64,000 bases of DNA, from contig JAFGJY010000019.1 of the NCBI GenBank assembly GCA_016928875.1, positions 1,996 through 65,995 of the forward strand, read 5' to 3'. Position numbers and translations under genes: made by a program. The stretch comes from Candidatus Omnitrophota bacterium. Its GTDB lineage: Bacteria > Omnitrophota > Omnitrophia > JAHJGZ01 > JAFGJY01. Below the pieces are notes generated by a model. The model was not told the DNA's origin. It did not search any database and worked only from the letters and a program-made list of their open reading frames with translations. Positions 1 to 64,000 of this stretch are shown piece after piece; positions within the stretch are counted from its first letter, which is position 1; every line of letters starts with the position of its first letter.

Positions 1-1
1 T

Positions 2-1858
2 TTGACCACCGAAAAAGAGGGCGTTCTCTTGTACGACGCCCTGACAGGGGACAGTCCCGGAACTGTCCCCAACAAGAACAACAAGAAGACCAACAAGAGC
101 TACCTTTTTGTCGATCCCCTCAAGACCATTCGCTGTAATACAAACCGTGACCTTATTAAAAGCATTGGCGCGATCGAGCGCTATTTAAAACTCGGATGCC
201 ACGCTGCAGGTTACTTTTCTTACGAAGCAGGGTATGCCCTTGAGAGTAAATTCACAGGCACACTCGGCCGGGGCAGGTGGCCGATGCTTCATTTTGGGAT
301 CTACCGCGGCGTTTACGAGATCACGGACCTTGATCTTGATGAGATGATACCTGTCACGCCCGAGATGGATGATTTCTGGGTGCGGGACTTTAAACCTTCG
401 ATCTCCAAACAAGAATATTCACGCCAATTCGCAAAAATAAAAGAATACATCAAGGCCGGCGATGTTTACCAGATCAATTATTGCTTTAACCTTGATTTTA
501 CGATGCAGGGAAGTGTTGCCGCGCTTTTTAATGCACTCACCAAACGTCAGAAGGTTTCGTACGCCGCCTTGATCAAGACCAAGGATGAGTGTATCCTGTC
601 ACTTTCGCCGGAAATGTTCTTTGAGGTCGAAAATAAAAAGATCACCATGAAGCCCATGAAAGGAACGCTGCTTAGATCGCGCAGCGCTGCCACAAACAAA
701 CAGGCGCTTGCGAGGTTCAATAAAAGTGAAAAGAACCACGCAGAGAACCTGATGATCGTTGATCTCATACGTAACGATTGCAGCCGATTCTGCAAACCGG
801 ACACGGTCAAGACGCCGCGGCTTTTTACGGTCGAGGAATATGAAACGTTGTACCAAATGACCTCTACGATCACGGGAGAATTGAAACCGAATACTCCGCT
901 CAGCACGATCTTGACGTCACTGTTCCCGTCAGGATCGGTCACGGGCGCGCCCAAGATCCGGGCGATGGAGATCATTAATGAAGTCGAGAAAGGCCCGCGC
1001 GGTGTCTACACCGGCGCGATCGGTTTTATCGCTCCGCATAAAAAAAGGATGATCTTCAATATCCCGATCAGGACCATGGTCATTGACCAGCGCAAGGGCA
1101 GGGGGACCATGGGGATCGGTAGCGGGGTGGTCGTCGATTCAAGGCCTGATCTGGAATACAAGGAATGCGTGGGGAAGGCACGGTTTCTTACCGGGCTCGA
1201 GAAACAACATCAGTTGATCGAGACCATGCTGTTTGAGCCTAAAAAGGGCATTTTTCTGCTGGATTTGCACCTTAAAAGACTGCTTAAAAGCGCCCGTTTT
1301 TTCAACATTCCAGCGGATGAGGATCACCTTCGTGAGGAGCTTAAAAAGAGCGTAAAACGCCTAAAAAACACCAAAAAACACAAAATTAGGCTACTGTTGA
1401 ATACCAAGGGTCAATGCACCATAACAAGTACAGTTCTAAGGCCTCCAAAACGTGGTGACAGCTCCGGAACTGTCACCAAAATACGGGTCTCATCGGTAAA
1501 GACCGACCCCAGTAATATCTTTTGGTACCACAAGACCACTAATCGCGGCTTGTATGACCTCGAATACAAGAAAGCACGTAAAGAGCTCTGTTGTGATACC
1601 ATTTTCACAAATACGCACGGGGAAGTGACCGAAGGTTGCATTTCCACCATTTTTGCCAAAAAAGACGGGATATTTTACACGCCACCAGTACGATGTGGGC
1701 TCTTGCCAGGGGTCTACCGAGAACATGTACTGAAAACGGACAGGGTCCGCTACCGGGAGAAAGTGCTCAGCATGTACGATCTTAAGGACGCTGACGCCAT
1801 CTATCTGGGTAATTCGGTCAGGGGCATGACGCAGGTGGTTTTAGAAGATCGAGCATGA
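2..1858 (+). CDS. pabB: aminodeoxychorismate synthase component I fused to aminodeoxychorismate lyase-like domain (PabB-PabC), 5'-partial
   Basis: Chorismate-utilising enzyme motifs (SPEMFF, PMKGT, ENLMIVDLIRND, GSVTGAPK..RGVYTGAIGF), then a ~220-aa class IV aminotransferase/ADC-lyase-like C-terminus; the ORF has no start inside the window. Confidence 0.85.
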   Translation: MTTEKEGVLLYDALTGDSPGTVPNKNNKKTNKSYLFVDPLKTIRCNTNRDLIKSIGAIERYLKLGCHAAGYFSYEAGYALESKFTGTLGRGRWPMLHFGIYRGVYEITDLDLDEMIPVTPEMDDFWVRDFKPSISKQEYSRQFAKIKEYIKAGDVYQINYCFNLDFTMQGSVAALFNALTKRQKVSYAALIKTKDECILSLSPEMFFEVENKKITMKPMKGTLLRSRSAATNKQALARFNKSEKNHAENLMIVDLIRNDCSRFCKPDTVKTPRLFTVEEYETLYQMTSTITGELKPNTPLSTILTSLFPSGSVTGAPKIRAMEIINEVEKGPRGVYTGAIGFIAPHKKRMIFNIPIRTMVIDQRKGRGTMGIGSGVVVDSRPDLEYKECVGKARFLTGLEKQHQLIETMLFEPKKGIFLLDLHLKRLLKSARFFNIPADEDHLREELKKSVKRLKNTKKHKIRLLLNTKGQCTITSTVLRPPKRGDSSGTVTKIRVSSVKTDPSNIFWYHKTTNRGLYDLEYKKARKELCCDTIFTNTHGEVTEGCISTIFAKKDGIFYTPPVRCGLLPGVYREHVLKTDRVRYREKVLSMYDLKDADAIYLGNSVRGMTQVVLEDRA

Positions 1859-2053
1859 TTCTAAAAGTGGCCCACATGATCGCATATTTGGTGGGGATCA
1901 GATCAAATCTGAGGCGGCTTTGCCATGCTCATGAATGTTACATAACATACATTATAGGACGTTTCTAATTCCTTTTAATCTTTCGGCGCCCTCACTAATT
2001 ACCATTATTGTACGTGTTATGAATGCTGATTTGGTGAGTTGTTCAAATTAGTA

Positions 2054-2251
2054 TCATAAGGTTGGATTACTGCCGGAACCACATGCGTTTATCCCCACCG
2101 CCCCCGTTCCATTCCCACAAGATCCAGTGGCGCTCCCACCAGGAAATGTACCATTTGAACAGAATTTTGCAGGTTCTATCTGCCCGATCAATTCATCATC
2201 GGTGCAAATAGCACTGATCTGAGGTGAAATATATTCCTTTTTTCGCGGCAT
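2054..2251 (-). CDS. putative RiPP precursor peptide P1 (Cys/Gly-rich core, KK-Y-x-x-P-x-I leader family)
   Basis: 65 aa MPRKKEYISPQISAI... leader shared with four other small ORFs; the core has 5 Cys in a G/S/T/N-rich context; it sits directly downstream of an HprK-like kinase gene. Confidence 0.6.
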   Translation of the reverse strand: MPRKKEYISPQISAICTDDELIGQIEPAKFCSNGTFPGGSATGSCGNGTGAVGINACGSGSNPTL

Positions 2252-2305
2252 TCCTATCTCATTTTCTCGTTATTCCTGATTTAAACACATTTTAATACTA
2301 AAAAA

Positions 2306-3322
2306 CTAATTAAGCAAAGAAGAAATAATACCCCAAATATCGCTTGTTTTACCGAGCCCCAAATTAAATGTGGGCGTTGCCCGTAAACAATCAGTAAAAA
2401 GTGCAAAGGCATGCGCGATCCTTTTAGGGTCTTTTTTATGTACCAATCGAAAGGGCTCGGCCATCATGTAAATTGACCTTAGATTTTGTAGATCCCCCAG
2501 ATCTGCTTTCGTAAGGATGGGCTTATTATTTTTATGTAAAATAAATATCGCCTTTAATGTATTTGGTTGTATTGAAGAAATAATATATGAATCCCTATTG
2601 GATGGTATTCCGTTATCATAAAAAAAAAGGTTCGGGTCACCCACCGTAAAACTATCATTTTTTGTGTTCTGAAATATCCGCGTTGTGTCATCAGATACCT
2701 TGCAGATTTCTGCCTTCTCGCTTACAAGCCGGTCAACGCTCGTCGATTTCCCTGCCCCCGATGGGCCGAGGAATAAAATACTTTTCTGACGATACACAGC
2801 CGATGAGGCATGGATGTGAATATAATTAAGATCGACAGTTAGGCTTGATAGGATCGGATACAATGCGGTCAGTTTATGATCTTCTGAGGGTTGTTTTGAG
2901 TGTATGTTATTGTTATGCGCCGTATCTCCCATTACGTATTGTGCCGCTTGATACACGTGAAATGAACCATCAGTACATTTCATGATAAAATAAGACCGTT
3001 TGTTTTCGCTGTACCACAACTCGATCTCTGTGTTGTGATCTTTTATAAAATTAAACGTCCGAGAAAAAACGCGGTCTGTTCCATCGGGGTCGAACATACG
3101 CCATCGCCCGTCATTATCAGCATTAGTATGCAAGCCCCGCATCAGGTCATTGTCGATCCGGTAAAAATAAACGGTATATTCACGCTGATAAGAATGGATC
3201 GTTACATAAAAAGGCGCTACAGTAATAACACCTTTCTTATCCTTAATTAAATTAGCAGATCGGGGCACCGACCTGTGCGCGCATATGTGCATACGACTAT
3301 CTTCCCCCCTCCCCTCAAGCAA
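2306..3322 (-). CDS. HPr kinase-related P-loop kinase-like protein (RiPP-associated paralog 1)
   Basis: Walker A GPSGAGKST followed by the ..SDD..I block typical of the HprK C-terminal domain (compare GESGVGKSE...VADDRVEI); paralogous to 11437-12393, 41551-42636 and 43240-44346; the true start may be an internal Met. Confidence 0.6.
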   Translation of the reverse strand: MLEGRGEDSRMHICAHRSVPRSANLIKDKKGVITVAPFYVTIHSYQREYTVYFYRIDNDLMRGLHTNADNDGRWRMFDPDGTDRVFSRTFNFIKDHNTEIELWYSENKRSYFIMKCTDGSFHVYQAAQYVMGDTAHNNNIHSKQPSEDHKLTALYPILSSLTVDLNYIHIHASSAVYRQKSILFLGPSGAGKSTSVDRLVSEKAEICKVSDDTTRIFQNTKNDSFTVGDPNLFFYDNGIPSNRDSYIISSIQPNTLKAIFILHKNNKPILTKADLGDLQNLRSIYMMAEPFRLVHKKDPKRIAHAFALFTDCLRATPTFNLGLGKTSDIWGIISSLLN

Positions 3323-3408
3323 TCATTTACTTCAATTGTGATAATTATTATATCAACAATGATCCCACAACAAATCTGGCATGGCCCTACCAAGCATCTT
3401 GTAACGGG

Positions 3409-4485
3409 TCACAGCATTGATCGTTCCTTTATAGCTTCATGTATCGCTTCCGCAACACATCTCTGTCCCAACGCTGTGTAATGTCCATCCTCCAATGTAA
3501 TATCTTCAAAGGCATGTTCTTTAAGAAACCGATCGAACGCCGGGCTGATGTCGAGCCATTGCAAACCGGCTTTCCTGACAGCATTTGACATTACTGCTTT
3601 AACCTGATGGGAAATTCGTTTCCCAACAAAATCGACCCCACTGGGCAAATAGGCAAAAACAACTTCTCGGTCATGCGACAAAGCGAGCGCTCCGATATCA
3701 GCAACGATCGCGTCGATAACAGCTGTTACCGCAACGTTTGTCGGATCAAACTCAGATCTCAGTCGAGCTATCCTTTTTCTCGCGATGAATTCAGCCATTT
3801 TGACCACATGTAACGATCGCAATGACTCAACGATCAATATTGGTATATCCGGCGACAGAAAAAAAAGTGGTTTGCGCGGTGCTTTCGCGACACATACCGT
3901 GTTATCATTGTCGATACCGAGAACTGGTTTCGGATAGCCTAAAAATGTGCCGGATAGCATCCGCTCGATATCATAACAACTGATCGCAATGATCGCCATT
4001 GCGTGTTCAAACTTCTCATTATCGCGCATGTACCACAGATACATCTGATCAAGCCCATATCCTGACATACCCATATTGATCGCCTCGATCTTCGTATCGA
4101 GCTTTTCAAGCTCGACAGGCCATGTTTCATGATCATTAACTCCGAATCCCATGGTGTACGAATCACCGACACACACGACCCTGAATTTACCGGGCGGAAT
4201 AGAACGTGAATATTCCTGCGTTGCCCGTAATCCTTGTTGATTTACCGTAATACCAACGCCACGACGAAAACAATTCGGTTTATGAATACCCGGGATATGC
4301 CTCCATCCAAGCAACGGATCGAACTCAGTGTGGATCCGCTCTCGCACTGTACGCATTGGGCTATGTATGAAATGTGATCCGGCGATCATCACCCCAGCTA
4401 TTCCTTCAATGATGATAAGCATGATGATGACCAACAGTATGGTAATACCGATAAATGTAAGCGATCTCCTCACCCAACGCATCAT
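3409..4485 (-). CDS. SGNH/GDSL-family hydrolase, N-terminal membrane anchor
   Basis: N-terminal TM helix; VVCVGDSYTMGFGV block (GDSx motif). Confidence 0.5.
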   Translation of the reverse strand: MMRWVRRSLTFIGITILLVIIMLIIIEGIAGVMIAGSHFIHSPMRTVRERIHTEFDPLLGWRHIPGIHKPNCFRRGVGITVNQQGLRATQEYSRSIPPGKFRVVCVGDSYTMGFGVNDHETWPVELEKLDTKIEAINMGMSGYGLDQMYLWYMRDNEKFEHAMAIIAISCYDIERMLSGTFLGYPKPVLGIDNDNTVCVAKAPRKPLFFLSPDIPILIVESLRSLHVVKMAEFIARKRIARLRSEFDPTNVAVTAVIDAIVADIGALALSHDREVVFAYLPSGVDFVGKRISHQVKAVMSNAVRKAGLQWLDISPAFDRFLKEHAFEDITLEDGHYTALGQRCVAEAIHEAIKERSML

Positions 4486-5873
4486 CGCACCATCCCCTCT
4501 CGCCTCTCACGCACGATCTTTTCGCAGGCCGTAATGCCGTCAAGCAATGCCTCGTCCATATTACAATACATGAAAATCCCCGCTCGTCCGATACAATGCA
4601 GGTTCTCGAATGATCGCACGTGGTCAAGGACGATGTCGCGGTCAGCGTTGTATCCAATGTGGTACATCGGATACGCGTGAGGATACCGCACAACGAACCC
4701 GGTCACGAGATGCCGCTGGCAATCAAACCCGATCTTGCCCATCTCGGACAATGCATGTTCGATCAGGTCAATATCCCCCATCGACCACAATGCATCGTCG
4801 TCGCCGCAGAAATATTCAAGTCCCAGTGTCGATTTATTCTGGTCGATCACCATCGATGAGCTCCAATTCTTGTAATTCTGGATACGGGCAAGCTTGACCG
4901 ACGGGTCGTGGACATAGATCCACTGGTCAGGAAAGACATCACGCATATTCACGATCACATTGACGACCATGTAATGCCTGAATGAAAGTCGCTTAGACGC
5001 TTCAATGACCTTATCCTCCGGGTGTGGGTCCAATACCTCAGTAAATAGTGGTAACGGGATAGATGATACCAAAGTATCGACCGGCACATAGTGCACAGCA
5101 CACGCTGAGCGGTCAAGCAATGAAATACCGATAACCCGGCCATGATCGTGATGCACGCTTTTAAGTTCGTGACGCAGGTGAAACCGCGCGCCCTGTGCTT
5201 CTGCTGTAACACGCAACCGTTCGCATAATTGTCCGGGGCCTCTGCGAGGATATTTAAAGATCTCGTAAAGGTTTTTCTGTGTCTCTGAAGTATTAGGCCA
5301 TAATGCTTGTTGGAGCGCAACGCGCAGCGAAAGCCCTTCAATACGTTGCCGAGCCCAGTCCTCTGAGATCTCATCACACGCTATGCCCCACAGTTTTTCC
5401 GTGTACCCCTTAAAAAATGTCTCGTACAGCCGTTTTCCGAATTTCGCGCTGACATAATTCTCGAAATTCTTGCATTGAGGGTGTTCGTCCGCACCTCGTG
5501 ACGTGATAGCTATTAAGTAACTTGAAAAACAACGTGCTGCTTCGATGATCCCGAGATTCTTAAGTGTATTGCCAAGCGTCAGTGGATAATTGAAATACCG
5601 ATTGCGGTAATATATCCGCGAAAGCCGACGCACCTCGAGCATGTCCTTACCCATGATCCGCGAACACAGCTCATCGATCGCACGGTGTTTCGTAAGGAAT
5701 CGATGTCCGCCAATGTCGAATAAATACCCATGATGATCGATCGTACGGCACAGTCCCCCCACAGCATCATGGTGCTCGTAAACATCGACAGCGGCACCGC
5801 CCTCGGATGCGGCAAGCGCGCACCCTAACCCTGCCGGCCCGGCACCGATTATCGTAATGTGTTGTTTGTTCAT
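4482..5873 (-). CDS. FAD-dependent oxidoreductase (amine-oxidase/PPO-like Rossmann)
   Basis: N-terminal IIGAGPAGLGCALAAS...GG dinucleotide-binding motif; 463 aa. Confidence 0.6.
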   Translation of the reverse strand: MNKQHITIIGAGPAGLGCALAASEGGAAVDVYEHHDAVGGLCRTIDHHGYLFDIGGHRFLTKHRAIDELCSRIMGKDMLEVRRLSRIYYRNRYFNYPLTLGNTLKNLGIIEAARCFSSYLIAITSRGADEHPQCKNFENYVSAKFGKRLYETFFKGYTEKLWGIACDEISEDWARQRIEGLSLRVALQQALWPNTSETQKNLYEIFKYPRRGPGQLCERLRVTAEAQGARFHLRHELKSVHHDHGRVIGISLLDRSACAVHYVPVDTLVSSIPLPLFTEVLDPHPEDKVIEASKRLSFRHYMVVNVIVNMRDVFPDQWIYVHDPSVKLARIQNYKNWSSSMVIDQNKSTLGLEYFCGDDDALWSMGDIDLIEHALSEMGKIGFDCQRHLVTGFVVRYPHAYPMYHIGYNADRDIVLDHVRSFENLHCIGRAGIFMYCNMDEALLDGITACEKIVRERREGMVR

Positions 5874-6613
5874 AAAGCGGTCTTTTCCTTTGAACGTAAA
5901 TAGTTCACATACGACCCGATCACCGTGTCCGTCTTCCCCTGTTCGCGGATCGCCCCCCGATGGAGCCAGAGAGCGTCGGTACAGTAACGACGAAGCACAT
6001 CGACGTTGTGTGAGGTCATGATTATCGTTTTTCCGGCATCAATAAGGTACATTATAAAAGAATCAAGCCGTGCGGCAAATCCTTCGTCAATATGCGCAAG
6101 CGTCTCATCAAAGAGGTAAATATCCCCCTGAGCTTGCATGAAGATGCTCATGGTTAATTTTTCCTGCTGTCCTATCGATAATTCACGAAGTTGCGCATTT
6201 TTAAGATGCGCCAAGCCACATGATCCGAGTATTTCGTCGATCAATGGGGTCATTGTTTTACGTTCAATGCCGTGTATTGCGGCGATCACATACATATTAT
6301 CTATGACCGGTAGATATTGATAAAATCCAACGCAATACGCGTACAAAGCTCTTATTTGCCCCTCTATTGAAAAAGAACCACTGTCGGGACGATAAATGCC
6401 GCACAATATGCGCAATAATGTCGTCTTCCCGTGACCGCTCTCACCGATAAGGGCAAGCCTCTGCCCTTTGGCCACCTCGAACGTAACATTATTGAGGACG
6501 CGAGAATAGGCATTATCACGCCTCTTTTTGCCCGCGAGAAAAAGCACTTCCAACAAGGTATATTCCCCTGCCGCGATCCTGAAATTCTTAGATATGTTCT
6601 CTGCTCTGATCAT
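5870..6613 (-). CDS. ABC transporter ATP-binding protein (ABC-2/Wzt-TagH-like exporter ATPase)
   Basis: Walker A GESGHGKTT, signature LSIGQQEK, Walker B IYLFDE; translationally coupled to the downstream ABC-2 permease. Confidence 0.8.
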   Translation of the reverse strand: MIRAENISKNFRIAAGEYTLLEVLFLAGKKRRDNAYSRVLNNVTFEVAKGQRLALIGESGHGKTTLLRILCGIYRPDSGSFSIEGQIRALYAYCVGFYQYLPVIDNMYVIAAIHGIERKTMTPLIDEILGSCGLAHLKNAQLRELSIGQQEKLTMSIFMQAQGDIYLFDETLAHIDEGFAARLDSFIMYLIDAGKTIIMTSHNVDVLRRYCTDALWLHRGAIREQGKTDTVIGSYVNYLRSKEKTAL

Positions 6614-7455
6614 ACGTATTCATCGATCGTGTGTTCAAGAATGAGAAAGACAACATAAACAGCCCCAAGGATTACGGTCCCCTGGGCGAGACAATGGAGA
6701 TAGACGGGCCACCATGAAGCAGCGGCGCCTAAAAATGTGTTCCTGATAGCACAGATGTACGGTGTTATTGGGTTAAGGATGTATTGAACACGCGCTATGG
6801 TCGGACCTACGTCATCAAGAGAATAAAAAACAGGTGTCAAGAAAAACAATAAACGTGCAGCAAGAGACCAGATGTGTTGCACATCGCGTGTGAAGCTAAA
6901 CCCGATCGTCAGTAATAACCCTATTCCCATGGTCATCATGATAAAGCTCATGAGCAACGGCATCAAGAGGACCAGTGTTGTGATGGTCAGTAAACGCATA
7001 CAGAGGCTTATGACGATACATACCAACATTTCTAGTAAGAACTTGTAAATATGCGGTACCGCATTAGCGATAATGACGGTCTCGCGCAAGGTCATTGAAT
7101 TGACCACAACATCCTTATTGTTGCGCAATGCGTACAGTGAATACGACGTGAGCGATATGAAGAAATTTACACACGTGATCCCGATAAAAAGATAAAAAGG
7201 ATAATGCGGTATCACGTCCCCGAAAATATCGTGAAAGATCGTGTACATAAAAATAAATATAATGACGGGCGAAAATAAACTCCACATTGCCCCGACGAAC
7301 GTATTATGGTTGATGAGCTTTATGTTCGCCCTGATAAGTTCACCCAAGATCGCTTTGTTCGACGGAGCTAGAAGTGTGCGGGAACGTTCTTTAAATAGCG
7401 ATAATAGGACCATGGTCAATAAAACTTTCTGTTGTTCATGAGGTACGATATGCAT
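6610..7455 (-). CDS. ABC-2 type transporter permease
   Basis: 281 aa, six predicted TM helices; 4-nt overlap with the ATPase gene. Confidence 0.7.
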   Translation of the reverse strand: MHIVPHEQQKVLLTMVLLSLFKERSRTLLAPSNKAILGELIRANIKLINHNTFVGAMWSLFSPVIIFIFMYTIFHDIFGDVIPHYPFYLFIGITCVNFFISLTSYSLYALRNNKDVVVNSMTLRETVIIANAVPHIYKFLLEMLVCIVISLCMRLLTITTLVLLMPLLMSFIMMTMGIGLLLTIGFSFTRDVQHIWSLAARLLFFLTPVFYSLDDVGPTIARVQYILNPITPYICAIRNTFLGAAASWWPVYLHCLAQGTVILGAVYVVFLILEHTIDEYV

Positions 7456-8441
7456 CCCTTCGCAAGGCCGAACATCATGCCGGATGCCATGACCAATGAA
7501 TCGATAAAAGTAAAAAGGATAACTGCTATGTAATAACGTTTTTTCATGTGTTTGAACATCGTTGCAAATAGGCCGTAGTTAAGGCAGAACCACACTACAA
7601 GAAGAATAGCCATAATACCGTTTACTGGTCCCCCCCTCACCCCGAAGACGGCCCACAGGCTCATTATAAATATAATAACGGTAAGCGCAATCATTAATGT
7701 TTGGCTCAAGGATGCATGGGCGAAGCGTCCTTCCTTCATCGATACACGCGATACGTACCGTAATGCCAGCAGCGTCCATGACATGGGTACCAGAAAATCG
7801 TTCTTAAGCAATGAAGAGAACGAGTAGTATTTGTAGTGATCCACCATCAGGTCTTTAATGAAATGTATCTCCTTGCCTTGAGTATGGAGATAAAGCCCCA
7901 TTTCTGTATCGTCGCCGTTGTCTAGTGATGCAGGGATATGTGTCGGATCGACCTCCCGGCGAAGGGCGAATATCGAACCGTAGAGGAAATGCACTGAGCA
8001 CGGTAGGTTCGAAAATCGATAATGCATGTACAGATGCTTGTACACGCTAAAGAAATTCTTGTAGTGAGACCTTGCTGAAAGCCTTCCCGTCAGAGCCATA
8101 CATGTAGGATTCTGCATGAAGTGTTCGACGATGATCCTGATCGATGCCTCCGTGATCACTACATCCTGATCGATATTAATAATGATATCTCCCTTTGCTC
8201 TTGAATATCCTATTCTCCGCGCCGCGATCCGGCCTTTATTCCCCGGCAATCGAATAACCGTGGCGCCGTTCTCTTCGGCGAGTGCAAACGTGTTATCATT
8301 ACTGCCGTCATCTACCACGATTATTTCATCGGGCAATAGCGATGAGCGATGTATCGTAGTAAGACAGTCGACAATGGTCCTTTCAGTGTTGTAGGCCGGG
8401 ATAACAACGGAAATAATAGGGTGATGCCGGTTTATTGTCAT
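7416..8441 (-). CDS. glycosyltransferase family 2 with C-terminal TM segments
   Basis: SVVIPAYNTERTI...VVDDGSND...DQD GT-A motifs; start placed at the internal Met (MTINRHHPIISVVIPAYN), which gives an ATGA overlap with the upstream GT2. Confidence 0.75.
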   Translation of the reverse strand: MTINRHHPIISVVIPAYNTERTIVDCLTTIHRSSLLPDEIIVVDDGSNDNTFALAEENGATVIRLPGNKGRIAARRIGYSRAKGDIIINIDQDVVITEASIRIIVEHFMQNPTCMALTGRLSARSHYKNFFSVYKHLYMHYRFSNLPCSVHFLYGSIFALRREVDPTHIPASLDNGDDTEMGLYLHTQGKEIHFIKDLMVDHYKYYSFSSLLKNDFLVPMSWTLLALRYVSRVSMKEGRFAHASLSQTLMIALTVIIFIMSLWAVFGVRGGPVNGIMAILLVVWFCLNYGLFATMFKHMKKRYYIAVILFTFIDSLVMASGMMFGLAKGCISYLMNNRKFY

Positions 8442-9316
8442 GTAGTTGACCTGCCCAGTAGTTTTTGAACCATTATTATTAATTCGCGCGTGAACAATCC
8501 TGCTCGATACGTACAATTACCGACAAAAAGACAAGGAGGTAGCAGGATTATTTCATACAATGCATGATGCTTTTTAAGAGTACGCATTAATATTCTAAGC
8601 CTCTCGATGAACGTGAGGACCCGATACGGGTGTGTGCTGAGAACGAGATAGTTATAATAGGCGTAATAGAATTGTTTTCTGACCCACTTGGGCATCCTTA
8701 ACATTTCTAAGTGGCAGACCACAACATTTTGCACGAAGACGACCTTTATTGACGGGTCTTTATTAATGATCCTATGTAAGAATTCTGTATCCCCTGTCCT
8801 AACATCGATGTTAAAATGACCGTGGCGTTCAAATAATGCAGCTCGGCACGCCATATTATTAGTGTATGCATACCAGCATTCGCGCAGTTGTTCATCAAAA
8901 ATATACTGGATCCGTACATTCTCGTAATTCGCGATGCACCGCATAGCCAATGAGCTTTCCCGCGGGAACGATCGTTTCCCAAGGACTACATCGTTTCCCG
9001 CTTCGATAGAAGCGCTGATATTTTCAAGCCAATCGCGATCAACCCGACAATCAGCATCGGTAAAGGCTATGATCGCCCCTTGCGCCCGGGCAAGAGCTGT
9101 ATTACGGCACGCATAAGGCCCTTTACGCTCCTCTTGCAGGCTAATGATATCCGTGTATTCCTTAACGATCCGCAATGATTCATCAGAGGAATTATTATCG
9201 ACCATGATGATCTCATATGACTCTCGTGGTAAAGACTGATGCTCCAATGATTCAATACACTCTGCGATGAGCCGGGCCTCATTTTTATAGGGGACTATGA
9301 CGGATATTTTAACCAT
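8438..9316 (-). CDS. glycosyltransferase family 2
   Basis: SVIVPYKNEARLI...MVDNNSSDES...FTDADC motifs. Confidence 0.8.
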   Translation of the reverse strand: MVKISVIVPYKNEARLIAECIESLEHQSLPRESYEIIMVDNNSSDESLRIVKEYTDIISLQEERKGPYACRNTALARAQGAIIAFTDADCRVDRDWLENISASIEAGNDVVLGKRSFPRESSLAMRCIANYENVRIQYIFDEQLRECWYAYTNNMACRAALFERHGHFNIDVRTGDTEFLHRIINKDPSIKVVFVQNVVVCHLEMLRMPKWVRKQFYYAYYNYLVLSTHPYRVLTFIERLRILMRTLKKHHALYEIILLPPCLFVGNCTYRAGLFTRELIIMVQKLLGRSTT

Positions 9317-9585
9317 GTTCAGGCCCTTTTAGAGTCCTTTTTTGTACTTCGAGCAGTTATATTTAAAAGTTGTTTGTATGTCATTTTAAACGAATATTTA
9401 TAACATTAATAAGTATAAAAAACAACGAATTGTTTAGTCAGCTCTTCGTGGTAATGTTCGTCAATTAAATGAGATATAGCTATGTTCGAGTACTTTTTTG
9501 AAGTATAATCACGAATCATGATAAATTGTGTGTAACAGTTTAAATACGGTGATGAAAACAAACCACATAATAAGGAGTTCTATTA
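9317..9585. promoter_or_regulatory. AT-rich divergent intergenic region (putative promoters)
   Basis: 269-bp AT-rich spacer between the divergent minus-strand GT2 operon and the plus-strand ORF; AAGGAG RBS lies 8 nt before ATG 9586. Confidence 0.25.
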
Positions 9586-9984
9586 ATGGACAAACCACGC
9601 CCGAATGCCATCGCCATGATCATTTGCGATACGGTCATTGCCGACAAGAAGACCAACAAACAATCGCTCATCAATATTTTTAACAGTATCGGCGCACAGC
9701 ACGTCCCTTTTGTTCATCAAAGGCTCAATGTATTCATTTCGCTTGTCGATGGGATCGGTGAATATGACGGACGGCTTGTGTGTACGAATATCAGCACTGA
9801 TCAGCAGATCATGTCGATCAACTGCCCGGTGGAGTTTAAACGCAGATTACAAACGATCGAGTTCCACTGTGAGATCTTTGGCCTCAAGTTCCCTTCCTAC
9901 GGGACCTACATTTTTGATTTTTACTGTAATGATGAGATCGTTATTTCGAGGAAATTCGCAGTCAATGAGATAAAACCAAAATAG
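9586..9984 (+). CDS. hypothetical protein
   Basis: 132-aa ORF with a strong AAGGAG RBS; no recognisable motifs; one of only two plus-strand genes inside the 2-46 kb cluster (the other is the 39766..40959 nucleotidyltransferase). Confidence 0.5.
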   Translation: MDKPRPNAIAMIICDTVIADKKTNKQSLINIFNSIGAQHVPFVHQRLNVFISLVDGIGEYDGRLVCTNISTDQQIMSINCPVEFKRRLQTIEFHCEIFGLKFPSYGTYIFDFYCNDEIVISRKFAVNEIKPK

Positions 9985-10035
9985 CGAGATGATCATTTCT
10001 GATCCGGGTTGAACACGTTGCATAAGAAATGATAT

Positions 10036-10275
10036 TTAAATGCCTGTATACGTCAGTGGCGTGCCGCCGGCCGTGCAATTGTGCGGATCTAACCCTGGGT
10101 TGCAATTGCCCCAATAAAAAGTACTTCCCGATTTGCAACCGAACGGAGAGGCGATCACCGTGCCATTAAAACACTCAGCGCTTGCGTTGTTGCCATTACC
10201 GCAAGCAGCTGCATCGACATAACTGGGAGCAGCTTCAAGCATAATTTTTGGCGTTGCATATTGTTTTTTATTCAT
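10036..10275 (-). CDS. putative RiPP precursor peptide P2 (KK-Y-x-x-P-x-I leader family)
   Basis: 79 aa MNKKQYATPKIMLE..; core AACGNGNNASAECFNGTVIASPFGCKSGSTFYWGNCNPGLDPHNCTAGGTP.. with 6 Cys. Confidence 0.65.
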   Translation of the reverse strand: MNKKQYATPKIMLEAAPSYVDAAACGNGNNASAECFNGTVIASPFGCKSGSTFYWGNCNPGLDPHNCTAGGTPLTYTGI

Positions 10276-10342
10276 ATTTTCTTCTTCACGGTGACTTGAT
10301 TATACGGCATTATGTCATGTGTCTCAAGAAATATATTACCGG

Positions 10343-10441
10343 AACTCTATTTGCGAGCTAAAGACACGTTTAATGTTTTCGGATGCAGCTGTTAACTCTT
10401 GCGTTCCGATCGTCTCAACGGTCCGCAGGTCTACGATCAGC
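10343..10441. repeat. about 100-bp remnant copy (~95% identity) of the 3' end of the ABC exporter gene 33025..34791
   Basis: Near-identical to 33022-33130 (aactctatYtgcgagctaaagacacg...ggtctacgatcagca), which encodes the ABC C-terminus ...VETIGAQELTAASENFKRVFSSQIEF; here it lies intergenic between the rSAM gene and precursor P2. Confidence 0.8.
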
Positions 10442-10529
10442 AAAGATGGATTTACAATTTAAAGGATTTGCTTTGCACATCGCGAGATCCGTTGTGAAAT
10501 GTTAATTAGCTTATGAATAATTAAAAAGG

Positions 10530-11432
10530 TCAATACCCGGCAAACAATCCTCGTAGGTTCTCATGCTGGATCATTTTAGCAGGTCCTCTTTGGATACTTT
10601 TTACGAAGCAATTACAATCAAGAACTGAATAAGAATATTTCCTCCTTAATGCCTCTTCCATGATATCGTACACTAATCCATTATCGTACAAGTGCATTTC
10701 GTGGCATTGATAGATCTCAGCATCAGGTAATATTTTTGCGATTTTGCGGCGATTATATTGAGTTACTTCTATTTCACCTATATTTACATGATCTACGCCG
10801 ATATCCTCAATAATGGGCAACATCTCGAAGAGCTTTGTTTTATGCGGAGGCCATGCCGGTGTTTCAACGGTTAGCGCTTTAAAATACTTCCTGGCTAGGG
10901 ATACGTTTTTGTAAACGTCCTTTGAGAAATTTGATGCACCGAGATGAAACCGTATTTCATCAATGCCAAGGTCTCGGAGCTCCTCAAGTATATCTTTGGT
11001 CGCCAAAACTCCGTTTGTGTAAAGGTAAAACCACGGGCTTCCCTTAGTCTCCTTTTTGATATCATTGTACACCTTCATATATTCTCTAATGGTCTTCATG
11101 TACAAAAGTGGCTCACCGCCTCCGCTAAAACTGATCGAAGTTGGGCGATAATGAGGCTCACGCGATTCCCGTATTATTGACGTAATCGTATTGAGCAAGT
11201 CGATCTTTCCAGGTTCTTTCATTTTGTAAAAACAATAACAGCAATTGAGATTACACTTTGCTCCCGTAAGTAGATTGCGATGATATCTATCATAGACGAA
11301 ACAACTGCCGCACCCGGGAGAGATTTTTCCAATATGCACGCAATGTCCACTGGCGTGATATTGAAGCTCTTTGATGGCTTCCTGTCGCTTGAACTTTCTT
11401 GTGTATGCTTCTTGTATAGATAATAGTTTCAT
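10530..11432 (-). CDS. radical SAM protein (no SPASM domain seen)
   Basis: CNLNCCYC (CxxxCxxC) plus SFSGGGEPLL glycine motif; extra N-terminal Cys pair (GCGSCF); start taken at MKLLSIQEAY to avoid overlap with the kinase. Confidence 0.65.
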   Translation of the reverse strand: MKLLSIQEAYTRKFKRQEAIKELQYHASGHCVHIGKISPGCGSCFVYDRYHRNLLTGAKCNLNCCYCFYKMKEPGKIDLLNTITSIIRESREPHYRPTSISFSGGGEPLLYMKTIREYMKVYNDIKKETKGSPWFYLYTNGVLATKDILEELRDLGIDEIRFHLGASNFSKDVYKNVSLARKYFKALTVETPAWPPHKTKLFEMLPIIEDIGVDHVNIGEIEVTQYNRRKIAKILPDAEIYQCHEMHLYDNGLVYDIMEEALRRKYSYSVLDCNCFVKSIQRGPAKMIQHENLRGLFAGY

Positions 11433-11436
11433 CTCT

Positions 11437-12393
11437 TTAAATACGGCTTTCTGAGGATCGTGATAACTTCCTGACAAACGTAATTATGCTCTTGTCATTG
11501 ACAAATCCCAATCGGTAACACGGTACATTTTTTATTACATGCTGACATAATGAGGCAATGCTTTCTAACCCTTCCTTATCCCAGAACGTGGGAAACAATG
11601 CCGGATACAATAATTTAAATGCCTCTGCCCCGGAGACCTTCTCGGCAACATTTTTTGAAGAGTGATGAATGAAAAACAAGACATTAAGTCGGGCAGATTC
11701 TATCTTAGAGTCAAGATAATCGCTAAATTCGCCATGCCACGGAGAACCATAAATAACGAATGTTCCCGCTTCTTTACGCACAATGATCCGATCGTCATTT
11801 AAGACCATGGCTTTCGTGTGCTTATGCCACAGTCTCGCGGTCGTGGTTTTACCATCGCCTGATTTACCAGCGAAAACAAATCCTCTGCCATCAATATCTT
11901 TTACGCCGATAGCATGGGTGAATATACCTTGATTTCTTTGAGCAAGATAATTTATCAAAAGGATCTGCAAAAAGTCGTAAATGATGTCTGATGTTGTCCA
12001 CACATACCCTGCACTCTTTTTAGGCAATAGATATGCGGTTACTTTATCAAAGGTTTTATTCACTACCATAAGCTGCTTTTTATTCGCGAGTGGACAGGTA
12101 AAAATATAGCCCTTTTCGTTCTTAAATAATCTCCAGTTTTCACTGCCGTCCTCAAAATGGTATGTAACAAACAACCGTTTTTTCTTCGTTATTGCAGGCA
12201 GTTTATTAACGATCTTGATCTTAACATTGATGTGTGGTGTCCGGTTCCCCTTGCAAAAGAACTTCTCGTAGCGTTCAAGCCTTTGCTCTTGCTTGACTTG
12301 CTCTGTGAGCGTTTCGAGCGGGAAGCGGCTTGCAAGTCGAATAACCACATCAGAGATCTTTAACGTAATTGTTCCCTTTCCAGAGAGCTTCAT
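11437..12393 (-). CDS. HPr kinase-related P-loop kinase-like protein (paralog 2)
   Basis: FAGKSGDGKTT...VLNDDRIIV block homologous to the other three paralogs. Confidence 0.6.
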   Translation of the reverse strand: MKLSGKGTITLKISDVVIRLASRFPLETLTEQVKQEQRLERYEKFFCKGNRTPHINVKIKIVNKLPAITKKKRLFVTYHFEDGSENWRLFKNEKGYIFTCPLANKKQLMVVNKTFDKVTAYLLPKKSAGYVWTTSDIIYDFLQILLINYLAQRNQGIFTHAIGVKDIDGRGFVFAGKSGDGKTTTARLWHKHTKAMVLNDDRIIVRKEAGTFVIYGSPWHGEFSDYLDSKIESARLNVLFFIHHSSKNVAEKVSGAEAFKLLYPALFPTFWDKEGLESIASLCQHVIKNVPCYRLGFVNDKSIITFVRKLSRSSESRI

Positions 12394-12414
12394 AGTTCAC
12401 CTTTATTTGACCGT

Positions 12415-13284
12415 TTACATTGGAATATGCGGTTGATACACAATTCTATTCACTCCACTGTGCTTATACTCCCGTAGGCGTAATCGCGCGTTTTTATAGA
12501 ACTGTGTGTTGCCTCTAAGATAAATGATCTTAGGCATGGTTCTATGCCTCAGCTTAAATATATACCTCTGACATTCTTTTGCGCATGCCCTGATCCTGAG
12601 CAATGACTTCTCTTTCTCTTCACACCCGGCCGTAAGGCAATAAAAGGTCGTACTAATATAAACATACGGCACGTAAACTGACGCGCCTATTTTGTCTTTT
12701 GGTAATGCTAACGACAGGCCTTGCTCAGTATTATCTAACTCTATTCTGCTTATGCGCTGAGAAATTAAAAAATCGTGAATGATCGGGACGCTTGCCGTAT
12801 TTGAACCTTTGTAATACGGGTCTACTCCCGAAGGAAGCGGTTTTTGAATAAGAATAGTCCGCTTCCCAGGATTTATATAATCTACCATAAGGCGTGGTGT
12901 TACCTCTCTCTTAAGTAACGATATTATACGAGGCCCTCGTTTCTGCTTAGTAAGTAATCTGCCCAATACCGGAATAAGATTGCGATACTTACTGTTAACT
13001 AGACTTAACACTCCCCAATCATTAACTATTACCTCACACGTAATATCTTCTGACTTTAAATATTCAAACAATACCTGCAACTCCTCTAAACCACTATTTG
13101 TCACACACGGGCTCACAAGAGAAAAAGCTAATCTGCTCTGTTTGGTGTAATGTATGACGGTCTGAAGATCCCGTAATGAAGGAATGAGTCGTTCGCAGAA
13201 CTCATTACCATAATACAGTCTGGTATACATGTCATCCGCGTCGGTCAATTGAGCGATATTAGTAATAAAGAGAGCTTTTTCCAA
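12415..13284 (-). CDS. peptidase U32 family protein, short UbiV-like form
   Basis: N-terminal RLYYGNEFCE (compare UbiV VIYLGETVC) and C-terminal Cys cluster YCLTAGC..x12..C..x3..C resembling the U32 Fe-S ligand pattern; paralog of 16303-17205. Confidence 0.5.
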   Translation of the reverse strand: MEKALFITNIAQLTDADDMYTRLYYGNEFCERLIPSLRDLQTVIHYTKQSRLAFSLVSPCVTNSGLEELQVLFEYLKSEDITCEVIVNDWGVLSLVNSKYRNLIPVLGRLLTKQKRGPRIISLLKREVTPRLMVDYINPGKRTILIQKPLPSGVDPYYKGSNTASVPIIHDFLISQRISRIELDNTEQGLSLALPKDKIGASVYVPYVYISTTFYCLTAGCEEKEKSLLRIRACAKECQRYIFKLRHRTMPKIIYLRGNTQFYKNARLRLREYKHSGVNRIVYQPHIPM

Positions 13285-14163
13285 TTAGCTATCCTCTCCT
13301 TTTACGAGAACATTTTTACTCCCAGAGAAGTAGAAGGATATTTTGCCGTGCGTATCTTTCTTCGCGAAGATCAACTTATCGCGTATGTAATGGTCTGCAT
13401 TTACAGGACAAAAACTTTGGCATATTCTGCAGACCGATTTTTGATCGTACACCGCTTCATCCCAAATAGCATCTTGTTTACATGCTCGCCCTATCAGAGT
13501 CAACGTATCATTAACGACACGTTTACAGTGATCTTTGTGTGAAGCGAATAACGAGAAATTGTCGATCTGTTCACTAGGACATGCGTTCACGCAAATAGTG
13601 CAATCTTTACACCCGGGATATTCTTTGGGGTGCATGGGGGTGTTATAGTACATTTTAGTTTCGGAAAATAGCACCTGCAGTTTAATGTCAGAGCCAAATC
13701 GTGGATTGATGATCAACGAATTTTTACCGAATTGCCCCAGGCCCGCATAGTACGCAATGTCTTTCAGTAAAAGTATTTTATTTCTGGTGTCATAGCCGGT
13801 ACGTTTCAAATATGAATATTCATTACCGACAATATTCTGTTTATCCGGTTTGTTATCTCTGTCCAACACATGTGTTTTGATGCGTAATTTCTTCCATAGG
13901 ATAACGGCTACTTCCAATATAATATCTTCTACCGAATAATCCAATGCTATTGGCGTGTAATGTGCCAGAATTATTATGGATTTGACCGTGGGCATCACAT
14001 CGCGGGGCCGGGCACTGTATTTCGGCCCGCCGTATTCGAGAGGAATATGACACAGGTGTGAGTCACATCGTTCTAAATGCTCCGGATCGCAAATCCCAAT
14101 GTGGCATATTTCTCGCAACGCATTCGGCAATAATGCTTCTATATCTTGAGCGTGTATTTTCAT
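13285..14163 (-). CDS. QueG (epoxyqueuosine reductase)-like 4Fe-4S dicluster protein
   Basis: GCKDCTICVNACP and CRICQSFCP ferredoxin motifs in a QueG-like arrangement; paralog of 21073-21798. Confidence 0.55.
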   Translation of the reverse strand: MKIHAQDIEALLPNALREICHIGICDPEHLERCDSHLCHIPLEYGGPKYSARPRDVMPTVKSIIILAHYTPIALDYSVEDIILEVAVILWKKLRIKTHVLDRDNKPDKQNIVGNEYSYLKRTGYDTRNKILLLKDIAYYAGLGQFGKNSLIINPRFGSDIKLQVLFSETKMYYNTPMHPKEYPGCKDCTICVNACPSEQIDNFSLFASHKDHCKRVVNDTLTLIGRACKQDAIWDEAVYDQKSVCRICQSFCPVNADHYIRDKLIFAKKDTHGKISFYFSGSKNVLVKGEDS

Positions 14164-15215
14164 TTACGATACCCCCCCTCGAGTATTACTGAAGGATGGT
14201 AACAATTATTACCTCTACATTGATCCGCATAGTTAAACGTTGTTTGATACAAATGTTGTACTTGATGGATAAATTCTATTTTTGATATACCGTTATTATT
14301 CTCTATAATATCTAAAACCGCTCGGATAAATCGTGTACTTGTAAACCTCTTTTGCGCATCCAGCTGTCGTCCAACGATCTTAAGTAATGAAATCTTAGTC
14401 TTATTGATATCGTATAGCGCGCAGGCCCCACATTGCACGCCGTCAATGAGGTGTTTGTGAAAAGTAGGCCGTATATCAGGCTTTGTGACCTTCTTCCCTT
14501 CGTGATCGAATGTCTCAACAGAATAATCTAACCAGCATGCATCAGATTCTGCTTGCGGGTCGTACGCTGTAGCAACATGTAGCCGCTGCTGAGCGCCCCA
14601 TTCTTCATGTGAAATGTCCTCCGTTGAATCTCTCCCCGCTGTATGCAGGAACGTACAAAAGCCATCAGTGTAAACACAGAGTGTATTTAAGACAAAAACC
14701 TCGAACGCTATATCCGGATTATCATCCGACAACGTTCTCATTGATTCCAGTGTTGTTTGTCGATCCAAGACAATACGTGACGCACCTAACCTTTTATAGA
14801 ATCGTACCGCTTCGGAGTTAAAAACTGTACCACCCGTAGAAATATGGATCTGCCGCGTACATCCCATTTCTCGTAATGTCAACAAGAGACCAATATCAGC
14901 TACGATATAACTATCGATATCGATGCCCTCAAGCTGAGAAATAATTTTGAGCAGCAATGGGTATTGCTCTTTCACGTACAATCCATTCAATGTCAAATGA
15001 ACAGGTGTATTTCGTGAGTGTGCCAACGTAACTGCTTCCGTCAACTCTTTAAGATCCGTAAAATTACTGCCGCCCCCCTTGCGTTCGAACTCAAACGCCG
15101 TGTATTGTCTCGCCCATTCGGGCGACATATATCCACAATATAATTCATCTGCTCCCGCATCGATCAGACGCATTACTTCTTCTTTTTCTTTAAATGGCGC
15201 AATGATCTTTAACAT
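14160..15215 (-). CDS. peptidase U32 family protein, long UbiU/RlhA-like form
   Basis: IDAGADELYCG...FTDLKE..HLTLNG..ADIGLL..GASRIVL TIM-barrel blocks and the U32 signature-like EVFVLNTLCVYTDGFCTF; start chosen at MLKIIAPF by alignment to UbiU. Confidence 0.65.
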   Translation of the reverse strand: MLKIIAPFKEKEEVMRLIDAGADELYCGYMSPEWARQYTAFEFERKGGGSNFTDLKELTEAVTLAHSRNTPVHLTLNGLYVKEQYPLLLKIISQLEGIDIDSYIVADIGLLLTLREMGCTRQIHISTGGTVFNSEAVRFYKRLGASRIVLDRQTTLESMRTLSDDNPDIAFEVFVLNTLCVYTDGFCTFLHTAGRDSTEDISHEEWGAQQRLHVATAYDPQAESDACWLDYSVETFDHEGKKVTKPDIRPTFHKHLIDGVQCGACALYDINKTKISLLKIVGRQLDAQKRFTSTRFIRAVLDIIENNNGISKIEFIHQVQHLYQTTFNYADQCRGNNCYHPSVILEGGYRK

Positions 15216-15261
15216 ACATTTAAAACACCGTATTCGACATGAAATGTAATTACATGATCTG

Positions 15262-16299
15262 TTACACGAGAGTTTGTTTCTTGGCACGCTTCGCCAGTTC
15301 ACAATAATACGTCACGGGATTATCCATAGCACCTGTTTCTACCAGTGCTCTGCCAGGACATGAGAGGCAGTATTCTCTGGCCTCGCAGTCGTAACATTGT
15401 GAGCCTGCAGTAAGTTCCTTGCCATGTACTAATGGCAGTAATCTATTTGAGATACGTTCAATATCATCTTTAAGTACATTATATGATGGTTCCCGTATCA
15501 AAGTGCAAAGAAACATCTTCCCATGTGGATCGATGTATACGCAGTTCCTGCCGGCGATCGCACAGCGAAATAGATCGTTCGTATGCTCACGTGACGAGGT
15601 AGGCCCACAAATACCACCTTCTTCAACTTTATTATGTAGGTGCATAAACTGATCTGGAGATATTCTTAAACTGCACGGTGAAACATCCCCATTTAAACGT
15701 GCGTATAAAATATCATCCGGACGGAATTGTAACCCGAATCCCTCAACAAACTCCTTTATTTGGGGTAGATGAACGAGATTATCAGTCGTTACTTGTGTTT
15801 TGATCTTAAGTGGGATACGTGCACTCAATATCGATCGTACCCCATTCATCACTCTATCAAAAGAGCCTTGCACTTGGGATATTGCCTCGTAAACATCTTT
15901 TGTGACACCATTAAGGGTAACCTCGACCACAAAAGGAGGCCTTTTCTCAAGATACTGTGCGATCTCTTCTGTCAATGAATAGGCACTTGTAAATATGGTA
16001 ATAATGAAGCCTTTGCCCTTGGCATAAGAATAGATCTCCAGAAAATCCTCTCTCATTAACGGGTCTCCCCCCGTAAAACAAAGCCATAGTATACCTTCAT
16101 CAAATATCCTATCCAATATTCGCTTGACCTCATCGGTCTTTAATTCGTCCTTGCGGTACTCTGGCGTATTGTAGCACTCAGTATAACAGTGTTTGCAGTG
16201 CAGTCCACATCCAAAGGTAAGCTCAAACTGACAGACATTGTGCCGTTTGTTTTTCAAGTGAGTATCTAAGCTGAACGTTCTATATTGTATTTCTTTCAT
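15262..16299 (-). CDS. radical SAM/SPASM domain peptide-maturase-like protein
   Basis: CGLHCKHC (CxxxCxxC), FTGGDPLM, C-terminal SPASM Cys array CYDCEAREYCLSCPG; close paralog of 21791-22864 and 24262-25353. Confidence 0.8.
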   Translation of the reverse strand: MKEIQYRTFSLDTHLKNKRHNVCQFELTFGCGLHCKHCYTECYNTPEYRKDELKTDEVKRILDRIFDEGILWLCFTGGDPLMREDFLEIYSYAKGKGFIITIFTSAYSLTEEIAQYLEKRPPFVVEVTLNGVTKDVYEAISQVQGSFDRVMNGVRSILSARIPLKIKTQVTTDNLVHLPQIKEFVEGFGLQFRPDDILYARLNGDVSPCSLRISPDQFMHLHNKVEEGGICGPTSSREHTNDLFRCAIAGRNCVYIDPHGKMFLCTLIREPSYNVLKDDIERISNRLLPLVHGKELTAGSQCYDCEAREYCLSCPGRALVETGAMDNPVTYYCELAKRAKKQTLV

Positions 16300-16302
16300 G
16301 AT

Positions 16303-17205
16303 CTAAAACGGTAATTCGGGTTGATAAACAACTCTATCTACATCATATTGTTGTATAAGAGCAGCGTTTAAAGGATTACGGTAAAAAACGGTATTGCCTC
16401 TTTTGTAGATAACTTTTGGAATTGCGCGATTTCGTAATATGTCGTAATACCGCTGACATTCTTTTTTACACACATTGATACGATATATCTTTTGGAATGT
16501 AGTTTCCATAGGACAAAATCGGGTCGTAGAGATATTTACAAATGGTGTATAAATGGACTTCTTACACGTGATCCCCTTCACATTCAGGCCCTGAATAAGA
16601 TTATTCAATTCTACTCTGTTTATGCCGAACGTGCTTAAAAAAGCTGCGAATGACGGTGAGTTCACATAGGATGCCTTAACACCCTCTTGGTATCGTTTAT
16701 CGGGGACCTTATGGACAAATATCCGTATTTCCCCATCCTTGCCTTTGGCAGCGACGGGTAATTGCTTTCGAATAATGTGCCCCATAGACGGGTCTCTTTG
16801 TTGACGCACCAACAGCCTGCCAAATGCAAGTTCAAAGCGCCCATCACATTCACTCTTTAGATACTGCAACACCCCCCAATCATTTATCACTATTTCACAC
16901 GATATGTTAGCTTCTTTAAACCAGATGAATGTATCGCGTAATCTCTGTAAGCCGTGCTCTGTAACAAAAGGGGTAACATACGTAAATCCGAGCCCTTGTT
17001 TTTCAACTCGTTCAAATACTTTTTGTGTCGCTTCGAGCGGAGGGATCAAATTCTGACAAAACTCGTTCCCCCAATACACTCTATGATATTCATCATCCTT
17101 GAGATATTTCATTCCATTAATACTCACTACATGTACGGCCTTTTCTGTTGACGTAATAGATCCCTTGATCGACCGTTCTGAAGACATTGTAATTGCCATT
17201 GTCAA
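16303..17205 (-). CDS. peptidase U32 family protein, short UbiV-like form (paralog of 12415-13284)
   Basis: RVYWGNEFCQ N-terminal motif; C-terminal FC..x..C..x3..C cluster. Confidence 0.5.
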   Translation of the reverse strand: MTMAITMSSERSIKGSITSTEKAVHVVSINGMKYLKDDEYHRVYWGNEFCQNLIPPLEATQKVFERVEKQGLGFTYVTPFVTEHGLQRLRDTFIWFKEANISCEIVINDWGVLQYLKSECDGRFELAFGRLLVRQQRDPSMGHIIRKQLPVAAKGKDGEIRIFVHKVPDKRYQEGVKASYVNSPSFAAFLSTFGINRVELNNLIQGLNVKGITCKKSIYTPFVNISTTRFCPMETTFQKIYRINVCKKECQRYYDILRNRAIPKVIYKRGNTVFYRNPLNAALIQQYDVDRVVYQPELPF

Positions 17206-18464
17206 AGCACCTCACTTGACAGACGACCACCTACTTCTATCATATATAGTGTTTTGTACGATAATACCGTGAGTACTTCATCAGGGGGATCAAGTTGTTT
17301 ACTGACGTGCAGAAGACCTTGTGCTATCTCATCATATGAACTGCTCTCTGATATTATCTTAGATAATCGTTTTTTTATTAATGTAGCCTTTCCCGATTGC
17401 ATGCGATATTTTTTCGTGATCTTGAGAATGATATCTACAAGCATGCTCCTGATCTTTATGTGTGCTTTATCGAGTTTGTCTTTAAGGTGATAACTTTCAG
17501 CAAAATAAATGTCTTTATATTCATATGTTGTAAACGTTACATGTGCACGAGAATGACGCAGAATAAATTCGAGCATTATCTTGAAATCGTTGAAACTCTC
17601 CCCTGGATAACCAATAATTAGAATAAGCGTGATCTTTGTCGTACTGCAATATCTTTCCATCCACGATAGAAATGACATAAAATCTTGCATCTTGAAATCT
17701 TTACCAACTAACTTTATAAGTCGATCAGTTACCGTAATTAATGATATACGCATTGAATCTATCTTGCCTGATTTCAATATTGGTCTTAACTCATCTGCAT
17801 ATGATAGAAATTCAGGGTTCATACAATCAAGTCCGATCCTGTAGTTGCCAGATATTTTCAATATTCTATTCAATAAGGCAGCTAAGTTCGTACCGATGTC
17901 CCATCCGTATATCGCAGTATTCTGAGCAACGAACGAAAATCTTTCATGCTTATCTTCGAGCCCCCTCTTAAACAATGCAATAATGTCGTCTGGATCAAGG
18001 CTGCGAAGCTGGCCAAAACCGTATTTATCAACGCAAAACGTACAATCTTGATAGCACCCTTTAGCAATATATATTGAGTATAAACCGAATTGATTCACGA
18101 ACGGTTGATTGATCGTGTTAAATGGATGTGTAACACCCAAAATAGAATCTAAGTGATCTAATTCTTCATTTAATAAAAATATGATGCCTTCTCTGTCCTT
18201 GATCAGACCCTTTCTCGACGAGAGCACGCCGGTAACAATAAATAGTGCGTTGCTATTCCTATTATTATTTAAATAATCGATAGTTTTTATGGAATCTTCA
18301 TAATAAAACAAACATGTATCACATATCACGACATCTGCTTTCTTAAGATCGTTCGTAAACAGATACTCATTTATCGTCAGGTAGTTTACGAGCAGGGTTC
18401 TTTCCAAAAAGTGTTCTTGATTACCTTCTGAGACACCTTGGAAATACACGGTTTTTGAACTCAT
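17202..18464 (-). CDS. MiaB/RimO-like methylthiotransferase-family radical SAM protein (divergent N-terminal domain)
   Basis: MTTase-like N-terminal domain (VVICDTC resembles MiaB VLLNTCS) but the first cluster Cys is replaced (FQGVSEGNQ versus TWGCQMN); rSAM motif AKGCYQDCTFCV matches MiaB EGCNKYCTFCV. Confidence 0.6.
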   Translation of the reverse strand: MSSKTVYFQGVSEGNQEHFLERTLLVNYLTINEYLFTNDLKKADVVICDTCLFYYEDSIKTIDYLNNNRNSNALFIVTGVLSSRKGLIKDREGIIFLLNEELDHLDSILGVTHPFNTINQPFVNQFGLYSIYIAKGCYQDCTFCVDKYGFGQLRSLDPDDIIALFKRGLEDKHERFSFVAQNTAIYGWDIGTNLAALLNRILKISGNYRIGLDCMNPEFLSYADELRPILKSGKIDSMRISLITVTDRLIKLVGKDFKMQDFMSFLSWMERYCSTTKITLILIIGYPGESFNDFKIMLEFILRHSRAHVTFTTYEYKDIYFAESYHLKDKLDKAHIKIRSMLVDIILKITKKYRMQSGKATLIKKRLSKIISESSSYDEIAQGLLHVSKQLDPPDEVLTVLSYKTLYMIEVGGRLSSEVL

Positions 18465-18503
18465 AGGGATTTCCTCTTTAATAAAGACAAAAAATACATA
18501 TCA

Positions 18504-20039
18504 TTAAATACTACTACGCCGTGGGAGCATTCCGTTGATTTTGATCAATTTATCGACGTCATCCCTGGATATGGTACCAAGCGAATGTGTAAAGGGATAA
18601 ATAAATCTAAAAGGGAGTTCACCATCATAGGCATAGCGTATCCCATACTGTTCGGGGTCATTAAATACGGCATTATTCGGTGTCAGATAGTAAACGTTAA
18701 TGATAGGTTGTACATTTGGATACTCAACGAGCGAACAAACGGTATCCAGGGCTTCATCAATAGTTTCACTGGGAAGCCCGATCATTACCTGGCAACATAT
18801 TTTTAGCCCCACATCAGAGGCGTCCTTAAGGATACGTTTTGCAACATTTGTTCGTATGCCTTTCTTACAAAAGTTAAGGACTCGCTGGTTCATTGATTCA
18901 AGGCCGCAGACCAATTCGAAGCACCCTGCTTTCTTAATAAGCCTCAATATATCTTTGGTAATAGAATCTTCTAATCTCGAAAAAGACGACCATGCGATCT
19001 TGATATTTTCCCGAATGAGGGCATTACTGAACTCCTCCATTTGGCGTGGAGATAACACCGCATTTGAGATCAGTACGCCGTAACAATTATGCCTTTCCTT
19101 AAGTTCTTTAATGTCCCGTATCACTAATTCTATATTTTTTTCCCGATAGGGCACTTTAGGAAGCGGAAGGTCAACGCAAAATATACATTTATCCCAATAA
19201 CATCCTCTTGATGTTTCATAGGTAAGTGACAATTTGCCCTCTACATTTTTATGGTGCTCTAAGGGGATGCCTTCAAAATCAGGACACGGTAATGCGTCAA
19301 TGTCTTCCTTCGATCGCACGTTAGATGGCACAAAAGTATCGTTACGTTTGAATATCAGGTTCGGAACGTTCGACAGTGGCGTATTTCTCTTAATGGCATT
19401 TATAAGCGAGACCAAAGGGGTTTCACCCTCGGAATAGATCATGTAATCGTAAAACTCGCCGAAGTCACTTCGCTTGATAAGTTCTTCTTTGAATAAGGTT
19501 ATCCATTGGCCTCCCACAACTACTTTGATTTGCGGTATCTCAGATTTTATGACACGGCCGAAGGTGAAGGCGGAAATTACTTGTGAAGGTGCTGTAATGG
19601 ATATACCGACCATATCGTACTTATCATCTTTGATACGTTCGAGGATCTCTCTTTTAAAGAACGCTTTGAATGTATTTTCTTCTTCATCGTCGATATATCG
19701 AAACAAGTTATGTGAAGAAAGCAACTTCTCAGTAAAGTCAAAACGAGCGCCGAGTACCGGATCTACCGGTTCACTGAAACTATTTTGATTTCTATACTGA
19801 ATATCTTTGTAGTAATATACCTTATCCCGTATTTTCTCGTTCCTATACTGCTCTGTTACTATGTGATCGAGTTTATTATTGATAATATAGTTATAATATT
19901 TGTGATCTAAGTCGTCTTGATGCGCATCGATGCCCTGAGCTCTCAAAAATGCAAGAAGCGACGGTGTGCTGAGCGGCGGATGGCCTGTGTTAAATGCCGG
20001 AGGAATTAAGAGTAATATTTTAAATTCAGTGTTTTTCAT
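18504..20039 (-). CDS. B12-binding-domain radical SAM protein (class B-like)
   Basis: N-terminal Rossmann-like B12-binding-type region, then rSAM with the unusual spacing CYWDKCIFC (Cx4Cx2C); 511 aa. Confidence 0.55.
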   Translation of the reverse strand: MKNTEFKILLLIPPAFNTGHPPLSTPSLLAFLRAQGIDAHQDDLDHKYYNYIINNKLDHIVTEQYRNEKIRDKVYYYKDIQYRNQNSFSEPVDPVLGARFDFTEKLLSSHNLFRYIDDEEENTFKAFFKREILERIKDDKYDMVGISITAPSQVISAFTFGRVIKSEIPQIKVVVGGQWITLFKEELIKRSDFGEFYDYMIYSEGETPLVSLINAIKRNTPLSNVPNLIFKRNDTFVPSNVRSKEDIDALPCPDFEGIPLEHHKNVEGKLSLTYETSRGCYWDKCIFCVDLPLPKVPYREKNIELVIRDIKELKERHNCYGVLISNAVLSPRQMEEFSNALIRENIKIAWSSFSRLEDSITKDILRLIKKAGCFELVCGLESMNQRVLNFCKKGIRTNVAKRILKDASDVGLKICCQVMIGLPSETIDEALDTVCSLVEYPNVQPIINVYYLTPNNAVFNDPEQYGIRYAYDGELPFRFIYPFTHSLGTISRDDVDKLIKINGMLPRRSSI

Positions 20040-21076
20040 CGCTTTACAAAGGCCTCGTCTTTAAAAACCGAAGGGTAATAACAGTCATAACGATTGCATG
20101 TAACGTGAAACACCTTTTTAAATAACGTCTTACATTTTTGCACGTATTCTTTTTTTGAAATAGCATCATCGATCAAGAATCCTAATGATTCTTTAATAAA
20201 TAATGTTGCTTTTACTTTCTCTTCCAAGGGTAAATTTCTATCCAGGACTTTTAGGTTACGAGCGCCGATCCTCATTAAGTCATATATAGCACAGGCACCA
20301 CAGCCTTCGATGTCCCGGTCCATCCAATATTTAAACGGTATTGAAGAAGTTTTATTCTTAGTTTTATTTAAGAAGACTCTTTGTCGACGAAATCGGCTCC
20401 GACATCCGCCGGCAAAGCCGCGCTTCGATATACGTGAGGAGCTATAAAAAAAGATGTTTTCCCTTCCAATTCCCTCTTCATTCAATTCACCGGTATCTTC
20501 TTTGCAGTACGTGCAAAGGCCGTCTTCAAAATAACATTGGTCATGGATAATGAATATTTCATATTCCATGTCCGCGTCGTGTATTATCACGTCCCGGATT
20601 TCGCCGATTGTCATTGCTCTAGGTAAAACCACCCTCGTCGCACCCAATGATCTATAAAATTCCACAGCACTGCTATTACAAATGACAGCATCCGTACCGA
20701 TCACGACATCTTTACCACTCAGCACCGCCGGATCCATACGTATAAGCAATGCTGGGTCTGCAAATATTATCCCATCAGCGCCCGCAGACAATACGTCCCG
20801 AATAATACGCTCTGCCATCTCATATTGTTCATCTAAATAATAAAATGCGTTCATAGCAACGTGAACTTTAACACCATGCTTATGAGCTACAGAAATAGCG
20901 TTATCAAGATCAGCCAGTTTCGTAAAATTAGCATGTGACGAACGCTGGTTAATACTAAAGTTTTTATATCTCTTTCGCCAGCTATGCGGTTCTATGCCAC
21001 AGAACAACTCATCAGCCCCCGCCTCACACAACGGTTCCACTTCATAAATATGCGCTAAAGGAGATTTGATTCTCAT
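20036..21076 (-). CDS. peptidase U32 family protein, long UbiU-like form
   Basis: CEAGADELFCG...FTKLAD...HVAMNAF...ADPALL...GATRVVL and a C-terminal Cys cluster DQCYFEDGLCTYC; start set at the internal Met, giving an ATGA overlap. Confidence 0.65.
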   Translation of the reverse strand: MRIKSPLAHIYEVEPLCEAGADELFCGIEPHSWRKRYKNFSINQRSSHANFTKLADLDNAISVAHKHGVKVHVAMNAFYYLDEQYEMAERIIRDVLSAGADGIIFADPALLIRMDPAVLSGKDVVIGTDAVICNSSAVEFYRSLGATRVVLPRAMTIGEIRDVIIHDADMEYEIFIIHDQCYFEDGLCTYCKEDTGELNEEGIGRENIFFYSSSRISKRGFAGGCRSRFRRQRVFLNKTKNKTSSIPFKYWMDRDIEGCGACAIYDLMRIGARNLKVLDRNLPLEEKVKATLFIKESLGFLIDDAISKKEYVQKCKTLFKKVFHVTCNRYDCYYPSVFKDEAFVKR

Positions 21077-21798
21077 TGATTTCCGAAGCTCTTCATGCAT
21101 AATGGATCATTTCTTAACATGGTTACTTGACACTTTGTCTGCTCCTGGCATGCCCGGCAATGATTTAAACCACCGCTTACCCCGCTAAAAACACTGGCCC
21201 TGGCTTCTACTTCATGCCTGACCTCATCATTGTTTATAACTGCCAAGCACTTGGTCATATCGAATCGAAATGTTTCGAGTGTAGTGCCTGAAAAAGCGTG
21301 TCCCGGACATGCGTGATGGCATCGTAAGCAATCAGTATTACATGCGGGAAGGTATTCGGGCAAATTAGGTTTTTGATATCCTTTGATCTCATCGCAAAAG
21401 GCCCATGCAACTATTTTGCAATCAAAACCAAACTTAGGGTTCCAGATCAGATTATTATATCCTCGACAACCAAGACCCGCTTTAACAGCTGCCTCCTTTA
21501 GATCAAGCCTGATCATAAAAATGTTTTTTTTAAAATATGCTGTCAGAATATTTTGTGTTTTCGGCTTGATGTCATAATCATGGGCAACATCGCTATATTT
21601 TACAATGATCAGACTATTTTCTATTTTATTCCAATATTTCTCAGTCCCTTGGTCCAAAGGGATCACCCCTGAAGTAGAATATGCGTCTAGAAGCTTTAAC
21701 TTCATTCTCCCTAATCGCCATGTTTCTTCTTTGTCTAAAACACCGATCTGATATATATCTTCGCGAAAGAGGTTCTTTATTGTTTTGAACTCAATCAT
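21073..21798 (-). CDS. QueG-like 4Fe-4S dicluster protein
   Basis: AGLGCRGYNNLIWNPKFG (QueG-like block), CLRCHHACPG and CRACQEQTKC clusters; start set at MIEFKTIK to remove a 158-nt overlap. Confidence 0.55.
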   Translation of the reverse strand: MIEFKTIKNLFREDIYQIGVLDKEETWRLGRMKLKLLDAYSTSGVIPLDQGTEKYWNKIENSLIIVKYSDVAHDYDIKPKTQNILTAYFKKNIFMIRLDLKEAAVKAGLGCRGYNNLIWNPKFGFDCKIVAWAFCDEIKGYQKPNLPEYLPACNTDCLRCHHACPGHAFSGTTLETFRFDMTKCLAVINNDEVRHEVEARASVFSGVSGGLNHCRACQEQTKCQVTMLRNDPLCMKSFGNQ

Positions 21799-22864
21799 GG
21801 CATACACTACCCTTTGAATAGTCCATTTCTGCAAAGGCACGGCTTTCCGGTTCGCACGAGCTAAAATCATTATTAAAAAGCCACCCTCGTGCCGGGCACC
21901 ATTTACAATATGAAGCAAGTTCACAGGTATCACACTGATAATTATCACCAGGAGTTATACGGGCAACCAACTCTTTAAGCCGTTTCCAGCACCCTTCAAG
22001 CGAGCTGTCTAATATCTTATATTTAGGATGATCTATCATCAGGCACATCTTTAACTCACCCAGTGGCGTGATCGCAGCCTGCGTTCTCCCCACCCCGCAT
22101 TTGAAAAACTCATGCTGAGTGTATTTTTCGTGGATCATTGACCGGTCACAATCAGGATCGTTAGACCGCTTCTTTTGGGACGAAGGATCCGGCGCCTCTA
22201 TGTTATCTGAGGTATACTTCAAAGGTCTTCGATACTTAAATGGCTCGTATGATCCATCGAGGCACGGAGAAAGCAACGCATCTACACGATGCTGTGCTTT
22301 GAGTGAATGCGCAAATTCCTGTATCTGGTCTATCTCGGTTTCATTGCTGTTTAAAACACACGTCTTGAATCCTAAATGCATTCCCTTAGTATGGAGTAAC
22401 TTTATTACATTAAATACCTTGTCTCGTGAGCCTGGTGCTCGACTAACAGACTCAAAGGTCTCACGACGAATGCCTGGTATGGTTATATCTATTAGATTTG
22501 GGCGTAACAGCGCTAATTGCTCCGCGATATGTTCGTCGATCAATGATCCATTAGTATAGAGAATGATCTGAAATCCTAATTCTTTTGCGTACCAAAGGAT
22601 GTCTACTATATCCTCTCTTACGAACGGTTCTCCTCCGGTAAAGCCCAAGTAAAGACAGCCTATGGCTGAAAGTTGATCTAATATATAAAAGACCTCTGTC
22701 GTTGAGAGCTCTTTATACTTTCTGTAACTGTACGGAATATAACAATGACCGCACTCGAAATTGCAGCGATAGGTTAGTTCGAACATTACGCGTAAAGGAA
22801 AGCCTTTATCATGTGCAACATTATGGATACGTTTTCTGAACTCATCATACTGTTGAGATTTCAT
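21791..22864 (-). CDS. radical SAM/SPASM domain peptide-maturase-like protein
   Basis: CNFECGHC, FTGGEPFV, SPASM array CDTCELASYCKWCPARG. Confidence 0.8.
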   Translation of the reverse strand: MKSQQYDEFRKRIHNVAHDKGFPLRVMFELTYRCNFECGHCYIPYSYRKYKELSTTEVFYILDQLSAIGCLYLGFTGGEPFVREDIVDILWYAKELGFQIILYTNGSLIDEHIAEQLALLRPNLIDITIPGIRRETFESVSRAPGSRDKVFNVIKLLHTKGMHLGFKTCVLNSNETEIDQIQEFAHSLKAQHRVDALLSPCLDGSYEPFKYRRPLKYTSDNIEAPDPSSQKKRSNDPDCDRSMIHEKYTQHEFFKCGVGRTQAAITPLGELKMCLMIDHPKYKILDSSLEGCWKRLKELVARITPGDNYQCDTCELASYCKWCPARGWLFNNDFSSCEPESRAFAEMDYSKGSVCHD

Positions 22865-24255
22865 TGTACTACCTCATGAGCTTTTGCCTTACGTATGCAC
22901 TTATCTATTTCTATGCTGCTCAGCTCCGTTCTACCCATATTTCTATAACATCGCGCGAGAGCAAGTGCTACGCAGGCATCATCCGGATTTATCTTTTCTT
23001 CCTTTTTGTATTCTTTTATTGCCCCTGTATATTCTTCCATTTTTTCATAACAAAGCCCTAAGAAGAAATGAGCTCCTTTTGCACCGTTCCTTAATTCCAA
23101 GAAACTCCGCGTATACTTTATCGCATCCATATATTGCCCGACATTAAAACAGGCTCTACTTACCAATTCATAAATATATTCTCTATTGCTGCCTGACGAT
23201 GTTTTTAAGATATTTTCATATACCCGTATGGCGTTTAATTCGTCCTGCTTCCGATCTTGTCCTGAGAAGTCTCGATTAACAACCGTTGCCTTGTGAGCGA
23301 GCATAGTGCAGTATCGACAAGCACTGCAGTTACCATCACAAGCGATCATCGCATTAAAGAAATCGCTGTCACGCAGTGTCTTGTAATCGATGTACTCAAA
23401 ATACACAAGTCCGGGACTATCTAATAGTTCTAAGAGATTACCGTTGAACTCCCGGTTAATATAAGATTCAAGACATAATTGGATCCGGTTCGTGGGAAAT
23501 ACACGCGTTGACAATTTATAATAATCAATAAAGGATTCGTAGTAATTCAGTGCCTCAGGCGGTATAAATGGTACACTAAAAACCTTTTCCTTCTTTCGCT
23601 CATAGATCTCCGTACAGGGATTATCGGCAGCAATACCTTCTGCCACCTTATCAGTGATACTGCTATGGTGCGACAGATTATTATAATGCATAACACGATA
23701 TGGGCAATTACGTAAACATCCTTCATTAAGCATTAAACGTATTTTTAGCGCTGTCCGTTCTTTTATCTGTTTGATCAAGGGTATGTTCCTATTTATATCT
23801 CTGTCAATGGTGAGCACATCAACGCCCAGTTCTTTAAGATATACGGCGTGTTCAACGGTTTTAACGTAGCAATTCACTGACGACTCTATGCGAATATCAC
23901 TGATATGTGTCCGTATCTTTGAAATATACACAGGATTTGTAACCACGACTGAACCAAGGCCCATGTCGCGTAATTCCTTTATATAATCCACTAATCTCTC
24001 AAAATATCTCTTATCGAGACCAACACCTCCCTCGCATGTTGCGTTTAATAAAAGTTGAGAGGTGATATTGAGAGAAGTGCACTTCGCGATGATGTTAGGT
24101 ATCTCTTGGGTATAATTGTGTGCCGGTGAAGTGATTCTTCCTGAACCGATGTATTGGACAGGTGCGGGAAAGTAAAGCGCTTCGATATTCTCTTGATAAG
24201 AACTTAGAAGGTCAAGCAGCTGAGCATCATGGTTATAACCAATTGAGAACTTCAT
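22861..24255 (-). CDS. U32-like TIM-barrel protein with C-terminal TPR repeats
   Basis: N-terminal region resembles the U32 barrel (LKELGVDVLTIDRD...NEGCLRNCPY); the C-terminal ~120 aa are TPR-like (MGRTELSSIEIDKC..); weak call. Confidence 0.35.
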   Translation of the reverse strand: MKFSIGYNHDAQLLDLLSSYQENIEALYFPAPVQYIGSGRITSPAHNYTQEIPNIIAKCTSLNITSQLLLNATCEGGVGLDKRYFERLVDYIKELRDMGLGSVVVTNPVYISKIRTHISDIRIESSVNCYVKTVEHAVYLKELGVDVLTIDRDINRNIPLIKQIKERTALKIRLMLNEGCLRNCPYRVMHYNNLSHHSSITDKVAEGIAADNPCTEIYERKKEKVFSVPFIPPEALNYYESFIDYYKLSTRVFPTNRIQLCLESYINREFNGNLLELLDSPGLVYFEYIDYKTLRDSDFFNAMIACDGNCSACRYCTMLAHKATVVNRDFSGQDRKQDELNAIRVYENILKTSSGSNREYIYELVSRACFNVGQYMDAIKYTRSFLELRNGAKGAHFFLGLCYEKMEEYTGAIKEYKKEEKINPDDACVALALARCYRNMGRTELSSIEIDKCIRKAKAHEVVQ

Positions 24256-24261
24256 TTATAT

Positions 24262-25353
24262 CTATCTTTGTTTTGAACAATGTAATGCTTCCCTATACCG
24301 TTTATTCTCTTCAGCGAGTCGGCAATAGTATTCAACGGGTGCTTCTTCGTCACCAGTCTCAAGCAGCGCCTTTGCCGGACAGGTAAAACAGAGAGCTTTT
24401 AGATCACAAAACTGACATTTTGAGTTGGTCTTAAACTCCTCTTTTAACAATTGCGGGAATGTGTGATAAAAGCCTTCTTTGAACGGCGTTGTTCTTAGAT
24501 CTACGCTAAATTTATCAGTGAGGATACAGAACTTAAGCCTTCCATACGGATTGACAAAAAACTGCCTCATCCAACTATTGCATTGATACAAATAACGTCT
24601 ATCCCTTTGGAGGTCTTCGTATCCACTATGCAGACATTTTTTGTATTCCTTCCAGATATCGGGATCATCTTTTCTGGCTTCCATGAGCTCATCAAAAGAA
24701 AGTCGATATCGACACGACGAAGTATCACCATTGAGCCGGGGCGAAATTATCGGGTCATATTTAAAGCGATATGCATTCTTAGACAGCTTCCCGATATTCT
24801 GTTCCGTCCATTCTTTTATCTTCGGGATTTCGTCTTTATTGACAGAAAGGTAATTTGATTTTATCATCAAATAAAGCCCACCATGTATCATTTTGTTGAT
24901 TGCCGTCATACACCGCTCAAAAGATCCCTCAACCTGCGTCACCGTTTCATAGGTATCCTTTGTTATGCCATTTAAGGTCACCTCTATCAGCATAGGAGGA
25001 GATTTTATTAAATATTCTATTACTGTATCACTTACGGCATGAGCATTGGTAAATAAAGTGATGATAAAGCCCTTATCCTTCGCATACGAATATAGCTCAA
25101 GAAAATCATCTCGTAATGATGGTTCGCCGCCACTCATAGTGAGCCAGACGCAACCTTCTCTCTGTATTTCATCAAAGATCTCCTTCCACTCATTGAGAGA
25201 TAATTCTTGGCTTTTATCTTCGTTCCCCTTACAGTAACAATGAATACAATCGAGATCGCAACGGTAGGTAAGTTCAATATGACCATGCAACGGTTTATGA
25301 TCCCATTTATTGGCTACTGTCTTGTGGAAGTCACCAAAATCGATGTGCTTCAT
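24262..25353 (-). CDS. radical SAM/SPASM domain peptide-maturase-like protein
   Basis: CDLDCIHC, MSGGEPSL, SPASM array CQFCDLKALCFTCPAKA; lies directly downstream of a precursor and RRE. Confidence 0.8.
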   Translation of the reverse strand: MKHIDFGDFHKTVANKWDHKPLHGHIELTYRCDLDCIHCYCKGNEDKSQELSLNEWKEIFDEIQREGCVWLTMSGGEPSLRDDFLELYSYAKDKGFIITLFTNAHAVSDTVIEYLIKSPPMLIEVTLNGITKDTYETVTQVEGSFERCMTAINKMIHGGLYLMIKSNYLSVNKDEIPKIKEWTEQNIGKLSKNAYRFKYDPIISPRLNGDTSSCRYRLSFDELMEARKDDPDIWKEYKKCLHSGYEDLQRDRRYLYQCNSWMRQFFVNPYGRLKFCILTDKFSVDLRTTPFKEGFYHTFPQLLKEEFKTNSKCQFCDLKALCFTCPAKALLETGDEEAPVEYYCRLAEENKRYREALHCSKQR

Positions 25354-25493
25354 ACAACCCCTTTATCTTTTGCCGACTATGATGGTATGTAAGATAAGCC
25401 CAATGTGGTCGATGTTCTAGCGGAGACGTTATTATTAGATGGTAAGAAATTATAACTGCACCGTAACCTGTACTGCTTACTATTCAAACGATC

Positions 25494-25745
25494 TTAGGAA
25501 CTTGCTGTACCTGAGGTATGAGCAAAGCCGTAGTATCCCGTAAGTGGATTAGTATAGCACGGTTTGTGGTTCGTTGAGTCTCTCCCCCACGTGCACATTG
25601 CACGGTCAATATAGCTACTGTGTGCGATCCAGCTTCGGTGTGTCCATTGCATCCCGATCGCCATGCACGTACACGCGAGCACTGCCTGCTCGGGATTAAG
25701 CTTTACTCTGGTGATCTCAGGTTTGAATTTTGGTTTTTTTGCCAT
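25494..25745 (-). CDS. putative RiPP precursor peptide X (distinct family)
   Basis: 83 aa with a strong AGGAGA RBS and an 11-nt gap from the PqqD gene; leader KPEITRVKLNPEQAVL then a Cys/Trp/His-rich core CTCMAIGMQWTH..C.W..C. Confidence 0.55.
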   Translation of the reverse strand: MAKKPKFKPEITRVKLNPEQAVLACTCMAIGMQWTHRSWIAHSSYIDRAMCTWGRDSTNHKPCYTNPLTGYYGFAHTSGTASS

Positions 25746-25756
25746 TTTTTATCTCC

Positions 25757-26044
25757 TCATATTGACTTAAGAGCCTGTATTTCCCGCAGTTCTTCTAAAT
25801 ATTTTTGCATTTCTTCTTCTATTTCCTCTGGTGTGGCGTCATATTTCTTTAAGATCTCTGCTTTTATATCAGCCACCGTTTTTTTTCCATCGATCAATCC
25901 CCACACCTCCGAAGCAACCTTGTTCAGCGTATAGATGCAATCAATATCGTTGGAAGATTTATAGATCGGAAGAAGAATCGTCTCATCATCGATCACTCTT
26001 GTTACCATATCTTCGTTCTTACGCAAAATCGTGGTATTTTCCAT
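25757..26044 (-). CDS. PqqD-family RiPP recognition element (stand-alone RRE)
   Basis: 95 aa; IYTLNKVASEVWGLIDGKKTVADI matches the PqqD core. Confidence 0.75.
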   Translation of the reverse strand: MENTTILRKNEDMVTRVIDDETILLPIYKSSNDIDCIYTLNKVASEVWGLIDGKKTVADIKAEILKKYDATPEEIEEEMQKYLEELREIQALKSI

Positions 26045-26057
26045 CTTTTAGCTCCTT

Positions 26058-27545
26058 TTATCCTATTACATTATTTGTACGTATTTTTTTAATTTGCTTA
26101 TCTATCATTTGCAGCTTTCTGGCAAGTTCTCGCGAGCCATGGCCGGTCTTCTTGCCTTTCTTGTTTATACTTTGTTTTCTACGTAACTCATTAAATTTAA
26201 TGCGAATAAGAGTAATCATATCATCTGAAATGGTATAATTCAAACCTATTTTTAGGATCCTAATTATCGCATTGTCGATATTGTAGCCAAACCTTATTGT
26301 GTCAGAATATTTTTTAACAGCTGCTTCATAATTCCCCTCTTTTTCATATATCTGGGCTACCATATAATAACACTCAGGTGCCATCGGCTCAATAGCCAGA
26401 TAGGACAGCAACAATTTCTTTGCGATAGAATATTCCTTTAACCCAAATTCTGCCTGCCCCAAACCTAAAAGGGCTTGAGATGTTGCCCTAGAAAATAGTT
26501 TATCTCGACTGGCTTTGAGCGCAGAAGAAAATAACATTCGAGCTTTGATAAACTCTTTATCTTTTAATGCAATAAACCCCAAGCCACAAAGACAAAAGGA
26601 ATTCTCAGGATCGGCCGCATTGATCCTTAAGAACTCTTTGTGCGCCTTGGAGAATTTACGCACACCAAAATACAACGGCCCATAATTATTATCCCCGGCT
26701 CGATAAGTATGATTTAATGTAATAGCCTTCTTATAAAGATCTTTTTTATCAGAAGAAGTAAAGAGAGAGAAATAGTGTGCCGCCTCAGAATTCCGTAGAA
26801 AACGCTTTCTAAACTGTTTCGGGGAGAAAAGATAGGCGATTTCATCACCAAAATGTTTATAAACCATAGGTGTATATCCGCCGTTTACAGAATAGGCGAT
26901 AGTAATGATTTCCGGATCTAGTATCTTTTGTTTAAGTCTTTCCACTAAACAGTTCGGTGAGATCCATGGTTTGCGTTTCCCTATGTTTGTCGTATTTTCA
27001 GCATTCACAAGACTGTCTACAACCAAATAATCAGTATCAATGTCTAGTAATACATTCCTCTGCAAAAGCGGTAATTTTTCTAATGTAGATATAATGAACT
27101 TTCTTCCAAATAACTCTGTTTCGAATATCCCTTGGTTCAATGTGTAAGATAAACGCCCACGGTTGGACGGATCTCGTTTTGCTAAATTCCTCAGTATTCT
27201 TTTTATAAATACGGTCGATTCTTTAAATTCCTTCGATCCTCCGGGGACGATCCAATAAAAATCCTTGACGATTTCCGCCTCGATCGCCGGGTAAATATAG
27301 TTACCAATATTGGTCTGCTTATCAAGATCACTTTGGTACTGTTTGAAAGCGAGTGTATACTCTAGTTTTTGCTTCAATTCCTTTACGCTTGTTGCCGTAT
27401 TGAATATTGTATCTATTGGTTGAGCCTGATGAAATCCAAAATCCATATGAGCATCGATATGTACCAGATCAAGGCCTTTGATCTGGTTATCTCTCCAGAC
27501 CTTCAATGCCTCATCATGATCTTCAATAAGGAATATTTTAGCCAT
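26058..27545 (-). CDS. hypothetical protein with N-terminal UPF0489/arginase-fold-like HIDAHxD motif and C-terminal TPR repeats
   Basis: LVHIDAHMDF motif near the N-terminus; TPR-like repeats in the last ~200 aa; weak. Confidence 0.3.
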   Translation of the reverse strand: MAKIFLIEDHDEALKVWRDNQIKGLDLVHIDAHMDFGFHQAQPIDTIFNTATSVKELKQKLEYTLAFKQYQSDLDKQTNIGNYIYPAIEAEIVKDFYWIVPGGSKEFKESTVFIKRILRNLAKRDPSNRGRLSYTLNQGIFETELFGRKFIISTLEKLPLLQRNVLLDIDTDYLVVDSLVNAENTTNIGKRKPWISPNCLVERLKQKILDPEIITIAYSVNGGYTPMVYKHFGDEIAYLFSPKQFRKRFLRNSEAAHYFSLFTSSDKKDLYKKAITLNHTYRAGDNNYGPLYFGVRKFSKAHKEFLRINAADPENSFCLCGLGFIALKDKEFIKARMLFSSALKASRDKLFSRATSQALLGLGQAEFGLKEYSIAKKLLLSYLAIEPMAPECYYMVAQIYEKEGNYEAAVKKYSDTIRFGYNIDNAIIRILKIGLNYTISDDMITLIRIKFNELRRKQSINKKGKKTGHGSRELARKLQMIDKQIKKIRTNNVIG

Positions 27546-27628
27546 TAGTGCTTATCTCCAATTTGATCCCGGAAAAAGTTCCTGTATGATGCACGTTCTG
27601 CCATGGGTTGAGTATGTAACATCCCCCC

Positions 27629-28957
27629 TCAGGACTCATCTAAGAAATACCATTTAAAGAATTCTTCTCGGAATTTATCCCTCTTTTCAAAGAGGACATT
27701 GTTCGTAGGGACCTTGCCTTCTTCCCGCGCACGGTCATCTACTGCCACATGTGAGGATAATTCTTGTTCTATGAGTGAATGATACTCAATATGATGAATC
27801 CCTGAAAATATCTTCAAGAAGAACAAAGCATACGGAGTGTAAAAAGAGATAAAATCAATTGGACGTTTGTTCCTGTATGACTCCCAGTCCCCAGAGATCA
27901 TTTTTACTTTCTCTGTGGCCAAAAGGGCCACTAGTTTATCGATAATATTTGAATACTCATATTTTTTAACTGAAGATCGTGCGTTTTTCTCCATAACCGC
28001 GACTTCTTTTCGATTCTGCAGATAATGAGAAATCCAATGTATCCACTCTTCTTTATTAATATCAACATCATACGCAGAAATAGATTTAAGGGGGATGATC
28101 ACACCATTTATACCGTTCGTAATAAATTCTGAATTAGCAGCCCAATCAGATGCAATAACCGGCAATCCACAGGCCAATGCCTCAATATTGACAAGGCTAA
28201 ACGTTTCGTATCGTGCAAAGGTAGGGTTTAGTAAGAATAAGCTTCTGCTGAGCATCTCCAGCTTTTCGATCCCAACACGCAATCCTTCAAAGCGGACATA
28301 TTCTTCAAGATGTTTTTCCGCAATACGATTGTTAAGCGTAGAAACGTAATCGGACGGCGTGGTATCATCAAGATAATCTCCGTACAAGGGACCAATGATC
28401 TTTAGATGTGCCGGACCTGCCTTTGCAATGATCTCATCCCACCATTCAATCAAGAATGTGAGTCCTTTATCATAAGAAAGACGTCCTAAAAAGCATACAC
28501 TGTTTTCCTTCTTTTGTTCTTTTACTGTACGGATTTCTTCAAAATCAAGGCCGTAGGGTATAATATGAACAGTGGCTCTTTTTGTGAGTTTTTCAAATAA
28601 TCGTTTGCAGTATGCAGAGGGAACAATTACTACATCATGGTTTTCTAACAGTGGAAGAGCGGCGGCCATCCTGAAGAAAGATATGTAGATTGTGTGGACC
28701 CTAACAAGGTAAGGCACGGTGTAGCTACACTTTTTTCTTACAATAAGCGATAACAACAAATATTCTTGATCATCAATGTAAAGATAGTTAATATTCCTCT
28801 CTAAAAGCCTTGCAATGGCAGATTCAATTTGATTCGAATTCGATATTTCTTCCTTGAGCAGCTCGACCTTCCTCCCGAGATATTCAAAAAAGGTGCTTTC
28901 GATCGATTTCATCGAAATGAATGTAACTGACGATCTAACAACAGTACCTATTTTCAT
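27629..28957 (-). CDS. glycosyltransferase family 4 (GT-B)
   Basis: C-terminal EALACGLPVIASDWAANSEFI motif typical of GT4/GT1. Confidence 0.75.
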   Translation of the reverse strand: MKIGTVVRSSVTFISMKSIESTFFEYLGRKVELLKEEISNSNQIESAIARLLERNINYLYIDDQEYLLLSLIVRKKCSYTVPYLVRVHTIYISFFRMAAALPLLENHDVVIVPSAYCKRLFEKLTKRATVHIIPYGLDFEEIRTVKEQKKENSVCFLGRLSYDKGLTFLIEWWDEIIAKAGPAHLKIIGPLYGDYLDDTTPSDYVSTLNNRIAEKHLEEYVRFEGLRVGIEKLEMLSRSLFLLNPTFARYETFSLVNIEALACGLPVIASDWAANSEFITNGINGVIIPLKSISAYDVDINKEEWIHWISHYLQNRKEVAVMEKNARSSVKKYEYSNIIDKLVALLATEKVKMISGDWESYRNKRPIDFISFYTPYALFFLKIFSGIHHIEYHSLIEQELSSHVAVDDRAREEGKVPTNNVLFEKRDKFREEFFKWYFLDES

Positions 28958-29098
28958 TGCATCACTATGTCTTTTGTAACAATAAAAGCACGCAATAAAA
29001 TAAAAGTGCAGTTCTTACAAAGCATATCTTCATTTGCTTACCCCATTTTGGGAAAGTTACATGAGTTTGACGGAGCTCAAGCTCCTAACACCTCTATC

Positions 29099-29272
29099 CA
29101 GTGTCTGGTACTCTAACAAAATTGGCTTCCCCATATTATCAATATGTACTCGCAAGAATGATGGGCGCTTAAGGATTCTAAACTTAACCCCATTTCTTGT
29201 AAGGGAATGCTCTGTGCCAATCAATGCCGAAGGCTGATCCGCCTCTGGTGGAAGCCCAGCTAACCGCACGCA
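29099..29272. repeat. degenerate copy of the tRNA-Asp 5' half plus a tRNA-Val-like sequence (direct repeat of 46612-46950)
   Basis: cagtgtctggtactctaacaaaattggcttcccca matches 46612-46648; ggcgcttaaggattctaaacttaacccc...aagggaatgctct[gtgccaatcaatgccgaaggctgatccgcctctggtggaag]cccagctaaccgcacg matches the insertion-bearing tRNA-Val copy at 46821-46950; same orientation. Confidence 0.75.
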
Positions 29273-29350
29273 ATGAGTAAAATATGTCCAATGCGAACGC
29301 CGAAAGAATGAGTATTATAATCAAGCAGGTCATATTTGCCAAATAGAAAG

Positions 29351-30712
29351 CTAGTGAGAATTATTTCTTGTAAATCTTGTTAATATCAATTCATCAAGGA
29401 CTGTTTTAACGTTTTGGGCGATTAATCTATTTCCTTTTGGCGTGCAATGACCGAATTCACCACCGAAAATATCTATAAAATATGTGACATATCCACCGTT
29501 TGCAACGGCGTCTTTAAAAACCTCTTCATTTGATACAAAATTTACCTGTTCCGGATACAGAAAGTGGTCTTTTATTTCATCTACATCTCTAAGCGGGTAT
29601 TGAAGGGCCACAATCGGAATACCATGTTTTAATGCTTTTTCTTCGATAAGTCGGTAATTCTTTCCCGTATAAGGATTAGAAGATCGTTCCCTGATCTTGC
29701 GGGCACGCAAAAAATATTCCTCAGCGAGTTGGCGCTCATTACGATTTAGCTCAACGGTACCAAGTGCGCCCCATAATTTATCATTGCCTGGCAAATGATG
29801 AAGGCCTTTCTTTAATATATCTTCAGCCTCTTCGTAGTTGCTCTCTCTTAAGTATAGTTCAGCTAATACAAGATAGCCGGATAGACTATCACGTTCAATT
29901 TCTATCATCCGTTTGCCAAGTTGGAAAGATTCATCTTCCAACCCCTTCAACGCTTGCTCATGACCCGGTCTCAATTCCAGAGCTTTTAATAGATTCGTGC
30001 GTGATTCTTCGCGCTGACCGACCCAACGTTGTATTGTTCCTAAATATGCTAAGATATCCGCATTCTCAGAAAAACGCTCCGCACCGATCTCTAGTGCTTT
30101 CAGTGCACGTCTATGGGCATTTAAGGAATCAATGTGGTCAACATATTCGATCAGTTCCTCTGCACTCATGCTGTGTAAAGAAGCTATTTGAGCTGTACTA
30201 AGCTGCTCGGATGTGGTGTTATCAAGCAATAATGGGAACCATTTCAATATTACAGCTCTAGATAGACGATAAAAAGTACGAACAAAATGTACTAAACGTA
30301 GGTTACCATATAAATACCAAGGATCGACTTGTTCCATATTGTCGTTTATCCCCATCATGGTAACAATGATGTCCGGATGGTACTGATCAATATATTCTTC
30401 TAATCGAAGGGCGATCCTTCCTGTTGTTGTACCAACCTCCCCTTTATTAATGACTTTTACCCGTTTCACTGCATCGTTACTATCCATTAGCTGTTGCAAT
30501 ATCCATGGATAAGAATACATTCCGCCCGCTGTGGTCGACTCACCAATACAGAGTATACGAACATCGTTATCATTGTGCTGAAAAGTAATATTACTATGTT
30601 CCTGTATCAGGCTAAAGGTGAACCCTAGCAAACGTAGGAACAGCTCAAGAAGCAAAAGTATTATTAGAAAGGCGAGAAGACTAAAAAAGCACTTTTTACG
30701 ATATTTTATCAT
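29351..30712 (-). CDS. membrane-anchored SGNH-like hydrolase with TPR repeats
   Basis: N-terminal TM; ILCIGESTTAGG (a GDS(L)-like block with Glu); central TPR-like repeats; weak functional call. Confidence 0.35.
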   Translation of the reverse strand: MIKYRKKCFFSLLAFLIILLLLELFLRLLGFTFSLIQEHSNITFQHNDNDVRILCIGESTTAGGMYSYPWILQQLMDSNDAVKRVKVINKGEVGTTTGRIALRLEEYIDQYHPDIIVTMMGINDNMEQVDPWYLYGNLRLVHFVRTFYRLSRAVILKWFPLLLDNTTSEQLSTAQIASLHSMSAEELIEYVDHIDSLNAHRRALKALEIGAERFSENADILAYLGTIQRWVGQREESRTNLLKALELRPGHEQALKGLEDESFQLGKRMIEIERDSLSGYLVLAELYLRESNYEEAEDILKKGLHHLPGNDKLWGALGTVELNRNERQLAEEYFLRARKIRERSSNPYTGKNYRLIEEKALKHGIPIVALQYPLRDVDEIKDHFLYPEQVNFVSNEEVFKDAVANGGYVTYFIDIFGGEFGHCTPKGNRLIAQNVKTVLDELILTRFTRNNSH

Positions 30713-30755
30713 GTTGGATGGGAATTAATATCACGACAGATTTCTTGACAGCTAC

Positions 30756-30820
30756 TTTATAATTCTCCCTTTTTCATATATCTGGACTACGATACAATAA
30801 TGCTCAGGTACCAAAGGAAT
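30756..30820. repeat. about 63-bp remnant copy of an internal segment of the TPR gene 26058..27545
   Basis: tttataattctccctttttcatatatctggactacgatacaataatgctcaggtaccaaagg versus 26325-26387 ttcataattcccctctttttcatatatctgggctaccatataataacactcaggtgccatcgg. Confidence 0.65.
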
Positions 30821-30823
30821 ATT

Positions 30824-32587
30824 TTACCCATTTTTACTTAATTGTTCTTCCATTTGATTACGAAAAAAATCTCTGTATACCTGGCTTCCTGATAATAGTT
30901 GCGCATGAGTACCAACTTCTATTTTCCCCTGATTTAAAAAATATATCCTTTCTGCGTCTTTCACTGAAAACAATCTATGTGAAATAATTATAGTGTTTAA
31001 ACCTTGCCTTTTATCTCGTAAGGCCCGAAATATCTTTTCCTCAGTATGTAAATCTACGGCAGAAGTGGCTTCGTCGAGAATAAGCAAGTCAGGGGCTCTC
31101 ACTATGGCTCTCGCCAACGCGATCCGCTGTTTAAGACCTTGTGATAAACGACAGGCGTCTTCACCGATAAAACTATCATAACCATCGGGCAATTGGCTAA
31201 TATAATCATGCACAGAGGCGATCGATGACGCGGCTTCTATTTCTTTCCGGCTCATTCCTTTTAATCCATAGGTGATGTTTTCGCATATTGAAACATCAAA
31301 TAGAAAAGGTTCTTGAGTAGCAATAGTAATGCGTTTGCGTAATGATGTTAATGTTATGTCCTTCAAGTTTAGCCCGTCTAAAAGTACTTCGCCCGCCCAA
31401 GGCTCGTATAGCCTGATCAATAAGTTCATTAACGTGGTTTTACCACTGCCAGAAGGGCCAACGAGCGCCACCCAGGAGCACCCGGGAACATCTAAATTAA
31501 GCTCGTTAAATATTGGCCGATCTTTCTGATATCCAAATGATACATTTTTAAAAGAGATATCTCTATGTATCGACTTTAATGTTTTTGCACCGGCACTATC
31601 CTTTATCTGTGGTTCTATATCCATGACCTCGAATAATTTATCGAACGATACCGCTTCCTGAATAAGATACCCGAATCTGTCCCCCATAGCCTTGAATAAA
31701 CAACCAAGTTGAGTCAAATAAAGCATTACTGCTGTATAGCTGCCGATGCTTATTTTATTATCAATTATGAGCATGCCTCCATAAAACGCAACTCCGCCAA
31801 ATATAGCTTTGGATAAAATAGAAGAACCCACAGAGTTAATGATTGACCAACGAAAGCTTTTGATCCCCCATCGAATATTTTTGATCAAATGTTTTGTGTA
31901 TGTTCGCCTTTGAAAAGACTCGAGGCCAAAAGCCTTAACGATCAGCATCTTGGAGAAACCTTCGTGAATGATGTGGGCCAACTGTGCACCATGCTTCCAA
32001 ACTTCCTCATAAAGTGGCTTCAATTTATTCTGCAGATATATATTGGGAATTATAAATAGAGGACATACAATCAGGAAAAATATAGTCATCCGAAGATCGA
32101 TCCATAATGAAATTACTAATATGATCGAGATCTTGCAAACATCAATCAAGAAAGATGGGCACTGTTCAAGTATAATATTGCAAAGTGTCTCCGTATCAGA
32201 AAGTCTGAATATATTTTCGCCTATTGATTTTGACCGAAAATATTCAAGATCCAGGGAGAATAACTTCTTAATATACTTATCTGCGATATTAAGTCTTATC
32301 TTTATTGATATCCTATTTTTTATGACATCTCGCATAACACCCACAAACATGCTAAAGAGAAATACTATCACTCCGACAACGGATATATCAAGAAATGTAT
32401 CTATATCTTTAGTTAAAAAAGCCTTATCTATGAACAACTTTGAAATTAATGGCCCCACCAAATAGAATATTGAATTGACCAATCCAAATAAGAACAAGAT
32501 GATAATATTTCTCTTGTAAGCGTAGAACACTTTTAAGATGCGATGTGTTGTATTTACTTTATTCTGTTTTGCTAATGTGCAATTCAT
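30824..32587 (-). CDS. ABC exporter, fused permease/ATPase (type I exporter; no C39 peptidase domain)
   Basis: 6-TM N-terminal half; Walker A GPSGSGKTT, LSQGLKQRIALARA, Walker B LILDEATSAVD. Confidence 0.85.
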   Translation of the reverse strand: MNCTLAKQNKVNTTHRILKVFYAYKRNIIILFLFGLVNSIFYLVGPLISKLFIDKAFLTKDIDTFLDISVVGVIVFLFSMFVGVMRDVIKNRISIKIRLNIADKYIKKLFSLDLEYFRSKSIGENIFRLSDTETLCNIILEQCPSFLIDVCKISIILVISLWIDLRMTIFFLIVCPLFIIPNIYLQNKLKPLYEEVWKHGAQLAHIIHEGFSKMLIVKAFGLESFQRRTYTKHLIKNIRWGIKSFRWSIINSVGSSILSKAIFGGVAFYGGMLIIDNKISIGSYTAVMLYLTQLGCLFKAMGDRFGYLIQEAVSFDKLFEVMDIEPQIKDSAGAKTLKSIHRDISFKNVSFGYQKDRPIFNELNLDVPGCSWVALVGPSGSGKTTLMNLLIRLYEPWAGEVLLDGLNLKDITLTSLRKRITIATQEPFLFDVSICENITYGLKGMSRKEIEAASSIASVHDYISQLPDGYDSFIGEDACRLSQGLKQRIALARAIVRAPDLLILDEATSAVDLHTEEKIFRALRDKRQGLNTIIISHRLFSVKDAERIYFLNQGKIEVGTHAQLLSGSQVYRDFFRNQMEEQLSKNG

Positions 32588-33015
32588 TTATTATCTCGTA
32601 CTTTCTTCCGAATAATACCATGCAACGGTTTAAATAGTGTAAGCAAGGGTGCTAATTCTACTATCGCCCGATTAATATATCTGTATCTGCGCTTCGTAAG
32701 ATCGATCATTGTATCATTTTTCAAAATCCCTACCACTTTACCTAATAACATTTCGTTAGTTATACATTCAGGCGCCGACGGAGAATTGTCCCCGCGGACA
32801 TAAAGATGGCTTTTTTTTGCGTCTAGGGACCTTCTTATTAAGCGATGGCAAACCATTTGATCGTTTATTCGATACAATATGATATCGCCGATCACTAGGT
32901 CCTTGAGAGACACTTTTTTGATCAGCAACTTTTGTCCTTGCCTCACAAATGGCCACATACTAAAGCCAATGGCATCAATAAAAATAATATTCTGAAAATC
33001 TCTATTTAAGCCCAT
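32584..33015 (-). CDS. S24/S26-family (signal peptidase I-like) serine peptidase
   Basis: 143 aa; nucleophile motif IGFSMWP (GxSMxP) and GDIILYR...VCHRLI block. Confidence 0.55.
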   Translation of the reverse strand: MGLNRDFQNIIFIDAIGFSMWPFVRQGQKLLIKKVSLKDLVIGDIILYRINDQMVCHRLIRRSLDAKKSHLYVRGDNSPSAPECITNEMLLGKVVGILKNDTMIDLTKRRYRYINRAIVELAPLLTLFKPLHGIIRKKVRDNK

Positions 33016-33024
33016 AATATAATA

Positions 33025-34791
33025 TCACCTAAACTCTATCTGCGAGCTAAAGACACGCTTAAAGTTCTCGGATGCAGCTGTTAACTCTTGCGCTCCGATC
33101 GTCTCGACGGTCCGCGGGTCTACGATCAGCATGATCTTCTCACAATGACGGATAGCTGACAATCGATGCGAAATAACGACAATAGTCGCACTCGGTATCA
33201 GTTGCCGTACATTGGCAAATATATCCGCTTCGGTTGCACTGTCAACGGCGGAGAGCCCCTCATCCATAATTAGAAATTCCGGCTTTTTCAGTAATGCCCG
33301 CGCCAGCGCAATACGCTGCTTTTGTCCTTGCGATAGCTTCACCCCTTCTTCACCGATCATCGTCTTATACCCGTCCTTAAGCCCCGTTATGAATGTATGT
33401 ATCTCACTCATACGACATACTTCTTCGATATCAGAGAACGATGCTGGCAAATGTCCGAAACGCACATTATCCTCAATAGAACTGTTCATAAGAAGCGGTT
33501 GTTGCATTACCATTGCGGCTTTTTCATAGAATGATTTTTTATTAAGGCACCTAAGGTCATTATCACCGATCATGATCGAACCCTCTTGCGGAGATAACAA
33601 ACCAAGCAATAAATATGCTAATGTGGTCTTGCCACATCCGGAATGTCCGACGATCCCCAATGACTCGCCGGGCTGTATCGAGTAGTCGATGTGCTCTAAT
33701 ACCGATTTTCCTGCGCGATACGCGAACGACACATGTTTGACCCTTATTGTCTTATCCAGTAGCGAATCTATCAAAACGCCTTTCTCTGTTGTGACTATGT
33801 TATGTTCATCATGTGCCATGATCTCATTGACCCGTTTGCAGCTTGCCGCTGTAACGACGAGCCTCCGTAACATGAAGGAAACGTGAGACTGTAGCGATAC
33901 GATCTGTCCGGCATAGGCAAGTATTGCGCTCAGCGTCCCAAGCGTGATATCTCCCCGAATGACGCGCACGCATGCATAGATACCTATTACACCAACAAGA
34001 CCGCGCGTTATGACATTGTGTGAGATCATGAGAATAAATTCGAAACGTGCTATCTCGATCGATCGGCGTATGTGCGTTACCAGATCACCGATAATGGAAT
34101 GCTTGATGTACCGCTCGCGATTAAATGCCTTAATGAGGAGAACATGTGCGAATAGTTCGCGAACACCCATTAAAATACGTTCAAAGTATTCCCACAATCC
34201 CGTGTGAAGACTGCGGATCTTTTCATGCGTAAGGAAGATCGGCAATGCAATGATCGGAGCGGCTATGATAAAGAACAGCCCGACTGTGCGATCAAGGATA
34301 AATATAAAATAAAATGAGAAGACCATGCGCGGCAACATCTCGACGAATTCGATCGGGATCGATGTCAACGATTCAGAGATCCGGTCAGTATCGAACATGA
34401 TCCTGTTGGTACCCTGGCTGGAATCGTTATCTATATGGAAACTGATGTCGCGTTGCAAATAACAATTTATGACCTTGTGCCGCAACAAAAACGCGACCTT
34501 GTTCTTCACTATGGTTTGATACATTTGCCGCCATTGTGTGGCCAACAGAGACACACCGCTCAATACTGCGCCAGTTATCGCGATCATAAAGAACAATTGA
34601 AAATCCTTTTCCATTATTCCCTTATCGATCCCCTGACGCATAAACATCGGCAAAAGCAACGTTATACATAAGGGGATCATCGAGGCGAAAGAAAGCATAG
34701 CAAGCGCACGTCGATATCGCCTCACGAAAGGAATGAAGCGCAAACATTCGACGAGTGAATCTTTAATGGATACGATCGAGCGTAGGTTCAT
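33025..34791 (-). CDS. ABC exporter, fused permease/ATPase
   Basis: GHSGCGKTT, LSQGQKQRIALARA, LIMDEGLSAVD; 6-TM N-terminal half. Confidence 0.85.
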   Translation of the reverse strand: MNLRSIVSIKDSLVECLRFIPFVRRYRRALAMLSFASMIPLCITLLLPMFMRQGIDKGIMEKDFQLFFMIAITGAVLSGVSLLATQWRQMYQTIVKNKVAFLLRHKVINCYLQRDISFHIDNDSSQGTNRIMFDTDRISESLTSIPIEFVEMLPRMVFSFYFIFILDRTVGLFFIIAAPIIALPIFLTHEKIRSLHTGLWEYFERILMGVRELFAHVLLIKAFNRERYIKHSIIGDLVTHIRRSIEIARFEFILMISHNVITRGLVGVIGIYACVRVIRGDITLGTLSAILAYAGQIVSLQSHVSFMLRRLVVTAASCKRVNEIMAHDEHNIVTTEKGVLIDSLLDKTIRVKHVSFAYRAGKSVLEHIDYSIQPGESLGIVGHSGCGKTTLAYLLLGLLSPQEGSIMIGDNDLRCLNKKSFYEKAAMVMQQPLLMNSSIEDNVRFGHLPASFSDIEEVCRMSEIHTFITGLKDGYKTMIGEEGVKLSQGQKQRIALARALLKKPEFLIMDEGLSAVDSATEADIFANVRQLIPSATIVVISHRLSAIRHCEKIMLIVDPRTVETIGAQELTAASENFKRVFSSQIEFR

Positions 34792-34817
34792 GGGCGTGTT
34801 ATGTACTTATGTGGTTT

Positions 34818-36455
34818 TTAAACATTTAACCTTGAAAATGTAAAGAGGTCATAGACCTTGAATGTCTTTTTTGCCGTTATAGCATAATTGCCATGGTGCT
34901 GCAACAGATCGAGCGGGAGAGCCTGGGAAGCTGTCATATAATAAAATGTCTCTACGCCGCGAGCATTGAACGTAGATAACATATCCGCAAACTCATCATT
35001 GTTCCGGGCAACAAGCATGCGGCGGTCAAAATACTTCAGCCCCGCGTGTTCGAACAATGAGTTCCTGGTAAAGACGATAATATCGCCGTCATCGGTAAAC
35101 TCTTCTATGAACGTTGTCCGTTCCGCATTGAGTTGCTTGAAATATAAGATATCGCAACGGAACCGAAATACAACGCATCCGATGGTCGCAATGCACAAAA
35201 AGATAAAGACCACGAATATGTTCTTTCTTTTAATAATATCTTCGAATCGTATGCCGATCGCGATCATAACAAAGGGGATCATGGGCAGAAGATAACGCAC
35301 ATTATTATCCGGGTTCCTATAAAATAATATTCCGACCAATGTCATGAAGATAATGAAAACGATGAAGAATAGCTTCAATAGCGTGTTCACATCGTACGCC
35401 CCGAAACGTTCTTGATCAGGTCCTTCCGCTTTGACGGCATAAAACCACAACAAGAAGATACTTAATGGATATTCGATGAACACGCGATCGGTCACTGACT
35501 CTTGCAGCAAAAGGACGATATATCCGCTCCACAGAAGTACGCATAAAAGATCGAATGATTGATCGCTCGATGATCTTCTTGAAGTCATTGATAACCAGAT
35601 CCATGTGCCTATAAATGCGATAACGACCACGAGTTTATCGAATTGGATAAAACGCGGCGGCGGATTGCACGTGACATGCAGTCCGAAGATCGTGCCGTAA
35701 AGCCATTGGTTAACTGCGCAATGTAGCCCAACAACAAAGCCCGTGCCCGCAACGATCGCTGCAACCTCCCGCCAGCGTTTCTTTAGAAGGAAGTATAGTC
35801 CCACCGGCCCCAAGAACGCCACGATAAGGCCGTAACATTCGGTCCGGAAGAAGATCGTCAGCGCTATGCATGCAGAACCGGCTACCATATAACGTATTTT
35901 CTTTGGATCATCATAAACAGAGCGTGTAAAGAGATACAGGCCCGTAACAAGAAAAGCAAGCAAAGGCACGTGGTCCCAAAACGTGATCGCGTATAAACTG
36001 GTCGGGTTTACACACACATAGATAATGGTCAGAATAAGGGCGTACTTCGGCTTGAGCAGGCGCATTATTTTATAAAAAAATAAAGCCCCGACCCAGAACG
36101 CGAGTAGGGGGAAAAACAGAACACACCGCTCCCCTAAAAACGGATAGAGAAAACTTGTCATAAAGGGCAATAATACTTGGTAGGAACTTATCAATCGGCC
36201 GTTATGCAATAACCATTTTCGGTGTGTACCTATGAATGTATATTCGGGATCCAGGTCTTTGGCAGGATAAACAAGCGACAACGACTTCCAATCATTGATG
36301 CAAAAACTTCGCATTTGGATGTATTTTATGCCGAAATCATCGGCATATAATCCGTTCGGGACGAAATGGTAACAGAGGACCAGAACGATCCCCAGCAACA
36401 CGAAGAACAACGTTGCATACGCACCCGCATTGAGTGCACCAGTTCTCTCTCTCAT
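34818..36455 (-). CDS. polytopic membrane protein, GT-C-fold glycosyltransferase-like (ArnT/PMT-like)
   Basis: 545 aa with more than 10 TM helices; DD motif (LYADDFGIKY) in the first extracytoplasmic loop as in GT-C enzymes; weak. Confidence 0.35.
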   Translation of the reverse strand: MRERTGALNAGAYATLFFVLLGIVLVLCYHFVPNGLYADDFGIKYIQMRSFCINDWKSLSLVYPAKDLDPEYTFIGTHRKWLLHNGRLISSYQVLLPFMTSFLYPFLGERCVLFFPLLAFWVGALFFYKIMRLLKPKYALILTIIYVCVNPTSLYAITFWDHVPLLAFLVTGLYLFTRSVYDDPKKIRYMVAGSACIALTIFFRTECYGLIVAFLGPVGLYFLLKKRWREVAAIVAGTGFVVGLHCAVNQWLYGTIFGLHVTCNPPPRFIQFDKLVVVIAFIGTWIWLSMTSRRSSSDQSFDLLCVLLWSGYIVLLLQESVTDRVFIEYPLSIFLLWFYAVKAEGPDQERFGAYDVNTLLKLFFIVFIIFMTLVGILFYRNPDNNVRYLLPMIPFVMIAIGIRFEDIIKRKNIFVVFIFLCIATIGCVVFRFRCDILYFKQLNAERTTFIEEFTDDGDIIVFTRNSLFEHAGLKYFDRRMLVARNNDEFADMLSTFNARGVETFYYMTASQALPLDLLQHHGNYAITAKKTFKVYDLFTFSRLNV

Positions 36456-36493
36456 AGAAAGGCATTACTCCAGCGTTTCAGGCTTCCCTGTTT

Positions 36494-36802
36494 TTATGAT
36501 TCGATCAGAAAACCGCTTTGTTTTAACTTTTCAATATGCTCATCAAGGTCTTTCTTTGCCTCGGCTTCACCGACCTCGTATTCATCAAGGATATTCTTTA
36601 AAAGAGTATCGATCGTTACCGGCTGTTCACATCTGTCCCAAATAAACCGTGCTGTTTCATTGATCACGATAAAATTCGCCGTATCCGCATTAAAGAGGAA
36701 TGTCTCATCCCCCTCATCACGCGTCACCACGTTTTCCGCATGTTTTAACTGCTTCTCTGACATGATCGTATTTCCTCCCTCAGCCTTTGTGGGGACAGAC
36801 AC
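36494..36802 (-). CDS. PqqD-family RiPP recognition element
   Basis: 102 aa; FLFNADTANFIVINETARFIWDRCEQPVTIDTLL matches the PqqD core. Confidence 0.7.
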   Translation of the reverse strand: MSVPTKAEGGNTIMSEKQLKHAENVVTRDEGDETFLFNADTANFIVINETARFIWDRCEQPVTIDTLLKNILDEYEVGEAEAKKDLDEHIEKLKQSGFLIES

Positions 36803-36826
36803 CAGTGTCTGTCCATAATGATTTAT

Positions 36827-37294
36827 TTATTCTACTTCACATTGTGCGTGGTCTGTCTTCCTGAGCCGCGCATGCGACAATTTTCTATGCAACCACTTAA
36901 ACGGCGACAATGTCTTGATCCGCGCATATATTTTAGAATTATTCAAGAAAACGAACAATTTCTGTGCCCGCTTTATAAATCTTCCACTATCTTCGATCGG
37001 TATCTCATCTGTGCCGCGGTATGCCGCGATGACCTTCCCTTTTATCTTATCATACGGGACACGGAAGGCATCGGCTTGCACCAGTGTCGAATCCGGTTTT
37101 GTCATCAGTGAACCATCGGGGTTTATCGACAATATCCTATGGGTTATCAACTTCGAATTATCACTGTTTTCAAAGACGACAATATCGCCTATTGCGAACG
37201 TCACATAGTCGGCTTTCTTGATCAACAGCGCATCGCCGATCTTAAGCAGCGGCTCCATGCTGTTACCGATAAGTTTGGCGGACATGTATTTCAT
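36827..37294 (-). CDS. S26-family signal peptidase I-like serine peptidase
   Basis: 155 aa; canonical GNSMEP nucleophile motif, then GDIVVFE and ITHRIL blocks. Confidence 0.65.
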   Translation of the reverse strand: MKYMSAKLIGNSMEPLLKIGDALLIKKADYVTFAIGDIVVFENSDNSKLITHRILSINPDGSLMTKPDSTLVQADAFRVPYDKIKGKVIAAYRGTDEIPIEDSGRFIKRAQKLFVFLNNSKIYARIKTLSPFKWLHRKLSHARLRKTDHAQCEVE

Positions 37295-37360
37295 GGTGAC
37301 ATCTCTGCTTGGCTATGATTACTGCTCATCGTTGGTAGACGCGGCAACTTCGGATACAAT

Positions 37361-37436
37361 GTCTTTCCCGCGAAAGCGGGAATCAAGGTACTTTTATGCC
37401 TAGATCTTGGATAAGCCTTCGGCTTTCCGGGACGAC
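37361..37436. repeat. REP-like nested-hairpin intergenic repeat, family A
   Basis: gtctttcccgcgaaagcgggaa...ggataagccttcggctttccgggacgac; the same architecture occurs at about seven intergenic sites between 47 and 60 kb. Confidence 0.7.
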
Positions 37437-37477
37437 ACTAGGACCGGCCATGGCAATTACGACAATAAACAAGGAAC

Positions 37478-38581
37478 TTAGATACTGACCTTTTTGTATT
37501 TAAACTTCTCCGGAAACAGGCCCAACCTATCCGCTTCCTCGCAAAAATAGAACGGAGCCAAAAGGTCGCCATGGGAATAAAAGGCCTCTGCCCTGCATTT
37601 GCCGAGACAAAAGTTCTTGAACATACACTCCCCGCAGATGCCTTGCAGCTTGCTCGGGAGGTCACTGCGCAATGTTTTCAGTATTGCAGAATCGTGCCAT
37701 ATTTCTTTTAAAGAGCGTTCATGGATCGTGCCCAATAAAAGTTCAGGCGTACTTGCCCCGATACCGCAGATCGACATGCGGCCATCGGCCAAAACCCCGA
37801 GAATATTAAATATTCCACATCGCCCTTTATGCCTGCTTTTGGCCGGGAAGAAAGAGAACACGGGTGGTATGTCGAAGATCATGGCTACCTTTATCTGAGG
37901 CTGGACTTCTTCATCGATCACTTTTTTAATATCCAAATAATCCTTGACCGAAAGAACATCGTTTGAAGCGGCCAAACTTTTTCCGCGTTCAATATCGTTG
38001 ATACAATTGAGCTTCAGACTTGCCGCACCCAGCGACTGCGCCAGACGCGCCGTCTCTAAAATATATCGGACGTTAGGCCGGTAAAGAGACATGATCACCT
38101 GCGGCCTAAATCCCCGCTCGGCACATATTTTTACGCCGCGGCATGCTTTGTCGAATGAACCCGGCACCCCGCGCAACGCTTCGTGTATCTCCGCCGTAGG
38201 ACCGTCGATGCTTATCGAAATATGCGAAAGCTTCATCTCTTTAAAGAAATCTCCCGTCTCATCATCGATCAAAATGCCGTTGGTTTCCATAGTCATATAC
38301 AGGTTCTTTTCTTTGGCATACTTCATGAGCGGTCGTGTATGCAGACTTAAGAGCGGTTCTCCGCCGGTAAATTTTATGCTTTGCAGACCGAGCGGGATGG
38401 CTTGATCGATTATGGTGGTAAAGGTTTCGTACGGAGCTTCCTCCGGCGCTGTCGTTGCATCGAGATATTCAGGGGCTATCCAGCAATGTTTGCACGCACA
38501 ATTACAATACGACGTCATGTAAAAATATAACATGCCAAGTGGCGGAGTATTTGGTGCAAGGTCAAGGACACGTTCGTTCAT
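37478..38581 (-). CDS. radical SAM/SPASM domain peptide-maturase-like protein
   Basis: CNCACKHC, FTGGEPLL, SPASM CGECMFKNFCLGKC. Confidence 0.8.
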   Translation of the reverse strand: MNERVLDLAPNTPPLGMLYFYMTSYCNCACKHCWIAPEYLDATTAPEEAPYETFTTIIDQAIPLGLQSIKFTGGEPLLSLHTRPLMKYAKEKNLYMTMETNGILIDDETGDFFKEMKLSHISISIDGPTAEIHEALRGVPGSFDKACRGVKICAERGFRPQVIMSLYRPNVRYILETARLAQSLGAASLKLNCINDIERGKSLAASNDVLSVKDYLDIKKVIDEEVQPQIKVAMIFDIPPVFSFFPAKSRHKGRCGIFNILGVLADGRMSICGIGASTPELLLGTIHERSLKEIWHDSAILKTLRSDLPSKLQGICGECMFKNFCLGKCRAEAFYSHGDLLAPFYFCEEADRLGLFPEKFKYKKVSI

Positions 38582-39627
38582 AATGTGTTAAAGACCTCCT
38601 CTTTAATGCAATATAATTTTTTGTTCATGAACTTCCCTGGATTATGATATGGTTGACAGCGATGGCCAAGATAACAGAGCCGCAAATATTCACAGTTCAC
38701 ACACTCAGCTATCTCTTCGGCTTGTAGGTAAGCAGGTTCACGGAATTGATTCATCACCGGTGAATTGAGCCAAATATCTTTAAGCGAGGTTTCATAAAGG
38801 TCGCCGGCCACACAATCCCAGATTATCTCGCACGGGACGACTTTCCCGTCGGGACGGATGGCACACTGTTTCATCGCTGCCCCGCAGGGACTGACCATGA
38901 GCGGAAATTCAAATGTTGGCGGTGCCTCGCGTAATTTATCCAAGATCTCGACTTGCGTCATAACAGAACCCGTTATTGCATTTTTATATTTTTTGTTCAG
39001 TTCACGTACAACATCGAGCGATTGAAAGGTTTCTGCCGGCGTCATCAGTATTTGGTCGGAATAACAGGCGGCATTGCCGACATAGCACACATTGTTGAAA
39101 CGAATACTGTTAATGCCAAGCTCGCACGAAAGTTTATACATATTTTCAATATCGTGGTAATTGAATTTGGTCAGGATCGCAGACAGCGTAATGCCCCTCT
39201 TTATGCGTTTGATCTCTTCGATACCGCGGATCACCTTATCGAACGAACCCTGGCCGCGAAACGCGTCATGTACTTCGGCGCACGATCCGTCAATGCTGAT
39301 GCAATATGATCTGATCTTCGAACGTGCAAGCCAATCAGCTTCTTCACGATCGATCAATGTTCCGTTAGTGTTCACGCTTATCGTCAGCGGACATTTCCCC
39401 AGTTCCTCGGCAACAAAATGAAAATGTTCGGACATGAATGGCTCACCGCCGAATATCGAAACACTGAAGATCTTCATATCGCGTATCTGATGAATGATAT
39501 TGAGGAGCATTTCACGAGAAAATTCACGGCAGCCTGTCGTGCTGCTCGCCAGACAGTGCTTACAGGCTAAATTACACTTATTGGTTATACCGAAACTGAT
39601 ATTGTGCGGCGCGCTTAAAGTCTTCAT
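38578..39627 (-). CDS. radical SAM/SPASM domain peptide-maturase-like protein
   Basis: CNLACKHC, IFGGEPFM, SPASM CVNCEYLRLCYLGHRC; translationally coupled to 37478-38581. Confidence 0.8.
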   Translation of the reverse strand: MKTLSAPHNISFGITNKCNLACKHCLASSTTGCREFSREMLLNIIHQIRDMKIFSVSIFGGEPFMSEHFHFVAEELGKCPLTISVNTNGTLIDREEADWLARSKIRSYCISIDGSCAEVHDAFRGQGSFDKVIRGIEEIKRIKRGITLSAILTKFNYHDIENMYKLSCELGINSIRFNNVCYVGNAACYSDQILMTPAETFQSLDVVRELNKKYKNAITGSVMTQVEILDKLREAPPTFEFPLMVSPCGAAMKQCAIRPDGKVVPCEIIWDCVAGDLYETSLKDIWLNSPVMNQFREPAYLQAEEIAECVNCEYLRLCYLGHRCQPYHNPGKFMNKKLYCIKEEVFNTL

Positions 39628-39765
39628 ATGTAAATATTTCCATTCATGGGAGCGAGTGCGGTTTATATTTTAGATAATTTACGTTGGAAGAAACTACTAT
39701 ATTATAATATGATTGAACAATCAATAATTAATTTGCTAATCATTTATATTGAATAAGTTAGCGCT

Positions 39766-40959
39766 ATGGTACCATACCGCAAAGACCTGACCGAAAAACT
39801 TCTGATGTTCATCATGAAACATGATGCGCGCGATCTTATTTCTGCAGACGCCCTTGAGCATACTGACTGGAGCACATTCCTGCCGTTCGTGCGCTATCAC
39901 GGTTTACATAGCATGTTGTACCCGCTGCTCAAGCCCTTTCGTGAGCATATCCCCCATGTGCATTACGCTAGTTTTCATAAATCGTATTTTCAAGCGATCG
40001 CATTCAATGTGCGGGCAAAAGGATCATTTATGAAGATCAAAGATCTTTTTGACGGGAACGGTATCCAACTCGTACCGCTTAAAGGTATGGCGCTCATCTT
40101 CGATATTTATTCCTCGCATCCCTCGCGGCCAATGTGCGACCTTGATATCCTGATCACAGATAGTGATTACGAACGAGCGAAGGATCTTCTTAAGCAGATC
40201 GGATACATTAAAAATGTCTCTGATGATAGTGAACACTACTGGCGCAATGAACAGATGCACGTGAGCTTTGGTCCGAGAGACGGTACATTACCATTGTGTA
40301 TACTTGAGATGCACTGGCAGCTTGATTACACGCGCAAGTATCCCCTTTTGTCTGATCTCTGGCACCGCGTCCGGACTATCCCTGATGAAGGCGATGAAAT
40401 TGTGACCCTCTCGCCGGAAGATACACTGTTCTCGCTGGCACTACATCAGCGAAGGTTTGGTGCGCCACTCCAACTTAAGTATGCGTTTGATACGGCGTTG
40501 CTCTTTAAAAAGTATGAGAATAGTATTGATATTGATTATCTTATAAGTGAAGGCCGCAGGTCGCGGATACGATCGGCCCTGTATGCCCTCGTCAAGCAAT
40601 GTTCTTTTTTTTACTCTGATACGTCGGTTGAAAGATTACTAAAGGAATTACACATCTCAACGCTACGCAAGAACTGCCTGGACGCAATGATCAAAAAGAA
40701 CACATTTGAAATACAGAACAACACAAAGCAGCTGTTTGCCACCCTGCATCTGTTCCTCTTTGATAGCTGGAACGAACCATTATTCTACATGCTGAACATA
40801 CCCTATGTGCAGTTCTGCAAATATTACGGTCTTCTCCCCGGGCAGAAATATTCCCGCTTCTTGTACTCTCTCCGTTATTTTTACTATGGAATTGGGCTGA
40901 TACAATTAGGTGTGCAAAAGCTGTGTTTTTTACTACGGGGCGAAGCGGAGAAAAGATGA
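39766..40959 (+). CDS. nucleotidyltransferase-fold family protein (RiPP-cluster associated)
   Basis: PLKGMALIFDIY...CDLDILI matches the pol-beta NTase G[SG]x(n)DxD motif; the family is known next to HprK-like kinases in lasso-peptide clusters. Confidence 0.5.
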   Translation: MVPYRKDLTEKLLMFIMKHDARDLISADALEHTDWSTFLPFVRYHGLHSMLYPLLKPFREHIPHVHYASFHKSYFQAIAFNVRAKGSFMKIKDLFDGNGIQLVPLKGMALIFDIYSSHPSRPMCDLDILITDSDYERAKDLLKQIGYIKNVSDDSEHYWRNEQMHVSFGPRDGTLPLCILEMHWQLDYTRKYPLLSDLWHRVRTIPDEGDEIVTLSPEDTLFSLALHQRRFGAPLQLKYAFDTALLFKKYENSIDIDYLISEGRRSRIRSALYALVKQCSFFYSDTSVERLLKELHISTLRKNCLDAMIKKNTFEIQNNTKQLFATLHLFLFDSWNEPLFYMLNIPYVQFCKYYGLLPGQKYSRFLYSLRYFYYGIGLIQLGVQKLCFLLRGEAEKR

Positions 40960-40980
40960 ACGATCGTTCCCCTGCGTTCT

Positions 40981-41210
40981 TTACAAAGGAAATAGTAACG
41001 GGCCGGCCCCGCCGATACAATCATTAGGCGAAGGACCTGCCGTACAGCTACCAAAAGAGTATCCTACCTCACAAAACCCAGGATGCATGATCGAATTATT
41101 AGTGTTCCATGCGCCGCTCGCAGCATTACCGTGGCCACATGCTAAACATGAGCCGGATACCCTTGGTTATATTCAAAAACTTGTGGCGCAGTATAATGTT
41201 TTTTCGATAT
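40981..41210 (-). pseudogene. decayed precursor gene of the KK-Y-x-x-P-x-I family (start lost, 1-nt frameshift)
   Basis: The minus strand reads ..SKKHYTAPQVFEYNQGYPAHV* then, in the +1 frame, CGHGNAASGAWNTNNSIMHPGFCEVGYSFGSCTAGPSPNDCIGG..*; the DNA aligns to P3 (41228-41473) with ATG changed to TCG and a 1-nt deletion. Confidence 0.6.
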
Positions 41211-41227
41211 ACAATTTGCTGACTGTG

Positions 41228-41473
41228 TTATATCGCGGGCCATACTTGCGGCGAATCACCGGCGGTGCAATTATTAGGGCTACCGCCGGAAGTACAATTC
41301 CCGAACGAATACCCTATGGTGCAATAGCCGGGATAGGCGATTGAATTCCCAATACTGCATGTACCGCTCGCTGTACTCCCCAGGCCACAAGCATATGCAT
41401 CTGCCGGATGCCCTTGGTTATATTCTATGATCTGTGGTGGGCTATAATCTTTTTTATTTTTCATTATTTCCAA
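41228..41473 (-). CDS. putative RiPP precursor peptide P3 (KK-Y-x-x-P-x-I leader family)
   Basis: 81 aa MEIMKNKKDYSPPQIIEY..; core with 6 Cys, ..NCTAGDSPQVWPAI. Confidence 0.65.
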   Translation of the reverse strand: MEIMKNKKDYSPPQIIEYNQGHPADAYACGLGSTASGTCSIGNSIAYPGYCTIGYSFGNCTSGGSPNNCTAGDSPQVWPAI

Positions 41474-41550
41474 ATCTATGATTTTATACTTGTGTAAGAA
41501 TTATAACACATTAGGTATGATTCGCGGATATTTTTGCTGTTTAAAAGCCA

Positions 41551-42636
41551 TTACCGATCTCCATGATCAAGTTTGTTTACTAGATCGTTAAAGTCATCGC
41601 TGAGATCTGCTTTTAACGGGAATTTAAGTTCATAAGAAGGAATACCTGTAGCAATGTCGGCTAGCATATTAAAATAGAAGCTATTACTCTCACGGTCGGC
41701 ATTCATTGCCATAAGCTGTAATGGTTGATCGTAAAAAAGGAAACGACTGAGAGCATCACGCACATCGATGGGCGTTGCTTTTAAAACATCTGATTTCTCA
41801 AGGAAGAATATATATTTGATCGGAAATGAGCGTGATACCATGTCGGCGCTCATACTTCCCTGCTTGTACTCGTTCCACCATGGCGTTGCAACCGCAGAAA
41901 ATCCACCCTGTTCATCGGTCACAATGATACTGAGATCGTCACTCAGACCCCTGTACTTTTTAAGTGTTTTTACGATCGTTGATTTCCCATCGCCTCCCTT
42001 GCCTAAAAATACATACCCTGCCCCCTCACGAGCACACGAAGCCGCATGCATAATGACACCTTTTCGAGCGGCCATAAGTGATGTCCTGAATATCTCGTAC
42101 AGCGCTTGAACGCGAACTAAATGCTGTACTTTTATCTCAAGCGGGTCTGCTTCACCAATGATCAAGCGGAACATGAACCCGCACCGCTGTTGCTTGCAAA
42201 AAAAGCTCAACACTGCGCCGGACGAGACAACCGTCGCATCTTCAGTCTTTACTCCATCCAGAAGTACCTCAAAAAGCTGTGGGTGTGCGTCAAAATACGC
42301 CGCAAAAAAGAATTTAAACGTATCCTCGAGGCAATCTTTGGGATTATTGTACAGTAATACGATCTTCTTCTTAAGCAGCGTGATAAACTCGTGATACTTG
42401 GCTGGTAATCTTTCCCGTCGCGCTTCCACTAAATATTCTATGTAATAATTATAGTCGTTCTCTTCTTCTTGGACCACAGGATACTGTGCGAACGGTGTGT
42501 AGTCTAATATCATGCCTATTTCAGCCTTGCGGCTCACATCAAAATGGATGTTAACGCAGATGCCTGCTATACATACTCTCACCCTATCGAACTGCCGTTT
42601 TTTGAATAGACTATCATGCGATATCATACCATTCAT
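41551..42636 (-). CDS. HPr kinase-related P-loop kinase-like protein (paralog 3)
   Basis: VIMHAASCAREGAGYVFLGKGGDGKSTIV..LSDDLSIIV. Confidence 0.6.
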   Translation of the reverse strand: MNGMISHDSLFKKRQFDRVRVCIAGICVNIHFDVSRKAEIGMILDYTPFAQYPVVQEEENDYNYYIEYLVEARRERLPAKYHEFITLLKKKIVLLYNNPKDCLEDTFKFFFAAYFDAHPQLFEVLLDGVKTEDATVVSSGAVLSFFCKQQRCGFMFRLIIGEADPLEIKVQHLVRVQALYEIFRTSLMAARKGVIMHAASCAREGAGYVFLGKGGDGKSTIVKTLKKYRGLSDDLSIIVTDEQGGFSAVATPWWNEYKQGSMSADMVSRSFPIKYIFFLEKSDVLKATPIDVRDALSRFLFYDQPLQLMAMNADRESNSFYFNMLADIATGIPSYELKFPLKADLSDDFNDLVNKLDHGDR

Positions 42637-42838
42637 ATATGCTCAATCATGTCTTCCATGTTTTTTAAAAGTATTCTATATTGCAATGGACATTAAATTA
42701 TTTTTTATTAACGCCGGCATATCGTACATACTTACATTATGTGGTGAGAATTCCTGACCGGGAACAAAAGAAGGGATTCATAGGCTCATCTTGTGTGAAT
42801 TATCTGCAGCTTCTTGAATAATAACACTTAGAATAAAC

Positions 42839-43087
42839 TCAGTAAACGACGTTGCTACCAAAAGAACAATAGCCTGTTGCAGCAGTGCCGGCCTCGCACA
42901 GCGAAGGGGCGAATCCTGTGTTACATATGTTATTAGCAGCCGTACCAGTACCGCAAGCAGTGCTAGCAGCGCCACCGGAGTTGCACACCCCAATGACGCC
43001 TGATCCGGGATCACAGAGGCCAACACCTTCAGAATCAGAGGGGGGATTAAAAAATGCTATTTGTGGTTTTAAATATGGTCGCTTCAT
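42839..43087 (-). CDS. putative RiPP precursor peptide P4 (KK-Y-x-x-P-x-I leader family)
   Basis: 82 aa MKRPYLKPQIAFF..; core with 7 Cys in a G/S/T/A-rich context. Confidence 0.65.
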   Translation of the reverse strand: MKRPYLKPQIAFFNPPSDSEGVGLCDPGSGVIGVCNSGGAASTACGTGTAANNICNTGFAPSLCEAGTAATGYCSFGSNVVY

Positions 43088-43239
43088 ATATTCAATTCAT
43101 TGTATATTCCTAGAAATGCTTACTCAAATGTTTGTATTATAAATAGTTATAATAATATGTCAATGTATCTTTAACTACGCGCCCGCATTTTTTGAACGCC
43201 TGCTGATTACGGATTACGGGATCTGTTATCTGGGTATAT

Positions 43240-44346
43240 TTACCGTAAATTCCCCTTTATTTTCTCAAAGGCATCTGACAGGTCTTCGGTAATTGGGAAT
43301 TCAAGCTCGTAACACGCACATCGTCGTGTCAGCGTTCGTAAGAAATCAAAATAAAAAGCAATGCTCTTTTTATCTGTGGAAATTCCCTGAAAACGAAATG
43401 GCGAGTCATCATAAAGAAAGCGCCTCATCGCATCGCTTCGGGAAAGAGGGATCATTGCCAGTTTCGTTGCTTTTTTAAGAAAGAAAACATGGCGCAATAC
43501 GTTATCAATGCAAACTTCATGTGCCCTACCCTTACGGGCAACCACATCATCGTTATTCCACAACGATGGAGCGAGCATAAAATCTCCCTTATCCACAGGA
43601 TTTAATACTATGCTTACGTCATCGCTTAAGACATGATATCCCTTGAGACTGTTAATGATCGTCGACTTCCCTCCTCCTCCTCTGCCCATAAAGAGGTTCG
43701 CATCATTACTTTTAAGATTGGATGCACCATGGAGCATAATGCCTTTTCTCTCACCTGCAAGCACGGTTCTTGTGATCATATATAACATTTCCATGCCGGC
43801 TCGACGGTCATAATGGTCAGTCCCCTCATCGGCAGGTGGCACAACAGACAACACGATCCCCACTTTTGCACGTGGGCAGTAGAATACTATCATGATCGAC
43901 GATACGCACATATAGCAATCGCCGTCCAGCAGGATCTTTTTGATCACGTTGAAAATATGGGGGTATTGATCAAAATACGAGGCAAGGTACTGACGCATTA
44001 GTGAATCTCCCTTGATGCATCTATTTCGGTCAAAGTACACAATATTCTTATCGAGGTACGTTAAGATCGTACGATAGTCCGAGTTCACATTGCTAACGTC
44101 AGATCGACGCAGAAAACACAGGTAATAGTCCGCACCGCTTACTACATATCTTGTAGGATCGCTCTGTGTATTCGTACATGCTTCTTTAATAAACGACTGC
44201 TCAACGAAACCATTGTCGTTAGGATCGAATCGTAAGGTTGCATGGATGTACCCCATCTTAAAATACAAGCTAGATGTGAATGTGCTATTGAGAAGCTCTT
44301 TATTCAAACTAGTATCCTTACCGTTAATGATATTTGCATTCATCAT
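43240..44346 (-). CDS. HPr kinase-related P-loop kinase-like protein (paralog 4)
   Basis: GIMLHGASNLKSNDANLFMGRGGGGKSTII..LSDDVSIVL. Confidence 0.6.
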   Translation of the reverse strand: MMNANIINGKDTSLNKELLNSTFTSSLYFKMGYIHATLRFDPNDNGFVEQSFIKEACTNTQSDPTRYVVSGADYYLCFLRRSDVSNVNSDYRTILTYLDKNIVYFDRNRCIKGDSLMRQYLASYFDQYPHIFNVIKKILLDGDCYMCVSSIMIVFYCPRAKVGIVLSVVPPADEGTDHYDRRAGMEMLYMITRTVLAGERKGIMLHGASNLKSNDANLFMGRGGGGKSTIINSLKGYHVLSDDVSIVLNPVDKGDFMLAPSLWNNDDVVARKGRAHEVCIDNVLRHVFFLKKATKLAMIPLSRSDAMRRFLYDDSPFRFQGISTDKKSIAFYFDFLRTLTRRCACYELEFPITEDLSDAFEKIKGNLR

Positions 44347-44457
44347 GTTATTTTCTGCAAAAGGACATAACGAATACTATCAGTAAAGATGAGTTTTGCC
44401 CCGATCTTATTTAATATGAATTCAAATGTCCTTATGGTATAAAATGAAATATGCGTT

Positions 44458-45166
44458 TCATCGCGTATATACTACTATTTCAGGAAATGATTGTCGAACG
44501 CTGTTCTTACCATCCTCCTGATAAGGTGTTTTGTACGCATAGGGGTTCCCGGCATTGATACGTACCAATGACATATCATCAGCAAGACAACAATTCGGCT
44601 CGAGAGTTCGAGCGACCGTTGGTTTACCCTGGTCCGCTGGCCCCCAAAGCAAAGTGTGCTTTACCATTTATTACAACCGCTGCCCCATGCATAAGCAACA
44701 GGTCTATTGTGTGGCATGCAACAAGTCTTACCATATCTTTTATTGTTGCCGAATAGAGACATTCACAGTTCATGGAGTTTTGAGATCGCAGTCGGTATAG
44801 TGGCATCATTCCGGAAGGTATGTGATACGTTATGAATTGATCAGGGTAAACATGCACAGCCTAGGTATTGTCGTTGACAGTGTATACCCGTTGTGCTGGG
44901 TTACGTGCGGCGAGGAGATCATAGCGATCGTTCAAAGAAACACTGGTATTGTTCCTTGCGCATAAAATAACTTCTTCTAGCCTGTCAAATGAGAACGCTT
45001 CATTATTGAAACAATCGATATCCTCGATCCTTACCGTAATGTATTGGTCATGGTCGCCAAAATGATCATTTCTTACATAAAGTGCACGGTGCCGTGCATC
45101 ATGCTCATTCAAATTTATGAGAAAGCTATCATGACTGGAAGAAAAAGCAATACCGGCTGATGACAA
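44458..45166 (-). pseudogene. HprK-like kinase pseudogene (in-frame TAG at 44861-44863 plus a frameshift; C-terminally truncated)
   Basis: ORFs 44861-45166 and 44624-44857 share one frame, separated only by TAG; the second ends ..LLLMHGAAVVINGKAHFALGASGPG (P-loop). The third ORF, 44458-44667, in a shifted frame, continues GKPTVARTLE..LADDMSLV, homologous to the GKST..LSDD..I block. Confidence 0.6.
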
Positions 45167-45229
45167 TTATCTTATTATAATCGATTTAAGAACATAGATA
45201 AATGAAAATAAATAATAATGCAAAGCTGC

Positions 45230-45487
45230 TCATACCGGATATGGCGCCGGAGAACCGCCAAAAACACAATCATTCGGCTTAGCGCCCCACGTACAACTTC
45301 CAAACGTCCCCCCTTGCTCACAAAAACCGGAGATTGCAGTTCCGATAACAGTGCCGTTCATACATGTACCAGATGCAGAACTCCCGCCTCCACATGCGTC
45401 TGCGTATGCAGAAAATGAGTCACCATATTCTAATATAGTTGGTTGAGAATATTTTTTTTTCATAGCGCCTAAACGATTTACTTTCAC
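45230..45487 (-). CDS. putative RiPP precursor peptide P5 (KK-Y-x-x-P-x-I leader family)
   Basis: 85 aa MKKKYSQPTILEY..; core ADACGGGSSASGTCMNGTVIGTAISGFCEQGGTFGSCTWGAKPNDCVFGGSP. Confidence 0.65.
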   Translation of the reverse strand: MKVNRLGAMKKKYSQPTILEYGDSFSAYADACGGGSSASGTCMNGTVIGTAISGFCEQGGTFGSCTWGAKPNDCVFGGSPAPYPV

Positions 45488-45529
45488 TCATAATACGCTA
45501 TTAACTCTGCGTTGTCAAACCAAAATCCT

Positions 45530-46189
45530 TCATCCTTTCTTCTTCATAACACAATATTTCACGTTGTCATTGGATAGCAGGACCCCGCCGATCGCATTGG
45601 CAATAACTCTCAACGTGTTAACTGTATAAAATGAAATATGTGTTTCATCCCTTATGTACCACCATTTAAGGAACTCAATGTCATTGCCAGGATGAAAGCG
45701 TGTCATGATCGCGAGAATTCCATGAGGATTAAGGCGTGACACCAGTTCAGATAATTGCATAAGTGGGCTTTTAAGATGCTCGATCACTTCTGTAGTTGTG
45801 ATCAGATCATACTTCTTTTTAAAGACCTCTTCGTGAGGATAAAAATACGGGTCATAATGATCAACGTATTCTATGTGCTCTTTTAATAATGTTGCAAGCA
45901 CCGGCGTAGTCCCGCAGCCGAAATCGAGGGCTGAAGAGACATGGTCCTTGTGAGGCAGGATCGCGGAATCAATAAAACTCAGGAACATATCGACATATCC
46001 CTTATTTTCGAACGTATTATTATGCAGTTCGTAGCGGCGTTTTTCTTCATCCGGGGCCAGGATCAAACATTCATCAAGTGATATAAACTCGCAGTTCTCA
46101 CACACAACGTAGCGCTTTGATGTTTCTCTGTGTATCAGTATCCTGGTTTGTGAACTACATATTTTGCACGATGGAGTAGGCATTGGCAT
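45530..46189 (-). CDS. class I SAM-dependent methyltransferase with N-terminal Cys4 zinc-ribbon
   Basis: CKICSS...CENCEF ribbon; LDFGCGTTPVLATLL is methyltransferase motif I. Confidence 0.7.
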   Translation of the reverse strand: MPMPTPSCKICSSQTRILIHRETSKRYVVCENCEFISLDECLILAPDEEKRRYELHNNTFENKGYVDMFLSFIDSAILPHKDHVSSALDFGCGTTPVLATLLKEHIEYVDHYDPYFYPHEEVFKKKYDLITTTEVIEHLKSPLMQLSELVSRLNPHGILAIMTRFHPGNDIEFLKWWYIRDETHISFYTVNTLRVIANAIGGVLLSNDNVKYCVMKKKG

Positions 46190-46308
46190 ACCTTAGTTCT
46201 TGTGGTGCCGTATGAGTAAACTACCACGCCCTTACAGACACGGCATTTGTCTAAAAAACCAAGCTGCGCTTGTCCGCGGTCTTTTTGGTACATATATTTT
46301 TATCGGTT

Positions 46309-46452
46309 GGTGGCCGCAGGCTTTAGCCTGCGCTGTACCAAAACCTTGAAAAACATACAATCCACCTACGAGGTGTGAAAAGAGCTTTTCTCACACCTCG
46401 TAGGTGAAGAATCCGTAATTAGTACAAACGCGGGCCAAAGCCTGCGGCTACC
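46309..46452. repeat. nested palindrome (about 30-bp outer arms around a 45-bp near-perfect inner palindrome) in a non-coding spacer
   Basis: Outer arms ggtggccgcaggctttagcctgcgctgtacc and gtacaaacgcgggccaaagcctgcggctacc; inner ccacctacgaggtgtgaaaagagcttttctcacacctcgtaggtg. Confidence 0.6.
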
Positions 46453-46533
46453 ATTCATTCTTGACTCTTCGGACGACCGCGGATTCGCATCCATCCACGC
46501 GCTTACGGACGTGGTATTGTGTGAGGATGCCAT

Positions 46534-46570
46534 AAAAAAGCCGCAACAGAACTGTTACGGCTTTTTTTTA
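46534..46570. terminator. Rho-independent (bidirectional) terminator downstream of tRNA-Asp
   Basis: aaaaaaGCCGCAACAGaaCTGTTACGGCtttttttt: a 10-bp stem with one mismatch, flanked by A and T tracts. Confidence 0.55.
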
Positions 46571-46648
46571 TGGCGGGAGCGACGGGACTTGAACCCGCAA
46601 CACCCAGATCGACAGTCTGGTACTCTAACCAAATTGAGCTACGCCCCC
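46571..46648 (-). tRNA. tRNA-Asp (anticodon GTC), CCA encoded
   Basis: The reverse complement GGGGGCGTAGCTCAATTTGGTTAGAGTACCAGACTGTCGATCTGGGTGTTGCGGGTTCAAGTCCCGTCGCTCCCGCCA folds as a cloverleaf with a 7-bp acceptor stem (one G-U), anticodon loop CTGTCGA and TPsiC GTTCAAG. Confidence 0.85.
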
Positions 46649-46665
46649 ATATATCAATGAATACC

Positions 46666-46740
46666 TGGGCGTTTAAGGATTCGAACCTTAGACCCCTTCC
46701 TTGTAAGGGAAGTGCTCTAAACCAGCTGAGCTAAACGCCC
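46666..46740 (-). tRNA. tRNA-Val (anticodon TAC)
   Basis: The reverse complement GGGCGTTTAGCTCAGCTGGTTTAGAGCACTTCCCTTACAAGGAAGGGGTCTAAGGTTCGAATCCTTAAACGCCCA has acceptor GGGCGTT/AACGCCC and anticodon loop CTTACAA; CCA is not encoded. Confidence 0.85.
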
Positions 46741-46820
46741 GTCAATACAAAAAACAAATTAAGCTTTCTTGGATTCTCCGCCACACGACGTGGCGCATTC
46801 GCCAATATCAGGAAGATATA

Positions 46821-46950
46821 ATGGCGAAGAACCTTAGACCCCTTCCTTGTAAGCCGAGTAGGTCCGCCGTTTTTATTCGCGGAGGAAGTGCTCTGTACAA
46901 ACCTCAGCCAAAGGCTGATCCGCCTCTGGCGGAAGCTGAGCTAAACGCCC
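46821..46950 (-). pseudogene. disrupted second tRNA-Val copy carrying two short insertions
   Basis: gaaccttagaccccttccttgtaag[ccgagtaggtccgccgtttttattcgcggag]gaagtgctct[gtacaaacctcagccaaaggctgatccgcctctggcggaag]ctgagctaaacgcccg; the insertions fall in the anticodon-stem and D-loop regions; insertion 1 recurs at 50613-50645. Confidence 0.7.
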
Positions 46951-47060
46951 GTCAATGCTTAAAATATGTCAAAAGTCCAAGCGAAAGAAGGTGTATTATA
47001 AGCAAGCCCTCTTCATTTGTCAAATAGTAACGCCCAATTTTTTGTTTTACCCACAGCATA

Positions 47061-47196
47061 TCGTCCCGGCCGTTCTTTGGTGTCGTCCCCGCCATTCTTT
47101 GCTGTCGTCCCCGCGCAAGCGGGGATCGAGGCACCGAGATCCCGGATAAGCCTCCCGCCACAAGACGAGGCGGGCAGGTCGGCTTTCCGGGACGAC
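47061..47196. repeat. REP-like nested-hairpin repeat, family A (with internal duplication and an extra hairpin insert)
   Basis: gtcgtccccgcgcaagcggggatc...cccggataagcc[tcccgccacaagacgaggcgggcagg]tcggctttccgggacgac. Confidence 0.75.
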
Positions 47197-47250
47197 GTGA
47201 AGAGGGTGCGGGGATGATATGGTACCTTCTGCGAAGATGACCCTAACTAA

Positions 47251-48213
47251 CTATCCCGACTGTACATGGGCATCCTTTGTAATGGTATTTATCCTCTCGG
47301 CAAGCTCCTTTGCCTCAGTAAAAAGCTGGTCTAACTGTGCCGTATCAGGCATGTGACGCGCGAATTTTACCAGGTCGCAATCCTGAAGGAACGTGATCAA
47401 ACGATTATGGACCTCGATCTCGACACCGACCTCGGCACACCGTGCGTTCAGTTCACTGGTCGTCAGGTCCATCGTCTCGAAGGTGAACGCCACACCGAGA
47501 TACCATCGGACGATATCGGATATCTTGTCCGTGAATTCCGATATCCGTCCTTCCGCGATAAGCCGGCTCTGCCGCAACTCGAAAAGTTTTTTCATCGTCC
47601 GCTCATACGGCGTAAGCAAAAGGTCTTTGTCAGCTGTAAGACGACGAATGATCGTACGGATGAGAAGAAATAACGCAAACCCAATGATAAGGACAACTGC
47701 GCCCCATCCCGCATATGAAATATACCGCAATAAAGTCTTTTTGGGGTCAACGATGTCCTTGATCGCGTGAATATCATCCGCTTCTTCTTTAATGACCGAG
47801 CCGACAGCAATAACAATGCTCTCTGATATCAAGGTCTCGACCGCCTCAGCTTCGGCAGAACGCTTGTATTGTATCGAAACAGGATGGATCACTAGTTCGC
47901 CCACAGAATACGGCACTACCACAAAGTCGCGCGTAATTATATGCTTCCCCTCGCCCTCAGGGTGACGGGCACTATCGTCGATATCTTTGATTGTGAATTC
48001 GGAGAGATGCGTAAGAGAAATATCGCTTACCACAACGATCGGATCATTATAGACCAGCTCAACGCGGTATTTGATCTTTGTACCGATCGTGGCAATAGTC
48101 TTGTCAGCTGAAACATTCAGCGCAATGCCATCAGCTGCACAAGCGATGTTCATACCCGCTACCATAATGAACAGCGCAGCTGAGCACAAGAACAATAAAG
48201 ATCGTTTACGCAT
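47251..48213 (-). CDS. BatD-like membrane protein (signal peptide, beta-rich ectodomain, single TM)
   Basis: Signal peptide, TM around aa 165-185; sits downstream of the MoxR-DUF58 pair as in Bat operons; paralog of 50782-51681. Confidence 0.45.
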   Translation of the reverse strand: MRKRSLLFLCSAALFIMVAGMNIACAADGIALNVSADKTIATIGTKIKYRVELVYNDPIVVVSDISLTHLSEFTIKDIDDSARHPEGEGKHIITRDFVVVPYSVGELVIHPVSIQYKRSAEAEAVETLISESIVIAVGSVIKEEADDIHAIKDIVDPKKTLLRYISYAGWGAVVLIIGFALFLLIRTIIRRLTADKDLLLTPYERTMKKLFELRQSRLIAEGRISEFTDKISDIVRWYLGVAFTFETMDLTTSELNARCAEVGVEIEVHNRLITFLQDCDLVKFARHMPDTAQLDQLFTEAKELAERINTITKDAHVQSG

Positions 48214-49087
48214 GTTTCCTCTGCTCTCGTTTCATGAAGAATTTCATGATCGGATCGACATACGGAAGCGTTACATCGATATTGATGGTATCGACGCCGT
48301 ATGAGGTCAATTTTTTAATGAGCTGCTTCATGTCCTCGGTGCGTTGCTTCTCGAACTGTTCCCGCAATTTCTTATTGGATGTGTTAACGCAACGCACTTC
48401 TCCTGTCTCCGGGTCCTCCAACTCTATGAGCCCGACATTCGGTAACGCTCTCTCGCGCGGATCATTGATGATCATCCCGATCGCATCATGGTAGCGCGCG
48501 AGGATCTTAAGCGGCTTATCATACCCTGCATCCATAAAATCCGAGATAATAAAAATAACCGCTCGCCGGGTGAGCACTTTATTGATGTATTCCAAGGCCT
48601 GCCCCAGATTAGTCCGCACCCCTTCCGGTTTGTTGTAAAGGATCTCGCGTACGACCCTGAGGACATGCTGGGTGCCCTTTTGCATGGGGATGTACTTCTC
48701 GACCTTGTCGGTGAACGTAAGCAGTCCGACCTTATCGTTGTTTTTCACTGCTGAAAATGCCAATAATGCGCTAATTTCCGCGGCTACCTCAGATTTTAAC
48801 TTATCCTGGGAACCGAAAAAATGTGATGATGAAATATCGACCAGAAAAACGACCGCCAGCTCTCGTTCCTCCATGAATTGTTTGACATGCGGGCTGCCGG
48901 TGCGGGCGGTCACGTTCCAATCGATTGTTCTGATGTCGTCACCATAGGTGTAACTGCGCACGTCCGCGAACTCGATCCCCTGTCCTTTAAAGACGGACTG
49001 GTACTCGCCGCCGAAGAACTCATTGACGAGTTTTGTCGTGCGGATCTCGATATTGCGTACTTGCTTAAGTATCTCTTTTGGGATCAT
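48206..49087 (-). CDS. DUF58 (vWA-like) domain protein
   Basis: FKGQGIEFADVRSYTYGDDIRTIDWNVTART and VFLVDISSS blocks classic for DUF58; overlaps the downstream gene by 8 nt. Confidence 0.8.
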   Translation of the reverse strand: MIPKEILKQVRNIEIRTTKLVNEFFGGEYQSVFKGQGIEFADVRSYTYGDDIRTIDWNVTARTGSPHVKQFMEERELAVVFLVDISSSHFFGSQDKLKSEVAAEISALLAFSAVKNNDKVGLLTFTDKVEKYIPMQKGTQHVLRVVREILYNKPEGVRTNLGQALEYINKVLTRRAVIFIISDFMDAGYDKPLKILARYHDAIGMIINDPRERALPNVGLIELEDPETGEVRCVNTSNKKLREQFEKQRTEDMKQLIKKLTSYGVDTINIDVTLPYVDPIMKFFMKREQRKHA

Positions 49088-49366
49088 CGTGTGTTCCTGG
49101 TGCGCGTACTGCGTATTGCGTCAAATCAAAACTATTTACTCCCCCACCCCGTCGTCATTGCGGGCATAAGGGTTAAAAAGTGTTGCTGCTTGATTTTGTA
49201 ATTAAATGATCGTTAAGGCGTTAGAACTAAAATTTAGGCTCATTATCAAAGTGTTTTAATAATGGGGCTTAAATCTGTTTCTAACTCACTGCATTCACGA
49301 CCACTAACATTTTTACTTAGCAACATTTTTTAACCAATATGCACATTGCGAGGAAATAAACTCTAT

Positions 49367-49458
49367 GTCGTCCCCGCGAAAGCGGGGACCTAGTCCTTTA
49401 GATCCGGGATAAGCCTCCCGCCACAAGACGAGGCGGGCAGGTCGGCTTTCCGGGACGA
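49367..49458. repeat. REP-like nested-hairpin repeat, family A
   Basis: gtcgtccccgcgaaagcggggacc...gggataagcctcccgccacaagacgaggcgggcaggtcggctttccgggacgac. Confidence 0.75.
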
Positions 49459-49578
49459 CCTTATAATATAAGCAGCACTGCTCGATATTGTACTGAGATC
49501 CTTCACCCGCCTCCTGCGGGTTCAGGATGCCGTGATTTCCTATGAGTTTCGTCGCTCTAAGCAACGCAACTCATGAAA

Positions 49579-50568
49579 TCACGGCACTTCGATCTGGTCT
49601 AGGATCTTCGTAATAATGTCCTCAGACGTCAACTCCTCTGCCTCCGCTTCATAGGAAACGATGATACGATGGCGCAAGACATCATAGGCGATCTGCTTTA
49701 TGTCGTCGGGTGTAACATATCCACGGCCGCGGATAAAGGCGTGTGCCTTAGCAGCTGTCGTGAGCGCCAATGTCGCACGCGGGGATGCCCCGTAATTGAT
49801 GAGCGGCGCAAGATCATCGAGTTTGAACTTTTGCGGCTCGCGGGTCGCGAACACGATATCGAGGATATATTCCTTGATCTTCACATCAACATAGATCTCG
49901 GTCGTGAGCGCGCGAAGCTTCAGAACGTCTTCCGGCTTTATCACCGCTTTTACCTCGGGCAAGGTCGCCTGGGTCATGGTATCAAGGATCACTTTTTCTT
50001 CTTTGCGGGTCGGATAGGTGATCTTGATCTTGAGCATGAAACGGTCGACCTGCGCTTCCGGCAGCGGATAAGTGCCTTCCTGTTCGATCGGGTTTTGGGT
50101 CGCAAGCACAAGAAATGGTTCTGTAAGCGGAAAGGTGGTCTCGCCGATCGTGATCTGCCGCTCCTGCATCGCCTCGAGCAGCGCACTTTGCACTTTGGAG
50201 GGCGCGCGGTTGATTTCGTCAGCGAGGATGATATTAGAAAAAAGCGGCCCTTTTTTAATAGTGAATTCGCCCTCCTTTTGATTGAAGATCAAGGTCCCGA
50301 GCAGATCCGCCGGTAAAAGATCGGGCGTGAACTGAATACGCTGGAATTTAGTGCTGATCGTGCGCGATAAGGTCTTGACCGCGAGGGTCTTGGCCAAGCC
50401 CGGCACGCCCTCGATCAGGATATGGCCGTTGGCAAGCATCCCGATCATCATCCGCTCGAGCAAATATTTCTGTCCGACCAGGATCTTCGAGATCTCATTG
50501 AAGACCTCATCAATCTTATGATAGTGCTCCTTTATTTTATCGTTGATTATCCTGATCTCATTGTCCAT
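49579..50568 (-). CDS. moxR: MoxR-family AAA+ ATPase
   Basis: Walker A EGVPGLAKT, Walker B ILADEINRA, sensor motifs; 329 aa. Confidence 0.85.
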   Translation of the reverse strand: MDNEIRIINDKIKEHYHKIDEVFNEISKILVGQKYLLERMMIGMLANGHILIEGVPGLAKTLAVKTLSRTISTKFQRIQFTPDLLPADLLGTLIFNQKEGEFTIKKGPLFSNIILADEINRAPSKVQSALLEAMQERQITIGETTFPLTEPFLVLATQNPIEQEGTYPLPEAQVDRFMLKIKITYPTRKEEKVILDTMTQATLPEVKAVIKPEDVLKLRALTTEIYVDVKIKEYILDIVFATREPQKFKLDDLAPLINYGASPRATLALTTAAKAHAFIRGRGYVTPDDIKQIAYDVLRHRIIVSYEAEAEELTSEDIITKILDQIEVP

Positions 50569-50600
50569 GCCGCTCCTCCTTTATGATATAAGCTGCCGTC

Positions 50601-50737
50601 TCCCCTTTTAAGGCCGAGTAGGTCCGCCGTTTTTATTGGCGGAGGAGTGGCCGAAGGCCGAGGGGTTTTGCGTACAATGTACGTGACCTTAAAACCCCCC
50701 TGCGACTCCGTCGCTTCCCCCCTTGCAAGGGGGGACG
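50601..50737. repeat. multi-hairpin intergenic repeat, family B
   Basis: ...ggggttttgcgtacaatgtacgtgaccttaaaacccccctgcgactccgtcgcttccccccttgcaaggggggac; a homologous copy lies at 58083-58230; it also contains the ccgagtaggtccgccgtttttattggcggagg hairpin. Confidence 0.7.
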
Positions 50738-50781
50738 TTAATATTTTTTTATTGCGAATAGGTTTCATACACCAGTGTCTA

Positions 50782-51681
50782 TCAATGTTCACAAACCGCT
50801 TTAAAATCATCGAGCAAGCCGCGTACTTCATGGCGCTCGAACGTAATGCCGGAATAACGCGCTTCTTCGGCACGCTTGAAGATCTTCGTAAGCGTTGCGC
50901 GATGTTTTTCACTTATTTGCCGGAATGCATCATCCGCACCGAGCGTCTCTGCGGGGAGCGATGGCATTCCCGCGATCCCCAGTATTTCAAATAAATACAA
51001 TTGCGCCAGTTTCTCAAGCCGTTCTACAACGGTATTGTACTCCCCCTTATCGAAGATTGCTTGCACCTCTTTAAGTGAATGTGCCAGTTCTTCACGCGGG
51101 TTGCGTTGCTCGCTCCCCGCACGGCGTTTTCTGAGCATATGTACGATCAGGAACCCAAGGATGAGGAGAACAACTGCACCGGCCATGAAGAGTATCGTTC
51201 TCTGCCGTAATAATGGGACACGCTCTGCCATGATGGTCATCGACATCGCGGGCAACGTGATAAAACGCGGGCTTACCTCCCCTTCAACGCTATAATTTAT
51301 CGTGAGCGCCTCGACCATGCCCGTACCAGCTTCGTGAGCGGCAAGGTCATAATCATAGGTACGCACCTTGTAACGTACGCCGTCATCTTCGATCGTTTGC
51401 GTCGCTGTGGCAACATTGACCACCTGCAGCTTGGCAGGATCAATGTGCGGCGGTGTAATACGATACCGTGTTCCGTCATCCACCCAGCGAAACGTTATCG
51501 TGAACGTAAGACGCTCACCCGCAGTTACCTCACTGCGGTCAAAATGCGCTTCTGCTTCGACATTAGGTTCGCGAGTGATGATCCCCGGGCTGATATCAGG
51601 TGTCGCATCCTGCGCGGCGATAGATCGGCCAATCATGCAACATATTATTATATATATAGTTATGAATACAATCCGCTTCAT
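50782..51681 (-). CDS. BatD-like membrane protein (paralog)
   Basis: Signal peptide MKRIVFITIYIIICCMIGRSIAA, TM near aa 160-185; same architecture as 47251-48213. Confidence 0.45.
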   Translation of the reverse strand: MKRIVFITIYIIICCMIGRSIAAQDATPDISPGIITREPNVEAEAHFDRSEVTAGERLTFTITFRWVDDGTRYRITPPHIDPAKLQVVNVATATQTIEDDGVRYKVRTYDYDLAAHEAGTGMVEALTINYSVEGEVSPRFITLPAMSMTIMAERVPLLRQRTILFMAGAVVLLILGFLIVHMLRKRRAGSEQRNPREELAHSLKEVQAIFDKGEYNTVVERLEKLAQLYLFEILGIAGMPSLPAETLGADDAFRQISEKHRATLTKIFKRAEEARYSGITFERHEVRGLLDDFKAVCEH

Positions 51682-51700
51682 ATTGGTACCGATGACCGAT

Positions 51701-51758
51701 GGGGACAGCGCCCAGTGTTTAAAAAAGCTTTTTTAAACACTGGGCGCTGTCCCCTTTT
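51701..51758. terminator. perfect 54-bp palindromic hairpin (bidirectional terminator-like)
   Basis: ggggacagcgcccagtgtttaaaaaagcttttttaaacactgggcgctgtcccc followed by tttt; sits between convergent/tandem gene ends. Confidence 0.6.
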
Positions 51759-51765
51759 GAACATA

Positions 51766-52137
51766 TTATTTTTTCATGGCCAGATCGACCATGGCCAGCA
51801 GTTCGTTATTATCGAATGGTTTTGCAAGCAAATACTGTCCTGCCATCTTGTGGCCGGTCAGCTTCGCTTCTTCGTCATTAACAACGCCGGTAAGAAAAAT
51901 GATCGGAATATTTTTGGTCGCTGCATCGCCTTCAAGCACCGAGGCCATTTTACCGCCGCTTACGCCCGGCATCATCAAATCTGAAATGATCAGGTCCGGT
52001 TTTTCGCTCTTTACTTTCTCGGCGCCCTCTTTACCGTCAGCAGCGAGTATCACCTGATAACCACTCGACGTGAGCACATCATTAAGTGCATCCCGGATCG
52101 CTTCTTCATCATCGACAACCACTATTTTCTTCGCCAT
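51766..52137 (-). CDS. single-domain response regulator (CheY-like receiver)
   Basis: VVDDEEAIR...DLIISDLMMPGVSG...K receiver motifs. Confidence 0.8.
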   Translation of the reverse strand: MAKKIVVVDDEEAIRDALNDVLTSSGYQVILAADGKEGAEKVKSEKPDLIISDLMMPGVSGGKMASVLEGDAATKNIPIIFLTGVVNDEEAKLTGHKMAGQYLLAKPFDNNELLAMVDLAMKK

Positions 52138-52229
52138 GCTCTCCTCCTTTGTTCTCTCATGTTCGTTCTATGGTTCCCAACAATAACATCTTCACCTCTG
52201 GTGTCAGGCACGGTGCCTGAGACCGATCG

Positions 52230-52964
52230 TTATTTCCCGCGTGAGAGGCGCTCGGATAAGATCCGCGGCAAGCCGGCTTTCATGATCTTTGACTGCGCCT
52301 TCGCAACGTCATACTCGACCCGGCGGATCTCTATCACACGCTTAGCCGTGTCAAAAACAGCATATGAGGCGCGCGCATCACCATCACGCGGTTGACCGAC
52401 GCTCCCGACATTAACGATGTATTTGTTCGAATGACGCAGTTCAAGCCGCTCGGTCTTAAAACAATCCACCATCTCATCCGCAGCAAAAACAAGCGGCTGA
52501 TGAGAATGCCCGATAAAACACACCTGCCGCTCGAGCAATTTCACATTCTCATCTGCATCGTCGATATCAAAGATATATCCCCACTCGGCCGGTGCCTTAA
52601 GAGTTGAGTGAACGATACTGCAATCATCACAATGCTTGACAAGCTCGAGGCGTTCCAAATACGCCAGATCATCGCCGCCGAGCTGATCGCGCGTCCACTC
52701 GGCTGCGATCCGTGCGTGAATATTGAACTGCTCGATCGATGTCATCCCGCACGCCGCACGATCATGGTTCCCGGCAATGCACATGCACGGGTGCTCCTTG
52801 CACAAGCGTTCCAATACCGCAATACACGCTGCAGGATCGGCGCCATAGCCGACCACATCGCCCAGGAACAGGTATGTATCGATCTTTTCGCTCGATAATG
52901 CCTCAAGTACTGCCTGGAATGCCTCGAGGTTCGCATGTATATCAGAAAAAATACCGTATCTCAT
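52230..52964 (-). CDS. metallophosphoesterase (YfcE/MJ0936-like)
   Basis: GIFSDIHAN, GDVVGYG, GNHD motifs. Confidence 0.8.
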   Translation of the reverse strand: MRYGIFSDIHANLEAFQAVLEALSSEKIDTYLFLGDVVGYGADPAACIAVLERLCKEHPCMCIAGNHDRAACGMTSIEQFNIHARIAAEWTRDQLGGDDLAYLERLELVKHCDDCSIVHSTLKAPAEWGYIFDIDDADENVKLLERQVCFIGHSHQPLVFAADEMVDCFKTERLELRHSNKYIVNVGSVGQPRDGDARASYAVFDTAKRVIEIRRVEYDVAKAQSKIMKAGLPRILSERLSRGK

Positions 52965-53458
52965 TCCGTCTGGCTTCTGGTTCTCGTATCAGGATACAAC
53001 TTCAAGAGAAATCGTTCCGCGCCGTGGACAACGGTCACTCTATTCGGCGTTATGCTCTCAACCCTGCAGCCCATGATCTCGTCGCCTACCCGCAGCATCT
53101 GATCGTTGATGATCGCATTCGGCACGCCCTGCTCAAAGAACACCCCCATAAGATCGAGCTTGGAGATATCAAATTGCGGGGCCGCTTCCGCTTTCTTGAT
53201 CGGCTCGAACGGACTTATCATTTCTTCGTACTGCGGAACTCCGGCATTGTGCTTAAGTTGTGTCTTTAATTTGCCAAGATCAGGCAGTGGTGCACCGTCT
53301 GTTTTCTGTGGCACCATTACCGCCGACTGATTCGCTTGGCCAACATGCGGTGCCGTTACCGGAAGCGTCTTTTTACCATCCTTTGAAAGCGTCATAACGA
53401 GCCATACCACGATCACGATGACCATGCAGATACCTATATTTCTCTCACGTTTTGTCAT
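52961..53458 (-). CDS. PilP-like pilus assembly lipoprotein/inner-membrane protein
   Basis: N-terminal TM; C-terminal LRVGDEIMGCRVESITPNRVTVV beta-domain block; follows pilMNO. Confidence 0.45.
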   Translation of the reverse strand: MTKRERNIGICMVIVIVVWLVMTLSKDGKKTLPVTAPHVGQANQSAVMVPQKTDGAPLPDLGKLKTQLKHNAGVPQYEEMISPFEPIKKAEAAPQFDISKLDLMGVFFEQGVPNAIINDQMLRVGDEIMGCRVESITPNRVTVVHGAERFLLKLYPDTRTRSQTE

Positions 53459-54048
53459 TGCCCCGTCCCCCTGCCCGCCGCGTCCGCTTCAACGGTCTGG
53501 GCCTTGAACAAGGTATACACCGTCAACTGAACATCCAATAACGTGCCTCCGGCATTGATCGTGAGCCCTTCAACGCCTGCTATGCTCGGAGAAGCCTCGA
53601 TCGCGTCGAGAAATTTAAAAAGGCTCGCATACTGTGTCTTGAAATTCATGCTCATCGGCAACACCTCGTGGTCGCCTTGCGCGCGTTCAGCCATCGGTCG
53701 TACGGTTGAAAGCTCGACTCTGTAATTGTCCGCTATCTTGATTATTTCCTGGGTCAGGAGCGCCACGTTCTTCTCCTGGATGACCTTGGTGCTCATCGCG
53801 CTGACAGCAGACTGAAAAACGACCATACTTTCGGCGATCTCTGCCATTTCCTCCTCAAGATCGGCCTGGATGCGTTTAAGCTGCTCGCGGTCGATTGAAT
53901 TGACCGCGGCTTTTTCCGCCGTGATCTCGTCCTTGAGCGCGCTCATCGCCGCCATGTGCACGCGCACATCGATCGCGATCGTCGTAATGACCACGATCAT
54001 GATCGCGAACCATTGCCAGCGTAATAATCGTCTAAGATAAATGTCCAT
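53455..54048 (-). CDS. pilO: PilO-like type IV pilus assembly protein
   Basis: 197 aa, N-terminal TM plus coiled coil; in pilM-N-O order. Confidence 0.55.
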   Translation of the reverse strand: MDIYLRRLLRWQWFAIMIVVITTIAIDVRVHMAAMSALKDEITAEKAAVNSIDREQLKRIQADLEEEMAEIAESMVVFQSAVSAMSTKVIQEKNVALLTQEIIKIADNYRVELSTVRPMAERAQGDHEVLPMSMNFKTQYASLFKFLDAIEASPSIAGVEGLTINAGGTLLDVQLTVYTLFKAQTVEADAAGRGTGQ

Positions 54049-54085
54049 GCATCCCTTCCAGTCATCATTGAATATAAAATATCAT

Positions 54086-54143
54086 GTCGTCCCGGCCGTA
54101 GAGCCGGGACCCCGGTTCCTAGATCCCCGCTTCCGCGGGGACG
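54086..54143. repeat. REP-like nested-hairpin repeat, family A variant
   Basis: gtcgtcccggccgtagagccgggaccccggttcctagatccccgcttccgcggggacgac. Confidence 0.7.
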
Positions 54144-54231
54144 ACACCGAAGAACTTCCGGAACGACATCTTTTCTTCAATATTCCTTCTGCTCACCACC
54201 TGCGAGGTCGGGAATACTGTGTTCTTTCCTA

Positions 54232-54777
54232 CTATTCAAACGTGCAGGTCAAACTGAACGTGATCGTTGTCCCATCCGCTGCGGTATTCGACTGCATCGA
54301 CGTCAGGTCGACCGTATTAAAATACGGTATTTTTTTGATCTCGAGCAAGAACTCGCTCACCAGCTGGGCATCATACGCCTTGCCTTTCATCTCCAGCGTC
54401 TTTTTTTGGCTGCTCACCGTAACGCTGTTAAGCCACACCTTATTGCGCGCGCTATCGCCGATCAATTTCATCATCGCTTTGTAATGCACACGTTGCGCAG
54501 CGATCTCAAGCAGTGCTTGGTTTTCAGAGACGAAGGCATTTCTCTCATTGCGCAGTAATGTCACTTCACTGCGCACTTTATCAAGTTCTGGCATAGCACG
54601 CGAGAGCTTGATCGCGGTCAGTTCATTCTTAAGTCCCTTGACACCGTCCGCGAGCCATATGTGAACCGGCACAATGCACACGATCACAATGACTGCGCTG
54701 ACGATCATCGTCTTCTTGAGCGCTGCCATGCGCATCTGGTGCTGGTATGCTTCCGGTAAAAGGTTTATTTGTCGCAT
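54232..54777 (-). CDS. pilN: PilN-like type IV pilus assembly protein
   Basis: MRQINLLPE N-terminal motif plus a TM. Confidence 0.65.
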   Translation of the reverse strand: MRQINLLPEAYQHQMRMAALKKTMIVSAVIVIVCIVPVHIWLADGVKGLKNELTAIKLSRAMPELDKVRSEVTLLRNERNAFVSENQALLEIAAQRVHYKAMMKLIGDSARNKVWLNSVTVSSQKKTLEMKGKAYDAQLVSEFLLEIKKIPYFNTVDLTSMQSNTAADGTTITFSLTCTFE

Positions 54778-54860
54778 CTCATCCTTTTGTTATCTTATGT
54801 GTCTATATCTCTCGTCGTCATTGCAGTGAGTCCCAAGTACCCTGTAGCCCTAAACACCAT

Positions 54861-54932
54861 GTCATCCCCGCGAAAGCGGGGATCCAGTTCATGTGTCCAG
54901 ATCCCGGATAAGCCTTCGGCTTTCCGGGACGA
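54861..54932. repeat. REP-like nested-hairpin repeat, family A
   Basis: gtcatccccgcgaaagcggggatccagttcatgtgtccagatcccggataagccttcggctttccgggacgac. Confidence 0.75.
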
Positions 54933-54992
54933 CCTTAAAACCATCAGTAGCGACACGACCCGTACCCACCTGCATAGGTTTGGCGTTAATTT

Positions 54993-56144
54993 TTACAACA
55001 ATGCTGCGCCAAAGGCAGCTGCCACGGTCGGCGCCATCGTATGCATTGCTTCCCGATCGCGCTTTTTCATCTTGACCGAATGGTCTTTAAAAATATCGCC
55101 TCGTTCTACAATTACGCCCAATTTCTCAGCTAAAAACGAATCGATCCCGTTCATCAGAGAACCACCGCCGAAAAGATATGCCTTCTCGATCCGCTCGACC
55201 AGTATCTCTGCTTCACAATACGCGAACGAACGGTTTATTTCAGCTGCAAGCTGAGTTAACGCAGTCTCAATATGGGTTATGAGCGCGCTCTCGCCGTAGT
55301 TCGATCCTGCCCCGCTCGGCCTGAGCGGTTGTTCTTTCTTGATCTGCTCTGCCTCCAGAAAACCGATCTTAAGCCCGTCCTTTATCGCAGAGGTAAAGGT
55401 ATTGCCGGCAATATCGATCGAACGCAGGAACAGCAATTTTCCGTCCTTGACGACCGCCATCACCGTCCGTGAGGCCCCCATATCGATGAGTGCGACCATC
55501 TTGTCCTTCTCGACCGTATGGGTCTTTAAGAACGCTTTGATAAGCGCAAAGGCCGTAATATCCACTTTGGTCGGGACCATCTTAAGCTCGCGCAAAAGCG
55601 CGATATATTTGTTGATCGCATCATTGTGCGCAACGACAAGCACCACATCCTTATTCTCCGCCCCGTGTCCTACGGGCCCGCCCAGGTCCTGGAAATCGAC
55701 CACTGCTTGCTCGAGCGGAAAACTGATGAACTTCTCTGCCCGCCACCTGATGGCCTTTAAAAGTTCAAGCTCTGAAAGGCACGGAACGTTGATCTGTTGC
55801 GATATCACCGCGGTGTCCGATATCGTAAGCGCAATACGTTTGTCCTTGATCTTGCATTCCTTGATCAAGGTCTTGAGTTCTTTCTCGATAAGCACGGTAT
55901 CCTGCCACGAATTCCCGCTGTCAAGCGACGGTGCCAGTTCTTTATATCCGACCTTTATCACGCTCACGGAATTCGGCATCTCCTTAAGCGCGGCAATTTT
56001 GACCGAATGTGAGCCGATATCGATCCCGATCTGTGCGGCTTCTTTGTACATCGGCCTGAGCGGATTGCACACATCGAGATACGATGCGATCTTGGTCGCT
56101 TCAAGTACCTCGTTCACCTTGTTCCACTGTTCGCGTATGTCCAT
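54993..56144 (-). CDS. pilM: PilM type IV pilus assembly ATPase-fold protein
   Basis: IGIDIGSHSVKIAAL actin-like N-terminus; 383 aa. Confidence 0.8.
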   Translation of the reverse strand: MDIREQWNKVNEVLEATKIASYLDVCNPLRPMYKEAAQIGIDIGSHSVKIAALKEMPNSVSVIKVGYKELAPSLDSGNSWQDTVLIEKELKTLIKECKIKDKRIALTISDTAVISQQINVPCLSELELLKAIRWRAEKFISFPLEQAVVDFQDLGGPVGHGAENKDVVLVVAHNDAINKYIALLRELKMVPTKVDITAFALIKAFLKTHTVEKDKMVALIDMGASRTVMAVVKDGKLLFLRSIDIAGNTFTSAIKDGLKIGFLEAEQIKKEQPLRPSGAGSNYGESALITHIETALTQLAAEINRSFAYCEAEILVERIEKAYLFGGGSLMNGIDSFLAEKLGVIVERGDIFKDHSVKMKKRDREAMHTMAPTVAAAFGAALL

Positions 56145-56187
56145 GTGGTATTAGCCTCTGTTTGCATTAAATCAAAACTCAAAACAT

Positions 56188-56290
56188 GTCGTCCCCGCGC
56201 CTGTCCTCGCATCTTCGTTTTCGAAGAAAACGGCAGAGGAAAAGCGGGGACCTAGATCCCGGCTCTGCGCTTCGCTTCGACCGGGACGAC
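56188..56290. repeat. REP-like nested-hairpin repeat, family A (long-loop variant)
   Basis: gtcgtccccgcgcctgtcctcgcatcttcgttttcgaagaaaacggcagaggaaaagcggggacc...cccggctctgcgcttcgcttcgaccgggacgac. Confidence 0.7.
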
Positions 56291-56333
56291 AGCAAGAAAA
56301 TATTATCAAAATAACGGTGAGTAATTATCTAAC

Positions 56334-58034
56334 TTAATTACCTTCCCCTATCGGCAGGCGTATCGTGAATGTCGTACCTTTTCCGACCTGGCTGTCTAAT
56401 AAGATCTGCCCGCCGTGATTGGCCACGATGTCCGAACTCACCGACAACCCAAGCCCGGTTCCTTTGCCCTCGCCCTTGGTCGTAAAGAGCGCCTGAAAGA
56501 TCTTTTGTTTAATATCGTCCGGTATCCCGTGGCCGGTATCCGTAAACAGCGTATCGACCCATTTCCCGTCCGTTAGCTTTGTCGTGATCGTGAGACTGCC
56601 GCCATGCTCGAGCATGGAATCCTTGGCATTGATGATCATATTGAGGAACACCTGCTGGATCTGGTTCGGATCGACCAAGACCTTAGGAATGTCCTCGCCC
56701 AAGTGCTTAATGACCTCGATCGCGTTCTTGCTCATGTGATAGCGCGCGACCTCAAGTGCCGCCTCCGCGATATCATTGACACTGTTTGGCGCGGTCTCCG
56801 CCTTTTTCTTGCGCGCCAAATGCAGGAGGTCCTTGGCGATCTTATGGCAACGCTGGCCTTCTTTGTTGATCACACCCGCGTATTTGATGTAATTTTTTAT
56901 ATTTTCCTCGGCAAGTTTGCCTGCCTCGAGGTTCTTGCCTATTAATTCAGAATAACTGATCACACTGGTGAGCGGGTTATTGATCTCATGCACGATCCCG
57001 CCCGCAAGCGCACCGAGGGCTGCGATCTTCTCTGCCTCAACTAACGCTGCTTGTCTGTTCTTGAGCTCTTCGTACGCCCGCTTAAGATCATCGAATAGTT
57101 GCGCGTTCGCTATTGCCAGCCCCACCTCACGCGAAACAACACTTAAGAGCTCCAGGTCCTCCTGCGTAAACGCCTTTGTAGCGCTCTTTGTATCTACGTT
57201 CAGGATCCCCAGGATCTCGTCTTTATGCTTGATCGGCACGCACATCGCGGAGCGGATCTGATGGAAGATGATACTTTCCGAGACCTGCATGTTCTTTTTG
57301 TCTTGCGCATCCGAAATGAGCAACGCCTCGCCGCGCTTTACTACCTGATCGATGATCGTGCGTGAGATCGCGATCTCGGCTGAGCTCTTTGATCCTGACT
57401 TGGTCTTATGGACCACCTGTGGCAGCGGCTCCTTCGTCTCTTTGTCAAGAAGCAGAATATAACCGCGGTCCGCTTTTGTGATGTCCAGTACCAGCGCGAG
57501 GATCTTATCGAGCACGGTCGGCATATCTTCGACCGTACCGATACTGTAATTTACCTTGTAGAGAATATTAAGGCGCTCATACGCGCTCGTGAGTTTTGCG
57601 GGATCGGCCTTCACCTCTTCGGCTGTGACCGGTTTTACCTGATCGGGCTTAACCGAAAATTGAACGGTAAGGCCGTCAAGTATCTGACCGGCTTCGCCGA
57701 TCGTGACCCGCGATATATTCTCTGCGCCCTCGGCCCGTTCAAGCGCTGAATCGGACATGAAGGTCAGACTGATCTTGCCCAGCCGTATCTCGTCGCCGAA
57801 CTTCAGGACTTTATGCGCGACCTTATCGTTATTGACGAATGTCCCGTTCGTGCTGCCAAGGTCTTCGATCATGTACCCGTCCGAGGTCCATGAAATGCGC
57901 GCGTGCGTACGCGAGACCTGCTGGTCTGGCACGACGATATTGTTCGACCCATCGCGGCCTATCGAGACTTCGGCTGCGCTTATCCTCAGTTCTTCGCCCG
58001 CTCGCTCTCCTGTATTGACTATCAACTTTGGCAT
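56334..58034 (-). CDS. sensor histidine kinase with N-terminal FHA and central GAF domains
   Basis: FHA (GRDGSNNIVV..SRTHARI..GSTNGTFVN), GAF, HisKA HEINNPLTSV, HATPase GTGLGLSVS. Confidence 0.8.
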   Translation of the reverse strand: MPKLIVNTGERAGEELRISAAEVSIGRDGSNNIVVPDQQVSRTHARISWTSDGYMIEDLGSTNGTFVNNDKVAHKVLKFGDEIRLGKISLTFMSDSALERAEGAENISRVTIGEAGQILDGLTVQFSVKPDQVKPVTAEEVKADPAKLTSAYERLNILYKVNYSIGTVEDMPTVLDKILALVLDITKADRGYILLLDKETKEPLPQVVHKTKSGSKSSAEIAISRTIIDQVVKRGEALLISDAQDKKNMQVSESIIFHQIRSAMCVPIKHKDEILGILNVDTKSATKAFTQEDLELLSVVSREVGLAIANAQLFDDLKRAYEELKNRQAALVEAEKIAALGALAGGIVHEINNPLTSVISYSELIGKNLEAGKLAEENIKNYIKYAGVINKEGQRCHKIAKDLLHLARKKKAETAPNSVNDIAEAALEVARYHMSKNAIEVIKHLGEDIPKVLVDPNQIQQVFLNMIINAKDSMLEHGGSLTITTKLTDGKWVDTLFTDTGHGIPDDIKQKIFQALFTTKGEGKGTGLGLSVSSDIVANHGGQILLDSQVGKGTTFTIRLPIGEGN

Positions 58035-58082
58035 CGTGTACTCCTTTGTGAAAATGTATCAAAACCCAAAACAAAATAATTC

Positions 58083-58230
58083 TCCCCTTGAGGGGAGTGG
58101 CTCCGCAGGAGCCGACCTTGTCCCGTTGGATTCCACCGCCTGTGGCGGGGTCCCTTTGCGGGAGGGGTGTTGCGTACCTATTCTCAACATCCCCCTGCGA
58201 CTTCGTCGCTTCCCCCTTCAAAGGGGGACT
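58083..58230. repeat. multi-hairpin intergenic repeat, family B
   Basis: ccccttgaggggag, ggctccgcaggagcc and ccgcctgtggcgg hairpins, then gggtgttgcgtacc...ccccctgcgacttcgtcgcttcccccttcaaagggggac, homologous to 50601-50737. Confidence 0.7.
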
Positions 58231-58286
58231 CCCTCTACTACAAAACCAATTATTTGTTTAAAAAAACGGATAATAAAACATCTACG

Positions 58287-59606
58287 TCAGCCCAGCCGCT
58301 CCTGGGCCTCTGCCCTGAGCCGTCCGGTATCATCATACTTAACTACGCTTTGCCATGCCTTGCGTGCATCGGCCGTCTTGCCTTTCTTCTCCAGCGCGAG
58401 CGCCAGCTCTCGATAGTATGGCGCATGATCAGGACGCAGCATGATCGCTTTTTTGAGCGCGTATATCGCCTGATCGACCTCACCGATACTCATAAGTTTC
58501 TCTGCCTGCGAAACCTTCTCCTCAGCCTGCTCGAGGACCTTAAGATGACGCTCAACTTCTCCCATGAGATCTTTTTCGCCCAAGATCATCGATTTTGCCT
58601 TCTCAATGTACTCCTCACTGTACAATCTGATCTCATCTTTGTATTTCGGCACAAAGTACACTGCAAGCGCCCCTATCACCGCGATCACAATGAGCCCCAT
58701 CGGAAACCTCTTGGTGCCAGGCACGGTGTCAGGCACGGTGCCAGGCACCACTCTGGTCGCACCCTGCATGATCACCGTTGCGGATTCCTTGTTCTCAGGC
58801 GCCTTGGCAACGAATGCTTTAATGTCACTTATAAGATCGTCCGCGCGCTGATACCGCTCACCGAGATTCTTTGCCATTGCCTTTAACGTAATACGCTCTA
58901 CTTCAGGCGGGATTCCCTTTACGAATGTACTCATCGGCGGCGGCGCCTCTTGTTTATGTTTCTGGAAGATCGCCTGAAATGACTCGCCCTGGAACGGCGT
59001 CCGTCCGGTAAGCATTTCATACATGGTTACCCCAAGCGCGTAAATGTCAGTACGCGAATCAACCTGATCCCCATCGATCTGTTCCGGGGACATGTACTCC
59101 GGTGTCCCCATTGATGACCCCGTTGCAGTTAATTTGGTCACACCCGGCAATTTTACAAGACCGAAATCCATGACCTTAACCACGCCTTGGTTCGTGATCA
59201 TGATGTTCGCCGGCTTGATATCACGGTGATACATGAGTTCTTTATGCGCATAGGCCAGCACATCTGCAACCTGCACAATGATCGATAATGTTTGGTCAAC
59301 TGAGAAACGGCCCTTGTTCTTTATAAGGGTCTTCAGATTATCACCCTCGACATATTCCATGGCGATGTAATGGCTCCCGCCGCTTGCGCCGACCTCATAG
59401 ACCTCGATGATGTTCGGATGTTTAAGCCGCTGCACTGCTGCAGCCTCACGATTGAAACGCCCGACCATGCTTGGATCGACCATCGTCTGCAAGAGCACCT
59501 TGATCGCCGCGACCTTACCTGCCGCATTGACCCCTTTGTAGACGACCGCCATGCCGCCTTTGCCGATCTCCCGTTGAATTTTAAATTTACCGATCTCTTT
59601 TTCCAT
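58287..59606 (-). CDS. Hanks-type Ser/Thr protein kinase with TM and C-terminal TPR
   Basis: GKGGMAVVYKG, HRDIKPANI, DFGL, GTPEYMSPE; a TM near aa 300; TPR-like tail. Confidence 0.85.
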   Translation of the reverse strand: MEKEIGKFKIQREIGKGGMAVVYKGVNAAGKVAAIKVLLQTMVDPSMVGRFNREAAAVQRLKHPNIIEVYEVGASGGSHYIAMEYVEGDNLKTLIKNKGRFSVDQTLSIIVQVADVLAYAHKELMYHRDIKPANIMITNQGVVKVMDFGLVKLPGVTKLTATGSSMGTPEYMSPEQIDGDQVDSRTDIYALGVTMYEMLTGRTPFQGESFQAIFQKHKQEAPPPMSTFVKGIPPEVERITLKAMAKNLGERYQRADDLISDIKAFVAKAPENKESATVIMQGATRVVPGTVPDTVPGTKRFPMGLIVIAVIGALAVYFVPKYKDEIRLYSEEYIEKAKSMILGEKDLMGEVERHLKVLEQAEEKVSQAEKLMSIGEVDQAIYALKKAIMLRPDHAPYYRELALALEKKGKTADARKAWQSVVKYDDTGRLRAEAQERLG

Positions 59607-59636
59607 ATTGTTCTCCTAATGGCTTCTCCTCTTTAT

Positions 59637-59706
59637 GTCATCCCCGCGGACGCGGGGATCTCAGTTCTTAGATCCCGGCTCTTCGCTATGCTTCGGCCGG
59701 GACGAC
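59637..59706. repeat. REP-like nested-hairpin repeat, family A
   Basis: gtcatccccgcggacgcggggatctcagttcttagatcccggctcttcgctatgcttcggccgggacgac. Confidence 0.75.
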
Positions 59707-59760
59707 CTTAAAAGGGCATTACCCAACCGCGTAGGTTGATTTTAACACCAATTGTTATGT

Positions 59761-60873
59761 TCAATCTGTCGAATGCCCTTTCCACGACACGACCTCAATA
59801 TGATCAGGCCCTGAATCTCCCCCGGTGAAATTATACGGCCGAAGTGTCGGGTCATAATTGATGGTAAAATCCGTAAGCATCTCCGGCACAGGATCCAAAT
59901 AAATGTTCTGGCGCGCAACCACCGCCCCGTTGATCACTATGTTTTGCACACTATCAAAATATATATTCCCGCGAGCATACACAAGTCCGTTAATGCGAAC
60001 GTCACTTAGCGGTCCCGTCAATAAATGATTGAATTGGATATTGCCGCCCGCCACCAAAGCCGGATAATCATTTGTAGACCGATCCGCGTACAGGGTAAAT
60101 CCATCGGCATCGGTATGAATATAGATATCACCGGTCGCAACAATAAAACCCGTAATGCTCACATTCTGCGCGTTAATATACACATCACCATCAACGAAAT
60201 AACTTTGTTCGTCTTCCATGTAATCAGTACTAAGGACATAGTCGCCCATGTGGGTAACGCTTGCATGCGATTGATAGGCAAGCGTCAGGTTCCCGCTCCC
60301 CGCGACATCAGGGATCTTGAGAATCCCTTCTGACGGAAGGCCGAATGACTCTATCGTACCAACAAGCGAAAGGTCGGACGCATATGCTAAGTTCGGCGAA
60401 TACTGATAATATGCACGCACATTACCATTGATCGTGCCCGTTATTTGTGTCACTGTCCCCGAATAATCAATGCTGCGTCCGGCGAGTATCGCACTGGTAA
60501 ACCCGCTGTTATTCAAGACCGCTTCAAGCGATTTGCGATACATCGTATCGCCCGCGACCTCCACTAAACACGTGTGATCGCTCGCGGTATAACTAATACG
60601 ATAATCATTTGCAGAATCATTATTAATGTCGCAATAAAGATACCCCACAGGAGAATCCAAACTATTTGCACCTAATAATTCCAAGTAAGCCATCATGTGA
60701 TAAAGGCCTGCCTGAGCATCATATTGTCGCTTGAGCATGAGATAGTGGCTATCGGCGATCTTTGTATCAAGACGCATCGCGCCCAAATAGGTAACACCGA
60801 CAGTTATTATCAGCATACCGATACCGAGCGCTATTATATAAACGATCCCTGAATTTTGCGTGGTCCGCAACAT
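59761..60873 (-). CDS. GspK/PilX-like minor pseudopilin (large, N-terminal TM)
   Basis: 370 aa with an N-terminal hydrophobic segment; position after the G-H-I-J-like genes. Confidence 0.4.
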   Translation of the reverse strand: MLRTTQNSGIVYIIALGIGMLIITVGVTYLGAMRLDTKIADSHYLMLKRQYDAQAGLYHMMAYLELLGANSLDSPVGYLYCDINNDSANDYRISYTASDHTCLVEVAGDTMYRKSLEAVLNNSGFTSAILAGRSIDYSGTVTQITGTINGNVRAYYQYSPNLAYASDLSLVGTIESFGLPSEGILKIPDVAGSGNLTLAYQSHASVTHMGDYVLSTDYMEDEQSYFVDGDVYINAQNVSITGFIVATGDIYIHTDADGFTLYADRSTNDYPALVAGGNIQFNHLLTGPLSDVRINGLVYARGNIYFDSVQNIVINGAVVARQNIYLDPVPEMLTDFTINYDPTLRPYNFTGGDSGPDHIEVVSWKGHSTD

Positions 60874-60888
60874 ATCACCCTTTGAGTA

Positions 60889-61440
60889 TCATACATTTCT
60901 CATACAAGCAGTGGCTATCAGTCTGACTTCATTCCCGAACTCATCTAATACGCCGAGCGTTACTTCCACGGCGACCACGGCATCATGTACTCCCATCGCA
61001 TTAGTAAGGCCACCCGTCGTGTTCTCTTTAAGCAATCGCGTCTGCAATACTGAAATACGAATGTCGCCCGGCCCAACGCCTGCGATAACTGTTGCGGGCT
61101 CGCCATTGATCGACCGCTCCAAAACGTCACCGTTTTTGTGATAGAGAATGACTTCTGCATGCCAATCATCATTGACGCGCGTGCGCGTATAAAATTCAAG
61201 TACGTCGGTCGGAGCGCCTTTTATCTTTGCCGCATACCGTAGGTCTCTTATTATTTTATCCATCGCAAGACGCGCATGCTGCAATGCTTCATTGTTGCTG
61301 AACGTTAAGCGGCTATTTGTAAGCGAGACTTGAAATGCCATAGCCACCGCAGAGATAATGACCGCGCTTACCGCTAATGACAATATAACCTCAAAAAGGG
61401 TAAATCCCGTCTTTGATGATCGCCGTATATGCATTATCAT
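60889..61440 (-). CDS. prepilin-type N-terminal cleavage/methylation domain protein (GspJ/PilW-like)
   Basis: KTGFTLFEVILSLAV prepilin motif. Confidence 0.7.
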   Translation of the reverse strand: MIMHIRRSSKTGFTLFEVILSLAVSAVIISAVAMAFQVSLTNSRLTFSNNEALQHARLAMDKIIRDLRYAAKIKGAPTDVLEFYTRTRVNDDWHAEVILYHKNGDVLERSINGEPATVIAGVGPGDIRISVLQTRLLKENTTGGLTNAMGVHDAVVAVEVTLGVLDEFGNEVRLIATACMRNV

Positions 61441-61485
61441 TGTGATCCCCCCCTCGCGCGGACAAATATAGCGATATGATCGTAA

Positions 61486-61875
61486 CTATTGACTATGGGG
61501 CAAAAACGTTTCTATCTCAACCTGATGTTTGATATCACCCGCGGGCCATGCTACAGTCACGACCACTCGTTTTAAGTACATTTCCAGTCCCGCCGGCACA
61601 TGCCCCGTGCCGATCTTTTCTACAACAGTATACATGTACTGGCTAAATTGAGCCTCAGGAAAAATGGCACTCCCGTTAACATGCTCATCTGCGGGAAGTG
61701 CGCTGATCTCTTCCAATTTCCGCTCAAGGAGAAATAGTGCAATAGAGCGTTCCTTATTGAGTCGTGAGAATTTCGTGCCGCATTGCATGAATGTGATGCC
61801 GGAAACAACTATAACCCCCATCACAAATAGCGCAGCTACCGCTTCGATCAACGTAAACGACCGTTTATTGAACAA
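61486..61875 (-). CDS. prepilin-type protein (GspI/PilV-like)
   Basis: KRSFTLIEAVAALFV prepilin motif; 129 aa. Confidence 0.7.
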   Translation of the reverse strand: MFNKRSFTLIEAVAALFVMGVIVVSGITFMQCGTKFSRLNKERSIALFLLERKLEEISALPADEHVNGSAIFPEAQFSQYMYTVVEKIGTGHVPAGLEMYLKRVVVTVAWPAGDIKHQVEIETFLPHSQ

Positions 61876-61894
61876 AATTCCTCCTTACCGTATA

Positions 61895-62407
61895 TTATGC
61901 TGCAGTCACGGTGATCCTGCCGGATATCGGTTCAACCGTCACGTCATATGCTATCCCTGAAGCAGATTCGTGAACAAGCCGTACCGTACCGCCTTCATTC
62001 GGCTCGCCGAACTCATTAAAACGTATGCTGGGCATAGGGAGCGAATCCCACACGATAATTCTGGAGAATGTTATCGGCCCGAACTCCACATTGTCCGGCA
62101 GATGCTCAAATCCTCTGTTCGGGAACGTTCCGTCGGCATTAATATCAGTATCGCTATCGCTATAATGGAATGAATATTGATGTGGAATCTCCGAGTTGTC
62201 GAAGCGTAATGCCCACATTTTCCCTTCAGCGATTGCCCGCTGCTGCACGTCCCATAATAGATATTTCAGCTCCATCGCCGCATTCTTAACGTCATTCTTC
62301 GGAACGTTCTGTATGATCTTAGGCACAATAATACTGGCAGAAACAGCGATTATCATGATCGCCATGATGAGCTCTAAGATAGTAAACCCTTGCCTATGTC
62401 GTGCCAT
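61895..62407 (-). CDS. prepilin-type protein (GspH/FimT-like)
   Basis: The internal start MARHRQGFTILELIMAI carries the prepilin motif; the longer ORF start at 62560 is unlikely. Confidence 0.65.
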   Translation of the reverse strand: MARHRQGFTILELIMAIMIIAVSASIIVPKIIQNVPKNDVKNAAMELKYLLWDVQQRAIAEGKMWALRFDNSEIPHQYSFHYSDSDTDINADGTFPNRGFEHLPDNVEFGPITFSRIIVWDSLPMPSIRFNEFGEPNEGGTVRLVHESASGIAYDVTVEPISGRITVTAA

Positions 62408-62432
62408 GTTACGAGAATAATTCAAAATTGGA

Positions 62433-62876
62433 TTACCATTGATCATACGTAGTCGTACCATCGGCTGTCGGTGCGGCGCTGTTAACATAAATATCATATT
62501 CGGTAGGTGAAACATAATAATACCACCACCCACCGTTGTTACCAGAAGGCATCGCACCACCCATCACTATTGCATTCGACACTGGATTGGTCGCATTGAT
62601 CACACGCGCATCGGGAATACTTCTCATCATCGTTAGCAACGCTGTTTCAAGCGTAGGCCCGGTAATAGGCAACACATTAGCATCATCAGACATATACATC
62701 TGCAACGCTGATCTCAGATTTTCTAAATTCGCTCTTGTTGCTGCGTCATCAGCCTTTGTTTTCTGGCTTGAGAATTTCGGCATGATGATGGCCGCCAGCA
62801 CACCGATGATCGCGATGACCATCACAAGCTCGACCAGCGTGAAGCCTTTCCTTTTCCGAACGAACACCTTGAACAT
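62433..62876 (-). CDS. major pseudopilin/pilin (GspG/PilA-like)
   Basis: KGFTLVELVMVIAIIGVLAAI is a class III signal peptide. Confidence 0.8.
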   Translation of the reverse strand: MFKVFVRKRKGFTLVELVMVIAIIGVLAAIIMPKFSSQKTKADDAATRANLENLRSALQMYMSDDANVLPITGPTLETALLTMMRSIPDARVINATNPVSNAIVMGGAMPSGNNGGWWYYYVSPTEYDIYVNSAAPTADGTTTYDQW

Positions 62877-62919
62877 AATCCCTCCTTTGTGATATTAGTT
62901 GTAGTGTAGTAATACGTAA

Positions 62920-64000
62920 TCATCCCATGCTTTGCATGATATCCGTAAGCGGCATAAAGATCGATACCGCGATAAACCCAACGATGATAGTCATAAAAAT
63001 GATCAAGACCGGTTCGATGATCTTGGTAAAGTTCTTGATCATATTGTCGACTTCACGTGTGTAATAGCTCGCTACTTTCGCAAGCATCTTATCGAGCTCC
63101 CCTGTCTCTTCACCTACGTTGATCATATTGACCACCATCTGCGGAAAAAGTTTACTCTCATCAAGCGGCTGCGAGATCGAACGGCCTTCTTTGACGCGCA
63201 CTGAAACGTCCTTGAGCACTTTTACGACCAACGTATTGTCGATCGTGTCCATCGCGACCTCAAGGGCCACAAGGATCGTAATGCCGCTGCTGACAAGTAT
63301 CGATAGTGTTTGCGCGAATTGTGAGACGATGGATTTAGTCACGACCATACCTATGACAGGAATCTTAAGAATAAAACGATCATACACTATACGACCTGGT
63401 TTTGTGTTGTGAACCAGCTTAAGAAAGAAAACAATGGCGCTTACGGCTATCAAGACCAAGTACCATTTCTCTCGTAAGAAGGTGCTTACATTAAGCAAGA
63501 ATTGTGTCGGTCCGGGGATCGGTGTCCCCAGGTCTTCGAAGACCAGCATGAATTTGGGCAACACAAAGGTTACCAGGAAGAACGCCACTCCGATACACGC
63601 TGTTAGCAGTATCGCCGGGTAACTGAGCGCGGATCTGATATTCGATTGGACTTCAGCCTGTTTCTCAAGATATTCCGCAAGCCGCCTGACCATTTCATCC
63701 AGCACCCCTCCAACTTCACCCGCAGCGGCCATCTGAACGTAAAGCCGCGAGAAATAGTGCGGATGCTCCCGCAATGCTTCTGAAAACGATGCGCCTTCTT
63801 CGATCCTGCGGATCATGGTCTGCACGATCGACTTCCATTTTTTATCCTCCATCTGTGTCTCAAGGGTTTTGAGCGCATTGATAAGCGGCAAGCCCGCATC
63901 GAGCATGGTGTAAAGTTGCCAGCTAAAGACTGAGACCTCGGTCAGTTTCGCCTTTTTAGGGCCAAAGAGCGGAATATCAAAGAGGGACTTTTTCGATGAT
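62920..64000 (-). CDS. GspF/PilC-family inner-membrane platform protein, 3'-partial in the window (the N-terminus runs off the end)
   Basis: The reading frame stays open to position 64000 (..FGPKKAKLTEVSVFSWQLYTMLDAGLPL, the T2SF domain motif); there is a second T2SF-like repeat and 3 TM helices. Confidence 0.8.
   Translation of the reverse strand, partial: SSKKSLFDIPLFGPKKAKLTEVSVFSWQLYTMLDAGLPLINALKTLETQMEDKKWKSIVQTMIRRIEEGASFSEALREHPHYFSRLYVQMAAAGEVGGVLDEMVRRLAEYLEKQAEVQSNIRSALSYPAILLTACIGVAFFLVTFVLPKFMLVFEDLGTPIPGPTQFLLNVSTFLREKWYLVLIAVSAIVFFLKLVHNTKPGRIVYDRFILKIPVIGMVVTKSIVSQFAQTLSILVSSGITILVALEVAMDTIDNTLVVKVLKDVSVRVKEGRSISQPLDESKLFPQMVVNMINVGEETGELDKMLAKVASYYTREVDNMIKNFTKIIEPVLIIFMTIIVGFIAVSIFMPLTDIMQSMG

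What the first reader, a model, noticed from the sequence alone, without database searches (positions are those of the whole stretch)
12415..21076. Two UbiU/UbiV-like U32 long/short pairs: candidate O2-independent peptide hydroxylases
The long forms 14160-15215 and 20036-21076 align to UbiU. Shared blocks include xAGADExYxG, FTKL/FTDL, the HLTLNG/HVAMNAF barrel strands, GASRIVL, and a C-terminal Cys cluster resembling the U32 signature ExFxxG[SA][LIVM]Cx4GxC. The short forms 12415-13284 and 16303-17205 carry a UbiV-like N-terminus (Y(Y/W)GNEFC against UbiV YLGETVC) and a CX4-5C..CX3C cluster. In E. coli, UbiU and UbiV form a [4Fe-4S] heterodimer that hydroxylates ubiquinone precursors without O2. 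Two such pairs inside a RiPP-type operon suggest anaerobic beta-hydroxylation, or related chemistry, on a peptide. I am not aware of any reported U32-dependent RiPP tailoring.
Basis: inference. Interest (0 to 1): 0.8.

Follow-up and report, generated by a model that had tools for sequence, protein, structure and literature searches.

The report
Paired iron-sulfur U32 enzymes in peptide operon
A peptide-modification operon from an uncultured Omnitrophota bacterium carries two conserved pairs of U32 iron-sulfur proteins resembling the oxygen-free hydroxylase UbiU/UbiV, and related pairs sit where a tryptophan hydroxylase would be expected in amine dehydrogenase operons, so they probably hydroxylate peptides without oxygen, a chemistry not reported for peptides in the papers searched.

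Summary
Long A (14160-15215) and long B (20036-21100) are U32 proteins by Pfam. Their CX6C aligns with UbiU C169/C176.

Short A (12415-13284) and short B (16303-17205) match no Pfam or NCBIfam model. They belong to a large unnamed family (1863 cluster representatives). Profile comparison shows this family is a remote U32 relative (94% probability, E 8.5e-8; controls at most 5.5%). Its four conserved cysteines map one-to-one onto the UbiV ligands.

The pairing is real. In 80 of 95 cases across many phyla a short gene lies next to a long U32 gene, and one natural short-long fusion exists.

The setting is a RiPP operon: a leader-bearing precursor, a PqqD-like protein, radical SAM enzymes and ABC exporters.

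Hydroxylase chemistry is inferred, not shown. Independent support comes from two Bacillota, where the same kind of pair sits inside quinohemoprotein amine dehydrogenase operons that show no QhpG, the O2-dependent peptidyl-tryptophan dihydroxylase. Other short subunits are fused to methyltransferases and glycosyltransferases.

No paper searched links U32 proteins to peptides. I rate it a new variant of a known kind, of high interest.

The parts
14160..15215 (-). Long A: U32 protein, the UbiU-like large subunit of pair A
12415..13284 (-). Short A: UbiV-like small subunit of pair A, from an unnamed divergent U32 family
   Evidence: 37% identical to short B. Conserved Cys C30, C216, C234, C238. 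In L004 the short A-type orthologue directly follows the long A-type orthologue.
20036..21100 (-). Long B: U32 protein, large subunit of pair B (the start may be 21076)
   Evidence: PF01136 E 1.5e-20. 29% identical to long A. Orthologues in L002 and L004 directly precede short B-type orthologues.
16303..17205 (-). Short B: UbiV-like small subunit of pair B
22861..24255 (-). Third U32-like protein fused to C-terminal TPR repeats, with no short partner
   Evidence: PF01136 E 2.5e-6 on residues 86-172, plus TPR families. Long-family HMM E 3e-4.
13285..14163 (-). QueG/RdhA-like Fe-S protein A, lying between long A and short A; a possible electron partner
   Evidence: QueG TIGR00276 E 3.5e-12, RDH E 4e-11, Fer4_16. 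Its reading frame overlaps long A by 4 bp and abuts short A.
21073..21948 (-). QueG-like protein B, directly upstream of long B (start uncertain)
   Evidence: 29% identical to protein A, E 1e-15. Weak QueG hit.
25494..25745 (-). Precursor peptide, 83 aa, with a conserved leader and a variable aromatic-rich core
   Evidence: Leader KPKFKPEITRVKLNPEQAVLACTC is shared with 19 small ORFs next to U32 pairs in nine other loci. The peptides end in SS. It is the only copy in the window.
25757..26044 (-). PqqD-like peptide-binding protein (RRE)
   Evidence: PF05402 E 1.2e-14. PqqD and ScmD models.
24262..25353 (-). Radical SAM/SPASM peptide maturase
   Evidence: NCBIfam radical SAM/SPASM families. Orthologues occur in L002 and L004.
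21791..22864 (-). Radical SAM/SPASM peptide maturase
   Evidence: orthologues in L002 and L004.
15262..16299 (-). Radical SAM/SPASM peptide maturase, between short B and long A
   Evidence: PF04055 E 3.6e-20. NCBIfam SPASM families.
18504..20039 (-). B12-binding radical SAM enzyme (RiPP C-methyltransferase type), between long B and short B
   Evidence: TIGR03975 E 2.1e-39; PF02310 plus PF04055.
17202..18464 (-). MiaB/RimO-like radical SAM methylthiotransferase
   Evidence: TIGR00089 E 3.9e-36.
11437..12393 (-). HprK-related / ScmC-like protein
   Evidence: HprK_rel_B E 5e-5, ScmC E 1.5e-3. Orthologues in L002 and L004 carry PF27840 ScmC.
10530..11477 (-). Radical SAM enzyme at the downstream end of the operon
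   Evidence: NCBIfam peptide maturase families, E 1e-10 to 1e-11.
26058..27545 (-). Peptide arginase-like (FlmR/OhkR N-terminal domain) plus TPR protein
   Evidence: NF052474 E 2.1e-15. PF12640 E 1.4e-9. 46% identical orthologue in L002.
30824..34791 (-). Two ABC exporters flanking an S24-like peptidase (32584-33015)
   Evidence: PF00664 and PF00005 in both exporters. PF00717 E 1.4e-4, just below cutoff.

Best explanation
The two long/short pairs are two-subunit [4Fe-4S] U32 oxidases built like UbiU-UbiV, and they act on the ribosomal precursor peptide encoded in the same operon.

Shown:
- The long subunits are U32 TIM barrels.
- The short subunits are divergent U32 relatives with a UbiV-type four-Cys motif.
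- The two kinds of gene are almost always neighbours across phyla and are once found fused.
- They sit in a RiPP operon beside a leader-bearing precursor.

Inferred:
- Each subunit binds one cluster. In the long subunit the ligands would be the CX6C plus downstream Cys such as the CGAC. In the short subunit they would be C...C-x14-C-x3-C.
- The PqqD-like protein and the leader deliver the peptide, probably after radical SAM cross-linking.
- The pair removes two electrons from an electron-rich aromatic side chain (Trp, Tyr, His or Phe). A hydroxyl is then installed without O2, with prephenate as the likely O donor by analogy with UbiUV.
- Electrons leave through the Fe-S clusters, possibly to the adjacent QueG/RdhA-like proteins.
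- The two diverged pairs, each with its own orthologues elsewhere, would serve two different sites or two successive hydroxylations.
For: - U32 identity of the long forms.
- All four conserved Cys of the short family (three invariant, C246 in at least 90% of 139 sequences) align colinearly with UbiV C39, C180, C193 and C197. Those residues are the experimentally established cluster ligands.
- Pairing: 80 of 95 short ORFs lie within 400 bp of a long U32 on the same strand, median gap 0, in bacteria and archaea. Orthologous A-A and B-B adjacency is seen in L002 and L004. A natural short-long fusion occurs in L085.
- Peptide context: the precursor family lies directly beside pairs in nine other loci. 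PqqD, radical SAM/SPASM enzymes and exporters are present. The reading frames of the modification genes are packed, from a 4-bp overlap to a 46-bp gap.
- Hydroxylase inference: in Aneurinibacillus thermoaerophilus (L082) and a Planococcaceae genome (L059) the same kind of pair lies between qhpB and qhpF. The operon order is qhpC-A-D-B-short-long-F-E, with no QhpG in the 20-kb loci. QhpG is the O2-dependent flavoenzyme that dihydroxylates a Trp of the cross-linked QhpC peptide.
- Short domains fused to class-I methyltransferases and glycosyltransferases, next to a long U32, fit creation of a hydroxyl group that is then derivatised.
- All characterised U32 oxidases are O2-independent hydroxylases of aromatic rings.
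Against: - No activity of any kind has been shown for this family. Even for UbiUV, direct in vitro hydroxylation has not been demonstrated.
- The short family fails Pfam and NCBIfam U32 models. Its match to UbiV itself is statistically weak: E 0.013-0.023.
- The long forms lack Cys at the positions of UbiU C193 and C232, and instead carry eight conserved Cys, so cluster number and ligands may differ.
- Absence of qhpG was checked only within the loci, not genome-wide. A. thermoaerophilus is, to my knowledge, an aerobe.
- About half of the loci showed no detectable radical SAM neighbour, and some contexts look unrelated to peptides. The family may therefore have several substrate types.
- The heterodimer interface was not modelled.
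Confidence: 0.55

Rival explanations
1. The pairs are Fe-S oxidoreductases that act on the peptide but perform a different oxidation. Possibilities include dehydrogenation, oxidative cross-linking of Cys to an aromatic ring, or decarboxylation. In this reading no stable hydroxyl group is installed.
For: - The role of the clusters and the chemistry of U32 oxidases are unresolved.
- The long forms have eight conserved Cys and a different third and fourth Cys arrangement from UbiU.
- Precursors keep a CxC motif and a mid-core Cys next to aromatic residues.
Against: - Every U32 with a known function is tied to hydroxylation.
- The qhp operons lack exactly a hydroxylase.
- Fusions to methyl- and glycosyltransferases suggest that an acceptor hydroxyl is made.
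Confidence: 0.2
2. They are what the database name says, U32 'collagenase-like' peptidases. In this reading they remove the leader or otherwise cleave the peptide.
For: - NCBI and JGI name the long forms 'U32 family peptidase' or 'putative protease'.
- RiPP clusters need a leader peptidase.
- The 2024 review still allows for a peptidase subclass within U32.
Against: - Strictly conserved Fe-S-type Cys motifs in both subunits.
- An obligate two-subunit architecture like UbiUV.
- The operon has S24/S26-like peptidase candidates.
- In the qhp operons the dedicated leader peptidase QhpE is present alongside the pair.
Confidence: 0.07
3. The pairs do not act on the peptide at all. They modify RNA, a quinone, a sugar or another small molecule, and are only neighbours of the RiPP genes.
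For: - Known U32 substrates are quinone precursors and RNA.
- Some family members have no detected radical SAM or peptide neighbours. One example is Desulfosporosinus L075, next to an RlmN-like gene.
- Some short domains are fused to glycosyltransferases.
Against: - In Omnitrophota the pairs are interleaved with precursors, PqqD and radical SAM/SPASM genes in many independent contigs, often directly after a precursor gene.
- In the window the pair genes are interleaved with peptide maturases, with overlapping or closely spaced reading frames.
- The position inside the qhp operon also points to a protein substrate.
Confidence: 0.1
4. One reading: O2-independent beta-hydroxylation of aliphatic or acidic residues.
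For: Beta-hydroxylated residues are common in peptide natural products. Nothing in the sequence excludes this.
Against: - Known U32 reactions and the proposed mechanism need an oxidisable aromatic ring.
- The qhp analogy concerns Trp.
- The cores are rich in Trp, Tyr, His and Phe.
Confidence: 0.06

Closest known systems
UbiU-UbiV (E. coli YhbU/YhbV), the O2-independent, prephenate-dependent hydroxylase of ubiquinone biosynthesis
   Same: - A large plus small U32 pair encoded side by side.
- The CX6C of the large subunit aligns with UbiU C169/C176.
- The small subunit has its first Cys far upstream in a Y-x-G-x-x-x-C context, followed by C-x(12-19)-C-x3-C, like UbiV C39/C180/C193/C197.
- TIM-barrel fold.
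   Different: - Not orthologues: 90 and 70 bits against a cutoff of 440.
- The small subunit is not recognised by PF01136, whereas UbiV is.
- The large subunit has eight conserved Cys and lacks Cys at UbiU C193 and C232.
- No UbiT/SCP2-type partner was found among the genes scanned.
- The context is a peptide operon, not quinone biosynthesis.
QhpG, the FAD monooxygenase that dihydroxylates the CTQ-precursor Trp of the QhpC peptide
   Same: - The proposed function is the same: hydroxylation of an aromatic side chain of a radical-SAM-cross-linked, leader-bearing peptide.
- The U32 pair sits inside a qhp operon that shows no qhpG, in two Bacillota.
   Different: - Unrelated fold and cofactor (flavin and O2 versus Fe-S).
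- The replacement is inferred from gene order only. Genome-wide absence of qhpG was not tested.
TrhP and RlhA (and B. subtilis TrhP1/TrhP2), the U32 enzymes needed for ho5U in tRNA and ho5C in rRNA
   Same: U32 domain and Fe-S dependence. The TrhP model hits the long forms at E 5.6e-18 and 1.3e-14. That B. subtilis uses two U32 genes is my own recollection.
   Different: Their substrate is RNA, the matches are far below the equivalog cutoff (534), and the domain architecture differs.
SynChlorMet (SCM) cassette and other PqqD/radical SAM-SPASM RiPP systems
   Same: A PqqD-like protein, several radical SAM/SPASM enzymes and an HprK-related ScmC-like protein.
   Different: All SCM models score far below their cutoffs. 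As far as I know, SCM cassettes are not described with U32 pairs.

Membership tests
Peptidase U32 / 'U32 oxidase' family (PF01136) | Match to PF01136 above the gathering score | tested here: met
   Long A 106.3 bits and long B 73.9 bits against a cutoff of 22.4. The short forms have no hit, so by this criterion they are not members.
Peptidase U32 / 'U32 oxidase' family (PF01136) | (beta-alpha)8 TIM-barrel like Mk0906 (PDB 5d88) | tested here: met
Peptidase U32 / 'U32 oxidase' family (PF01136) | Four conserved Cys, typically CX6CX15CX3/4C | tested here: inconclusive
   The CX6C is invariant and aligned with UbiU. The next conserved Cys are at +40 (C227) and +75/+78 (CGAC), not at X15 and X3/4. 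Which Cys are ligands cannot be told from sequence.
Short family as divergent U32 homologues | Significant profile-profile similarity to U32 barrels, above controls | tested here: met
   hhalign 94.4%, E 8.5e-8, 107 columns in register (NDWGVL on ADxGLL; GIxRVELDN on GASRIVLPR). Five control families gave at most 5.5%. A shallower long profile gave 75.5%.
UbiU (NCBIfam NF047963 equivalog) | Score above the equivalog cutoff (440 bits) | tested here: not met
   89.9 and 69.9 bits, covering the N-terminal ~180 residues only.
UbiV-type small subunit | CXnCX12CX3C with the first Cys far upstream, outside the Pfam domain | tested here: met
   Short family: C50...C231-x14-C246-x3-C250, with x14 to x19 across the family. 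Three Cys are invariant in 139 diverse members and C246 is present in at least 90%. The HMM alignment maps them onto UbiV C39, C180, C193 and C197. The spacing is 14-19 rather than 12.
UbiV-type small subunit | Significant sequence similarity to UbiV itself | tested here: inconclusive
   E 0.013-0.023 by hhalign. E 0.016 in a 20-protein test set, where UbiV was the best non-self hit. The available UbiV profile was shallow: the listed homologues are about 85% identical or more.
UbiU-UbiV-like heterodimer | The two subunits co-occur, are adjacent and form a complex | tested here: met
   Co-occurrence and adjacency in 80 of 95 cases, median gap 0. One natural fusion. Physical complex formation itself is not testable with these tools.
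UbiU-UbiV-like heterodimer | [4Fe-4S] binding, prephenate-dependent O2-independent hydroxylation | not testable with these tools
   This needs protein chemistry and isotope labelling.
RiPP biosynthetic gene cluster | A precursor with a conserved leader and variable core, an RRE/PqqD protein, tailoring enzymes and an exporter in one operon | tested here: met
   Precursor family, PqqD, six radical SAM enzymes, ABC exporters and S24-like peptidase. Reading frames of the modification genes are closely packed, from 4-bp overlaps to 46-bp gaps.
SynChlorMet cassette (TIGR04248-04251) | ScmC/D/E/F equivalog scores above cutoff | tested here: not met
   ScmD 36.6 against 100, ScmE 60-65 against 400, ScmF 52-69 against 400, ScmC 17.9 against 125.

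The most novel reading that the evidence does not exclude
The long U32 plus unnamed short subunit pairs form a widespread, so far unrecognised class of O2-independent peptidyl-aromatic hydroxylases. They would tailor RiPPs in Omnitrophota, several other bacterial phyla and DPANN or Asgard archaea. In some Bacillota they would replace the flavoenzyme QhpG in making the cysteine tryptophylquinone cofactor. By making quinone-type residues without O2, they could also drive Cys-aromatic cross-links in peptides.
Probability: 0.4. Interest if true: 0.9.

Novelty: new variant of a known kind. Interest (0 to 1): 0.8.

Why it matters
- U32 Fe-S oxidases are the only enzymes reported to hydroxylate with an organic O donor (prephenate). 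Only quinone and RNA substrates are described, and no in vitro assay exists.
- A peptide substrate would add a new tailoring chemistry to RiPP biosynthesis. It would also explain how strict anaerobes could hydroxylate aromatic residues.
- A soluble, genetically encoded substrate, easily read by mass spectrometry, would give the field a route to reconstituting U32 catalysis at last.
- The qhp-operon finding suggests an oxygen-independent route to a protein-derived quinone cofactor.
- The short subunit defines a large protein family (at least 1863 clusters at 50% identity) that no Pfam or NCBIfam model covers.

Tried and rejected
- Sequence searches of the PDB with long A, short B and the short-family profile found nothing useful. 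Only the long-family profile weakly found 5d88 (E 0.0017).
- hhalign of the shallow short alignment A1 against single UbiV was uninformative.
- The homologue search for UbiV listed only near-identical enterobacterial sequences, so a deep UbiV profile could not be built.
- The AlphaFold-database Foldseek library was unavailable.
The Cys loops are low-confidence in the long A model.
- The promoter and terminator scan did not differ from shuffled sequence and says nothing about co-transcription.
- I considered the semi-conserved aromatic residue after the leader's CxC as the hydroxylation site. It is Y/F/H/W in 17 of 20 precursors, but it is Met in the window's own peptide, so I did not adopt it.
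- I considered the 79-aa ORF at 10036-10275 as a second precursor of the same family. It has no leader motif and no homologue in the other loci.

Full report
**Source and layout.** The window comes from a Candidatus Omnitrophica metagenome-assembled genome: short B is 100% identical to an NCBI protein from that source. Coordinates 10.0-34.8 kb hold one long minus-strand gene array. Within the modification genes (10.5-25.4 kb) the reading frames are packed, from 4-bp overlaps to 46-bp gaps. The order of transcription is:
- two ABC exporters flanking an S24-like peptidase
- a GDSL/TPR protein and a GT4 glycosyltransferase
- a peptide-arginase-like TPR protein and a PqqD-like protein
- an 83-aa precursor
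- a radical SAM/SPASM enzyme
- a U32-like TPR protein
- a radical SAM/SPASM enzyme
- QueG-like protein B, then long B
- a B12-radical SAM enzyme and a MiaB/RimO-like methylthiotransferase
- short B
- a radical SAM/SPASM enzyme
- long A, QueG/RdhA-like protein A, short A
- an HprK/ScmC-like protein and a further radical SAM enzyme.

**The observation.** Both long forms pass Pfam PF01136 by a wide margin (106 and 74 bits; cutoff 22.4). They match the N-terminal half of the NCBIfam UbiU and TrhP models, but far below the equivalog cutoffs.
The invariant CX6C falls on UbiU C169/C176, two of the four ligands established by mutagenesis.
- The long forms differ from UbiU after the CX6C. They have no Cys at the positions of UbiU C193 and C232. 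Within the Omnitrophota family eight Cys are invariant: C27, C180, C187, C227, C262, C265, C333 and C338. Six of these persist in distant partners from Bacillota and archaea.

**The short forms.** They match nothing in Pfam or NCBIfam and are 37% identical to each other.
- An exhaustive profile search shows they belong to a large family: 1863 representatives at 50% clustering, of which 409 score below 1e-30.
- In 139 diverse members the invariant residues include C50, C231 and C250, and C246 is present in at least 90% (short B numbering).
- This gives C...C-x14-C-x3-C, with the first Cys in Y-x-G-x-E-F-C. UbiV has IYLGEAVC39 and C180-x12-C193-x3-C197, its first Cys lying outside the Pfam domain.
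- The family HMM aligns to UbiV in two colinear pieces that put all four Cys on the four UbiV ligands. UbiV was the best non-self hit in a 20-protein test set, but the score is weak (E 0.016). hhalign gave E 0.013-0.023.
- The stronger result is homology to the U32 barrel. Against a profile of 89 long partners, hhalign gives 94.4% probability, E 8.5e-8, over 107 columns. Three radical SAM families, a B12-radical SAM family and the HprK-like family gave 0.6-5.5% as controls.
- I conclude that the short forms are a divergent, unnamed U32 branch with a UbiV-type cluster motif.

**Pairing.**
- Orthology assigns the partners. In contig L004 the long A-type gene is directly followed by the short A-type gene. 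In L002 and L004 the long B-type gene is directly followed by the short B-type gene, with a 4-bp overlap in L004.
- In the window each pair has been split by inserted genes: a QueG-like gene in pair A, and two radical SAM genes in pair B.
- A species-level genome scan found 155 relatives. The taxa are Omnitrophota, Planctomycetota, Thermodesulfobacteriota, Lentisphaerota, Acidobacteriota, Bacillota, Endomicrobia, Undinarchaeota, Nanoarchaeota, Helarchaeota and Methanosarcinales.
- In the 80 loci kept, plus four contigs fetched earlier, 80 of 95 short ORFs lie within 400 bp of a long U32 on the same strand, with a median gap of 0. Both gene orders occur.
- One Victivallales contig encodes a 684-aa protein with a short domain (residues 64-303) followed by a long domain (337-648).
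- This mirrors the UbiU/UbiV genomic signature described. It is indirect but good evidence for a heterodimer.

**Peptide context.**
- The 83-aa ORF at 25494-25745 shares the leader KPKFxPxITR(I/V)KLNPEQAVLxCxC and a C-terminal SS with 19 small ORFs in nine other loci. These often lie immediately upstream of a long/short pair, and their cores are hypervariable and rich in aromatic residues and Gly. The window has one copy.
- A minimal cluster (L002) contains arginase-TPR, two precursors, PqqD, three radical SAM/SPASM enzymes, one U32 pair, ScmC and an ABC exporter.
- At least 43 of 82 loci with a short gene have radical SAM neighbours detectable with the window's own proteins. This is a lower bound.

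**Evidence on chemistry.**
- Nothing here measures activity. Known U32 oxidases (UbiUV, TrhP, RlhA) are needed for O2-independent hydroxylation of aromatic or heteroaromatic rings. Prephenate is the O donor for UbiUV, and the proposed first step is 2-electron oxidation of the ring. The electron acceptor is unknown, and no in vitro assay exists.
- A new and independent lead came from the genome scan. In Aneurinibacillus thermoaerophilus L 420-91 (L082) and a Planococcaceae isolate (L059), a short-long pair with the family Cys pattern lies inside a quinohemoprotein amine dehydrogenase operon. The order is qhpC (gamma), qhpA, qhpD (radical SAM), qhpB, short, long, qhpF (ABC), qhpE (subtilisin-like). 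NCBIfam equivalog models for gamma, alpha and QhpE score above cutoff, QhpD scores just below its cutoff, and the beta-subunit model scores well below its cutoff.
- The flanks of L082 encode a two-component system and a cobalt transporter, with no flavin monooxygenase.
- In the characterised systems QhpG, an FAD and O2-dependent enzyme, dihydroxylates the Trp of the cross-linked QhpC peptide to start cysteine tryptophylquinone formation. The U32 pair therefore sits in an operon that lacks exactly a peptidyl-Trp hydroxylase.
- This parallels UbiI/H/F versus UbiU/V. It is the best available argument that this pair family hydroxylates aromatic side chains of peptides. Its limits: qhpG was not searched genome-wide, and the host is, to my knowledge, aerobic.
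- A second hint comes from fusions. Short domains occur fused to class-I SAM methyltransferases, to glycosyltransferases and to B12-radical SAM modules.
- These fusion genes lie close to a long U32 gene: directly adjacent in L086, one gene away in L087. Small ORFs (L086) or HxsD and radical SAM peptide-system genes (L087) lie nearby. Such fusions fit a newly made hydroxyl that is then methylated or glycosylated.

**Mechanistic proposal and its status.**
- Shown: U32 identity of the long forms, remote homology and Cys pattern of the short forms, conserved pairing, and RiPP context.
- Inferred: one [4Fe-4S] cluster per subunit, leader/PqqD-guided delivery of the peptide, O2-independent hydroxylation of Trp, Tyr, His or Phe with prephenate as O donor, and electron exit possibly via the adjacent QueG/RdhA-like Fe-S proteins.
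- The two pairs are only 29-37% identical, and each has its own orthologues. I therefore expect different sites or successive hydroxylations.

**Rivals.** These are another Fe-S-dependent oxidation of the peptide, a true peptidase role, or a non-peptide substrate.
- The peptidase reading is weakened by the Fe-S motifs, by the separate S24/S26-like candidates, and by QhpE being present alongside the pair.
- The non-peptide reading is weakened by the interleaving with precursors and maturases in many contigs. It is not excluded for family members in other contexts, such as Desulfosporosinus L075.

**Novelty.** Seven full-text searches combining U32 with RiPP, precursor peptide, SPASM, ribosomally synthesized, QhpG or prephenate-and-peptide terms, plus one combining Omnitrophota with RiPP terms, found no report of a U32 protein acting on a peptide. 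A November 2024 review lists only quinone and RNA substrates. The library misses many subscription papers, so prior work cannot be excluded. I classify the finding as a new variant of a known kind: U32 Fe-S oxidases with a new subunit family, a new Cys arrangement and a new substrate class.

Noticed in passing
L082 5162-14203 (Aneurinibacillus thermoaerophilus NZ_FNDE01000005.1) and L059 5313-14253 (Planococcaceae WOYE01000002.1): These are quinohemoprotein amine dehydrogenase operons in the order qhpC-A-D-B-short-long-F-E. A U32 short/long pair is embedded in each, and no QhpG flavin monooxygenase lies within the 20-kb loci. This suggests an alternative route to the tryptophylquinone cofactor.
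   Followed up: partly
window 22861-24255 (-): A third U32-like protein (PF01136 on residues 86-172 only) is fused to C-terminal TPR repeats. It has a CX3C where the others have CX6C, and no short partner. No orthologue was seen in L002 or L004.
   Followed up: partly
window 13285-14163 (-) and 21073-21948 (-): Two QueG/reductive-dehalogenase-like Fe-S proteins, 29% identical to each other, each lie directly beside a long U32 gene. Similar genes sit next to pairs in L012 and L018. They are possible electron partners, or B12 enzymes with a chemistry of their own.
   Followed up: partly
window 17202-18464 (-): A MiaB/RimO-family radical SAM methylthiotransferase sits inside a RiPP operon. It hints at methylthiolation of a peptide, which would itself be unusual.
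   Followed up: no
L085 6859-8913 (Victivallales QKCY01000452.1): A natural single-chain fusion of a short domain (residues 64-303) and a long U32 domain (337-648).
   Followed up: partly
P0297, P0341, P0370, P0338; loci L086 6001-7470 and L087 2963-6625: Short-family domains are fused to class-I SAM methyltransferases, to GT1/GT2 glycosyltransferases and to a B12-radical SAM module. The fusion genes lie close to a long U32 gene: directly adjacent in L086, one gene away in L087. In L086 two small ORFs (87 and 92 aa) lie upstream. L087 also holds HxsD and radical SAM genes.
   Followed up: partly
window 25494-25745 (-); L002, L004, L006, L007, L008, L011, L013, L019, L039: A precursor-peptide family with no NCBIfam match (the window peptide was scanned). 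It has the leader KPKFxPxITR(I/V)KLNPEQAVLxCxC, a hypervariable core with one conserved mid-core Cys followed by G(R/K), and a C-terminal SS. Up to four copies occur per cluster.
   Followed up: partly
window 10036-10275 (-): A 79-aa Cys- and Gly-rich ORF lies 254 bp downstream of the last radical SAM gene. It has no leader motif of the main family and no homologue in the other loci. It may be a second, unrelated precursor, or it may not be a gene.
   Followed up: partly
window 36494-39627 (-): A second RiPP-like module lies upstream. It holds a PqqD-like protein (36494-36802), an S24/S26-like peptidase (36827-37294) and two radical SAM/SPASM enzymes (37478-38581, 38578-39627). An NTP_transf_5 gene lies on the other strand (39766-40959), and the same family also lies near the L002 cluster.
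   Followed up: partly
window 26058-27545 (-): A peptide-arginase-like N-terminal domain (FlmR/OhkR family) is fused to TPR repeats, and is conserved next to the precursors in L002, L013, L014 and L015. It suggests Arg-to-ornithine conversion in the same peptide.
   Followed up: no
L030, L036, L040, L042, L043 (Thermodesulfobacteriota), L066, L067: Short-family genes with no long U32 gene detected in the DNA held for the locus (up to 10 kb each side; in L067 the gene lies at a contig end). These are exceptions to the pairing rule and were not examined.
   Followed up: no
window 47251-51681 (-): MoxR AAA ATPase, DUF58/VWA and BatD-like genes. This looks like an ordinary Bat/MoxR-type cluster unrelated to the finding.
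   Followed up: no

What the first reader, a model, noticed from the sequence alone, without database searches (positions are those of the whole stretch)
17202..18464. MiaB/RimO-like methylthiotransferase with a degenerate N-terminal cluster site
The radical-SAM core (AKGCYQDCTFCV) matches the MTTase EGCxxxCTFC consensus, and the N-terminal domain is MTTase-like. However, the first of the three auxiliary-cluster Cys (TWGCQMN in MiaB) is Ser here (FQGVSEGNQ). RimO already shows that MTTases can act on a protein Asp. This enzyme may methylthiolate a peptide side chain. Alternatively, having lost auxiliary-cluster ligation, it may have been repurposed for other radical chemistry.
Basis: seen in the sequence. 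Interest (0 to 1): 0.55.

Follow-up and report, generated by a model that had tools for sequence, protein, structure and literature searches.

The report
Cluster-less MiaB/RimO-like radical SAM enzyme
This gene encodes a radical SAM enzyme built on the methylthiotransferase (MiaB/RimO) scaffold that has lost two of the three cysteines holding the sulfur-donating iron-sulfur cluster and the whole RNA-binding TRAM domain. It sits inside a large peptide natural-product gene cluster of an uncultured Omnitrophota bacterium, so it has most likely been repurposed to modify a peptide by chemistry other than methylthiolation.

Summary
The ORF at 17202..18464 (-), 420 aa, is real, intact and under purifying selection. 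It is NCBI MBN1492815.1, "radical SAM protein", from a Candidatus Omnitrophica MAG.

- **Kept:** the CX3CX2C motif (C137/C141/C144) and an MTTase-type N-terminal domain.
- **Cys1 is missing:** the aligned residue is Asn15, not Ser12.
Only Cys51 remains.
- **Start codon:** no alternative start can restore these residues, because an in-frame TGA lies 13 codons upstream.
- **TRAM is absent:** four helices replace it.
- **Other losses:** the QSGS and M-x-R motifs, near-invariant in the 140 nearest relatives, are gone.
- **Scores:** TIGR00089 gives 124.8 bits against a cutoff of 251.

Among 1.84 billion representative proteins there is one orthologue (55% identity) with the same substitutions. It lies in a syntenic cluster of leader peptide, PqqD, SPASM radical SAM enzymes, U32-family proteins and QueG-like proteins.

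Peptide methylthiolation is therefore unlikely. The actual reaction is unknown. I rate it a new variant of a known kind, of moderate interest.

The parts
17202..18464 (-). Target ORF, 420 aa + TGA stop. NCBI MBN1492815.1, 'radical SAM protein' [Candidatus Omnitrophica bacterium].
   Evidence: dN/dS 0.18 against the L001 orthologue
18473..18478 (-). AAGAGG ribosome-binding site 8 nt upstream of the ATG
18501..18503 (-). In-frame TGA upstream of the start codon. It excludes any N-terminal extension that could supply the missing Cys.
18090..18464 (-). N-terminal UPF0004-like flavodoxin-type domain (residues 1-125), 59% identical to the orthologue over residues 1-90
   Evidence: Pfam UPF0004 23 bits, below the gathering score of 27; hhalign; AF2 secondary structure
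18420..18422 (-). Asn15 codon (AAT) at the position of auxiliary-cluster Cys1
   Evidence: Cys in 130 of 142 aligned sequences
18312..18314 (-). Cys51, the only retained auxiliary-cluster ligand (equivalent to RimO Cys46). Cys48 (18321-18323) lies 3 residues upstream in the beta-strand.
18225..18227 (-). Val80 codon (GTG) at the position of auxiliary-cluster Cys3
   Evidence: Cys in 139 of 142 aligned sequences
17475..18089 (-). Radical SAM core (residues 126-330), partial TIM barrel
18033..18056 (-). CX3CX2C motif (C137, C141, C144) for the SAM-binding [4Fe-4S] cluster
17823..17825 (-). Cys214, lineage-specific and conserved in the orthologue. It lies in the loop just after a barrel beta-strand (E209-212), on the active-site side by inference.
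17700..17738 (-). Residues 243-255: 'ITVT...V.K' replaces the family's near-invariant QSGS...M.R
17205..17474 (-). C-terminal region (residues 331-420), four predicted helices in place of the TRAM beta-barrel. It is 34% identical to the orthologue and has no homology to the relatives beyond residue 339.
18504..20039 (-). Upstream neighbour: B12-binding radical SAM protein (RiPP C-methyltransferase-like, below cutoff). It is absent from the orthologous cluster.
20036..21100 (-). Peptidase_U32-family protein (UbiU/TrhP-like, far below the curated cutoffs)
16303..17205 (-). Downstream neighbour (300 aa by the longest ORF; the NCBI start is ATG 17197-17199). It has no Pfam hit. The AF2 model is TIM-barrel-like and its only significant PDB hit is the U32 peptidase Mk0906. 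It is the usual immediate partner of the U32 gene in other clusters.
25494..25745 (-). 83-aa precursor peptide (leader MAKKPKFKPEITRVKLNPEQAVL, followed by a Cys/aromatic-rich core), 80% identical in the orthologous cluster. It is the candidate substrate.
25757..26044 (-). PqqD-family peptide chaperone (RRE)
10036..25353 (-). Rest of the co-directional maturase block: three SPASM-type rSAM genes (24262-25353, 21791-22864, 15262-16299), U32+TPR (22861-24255), two QueG/RDH-like Fe-S proteins (21073-21948, 13285-14163), U32 (14160-15302), a 289-aa paralogue of the partner (12415-13284), an ScmC-like protein (11437-12393), a small rSAM (10530-11477) and a second Cys-rich peptide (10036-10275)

Best explanation
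The gene encodes a tailoring radical SAM enzyme of a RiPP (ribosomal peptide natural product) pathway in an Omnitrophota bacterium. It descends from the MiaB/RimO methylthiotransferase lineage.

**Shown**
- It keeps the SAM-cleaving [4Fe-4S] site and the two-domain scaffold (flavodoxin-like N-domain plus rSAM barrel).
- It has lost two of the three ligands of the sulfur-donating auxiliary cluster, the TRAM domain, and the family's QSGS and M-x-R motifs.
- It has gained a helical C-terminal extension.

**Inferred mechanism**
- It binds one SAM on the remaining cluster and cleaves it reductively to a 5'-deoxyadenosyl radical.
- That radical abstracts a hydrogen atom from a residue of the leader-bound 83-aa precursor, with the leader presented by the stand-alone PqqD chaperone.
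- The outcome is not sulfur insertion. Candidates are epimerisation, dehydrogenation, or cross-link or methyl chemistry.
- The conserved thiols Cys51 and Cys214 may act as H-atom donor or carrier.
- The cluster-less N-domain and the new helical domain would serve as scaffold and peptide- or partner-docking surfaces.

Because the gene is inserted between a U32-family gene and that gene's usual partner, it probably acts in concert with that pair on the same peptide.
For: - **Homology and fold:** TIGR00089 E 3.9e-36; RimO 4jc0 E 8e-18; hhalign probability 100%; AF2 pLDDT 83.7, with MtaB, MiaB and RimO as top Foldseek hits at TM 0.63-0.69.
- **Retained rSAM features:** CX3CX2C, the AQN and GYPGE motifs.
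- **Lost MTTase features:** Cys1 to N15 and Cys3 to V80, against 93-99% Cys in the 140 nearest relatives. QSGS, M253 and R255 are replaced. There is no TRAM: the profile match ends at 368/429 and four helices follow.
- **Functional constraint:** dN/dS 0.18; the N-domain is 59% identical to the orthologue and the core 62%.
- **Context:** the single orthologue lies at the same place in a syntenic cluster whose precursor is 80% identical. The genes are tightly packed and co-directional.
- **Leader family:** it is widespread with PqqD, SPASM rSAM and ScmC-like genes in 40 loci, most of them Omnitrophota MAGs.
- **Precedent:** the fold search also returns AprD4, a class-B-fold rSAM diol dehydratase. 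From my own knowledge, its Rossmann-like domain carries no cobalamin.
Against: - No direct evidence identifies the substrate or the reaction. Peptide targeting rests on guilt by association in only two cluster types.
- Loss of QSGS and M-x-R might also impair SAM binding or catalysis. The roles of these motifs could not be checked because the structure papers are not held.
- Four non-rSAM cysteines (C48, C51, C214, C273) are conserved between the two orthologues. A non-canonical second cluster therefore cannot be excluded without coordinates or spectroscopy.
- The nearest relatives (TRAM-less MTTases with all three Cys) sit in glycan loci, not RiPP loci, so ancestry gives no hint of peptide chemistry.
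Confidence: 0.55

Rival explanations
1. It is still a methylthiotransferase or sulfur-inserting enzyme acting on a peptide side chain (RimO-like). It would use a non-canonical auxiliary cluster (C51 plus C48, C214 or non-Cys ligands such as E17/H18), or sulfur delivered by a substrate Cys or persulfide.
For: - The overall MTTase fold is kept and Cys2 is retained.
- C48, C214 and C273 are conserved in the orthologue.
- The N-domain loop GVSxGNQEH is conserved.
- RimO shows that the family can act on a protein (PMC5352715).
Against: - Two of three ligands that are 93-99% conserved in relatives are replaced by Asn and Val.
- The QSGS and M-x-R motifs are also lost.
- C48 lies inside a beta-strand, 3 residues before C51.
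- C273 aligns to a loop preceding a barrel beta-strand. By inference that is the barrel end far from the active site.
- The score is far below the family cutoffs.
Confidence: 0.12
2. It is a cysteine-dependent methyl-transfer enzyme. With the auxiliary cluster gone, a conserved thiol (C214 or C51) accepts the SAM methyl group, and radical chemistry passes it to the peptide, analogous to RlmN/Cfr. The analogy comes from my own knowledge and was not tested.
For: - Canonical MTTases already use SAM as both a methyl donor and a radical source at one site (PMC10702137).
- Two lineage-conserved thiols lie near the former cluster site and the barrel top.
- The orthologous cluster has no B12-rSAM methylase.
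Against: - There is no sequence similarity to RlmN/Cfr.
- The window cluster carries a dedicated B12-rSAM next door.
Confidence: 0.1
3. It is not catalytic on the peptide. It serves as an Fe-S or structural subunit, or as a maturase, of the flanking U32-family pair. It would supply electrons or modify the U32 proteins or their cofactor.
For: - The gene is inserted exactly between a U32 gene and that gene's normally adjacent partner, in both cluster types.
- Family active-site motifs are lost.
- In L053 an unrelated 518-aa protein occupies the same slot.
Against: - The complete CX3CX2C and the other rSAM motifs are retained under purifying selection.
- In the four other clusters examined the U32/partner pair occurs without it (L015, L051-L053), so it is not required by the pair.
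Confidence: 0.13
4. It is a housekeeping RNA or ribosomal-protein MTTase that lies in the cluster by chance.
For: The best database similarities are to MtaB, RimO and MiaB.
Against: - There is no TRAM and only 1 of 3 auxiliary Cys.
- It scores 92-125 bits against cutoffs of 251-357.
- Only two sequence clusters exist among 1.84 billion representatives, both in the same RiPP-type synteny.
Confidence: 0.02

Closest known systems
RimO (ribosomal protein S12 Asp methylthiotransferase; PDB 4JC0, TIGR01125)
   Same: It is the best sequence match among solved structures (E 8e-18). It shares the N-domain and rSAM-barrel fold (TM about 0.63). Cys51 equals RimO Cys46. RimO acts on a protein rather than RNA.
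   Different: RimO has all three N-terminal Cys, a TRAM domain and the QSGS/M-x-R motifs. The target scores 95 bits against a cutoff of 357 and lacks all of these.
MiaB / MtaB tRNA methylthiotransferases (PDB 7MJZ, 9A6D; TIGR01574, TIGR01579)
   Same: They are the top structural matches (E 1e-16 to 4e-18) and have the same CX3CX2C context (GCxxxCTFC).
   Different: They are RNA enzymes with TRAM and a three-Cys auxiliary cluster. The target lacks both and sits in a peptide-maturation operon.
Uncharacterised TRAM-less MTTase homologues (P0036 group; at least 1720 proteins)
   Same: They are the nearest sequence relatives after the single orthologue (about 30% identity; hhalign E 1.8e-55). They also lack TRAM.
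   Different: They keep all three auxiliary Cys, QSGS and M-x-R. They have an insertion of about 50 residues before the rSAM domain and no C-terminal helical extension. Two of the three loci examined are polysaccharide/glycan loci, and none is a RiPP locus.
AprD4 (class-B-fold radical SAM 1,2-diol dehydratase; PDB 6FD2)
   Same: It is a Rossmann-like N-domain plus rSAM barrel, recovered by the fold search (E 1.9e-11). From my own knowledge it is a precedent for this architecture surviving without the cofactor its N-domain normally carries and performing non-methylating radical chemistry.
   Different: It belongs to a different lineage (B12-binding-like, not UPF0004), acts on an aminoglycoside, and shares only 11-12% identity.
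SynChlorMet-type (Scm) radical SAM/SPASM peptide cassettes
   Same: The surrounding cluster has the same component types: a PqqD-like chaperone, several SPASM rSAM enzymes, an HPr-kinase-like ScmC protein, and a small Cys-containing precursor.
   Different: All Scm models score far below their cutoffs (for example ScmC 17.9 against 125, ScmE/F 60-69 against 400). No Scm description includes an MTTase-like, U32 or QueG-like protein.

Membership tests
MiaB/RimO methylthiotransferase family (TIGR00089; UPF0004 + Radical_SAM + TRAM) | Central radical SAM domain with CX3CX2C | tested here: met
   C137/C141/C144; Pfam Radical_SAM 50.7 bits
MiaB/RimO methylthiotransferase family (TIGR00089; UPF0004 + Radical_SAM + TRAM) | N-terminal UPF0004 (flavodoxin-like) domain | tested here: met
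   Homology and fold are present: hhalign probability 100% from residue 8, AF2/Foldseek. Pfam UPF0004 gives only 23 bits, below the gathering score of 27.
MiaB/RimO methylthiotransferase family (TIGR00089; UPF0004 + Radical_SAM + TRAM) | Three N-terminal cysteines (CX35-36CX32-33C) binding the auxiliary [4Fe-4S] cluster (definition: PMC5352715) | tested here: not met
   Only Cys51 is retained. Cys1 is Asn15 and Cys3 is Val80 in three alignments, and the same holds in the orthologue.
MiaB/RimO methylthiotransferase family (TIGR00089; UPF0004 + Radical_SAM + TRAM) | C-terminal TRAM domain of about 60 residues | tested here: not met
   No PF01938 hit. The TIGR00089 match ends at profile position 368/429. 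Residues 333-408 are predicted as four helices.
MiaB/RimO methylthiotransferase family (TIGR00089; UPF0004 + Radical_SAM + TRAM) | Score at or above the curated family cutoff | tested here: not met
   TIGR00089 124.8 against 251; MtaB 92-102 against 315-357; RimO 95 against 357; MiaB 65 against 355. NCBI names it only 'radical SAM protein'.
MiaB/RimO methylthiotransferase family (TIGR00089; UPF0004 + Radical_SAM + TRAM) | Near-invariant QSGS and M-x-R motifs of the rSAM domain (89-100% in the 140 nearest relatives) | tested here: not met
   ITVT (NAAT in the orthologue), Val253 and Lys255
MiaB/RimO methylthiotransferase family (TIGR00089; UPF0004 + Radical_SAM + TRAM) | Catalyses methylthiolation (SAH + 5'-dA + an SCH3 product) | not testable with these tools
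   Requires biochemistry
Cobalamin-dependent (class B) radical SAM enzymes | B12-binding domain detectable by PF02310 or class-B family models | tested here: not met
   No PF02310 hit for the target. There are only weak hits to B12-rSAM models (14.6-26.6 bits against cutoffs of 251-360). Structural similarity is second-tier.
SPASM/twitch RiPP radical SAM maturases | Cys-rich C-terminal SPASM/twitch auxiliary-cluster domain | tested here: not met
   No Cys after residue 273, no SPASM or Fer4_12 hit, and a helical C-terminus
RiPP tailoring enzyme (membership by context) | Conserved co-location with a precursor peptide, an RRE/PqqD chaperone and other maturases | tested here: met
   Same position in two diverged syntenic clusters whose precursors are 80% identical
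RiPP tailoring enzyme (membership by context) | Demonstrated modification of the precursor | not testable with these tools
   Requires co-expression and mass spectrometry

The most novel reading that the evidence does not exclude
This would be the first methylthiotransferase-derived RiPP maturase. In this reading, loss of the auxiliary cluster is compensated by conserved active-site thiols (Cys51 at the former cluster site and lineage-specific Cys214). That would create a new mechanistic subclass, for example thiol-relayed methyl or H-atom transfer, or sulfur transfer from a substrate cysteine. The enzyme would install an undescribed modification on an aromatic/His/Cys-rich peptide, working with U32-family (anaerobic-hydroxylase-like) proteins.
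Probability: 0.15. Interest if true: 0.75.

Novelty: new variant of a known kind. Interest (0 to 1): 0.48.

Why it matters
Every characterised MTTase (MiaB, MtaB, e-MtaB/CDKAL1, RimO) carries the three-Cys auxiliary cluster and a TRAM domain, and none is known from natural-product biosynthesis.

A conserved, selected family member that has shed both and sits in a peptide-maturation operon is a natural experiment. It shows what the MTTase scaffold can do without its sulfur-donating cluster, and it is a candidate for a new peptide modification.

It also flags a large, undescribed Omnitrophota RiPP family with the leader ...RVKLNPEQAVL. The elaborated clusters of that family combine SPASM rSAM enzymes with U32-family and QueG-like proteins. 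As far as the searched literature shows, that combination has not been linked to RiPPs.

The practical value is modest until the chemistry is determined.

Tried and rejected
- **Alternative start codon to recover Cys1:** rejected. There is an in-frame TGA 13 codons upstream and a good RBS.
- **Sequencing error at the Cys codons:** rejected. Each needs two or more base changes, and the orthologue shows the same residues on 19 contigs.
- **More family members:** the word-indexed search and the exhaustive search of 1.84 billion representatives found only P0001. The window protein itself was missed because its 90% cluster is represented by a 49-aa fragment.
- **Function from the nearest relatives' context:** TRAM-less MTTases with all three Cys lie in glycan or unrelated loci, so this was uninformative.
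- **Target homologues in 40 loci with the same leader family:** none found within ±10 kb.
- **The 289/300-aa neighbours as U32/UbiV homologues:** the profile-profile test was negative (probability 0.4%). Only a modest structural match to U32 Mk0906 supports the idea, so I call them U32-fold-like, not U32 members.
- **The 518-aa protein in the same slot in L053:** not related to the target, and only faintly to the B12-rSAM N-domain.
- **MiaB and RimO structure papers:** not held, so the roles of QSGS and M-x-R could not be verified.
- **Literature searches** for U32+RiPP, UPF0004+peptide, SynChlorMet and the leader sequence: nothing relevant.
- **Distances between C48, C51, C214 and the SAM cluster:** could not be measured because model coordinates are not exposed.
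Full report

The six-frame ORF list gives one intact ORF at exactly 17202..18464 on the minus strand, 420 aa. Its ATG (18462-18464) follows an AAGAGG ribosome-binding site. An in-frame TGA lies at 18501-18503, directly after the TAA of the upstream gene. No N-terminal extension is therefore possible.

The quoted 'AKGCYQDCTFCV' is residues 134-145 and carries C137, C141 and C144. Domain and family scores are:
- Pfam Radical_SAM: 50.7 bits, E 2.9e-13.
- Pfam UPF0004: 23 bits, below its gathering score of 27.
- NCBIfam best model, TIGR00089 (MiaB/RimO family): E 3.9e-36, but 124.8 bits against a cutoff of 251. The match covers profile positions 19-368 of 429, so it stops before the TRAM region.
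- MtaB, RimO and MiaB equivalog models: 65-102 bits against cutoffs of 315-357.

The gene is real and MTTase-related, but it fails every curated family threshold. NCBI itself names it only 'radical SAM protein' (MBN1492815.1, Candidatus Omnitrophica MAG).

**2. The auxiliary-cluster site**

A review defines MTTases as three parts: a UPF0004 domain with CX35-36CX32-33C binding a [4Fe-4S] cluster, an rSAM domain with CX3CX2C, and a TRAM domain (PMC5352715).

Three independent alignments agree on the state of this site: MAFFT with canonical MTTases, MAFFT with the 140 closest representatives, and an hhalign profile comparison (probability 100%, E 1.8e-55, residues 8-339).
- Cys1 aligns with Asn15.
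- Cys2 is retained as Cys51, which equals RimO Cys46.
- Cys3 aligns with Val80 (TGVLSS against TGCLPK).

Across the 142 aligned sequences the three positions are Cys in 130, 140 and 139 (93-99% of the 140 relatives). Only the query and its orthologue carry N and V. The other exceptions are mostly N-terminally gapped at Cys1, and none is a full-length protein lacking both Cys1 and Cys3. The codons AAT and GTG are each two or more changes from a Cys codon.

The same lineage has also replaced other near-invariant family positions:

| Family residue(s) | Conservation in relatives | Query | Orthologue |
|---|---|---|---|
| QSGS | 89-94% | ITVT | NAAT |
| Met | 100% | Val253 | Val |
| Arg | 100% | Lys255 | Lys |
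| Asp182 | 87% | Asn | Asn |

The protein has seven cysteines in all. The four outside the rSAM motif (C48, C51, C214, C273) are conserved in the orthologue.

**3. Fold**

An AlphaFold2 model (pLDDT 83.7, pTM 0.79) shows three parts:
- a flavodoxin-like N-domain (strands 5-10, 45-50, 74-79 with intervening helices);
- the partial TIM barrel of the rSAM core;
- four helices at residues 333-408, instead of a TRAM beta-barrel.

Foldseek against the PDB ranks MtaB (9a6d), MiaB (7mjz and related entries) and RimO (4jc0) first, with E 1e-15 to 4e-18 and TM 0.63-0.69. Class-B-fold rSAM enzymes follow, including MgmA, AprD4, TsrM, CysS, TokK and OxsB.

In the model, C48 lies within strand 45-50, three residues before C51. 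C214 lies in the loop just after strand 209-212. By inference that is the active-site end of the barrel. Model coordinates are not exposed, so no distances could be measured.

**4. How rare is it, and is it functional?**

The exhaustive search of 1.84 billion representatives found one protein in the same family: P0001, 55% identity, 515 bits. The next best hit scores 142 bits.

Against P0001 the NG86 dN/dS is 0.18, though dS is saturated. This is similar to the neighbouring maturase genes. Identity by region is 59% for the N-domain (residues 1-90), 62% for the rSAM core and 34% for the C-terminal helices. The cluster-less N-domain is thus still under constraint.

The next tier of relatives is a large group (at least 1720 proteins) of uncharacterised TRAM-less MTTase homologues. 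They keep all three Cys and score at about the TIGR00089 cutoff. Of the three examples examined, two lie in polysaccharide/glycan loci and one in an unrelated context. Ancestry therefore gives no hint of peptide chemistry.

**5. Context**

The target lies in a co-directional, tightly packed block (roughly 10036-34791, minus strand), which encodes:
- two ABC transporters and an S24/S26-type peptidase;
- a GDSL/TPR protein and a GT4 glycosyltransferase;
- a peptide-arginase-like UPF0489/TPR protein (NF052474, 56.9 bits against a cutoff of 350);
- a PqqD chaperone and an 83-aa peptide;
- three SPASM-type rSAM enzymes;
- three Peptidase_U32 proteins (best NCBIfam hits UbiU and TrhP, far below cutoff);
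- two QueG/reductive-dehalogenase-like Fe-S proteins;
- two paralogous 289/300-aa proteins;
- a B12-binding rSAM protein, an ScmC-like protein, a small rSAM enzyme and a second Cys-rich 79-aa peptide.

P0001 sits at the same position in a syntenic cluster (L001-L007). Every neighbour there is 55-71% identical and the 83-aa peptide is 80% identical. The one difference is that this cluster lacks the B12-rSAM gene.

The leader sequence MAKKPKFKPEITRVKLNPEQAVL defines a precursor family found in 40 genome loci, most of them Candidatus Omnitrophota MAGs. These precursors have hypervariable Cys-containing cores ending in SS, AS or TS. They come with a core cassette of PqqD, three SPASM rSAM genes and an ScmC-like gene. 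None of those 40 loci encodes a homologue of the target within ±10 kb.

In the four other clusters examined that carry the pair (L015, L051-L053), the U32 gene and the gene for the ~285-aa protein lie next to each other, directly abutting or overlapping in L052 and L053. In the window and in L001 the MTTase-like gene is inserted between them; in the window the B12-rSAM gene is inserted there as well. In L053 an unrelated 518-aa protein occupies the same slot.

The target's TGA (17202-17204) lies 2 nt from the NCBI start of the downstream gene, ATG 17197-17199. The target is therefore a rare accessory gene of an elaborated branch of this RiPP family, physically nested within a U32/partner gene pair.

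**6. Most likely mechanism**

Shown:
- MTTase ancestry and fold.
- An intact SAM-cluster motif and purifying selection.
- Loss of two of three auxiliary-cluster ligands, of TRAM, and of QSGS and M-x-R.
- Conserved placement in a RiPP-type operon.

Inferred:
- With one thiolate left at the former cluster site, the enzyme can hardly assemble the cluster on which MTTases build the methylthio group (PMC5352715; PMC10702137). Methylthiolation is therefore unlikely.
- It most probably uses a single SAM to make a 5'-deoxyadenosyl radical that abstracts hydrogen from the leader-bound precursor. The outcome would be something other than sulfur insertion.
- The helical C-terminus would replace TRAM as a docking surface for the peptide or a partner.
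- Which reaction occurs cannot be decided from sequence. Candidates are epimerisation, dehydrogenation or cross-linking, and methyl relay through Cys51 or Cys214.
- AprD4, recovered in the fold search, is a precedent from my own knowledge for this two-domain architecture working without the cofactor its N-domain usually carries.

**7. Rivals**

| Rival | Confidence |
|---|---|
| Non-canonical second cluster or substrate-derived sulfur, still a methylthiotransferase | 0.12 |
| Thiol-relayed methyl transfer | 0.10 |
| Accessory Fe-S subunit or maturase of the U32 pair | 0.13 |
| Housekeeping MTTase located here by chance | 0.02 |

Evidence and refutation tests for each are given in the structured fields.

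**8. Comparison with known families and novelty**

By fold and descent the protein resembles RimO, MiaB and MtaB. It fails four tested defining features of that family: the three-Cys site, TRAM, the curated score and the QSGS/M-x-R motifs. I do not file it as a methylthiotransferase.

It is also not a class-B (no B12-binding domain hit) or SPASM/twitch enzyme. The full-text searches found no report of a cluster-less MTTase homologue, of an MTTase-family RiPP maturase, of U32 proteins in RiPP clusters, or of this leader sequence.

I rate it a new variant of a known kind. For the gene itself the interest is moderate, because divergent rSAM enzymes with lost accessory sites are not rare. The interest is raised somewhat by the unusual cluster in which it sits.

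**9. Limits**

- Only two sequences define the lineage.
- No coordinates, spectroscopy or product data are available.
- The roles of the lost motifs could not be checked in the primary structure papers, which are not held.
- Two fold libraries were unavailable.

Noticed in passing
window 25494-25745 (-); loci L008-L047: The 83-aa peptide's leader (..KFKPxITRVKLNPEQAVL[S/T/A]C) defines a large precursor family. More than 60 precursor ORFs occur in 40 loci, most from Candidatus Omnitrophota MAGs. Cores are hypervariable, contain Cys and end in SS, AS or TS. No Pfam or NCBIfam model hits the peptide, and the searched literature does not contain the sequence.
   Followed up: partly
window 20036-21100, 14160-15302, 22861-24255 (-): Three Peptidase_U32-family proteins sit inside a RiPP-type cluster. 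One is fused to TPR repeats. The best NCBIfam hits are UbiU and TrhP, the anaerobic/prephenate-dependent hydroxylases, at scores far below cutoff. This suggests O2-independent peptide hydroxylation. No paper linking U32 to RiPPs was found.
   Followed up: partly
window 16303-17205 and 12415-13284 (-); L015, L051-L053: Two paralogous 289/300-aa proteins (37% identical) have conserved Cys (C50, C231, C246, C250) and no Pfam hit. There are 207 homologues; those that carry a source name are from Omnitrophota MAGs. In the other clusters examined they lie next to a U32 gene, directly abutting or overlapping it in L052 and L053. The AF2 model is TIM-barrel-like and its only significant PDB hit is the U32 peptidase Mk0906 (E 5e-5), while hhalign against the U32 genes is negative. 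They may be a UbiV-like partner subunit.
   Followed up: partly
window 21073-21948 and 13285-14163 (-): Two diverged paralogues (29% identical) resemble epoxyqueuosine reductase QueG and reductive dehalogenases (4Fe-4S ferredoxin motifs; scores far below cutoff). They lie within the peptide-maturation block, which is an unusual component for a RiPP cluster.
   Followed up: no
window 26058-27545 (-): A UPF0489/TPR protein is related to the FlmR/OhkR peptide arginases (NF052474, 56.9 bits against a cutoff of 350). Those enzymes convert Arg to ornithine in RiPPs (PMC12703449). The 83-aa precursor has conserved Arg residues (R48, R55).
   Followed up: no
window 18504-20039 (-): A B12-binding rSAM protein (RiPP C-methyltransferase-like, TIGR03975, 135 bits against a cutoff of 282) lies directly upstream of the target. 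It is absent from the otherwise syntenic L001 cluster, so it is a recent insertion or loss in the same slot.
   Followed up: partly
window 10036-10275 and 10530-11477 (-); L001 17195-18380: A second, Cys-rich small peptide lies next to a small rSAM enzyme (N-terminal similarity to PapB/ranthipeptide-type maturases) at the distal end of the cluster. The peptide core is not conserved between the two clusters (79 aa against 67 aa).
   Followed up: no
L048 6001-7206, L049 6001-7215 (relatives P0187, P0216): A large uncharacterised group of TRAM-less MTTase homologues (at least 1720 proteins) keeps all three auxiliary Cys. Two of the three examples examined sit in polysaccharide/glycan biosynthesis loci (Wzz, Wzy, glycosyltransferases), which hints at a non-RNA, non-protein substrate for bona fide MTTase chemistry.
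   Followed up: partly
L053 622-2178: A 518-aa protein with no Pfam hit lies between a U32 gene and its partner. It has a Rossmann-like N-terminus faintly similar to a B12-binding domain and only a C-x-x-C remnant ('GCSFCTYF') where an rSAM motif would be. It may be a pseudo-rSAM in the same slot as the target.
   Followed up: partly
window 2-1858 (+): A chorismate-binding enzyme is fused to a class IV aminotransferase (PabB-PabC-like), about 8 kb from the cluster end. It is noted only because U32 hydroxylases use a chorismate-derived oxygen donor. No link was tested.
   Followed up: no

Follow-up and report, generated by a model that had tools for sequence, protein, structure and literature searches.

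Five described systems come closest to the locus analysed here, which encodes a small precursor peptide, a PqqD-type recognition protein (RRE) and radical SAM (rSAM) enzymes with SPASM motifs. The SynChlorMet (SCM) cassette of TIGRFAMs/NCBIfam, which was defined by comparative genomics, comprises a precursor (ScmA), an HprK-like protein (ScmC), a PqqD-like protein (ScmD) and two rSAM-SPASM enzymes (ScmE and ScmF). We know of no experimental characterisation of SCM, and a full-text literature search for the SynChlorMet name found no paper. GeoRSP combines a PqqD protein (geo_PqqD_fam) with a SPASM rSAM (GeoRSP_rSAM) and HprK-related kinases A and B. The sactipeptides and ranthipeptides (subtilosin/AlbA, SKF/SkfB, thuricin CD/TrnC and TrnD, ruminococcin C, SCIFF, PapB) have Cys-bearing cores modified by SPASM/twitch rSAMs that depend on an RRE, and several rSAMs serve one pathway in thuricin CD and ruminococcin C. 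The prochlorosins are made by one enzyme set acting on many hypervariable cores behind a conserved leader. Finally, homologues of HPr kinase phosphorylate the C-terminal Ser of lasso peptide precursors, and an "uncharacterised NTP transferase" adds a hexose to the phosphate (PMC8498205; PMC6993621).

The window, i.e., the whole stretch of 64,000 nucleotides that was analysed, contains a PqqD-precursor-rSAM/SPASM trio formed by the following genes:

25757..26044, minus strand: PqqD-like gene, 95 aa, first gene of the trio, encoding a stand-alone PqqD-family RiPP recognition element
25494..25745, minus strand: precursor ORF, 83 aa, between the PqqD gene and rSAM A; leader at about residues 1-24 (MAKKPKFKPEITRVKLNPEQAVLA), core from C25-T-C27, with C51 and the C-terminus ...TASS
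24262..25353, minus strand: rSAM/SPASM A gene, 363 aa, third gene of the trio

The precursor ATG (25745) follows the PqqD stop codon, whose last base is 25757, after a gap of exactly 11 nt. The ribosome-binding site reads TGAGGAGATAAAAA-ATG, its AGGAGA overlapping the PqqD stop codon 6 nt 5' of the ATG, and 140 nt lie between the precursor stop and the rSAM A start; coordinates, both gaps and the binding site are all as the original prediction had them. Between 25353 and 10530, neighbouring genes overlap or are separated by no more than 39 nt, which indicates one operon, tightly packed over 15 kb and carrying further tailoring enzymes beyond the trio; in all, it encodes six rSAMs and three proteins of U32 type. 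On sequence evidence, the region is the start of a pathway for a ribosomally made, post-translationally modified peptide (RiPP) that is typical of Omnitrophota.

A protein identical to the 83-aa peptide is annotated in a Candidatus Omnitrophica MAG (JW938_01595, on a 74-kb contig), and an orthologue at 81% identity also exists. No match to the peptide was found in Pfam or NCBIfam, so its description as unrelated to known precursors holds. A family profile search yielded 872 cluster representatives at E<=1e-3 (678 at E<=1e-10), almost all of them from Omnitrophota. The leader is nearly invariant, KPKFKPEITRVKLNPEQAVLxCxC, with about 80-90% identity across the candidate phylum, and behind it stand hundreds of unrelated, hypervariable cores with a fixed third Cys. 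Positions F7, P9, I11, L16-N-P-E-Q-A21, L23, C25, C27 and C51 are invariant in the alignment, and S83 is kept in at least 90%. The leader had been likened to double-glycine-type leaders lacking the GG, a view that the family alignment replaces with an almost invariant motif of its own.

Among 256 non-redundant type-1 cores, 92% end in Ser and 6% in Thr, and the residue after CxC is aromatic (Tyr, Phe or Trp) in 88%; the peptide of the window carries Met at this position. The same statistics revealed no conservation of Trp or Lys at fixed core positions and no conserved Arg in the core. In a set of 167 cores the next Cys lies 16-26 residues past CxC in 133, and both the spacing of the third and fourth Cys and the distance from the last Cys to the C-terminus are regular. 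The cores contain 3-4 Cys per 45-60 residues; conservation is limited to three Cys, the post-CxC aromatic and the C-terminal Ser, the Cys being the sole invariant core residues. The window core is unusually rich in Trp, His and Tyr. A single genome can contain as many as 22 precursor genes, many of them distant from any enzyme gene, which fits one enzyme set for many cores. With its conserved leader, variable core and adjoining modifying enzymes, the features that define the general class, the short 83-codon gene is, judging from the alignment, a real precursor peptide gene of a large, undescribed Omnitrophota family.

Conservation of the cassette was counted over 41 non-redundant rSAM-bearing loci. 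The precursor is present in all 41; absence of the ORF beside a conserved rSAM gene, which the original prediction had named as grounds for abandoning it, was not seen in this set. PqqD and a HprK/PEPCK-fold kinase are each found in 36 loci and all three SPASM rSAM orthogroups in 30, and an rSAM gene directly follows the precursor in 30/41. Further partners are an S24/S26-type peptidase (25/41), an NTP_transf_5 protein (25/41), an ABC exporter (24/41) and a UPF0489-TPR hydrolase. The predicted unit of RRE, precursor and rSAM/SPASM, with the ORF as precursor, thus recurs in dozens of Omnitrophota loci, but as a trio it was drawn too narrowly, since by its synteny it is the front end of a larger conserved cassette with three SPASM rSAMs, the kinase, the S24-type peptidase, NTP_transf_5, UPF0489-TPR and ABC exporters. 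We regard it as highly probable that this is a RiPP cassette with the 83-aa ORF as its predicted substrate.

The PqqD-like protein matches the Pfam PqqD model with E=1.2e-14, scoring 54.8 bits where the cut-off is 23.4. Its homologues form 287 clusters at 61-72% identity, and in Omnitrophica MAGs they carry the name "PqqD family protein". One genome has PqqD and precursor fused in a single ORF at three loci (L019, L024 and L040); these natural fusions and the score above the Pfam cut-off mark the protein as a PqqD-like RRE of the RiPP class. It would bind the leader segment PEITRVKLNPEQAVL and present the core in turn to three rSAM enzymes. The first of these, rSAM A (Radical_SAM E=1e-18), has orthologues of 350-506 bits in 38/41 loci, usually right after the precursor, and the other two are:

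21791..22864, minus strand: rSAM/SPASM B, 357 aa, Radical_SAM 7e-22, orthogroup in 33/41 loci
15262..16299, minus strand: rSAM/SPASM C, 345 aa, Radical_SAM 3.6e-20, orthogroup in 36/41 loci

In rSAM A, the CxxxCxxC motif reads CDLDCIHC and is followed by a C-terminal SPASM-type arrangement, C-x12-G-x4-C ... CxxCx5CxxC ... C. By motif reading, A, B and C all have CxxxCxxC and the full C-terminal 7-Cys motif that defines the SPASM subfamily, and all lack an N-terminal RRE; the Pfam SPASM model was not significant on any of the three. Full-length alignments of rSAM A were obtained with SPASM-type NCBIfam models (NirJ2, residues 29-338; ACGX rSAM/SPASM, 27-334). The nearest solved relatives are peptide-modifying SPASM/twitch enzymes: SkfB for rSAM A (5e-13, over the rSAM core only) and rSAM C (3e-9), PqqE for rSAM B (3.5e-10), and, again for the rSAM core of A only, PDB entry 5v1q (2e-6), which we take to be SuiB.

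All three enzymes score far below the curated NCBIfam cut-offs of the characterised thioether, C-C, epimerase and cofactor maturase families, so the reaction type cannot be read from homology. Membership in the sactipeptide and ranthipeptide maturase families (AlbA, SkfB, StsB, PapB, SCIFF maturase) was rejected by model score, all being below cut-off (rSAM A: AlbA 47.9 vs 850, SkfB model 52 vs 300, StsB 53 vs 625; rSAM B: StsB 76 vs 625; rSAM C: StsB 76 vs 625, PapB 54 vs 340). Membership in the streptide/darobactin-type families (StrB/SuiB, WgkB, YhhB, DynA) was likewise rejected on low scores and on the lack of positional conservation of Trp and Lys: the WgkB model gave 61-72 against a cut-off of 650 for A-C, and neither DynA nor YhhB was among the best 25 NCBIfam matches of any of the three. 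The highest NCBIfam scores are generic, with AhbD, NirJ and MftC above StsB, SkfB and AlbA.

No core residues other than C25, C27 and C51 are fixed, and to these the rSAM enzymes may anchor intramolecular cross-links; sacti/ranthipeptide-like Cys thioethers are the likeliest form, and a fixed scaffold with variable loops would result. Since the three Cys are conserved and Trp and Tyr are not, the pattern in the family favours Cys over Trp and Tyr; from gene content and family conservation, we put Cys-anchored cross-links at slightly under an even chance. The foremost competing explanation keeps the cassette and replaces the thioethers by C-C or C-O links of the kind found in streptide, darobactin and triceptides, made to aromatic or aliphatic side chains, or by epimerisations, the Cys then forming disulfides or binding metal. 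It would account for the aromatic residue after CxC and for the Trp/His/Tyr-rich core of the window, and the generic top scores, in which sactisynthases are not favoured, agree with it; however, aromatics elsewhere than after CxC have no positional conservation, the invariant and regularly spaced residues are the Cys, and the models of WgkB, YhhB and DynA type likewise score far under their cut-offs. This chemistry is unlikely, albeit the strongest of the competitors. The original suggestion that richness in Trp, His and Tyr indicates C-C links of the streptide or darobactin type is not supported, as the richness is not conserved family-wide and the rSAM scores fall far short of the cut-offs of characterised cross-linking families.

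Interleaved in the cassette of the window are extra genes for anaerobic tailoring, namely three of U32 type, a B12-rSAM, a MiaB-like rSAM and a further rSAM, together with their neighbours:

22861..24255, minus strand: U32-like domain with TPR, 464 aa, Peptidase_U32 2.5e-6 plus TPR, homologues in L005 and L022
21073..21948, minus strand: Cys-rich QueG-like Fe-S protein, start codon uncertain, weak matches to QueG (1.8e-3) and Fer4_16 (0.013)
20036..21100, minus strand: U32 family protein, UbiU-like, 354 aa, Peptidase_U32 1.5e-20, NCBIfam UbiU 2e-19 (below cut-off)
18504..20039, minus strand: B12-binding rSAM similar to RiPP C-methyltransferases, 511 aa, B12-binding and Radical_SAM domains, homologues in 10 loci
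17202..18464, minus strand: MiaB/RimO-like rSAM methylthiotransferase, 420 aa, TIGR00089 3.9e-36 (125 bits vs 251), RimO 4.6e-27
16303..17205, minus strand: U32 partner protein of no family, 300 aa
14160..15302, minus strand: U32 family protein, 380 aa, Peptidase_U32 2.3e-30
13285..14163, minus strand: QueG/reductive-dehalogenase-like protein with two [4Fe-4S] clusters, 292 aa, QueG 3.5e-12 and RDH 4e-11 (both below cut-offs), Fer4_16
12415..13284, minus strand: second U32-partner paralogue, 289 aa, 37% identical to 16303..17205
10530..11477, minus strand: sixth rSAM of the operon, 315 aa, Radical_SAM 9e-13, weak geopeptide and PapB maturase matches

The U32-TPR gene begins 6 nt after rSAM A and overlaps rSAM B. 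The B12-rSAM reached 135 bits (2e-39) against a cut-off of 282 for TIGR03975. The two partner paralogues recur beside U32 genes, the 16303..17205 type adjoining a U32b type in L003, L010, L017, L029 and L037 and the 12415..13284 type adjoining a U32a type in L006, L010 and L037; the U32 type of 20036..21100 accompanies the 16303-type partner in other loci. Homologues of the 10530..11477 rSAM occur inside cassettes L002, L020 and L064. No counterparts of the QueG-like Fe-S and MiaB-like genes were found in 68 related loci. Directly downstream of the sixth rSAM, at the operon end, lies a 79-aa Cys-rich ScmA-like ORF (10036..10275), one of a four-member family within the window.

Cores in U32-containing loci are richer in Trp and His (6.8% vs 3.3%, p=0.006 uncorrected), and the accessory enzymes of the window probably decorate the Trp/His/Tyr-rich core. 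Another explanation, which we consider somewhat less probable than the change of chemistry and hence quite unlikely, assigns the accessory block to the ScmA-like peptide (10036..10275) or to a non-peptide substrate and leaves only the conserved core cassette to the 83-aa pathway. The position of that peptide right behind the sixth rSAM, its family in the window and the lack of counterparts of the QueG-like and MiaB-like genes are in line with it; against it, the genes are interleaved and not appended (rSAM A, U32-TPR, rSAM B, ... rSAM C, U32, ... kinase, with overlapping stops and starts), the U32 modules, the B12-rSAM and 10530-type rSAMs recur in KLNPEQAVL cassettes without a ScmA-like peptide, and the enrichment in Trp and His concerns the cores of U32 loci.

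The remaining enzymes of the cassette and its surroundings are encoded as follows:

11437..12393, minus strand: HprK/PEPCK-fold P-loop kinase, 318 aa, proposed to phosphorylate the peptide's C-terminal Ser
26058..27545, minus strand: UPF0489 (ureohydrolase/peptide-arginase-like) with TPR, 495 aa, Pfam UPF0489 1.4e-9 plus TPR
27629..28957, minus strand: GT4 glycosyltransferase, Glycos_transf_1 3.5e-20, between the exporter genes and UPF0489, homologues in 4 loci
30824..32587, minus strand: ABC exporter half-transporter, 587 aa, ABC_membrane and ABC_tran, no peptidase domain
33025..34791, minus strand: second ABC exporter half-transporter, 588 aa, ABC_tran and ABC_membrane
36827..37294, minus strand: small S24/S26 (SipW/Sec11-like) serine peptidase, candidate leader peptidase, Pfam S24/S26 5e-4
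39766..40959, plus strand: NTP_transf_5 nucleotidyltransferase, Pfam PF14907 E=1.1e-39

Two motifs of the kinase do not vary among homologues, the P-loop GKSGDGKTT (G176-x-S-G-x-G-K182) and N-D-D-R (N199-D200-D201). The AF2 model of the kinase (pLDDT 82) retrieved PEPCK (4e-8) and HprK/P (2e-5) as the top Foldseek matches with probability 1.00, at TM-scores of only 0.3-0.44; a P-loop and an acidic metal-binding pair thus lie on a PEPCK-like fold. At the sequence level, the matches stay below cut-offs (Hpr_kinase_C E=0.16; HprK E=0.39 in a PDB profile search; HprK_rel_B, the best NCBIfam match, 5e-5 and 22.5 vs 200; ScmC 1.5e-3), and the precomputed database label is PF27840. The kinase assignment is drawn from modelled fold and motifs, the sequence scores being weak.

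Genes of the NTP_transf_5 family are fused to the S24 peptidase in 9 cluster loci, and S24 genes typically come first in their loci, before UPF0489. In the window, both genes lie 9-14 kb upstream, beside a second, ScmA-like cassette (ScmF-like 337 bits, ScmE-like 166, ScmC-like 69), and may serve that cassette instead: NTP_transf_5, which stands on the strand opposite to the cassette, is a recurrent cassette partner by family and ambiguous in its assignment here, and the S24 peptidase could equally belong to either. The peptidase matches NCBIfam sigpep_I_arch (4e-13, 49.5 bits vs a cut-off of 51.85) and has the motifs GNSMEP and THR, where the family keeps GxSMxP and xHR[LV]. At the leader/core junction, position -3 is V in 90% or more of the family, and position -1 is one of A, S and T in 80%. 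The UPF0489-TPR gene is located immediately 5' of PqqD in about 18-20 loci; its product matches the NCBIfam peptide arginase FlmR/OhkR over the N-terminal 175 residues only (2e-15, 56.9 bits vs 350), with putative metal ligands (H10, H29/D31/H33/D35, D168/D170/D172) that are kept across 21 homologues. An orthologue of the 30824..32587 exporter closes the cassette in 24/41 loci.

We propose that, after cross-linking, the HprK-like kinase phosphorylates a side chain, that of the invariant C-terminal Ser, a step that gene content makes marginally more probable than its absence; NTP_transf_5 may then add a sugar to the Ser phosphate, a step that has its parallel in two lasso peptides, paeninodin and pseudomycoidin. 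The SipW-like S24 peptidase would remove the leader after V-L-A and leave an N-terminal Cys-x-Cys, and the ABC pair would export the product. For a leader that lacks the hydrophobic core of a signal peptide, removal by an enzyme of signal-peptidase type is speculative, and we hold this gene-content assignment to be rather doubtful. The scheme as a whole, with its mechanism deduced from gene content, is the best explanation of the locus and moderately probable.

A more far-reaching picture, tentative and in its full extent unlikely, is a phylum-wide, prochlorosin-like library, in which one RRE and three SPASM rSAMs would build a Cys-anchored scaffold on at least 872 precursors (up to 22 per genome, some fused to the RRE), the Ser being capped with phosphate and possibly sugar before export. 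In the window, this scaffold would be decorated further by U32 pairs resembling O2-independent hydroxylases and by the MiaB/RimO-like methylthiotransferase. To our knowledge, neither U32-family pairs of this kind nor a MiaB/RimO-like methylthiotransferase have been reported for RiPPs, and the kinase/nucleotidyltransferase pair has so far been documented only on lasso peptides.

Two further explanations concern the ORF or its product. A small peptide-derived redox cofactor like PQQ or mycofactocin, excised from C-x-C-[YFW]-x-x-G with the variable tail as a disposable spacer, is very improbable: PqqD with SPASM rSAMs is the hallmark of those pathways, MftC and PqqE are among the better, sub-threshold model matches and the CxC-aromatic motif has a fixed position, yet a genome may hold up to 22 divergent precursors, conservation extends to the third Cys, the Cys spacing and the C-terminal Ser, the cassette has a dedicated ABC exporter, and no conserved cofactor-dependent dehydrogenase was found near the cassette. 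Membership in the PQQ/mycofactocin group was rejected, as scores are below cut-off (PqqE model 68-88 vs 381 and MftC 84-104 vs 265 for the rSAMs; PQQ_PqqD 39.1 vs 46) and the precursor tail is hypervariable and multi-copy. That the 83-aa ORF, lacking a Pfam/NCBIfam match, arose by chance or encodes a small protein that stays unmodified, with the rSAM acting elsewhere, can practically be dismissed in view of 872 homologous representatives, the strong ribosome-binding site, invariant synteny with PqqD and rSAMs wherever the enzymes are kept, and the PqqD-precursor fusions.

If the proposed scheme is true, the cassette would offer peptide engineering a naturally occurring platform for rSAM cross-linking that tolerates varied substrates, a test case for one RRE passing its substrate to several enzymes in order, and a first approach to what the uncultured Omnitrophota secrete. 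The version in the window would be a particularly rich target, which could reveal O2-independent hydroxylation or methylthiolation of peptides.

Compared with the described systems, no component of the cassette reaches the cut-off of any curated RiPP family. Like SCM, the cassette has a small precursor, a stand-alone PqqD, several SPASM rSAMs and a HprK-related P-loop protein; membership was rejected, with every component below cut-off (PqqD/ScmD 36.6 vs 100; rSAM A/ScmE 60 vs 400; ScmF 52-69 vs 400; kinase/ScmC 17.9 vs 125; the peptide without a ScmA match). It has three rSAMs where SCM has two, adds UPF0489-TPR, the S24 peptidase and NTP_transf_5, and its precursor combines a long conserved leader with a hypervariable core of few Cys, whereas the SCM core is Cys-rich and of low complexity. 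GeoRSP shares PqqD, SPASM rSAM and HprK-related kinase but has another precursor and belongs to another taxon; membership was rejected here as well (geo_PqqD_fam 25.4 vs 100; GeoRSP_rSAM 49-79 vs 400; HprK_rel_B 22.5 vs 200). In the sacti- and ranthipeptides, which include SkfB, the best PDB match of rSAM A and rSAM C, the RRE is fused, whereas in the cassette it is a separate protein, and the thioether is only proposed here. Phosphorylated and phospho-glycosylated lasso peptides (paeninodin PadeK; pseudomycoidin PsmK/PsmN) are similar in the HPr-kinase-family enzyme, the "uncharacterised nucleotidyltransferase" and precursors with a terminal Ser as the only conserved C-terminal feature; they differ in that the cassette lacks a lasso cyclase and B protein, its scaffold would be formed by rSAMs, and its kinase is similar at the fold level only. 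The prochlorosins resemble the family in the nearly invariant leader, the hypervariable cores and the numerous precursors remote from the enzymes, but are made by LanM and not by rSAM/SPASM enzymes with a discrete RRE, as in the anaerobic Omnitrophota. RRE-dependent rSAM peptide pathways are a known kind and the architecture is unsurprising; what is new is the family, with its conserved leader, hundreds of cores, three SPASM enzymes on one free-standing RRE and a kinase/nucleotidyltransferase pair.

The PqqD-family gene, the short ORF and the radical-SAM (rSAM) gene form the head of a conserved cassette. All genes of the region are on the minus strand, and the original prediction located the three correctly, with gaps of 11 and 140 nt:

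25757..26044, minus strand, PqqD-family protein of 95 aa (Pfam E=1.2e-14)
25494..25745, minus strand, precursor ORF of 83 aa, 11 nt from the PqqD gene
24262..25353, minus strand, rSAM protein of 363 aa with CDLDCIHC and a SPASM-type Cys pattern

The 83-aa ORF has an AGGAGA ribosome-binding site (within TGAGGAGATAAAAA-ATG), which lies 6 nt upstream of the ATG and overlaps the PqqD stop codon. The rSAM gene starts 140 nt beyond the ORF; a structured RNA or a terminator in this gap was rejected, as the spacer does not fold better than shuffled sequences (z = +1.39) and has no terminator-like site. The contig index has no entry identical to the rSAM protein.

The 83-aa ORF is a real gene and the founder of a large family. 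A Candidatus Omnitrophica MAG carries an annotated gene for the identical protein (JW938_01595, 74-kb contig), an orthologue exists at 81% identity, and in most further matches the likeness is confined to the first ~30 residues (75-93% identity). No paralogues were found in the window by tblastn, and no model in Pfam or NCBIfam matches the peptide. In an alignment of 51 members, F7, P9, I11, L16-N-P-E-Q-A21, L23, C25, C27 and one later Cys (C51 in the window peptide) are invariant, and the final residue is Ser in at least 90%. With clustering at 50% identity, the profile built from this alignment retrieves 872 representative sequences at E<=1e-3, of which 678 also pass E<=1e-10. The proposed resemblance to double-glycine leaders was rejected, as the leader has an invariant motif of its own and the ABC exporters are devoid of a C39 peptidase domain. 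The leader motif was not found in the searchable literature, nor was any description of the precursor family (leader motif, Omnitrophota rSAM RiPPs, SynChlorMet/GeoRSP and U32 proteins in RiPPs were searched).

The 256 non-redundant CxC-type cores end in Ser in 92% of cases and in Thr in 6%. Directly after CxC, 88% have Tyr, Phe or Trp (the window peptide has Met), with Gly three residues further on in 64%. About two thirds of these cores have a fourth Cys, 11-16 residues beyond the third, and in a separate set the next Cys lies 16-26 residues past CxC in 133 of 167 cores. Outside these positions, the core is hypervariable. In a second subtype, the junction is 'CC', the leader reads KKWxKPExTR[IV]KLNPEQAVLSCCD... 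and the cores are shorter, with four Cys; its genes are arrayed in tandem, up to six at a time, and were found at five loci (L050, L052, L053, L055 and L060; genomes JAQVMQ and JAQTSA), mostly with no enzyme genes nearby. Precursor genes number up to 22 in a genome, and many are distant from any enzyme gene, which suggests that many cores share a single enzyme set.

Scanning a single genome for each species yielded 68 loci, mostly from MAGs titled Omnitrophota, with some labelled Elusimicrobia, Planctomycetales and others; these were searched with the proteins of the window. The recurrent gene order is a UPF0489-TPR protein, PqqD, the precursor, an rSAM protein of the 24262 type (rSAM A), one of the 21791 type (rSAM B), the 318-aa protein (11437..12393), an rSAM protein of the 15262 type (rSAM C) and an ABC exporter. 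Components were counted in the 41 non-redundant loci that hold a core rSAM gene, on fragmentary MAG contigs with simple in-house ORF calling, two precursors being rescued from a separate listing:

precursor, 41 of 41 loci
PqqD, 36 of 41 loci
318-aa protein (kinase), 36 of 41 loci
all three rSAM orthogroups, 30 of 41 loci
rSAM gene immediately after a precursor, 30 of 41 loci
ABC exporter, 24 of 41 loci

No locus was found in which the rSAM gene is conserved and the precursor absent or disrupted; this check, proposed with the original prediction, did not refute the interpretation of the trio. Unbiased all-against-all clustering of neighbouring ORFs revealed two more recurrent members, both confirmed by Pfam: a small S24/S26-type peptidase, whose gene usually comes first and immediately precedes UPF0489, and an NTP_transf_5 nucleotidyltransferase. 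Each is present in 25 of 41 loci, many of the absences being at contig ends, and in 9 loci they form one fused ORF. By eye, in the few loci lacking rSAM B, the number of Cys residues did not obviously track the number of rSAM genes.

PqqD is directly linked in function to the precursor by fusions at three loci of one Omnitrophota MAG (JAHJHM; L019:9539-10261, L024:7151-7990 and L040:8868-9623). Here, single ORFs of 240-280 aa contain a PqqD domain, a basic Lys/Arg/Glu-rich linker and a full leader and core; no rSAM gene was found within the fetched flanks. To our knowledge, an RRE-precursor fusion is without precedent, and none occurs naturally among the 120 PqqD homologue matches listed.

All three rSAM proteins contain CxxxCxxC and complete SPASM Cys motifs and start directly at the rSAM core, and hence have no fused RRE. 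Their best solved relatives are SkfB, PqqE and PDB entry 5v1q, which we take to be SuiB, with matches confined to the rSAM core. All curated NCBIfam maturase models scored far below their own cut-offs, and the reaction type is not assignable by homology. The 318-aa protein has a P-loop (GKSGDGKTT), an invariant N-D-D-R motif and weak matches to HprK-related kinase B and ScmC. A search of the PDB with the family profile was not decisive (HprK E=0.39), and therefore a fold search was needed; the AlphaFold model (pLDDT 82) matched PEP carboxykinase (E=4e-8) and HPr kinase/phosphorylase (E=2e-5). From fold and motifs, the protein is read as an HprK-fold kinase. The protein database tags this family with Pfam accession PF27840. 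The UPF0489 domain retains the histidine/aspartate set typical of ureohydrolase metal sites and has a distant likeness to peptide arginases (56.9 bits against a cut-off of 350); a PDB sequence search matched only the TPR half of the protein. The S24-type peptidases retain SipW/Sec11-like motifs, GxSMxP and xHR[LV].

The fourteen genes between 25353 and 10530 overlap or are spaced by no more than 39 nt, those of the conserved cassette being interleaved with accessory genes:

within the operon, a U32-TPR protein
within the operon, two U32 proteins, one of them UbiU-like, each with a partner protein
12415..13284 and 16303..17205, minus strand, the partner proteins, paralogous (37% identity), no Pfam or NCBIfam match
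13285..14163 and 21073..21948, minus strand, two QueG/dehalogenase-like Fe-S proteins beside the U32 genes
within the operon, a B12-rSAM protein resembling RiPP C-methyltransferases
17202..18464, minus strand, MiaB/RimO-like rSAM methylthiotransferase
10530..11477, sixth rSAM protein

U32 modules, B12-rSAM proteins and rSAM proteins of the sixth type are also seen within other cassettes of the precursor family. The partner paralogues adjoin U32-family proteins in other loci too, and may be UbiV-like partners of UbiU-like enzymes. The QueG/reductive-dehalogenase-like genes and the MiaB/RimO-like gene have no counterparts in the 68 related loci; the latter lies inside a peptide-maturation operon, and we know of no methylthiolation in a RiPP. 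With its GTG start, 21073..21948 shares 158 nt with the upstream rSAM gene; this start was probably mis-set by the mechanical ORF call. In an exploratory comparison, uncorrected for nine tests and for phylogeny, Trp and His were more abundant in cores from loci with U32 genes (6.8% vs 3.3%, Mann-Whitney p=0.006; 12.5% in the window core), no more than a hint that aromatic side chains are targets of the U32 proteins.

The G+C content of the 10-34 kb RiPP block, part of a minus-strand gene run from about 46 kb down to 2 kb, is 0.38-0.41, below that of the outermost flanks (0.45-0.52 beyond ~34 kb and 0.42-0.50 before 10 kb); the block may have been acquired horizontally, or the difference may simply be one of local composition.

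The genes for the S24 peptidase (36827..37294) and for NTP_transf_5 (39766..40959, plus strand) are farther upstream; in between lie the exporters, a pair of glycosyltransferase-like genes and a GDSL-TPR gene. Both adjoin a second cassette, so their assignment in the window is ambiguous. Genes for large polytopic membrane glycosyltransferase-like proteins separate the S24 peptidase from the other cassette genes both in the window (34818..36455, minus strand; LA_3751/LA_3752 family) and at a related locus (L043:6612-8276; PMT-type), with GT4, GT2 and GDSL-TPR genes also near. This gene content hints at pathway-linked glycosylation.

The second cassette (36827..46189, minus strand except 39766..40959) is SynChlorMet-like and lies directly upstream. 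It and its peptide family comprise:

45530..46189, minus strand, SAM methyltransferase
45230..45487, 42839..43087 and 41228..41473, minus strand, Cys-rich peptides with weak ScmA matches
44458..45166, minus strand, two short ORFs of 69 and 101 aa, the former with a degenerate P-loop and a DD motif
43240..44346 and 41551..42636, minus strand, HprK-like genes (ScmC, 5e-8 and 3e-19)
38578..39627, minus strand, ScmE-like rSAM/SPASM protein (166 bits vs 400)
37478..38581, minus strand, ScmF-like rSAM/SPASM protein (337 vs 400, nearly at cut-off)
10036..10275, minus strand, fourth Cys-rich peptide (79 aa), last in the main operon, immediately behind the sixth rSAM gene

The four peptides share five invariant Cys and represent a second precursor family in the window. 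An HprK-like gene follows each of three of the peptides; the third such gene, behind the 45230..45487 peptide, looks broken, the two short ORFs together resembling its remains. No ScmA-like peptides, including homologues of 10036..10275, were found in the 68 related loci, which places this family outside the conserved cassette.

The analysis establishes the gene family, its synteny, the PqqD-precursor fusions, the cofactor motifs and the kinase fold, and on these a pathway may be proposed. PqqD would bind the invariant leader and hand the core to the three RRE-less SPASM enzymes. As the only fixed core residues are Cys at regular spacing, the rSAM products are most likely Cys-anchored cross-links, probably thioethers by analogy with sacti- and ranthipeptides, which would leave variable loops. 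Experiments on lasso peptides have shown that homologues of HPr kinase phosphorylate the precursors of paeninodin and pseudomycoidin at the C-terminal Ser, and that an 'uncharacterised NTP transferase' then places a hexose on this phosphate (PMC8498205; PMC6993621). The C-terminal Ser, the HprK-fold kinase and NTP_transf_5 mirror this logic, and therefore a C-terminal phospho-Ser, formed by the kinase and possibly glycosylated by NTP_transf_5, is predicted. The V22-L23-[A/S/T]24 junction, directly ahead of Cys25, conforms to the -3/-1 rule for type I signal peptidases, which makes the S24-type peptidase a candidate for leader removal at this site; as the leader has no hydrophobic core, this step is the weakest in the scheme. 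The ABC pair would export the product.

By parts list, the nearest known systems are SynChlorMet and GeoRSP (TIGRFAMs/NCBIfam), which likewise combine a PqqD-like protein, several SPASM rSAM proteins and an HprK-related protein; all their models were scored on the window cassette and none reached its cut-off, and a full-text search for the name SynChlorMet retrieved no paper. By likely chemistry, sacti- and ranthipeptides are nearest, although the enzymes fell outside these families when membership was tested. Neither enzyme scores nor residue conservation support the streptide- or darobactin-type cross-linking that had been suggested. The C-terminal module would work like those of paeninodin and pseudomycoidin, and the family resembles the prochlorosins in its library logic. 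An RRE-dependent rSAM RiPP pathway is thus known as such; the precursor family and the combination of enzymes are new.
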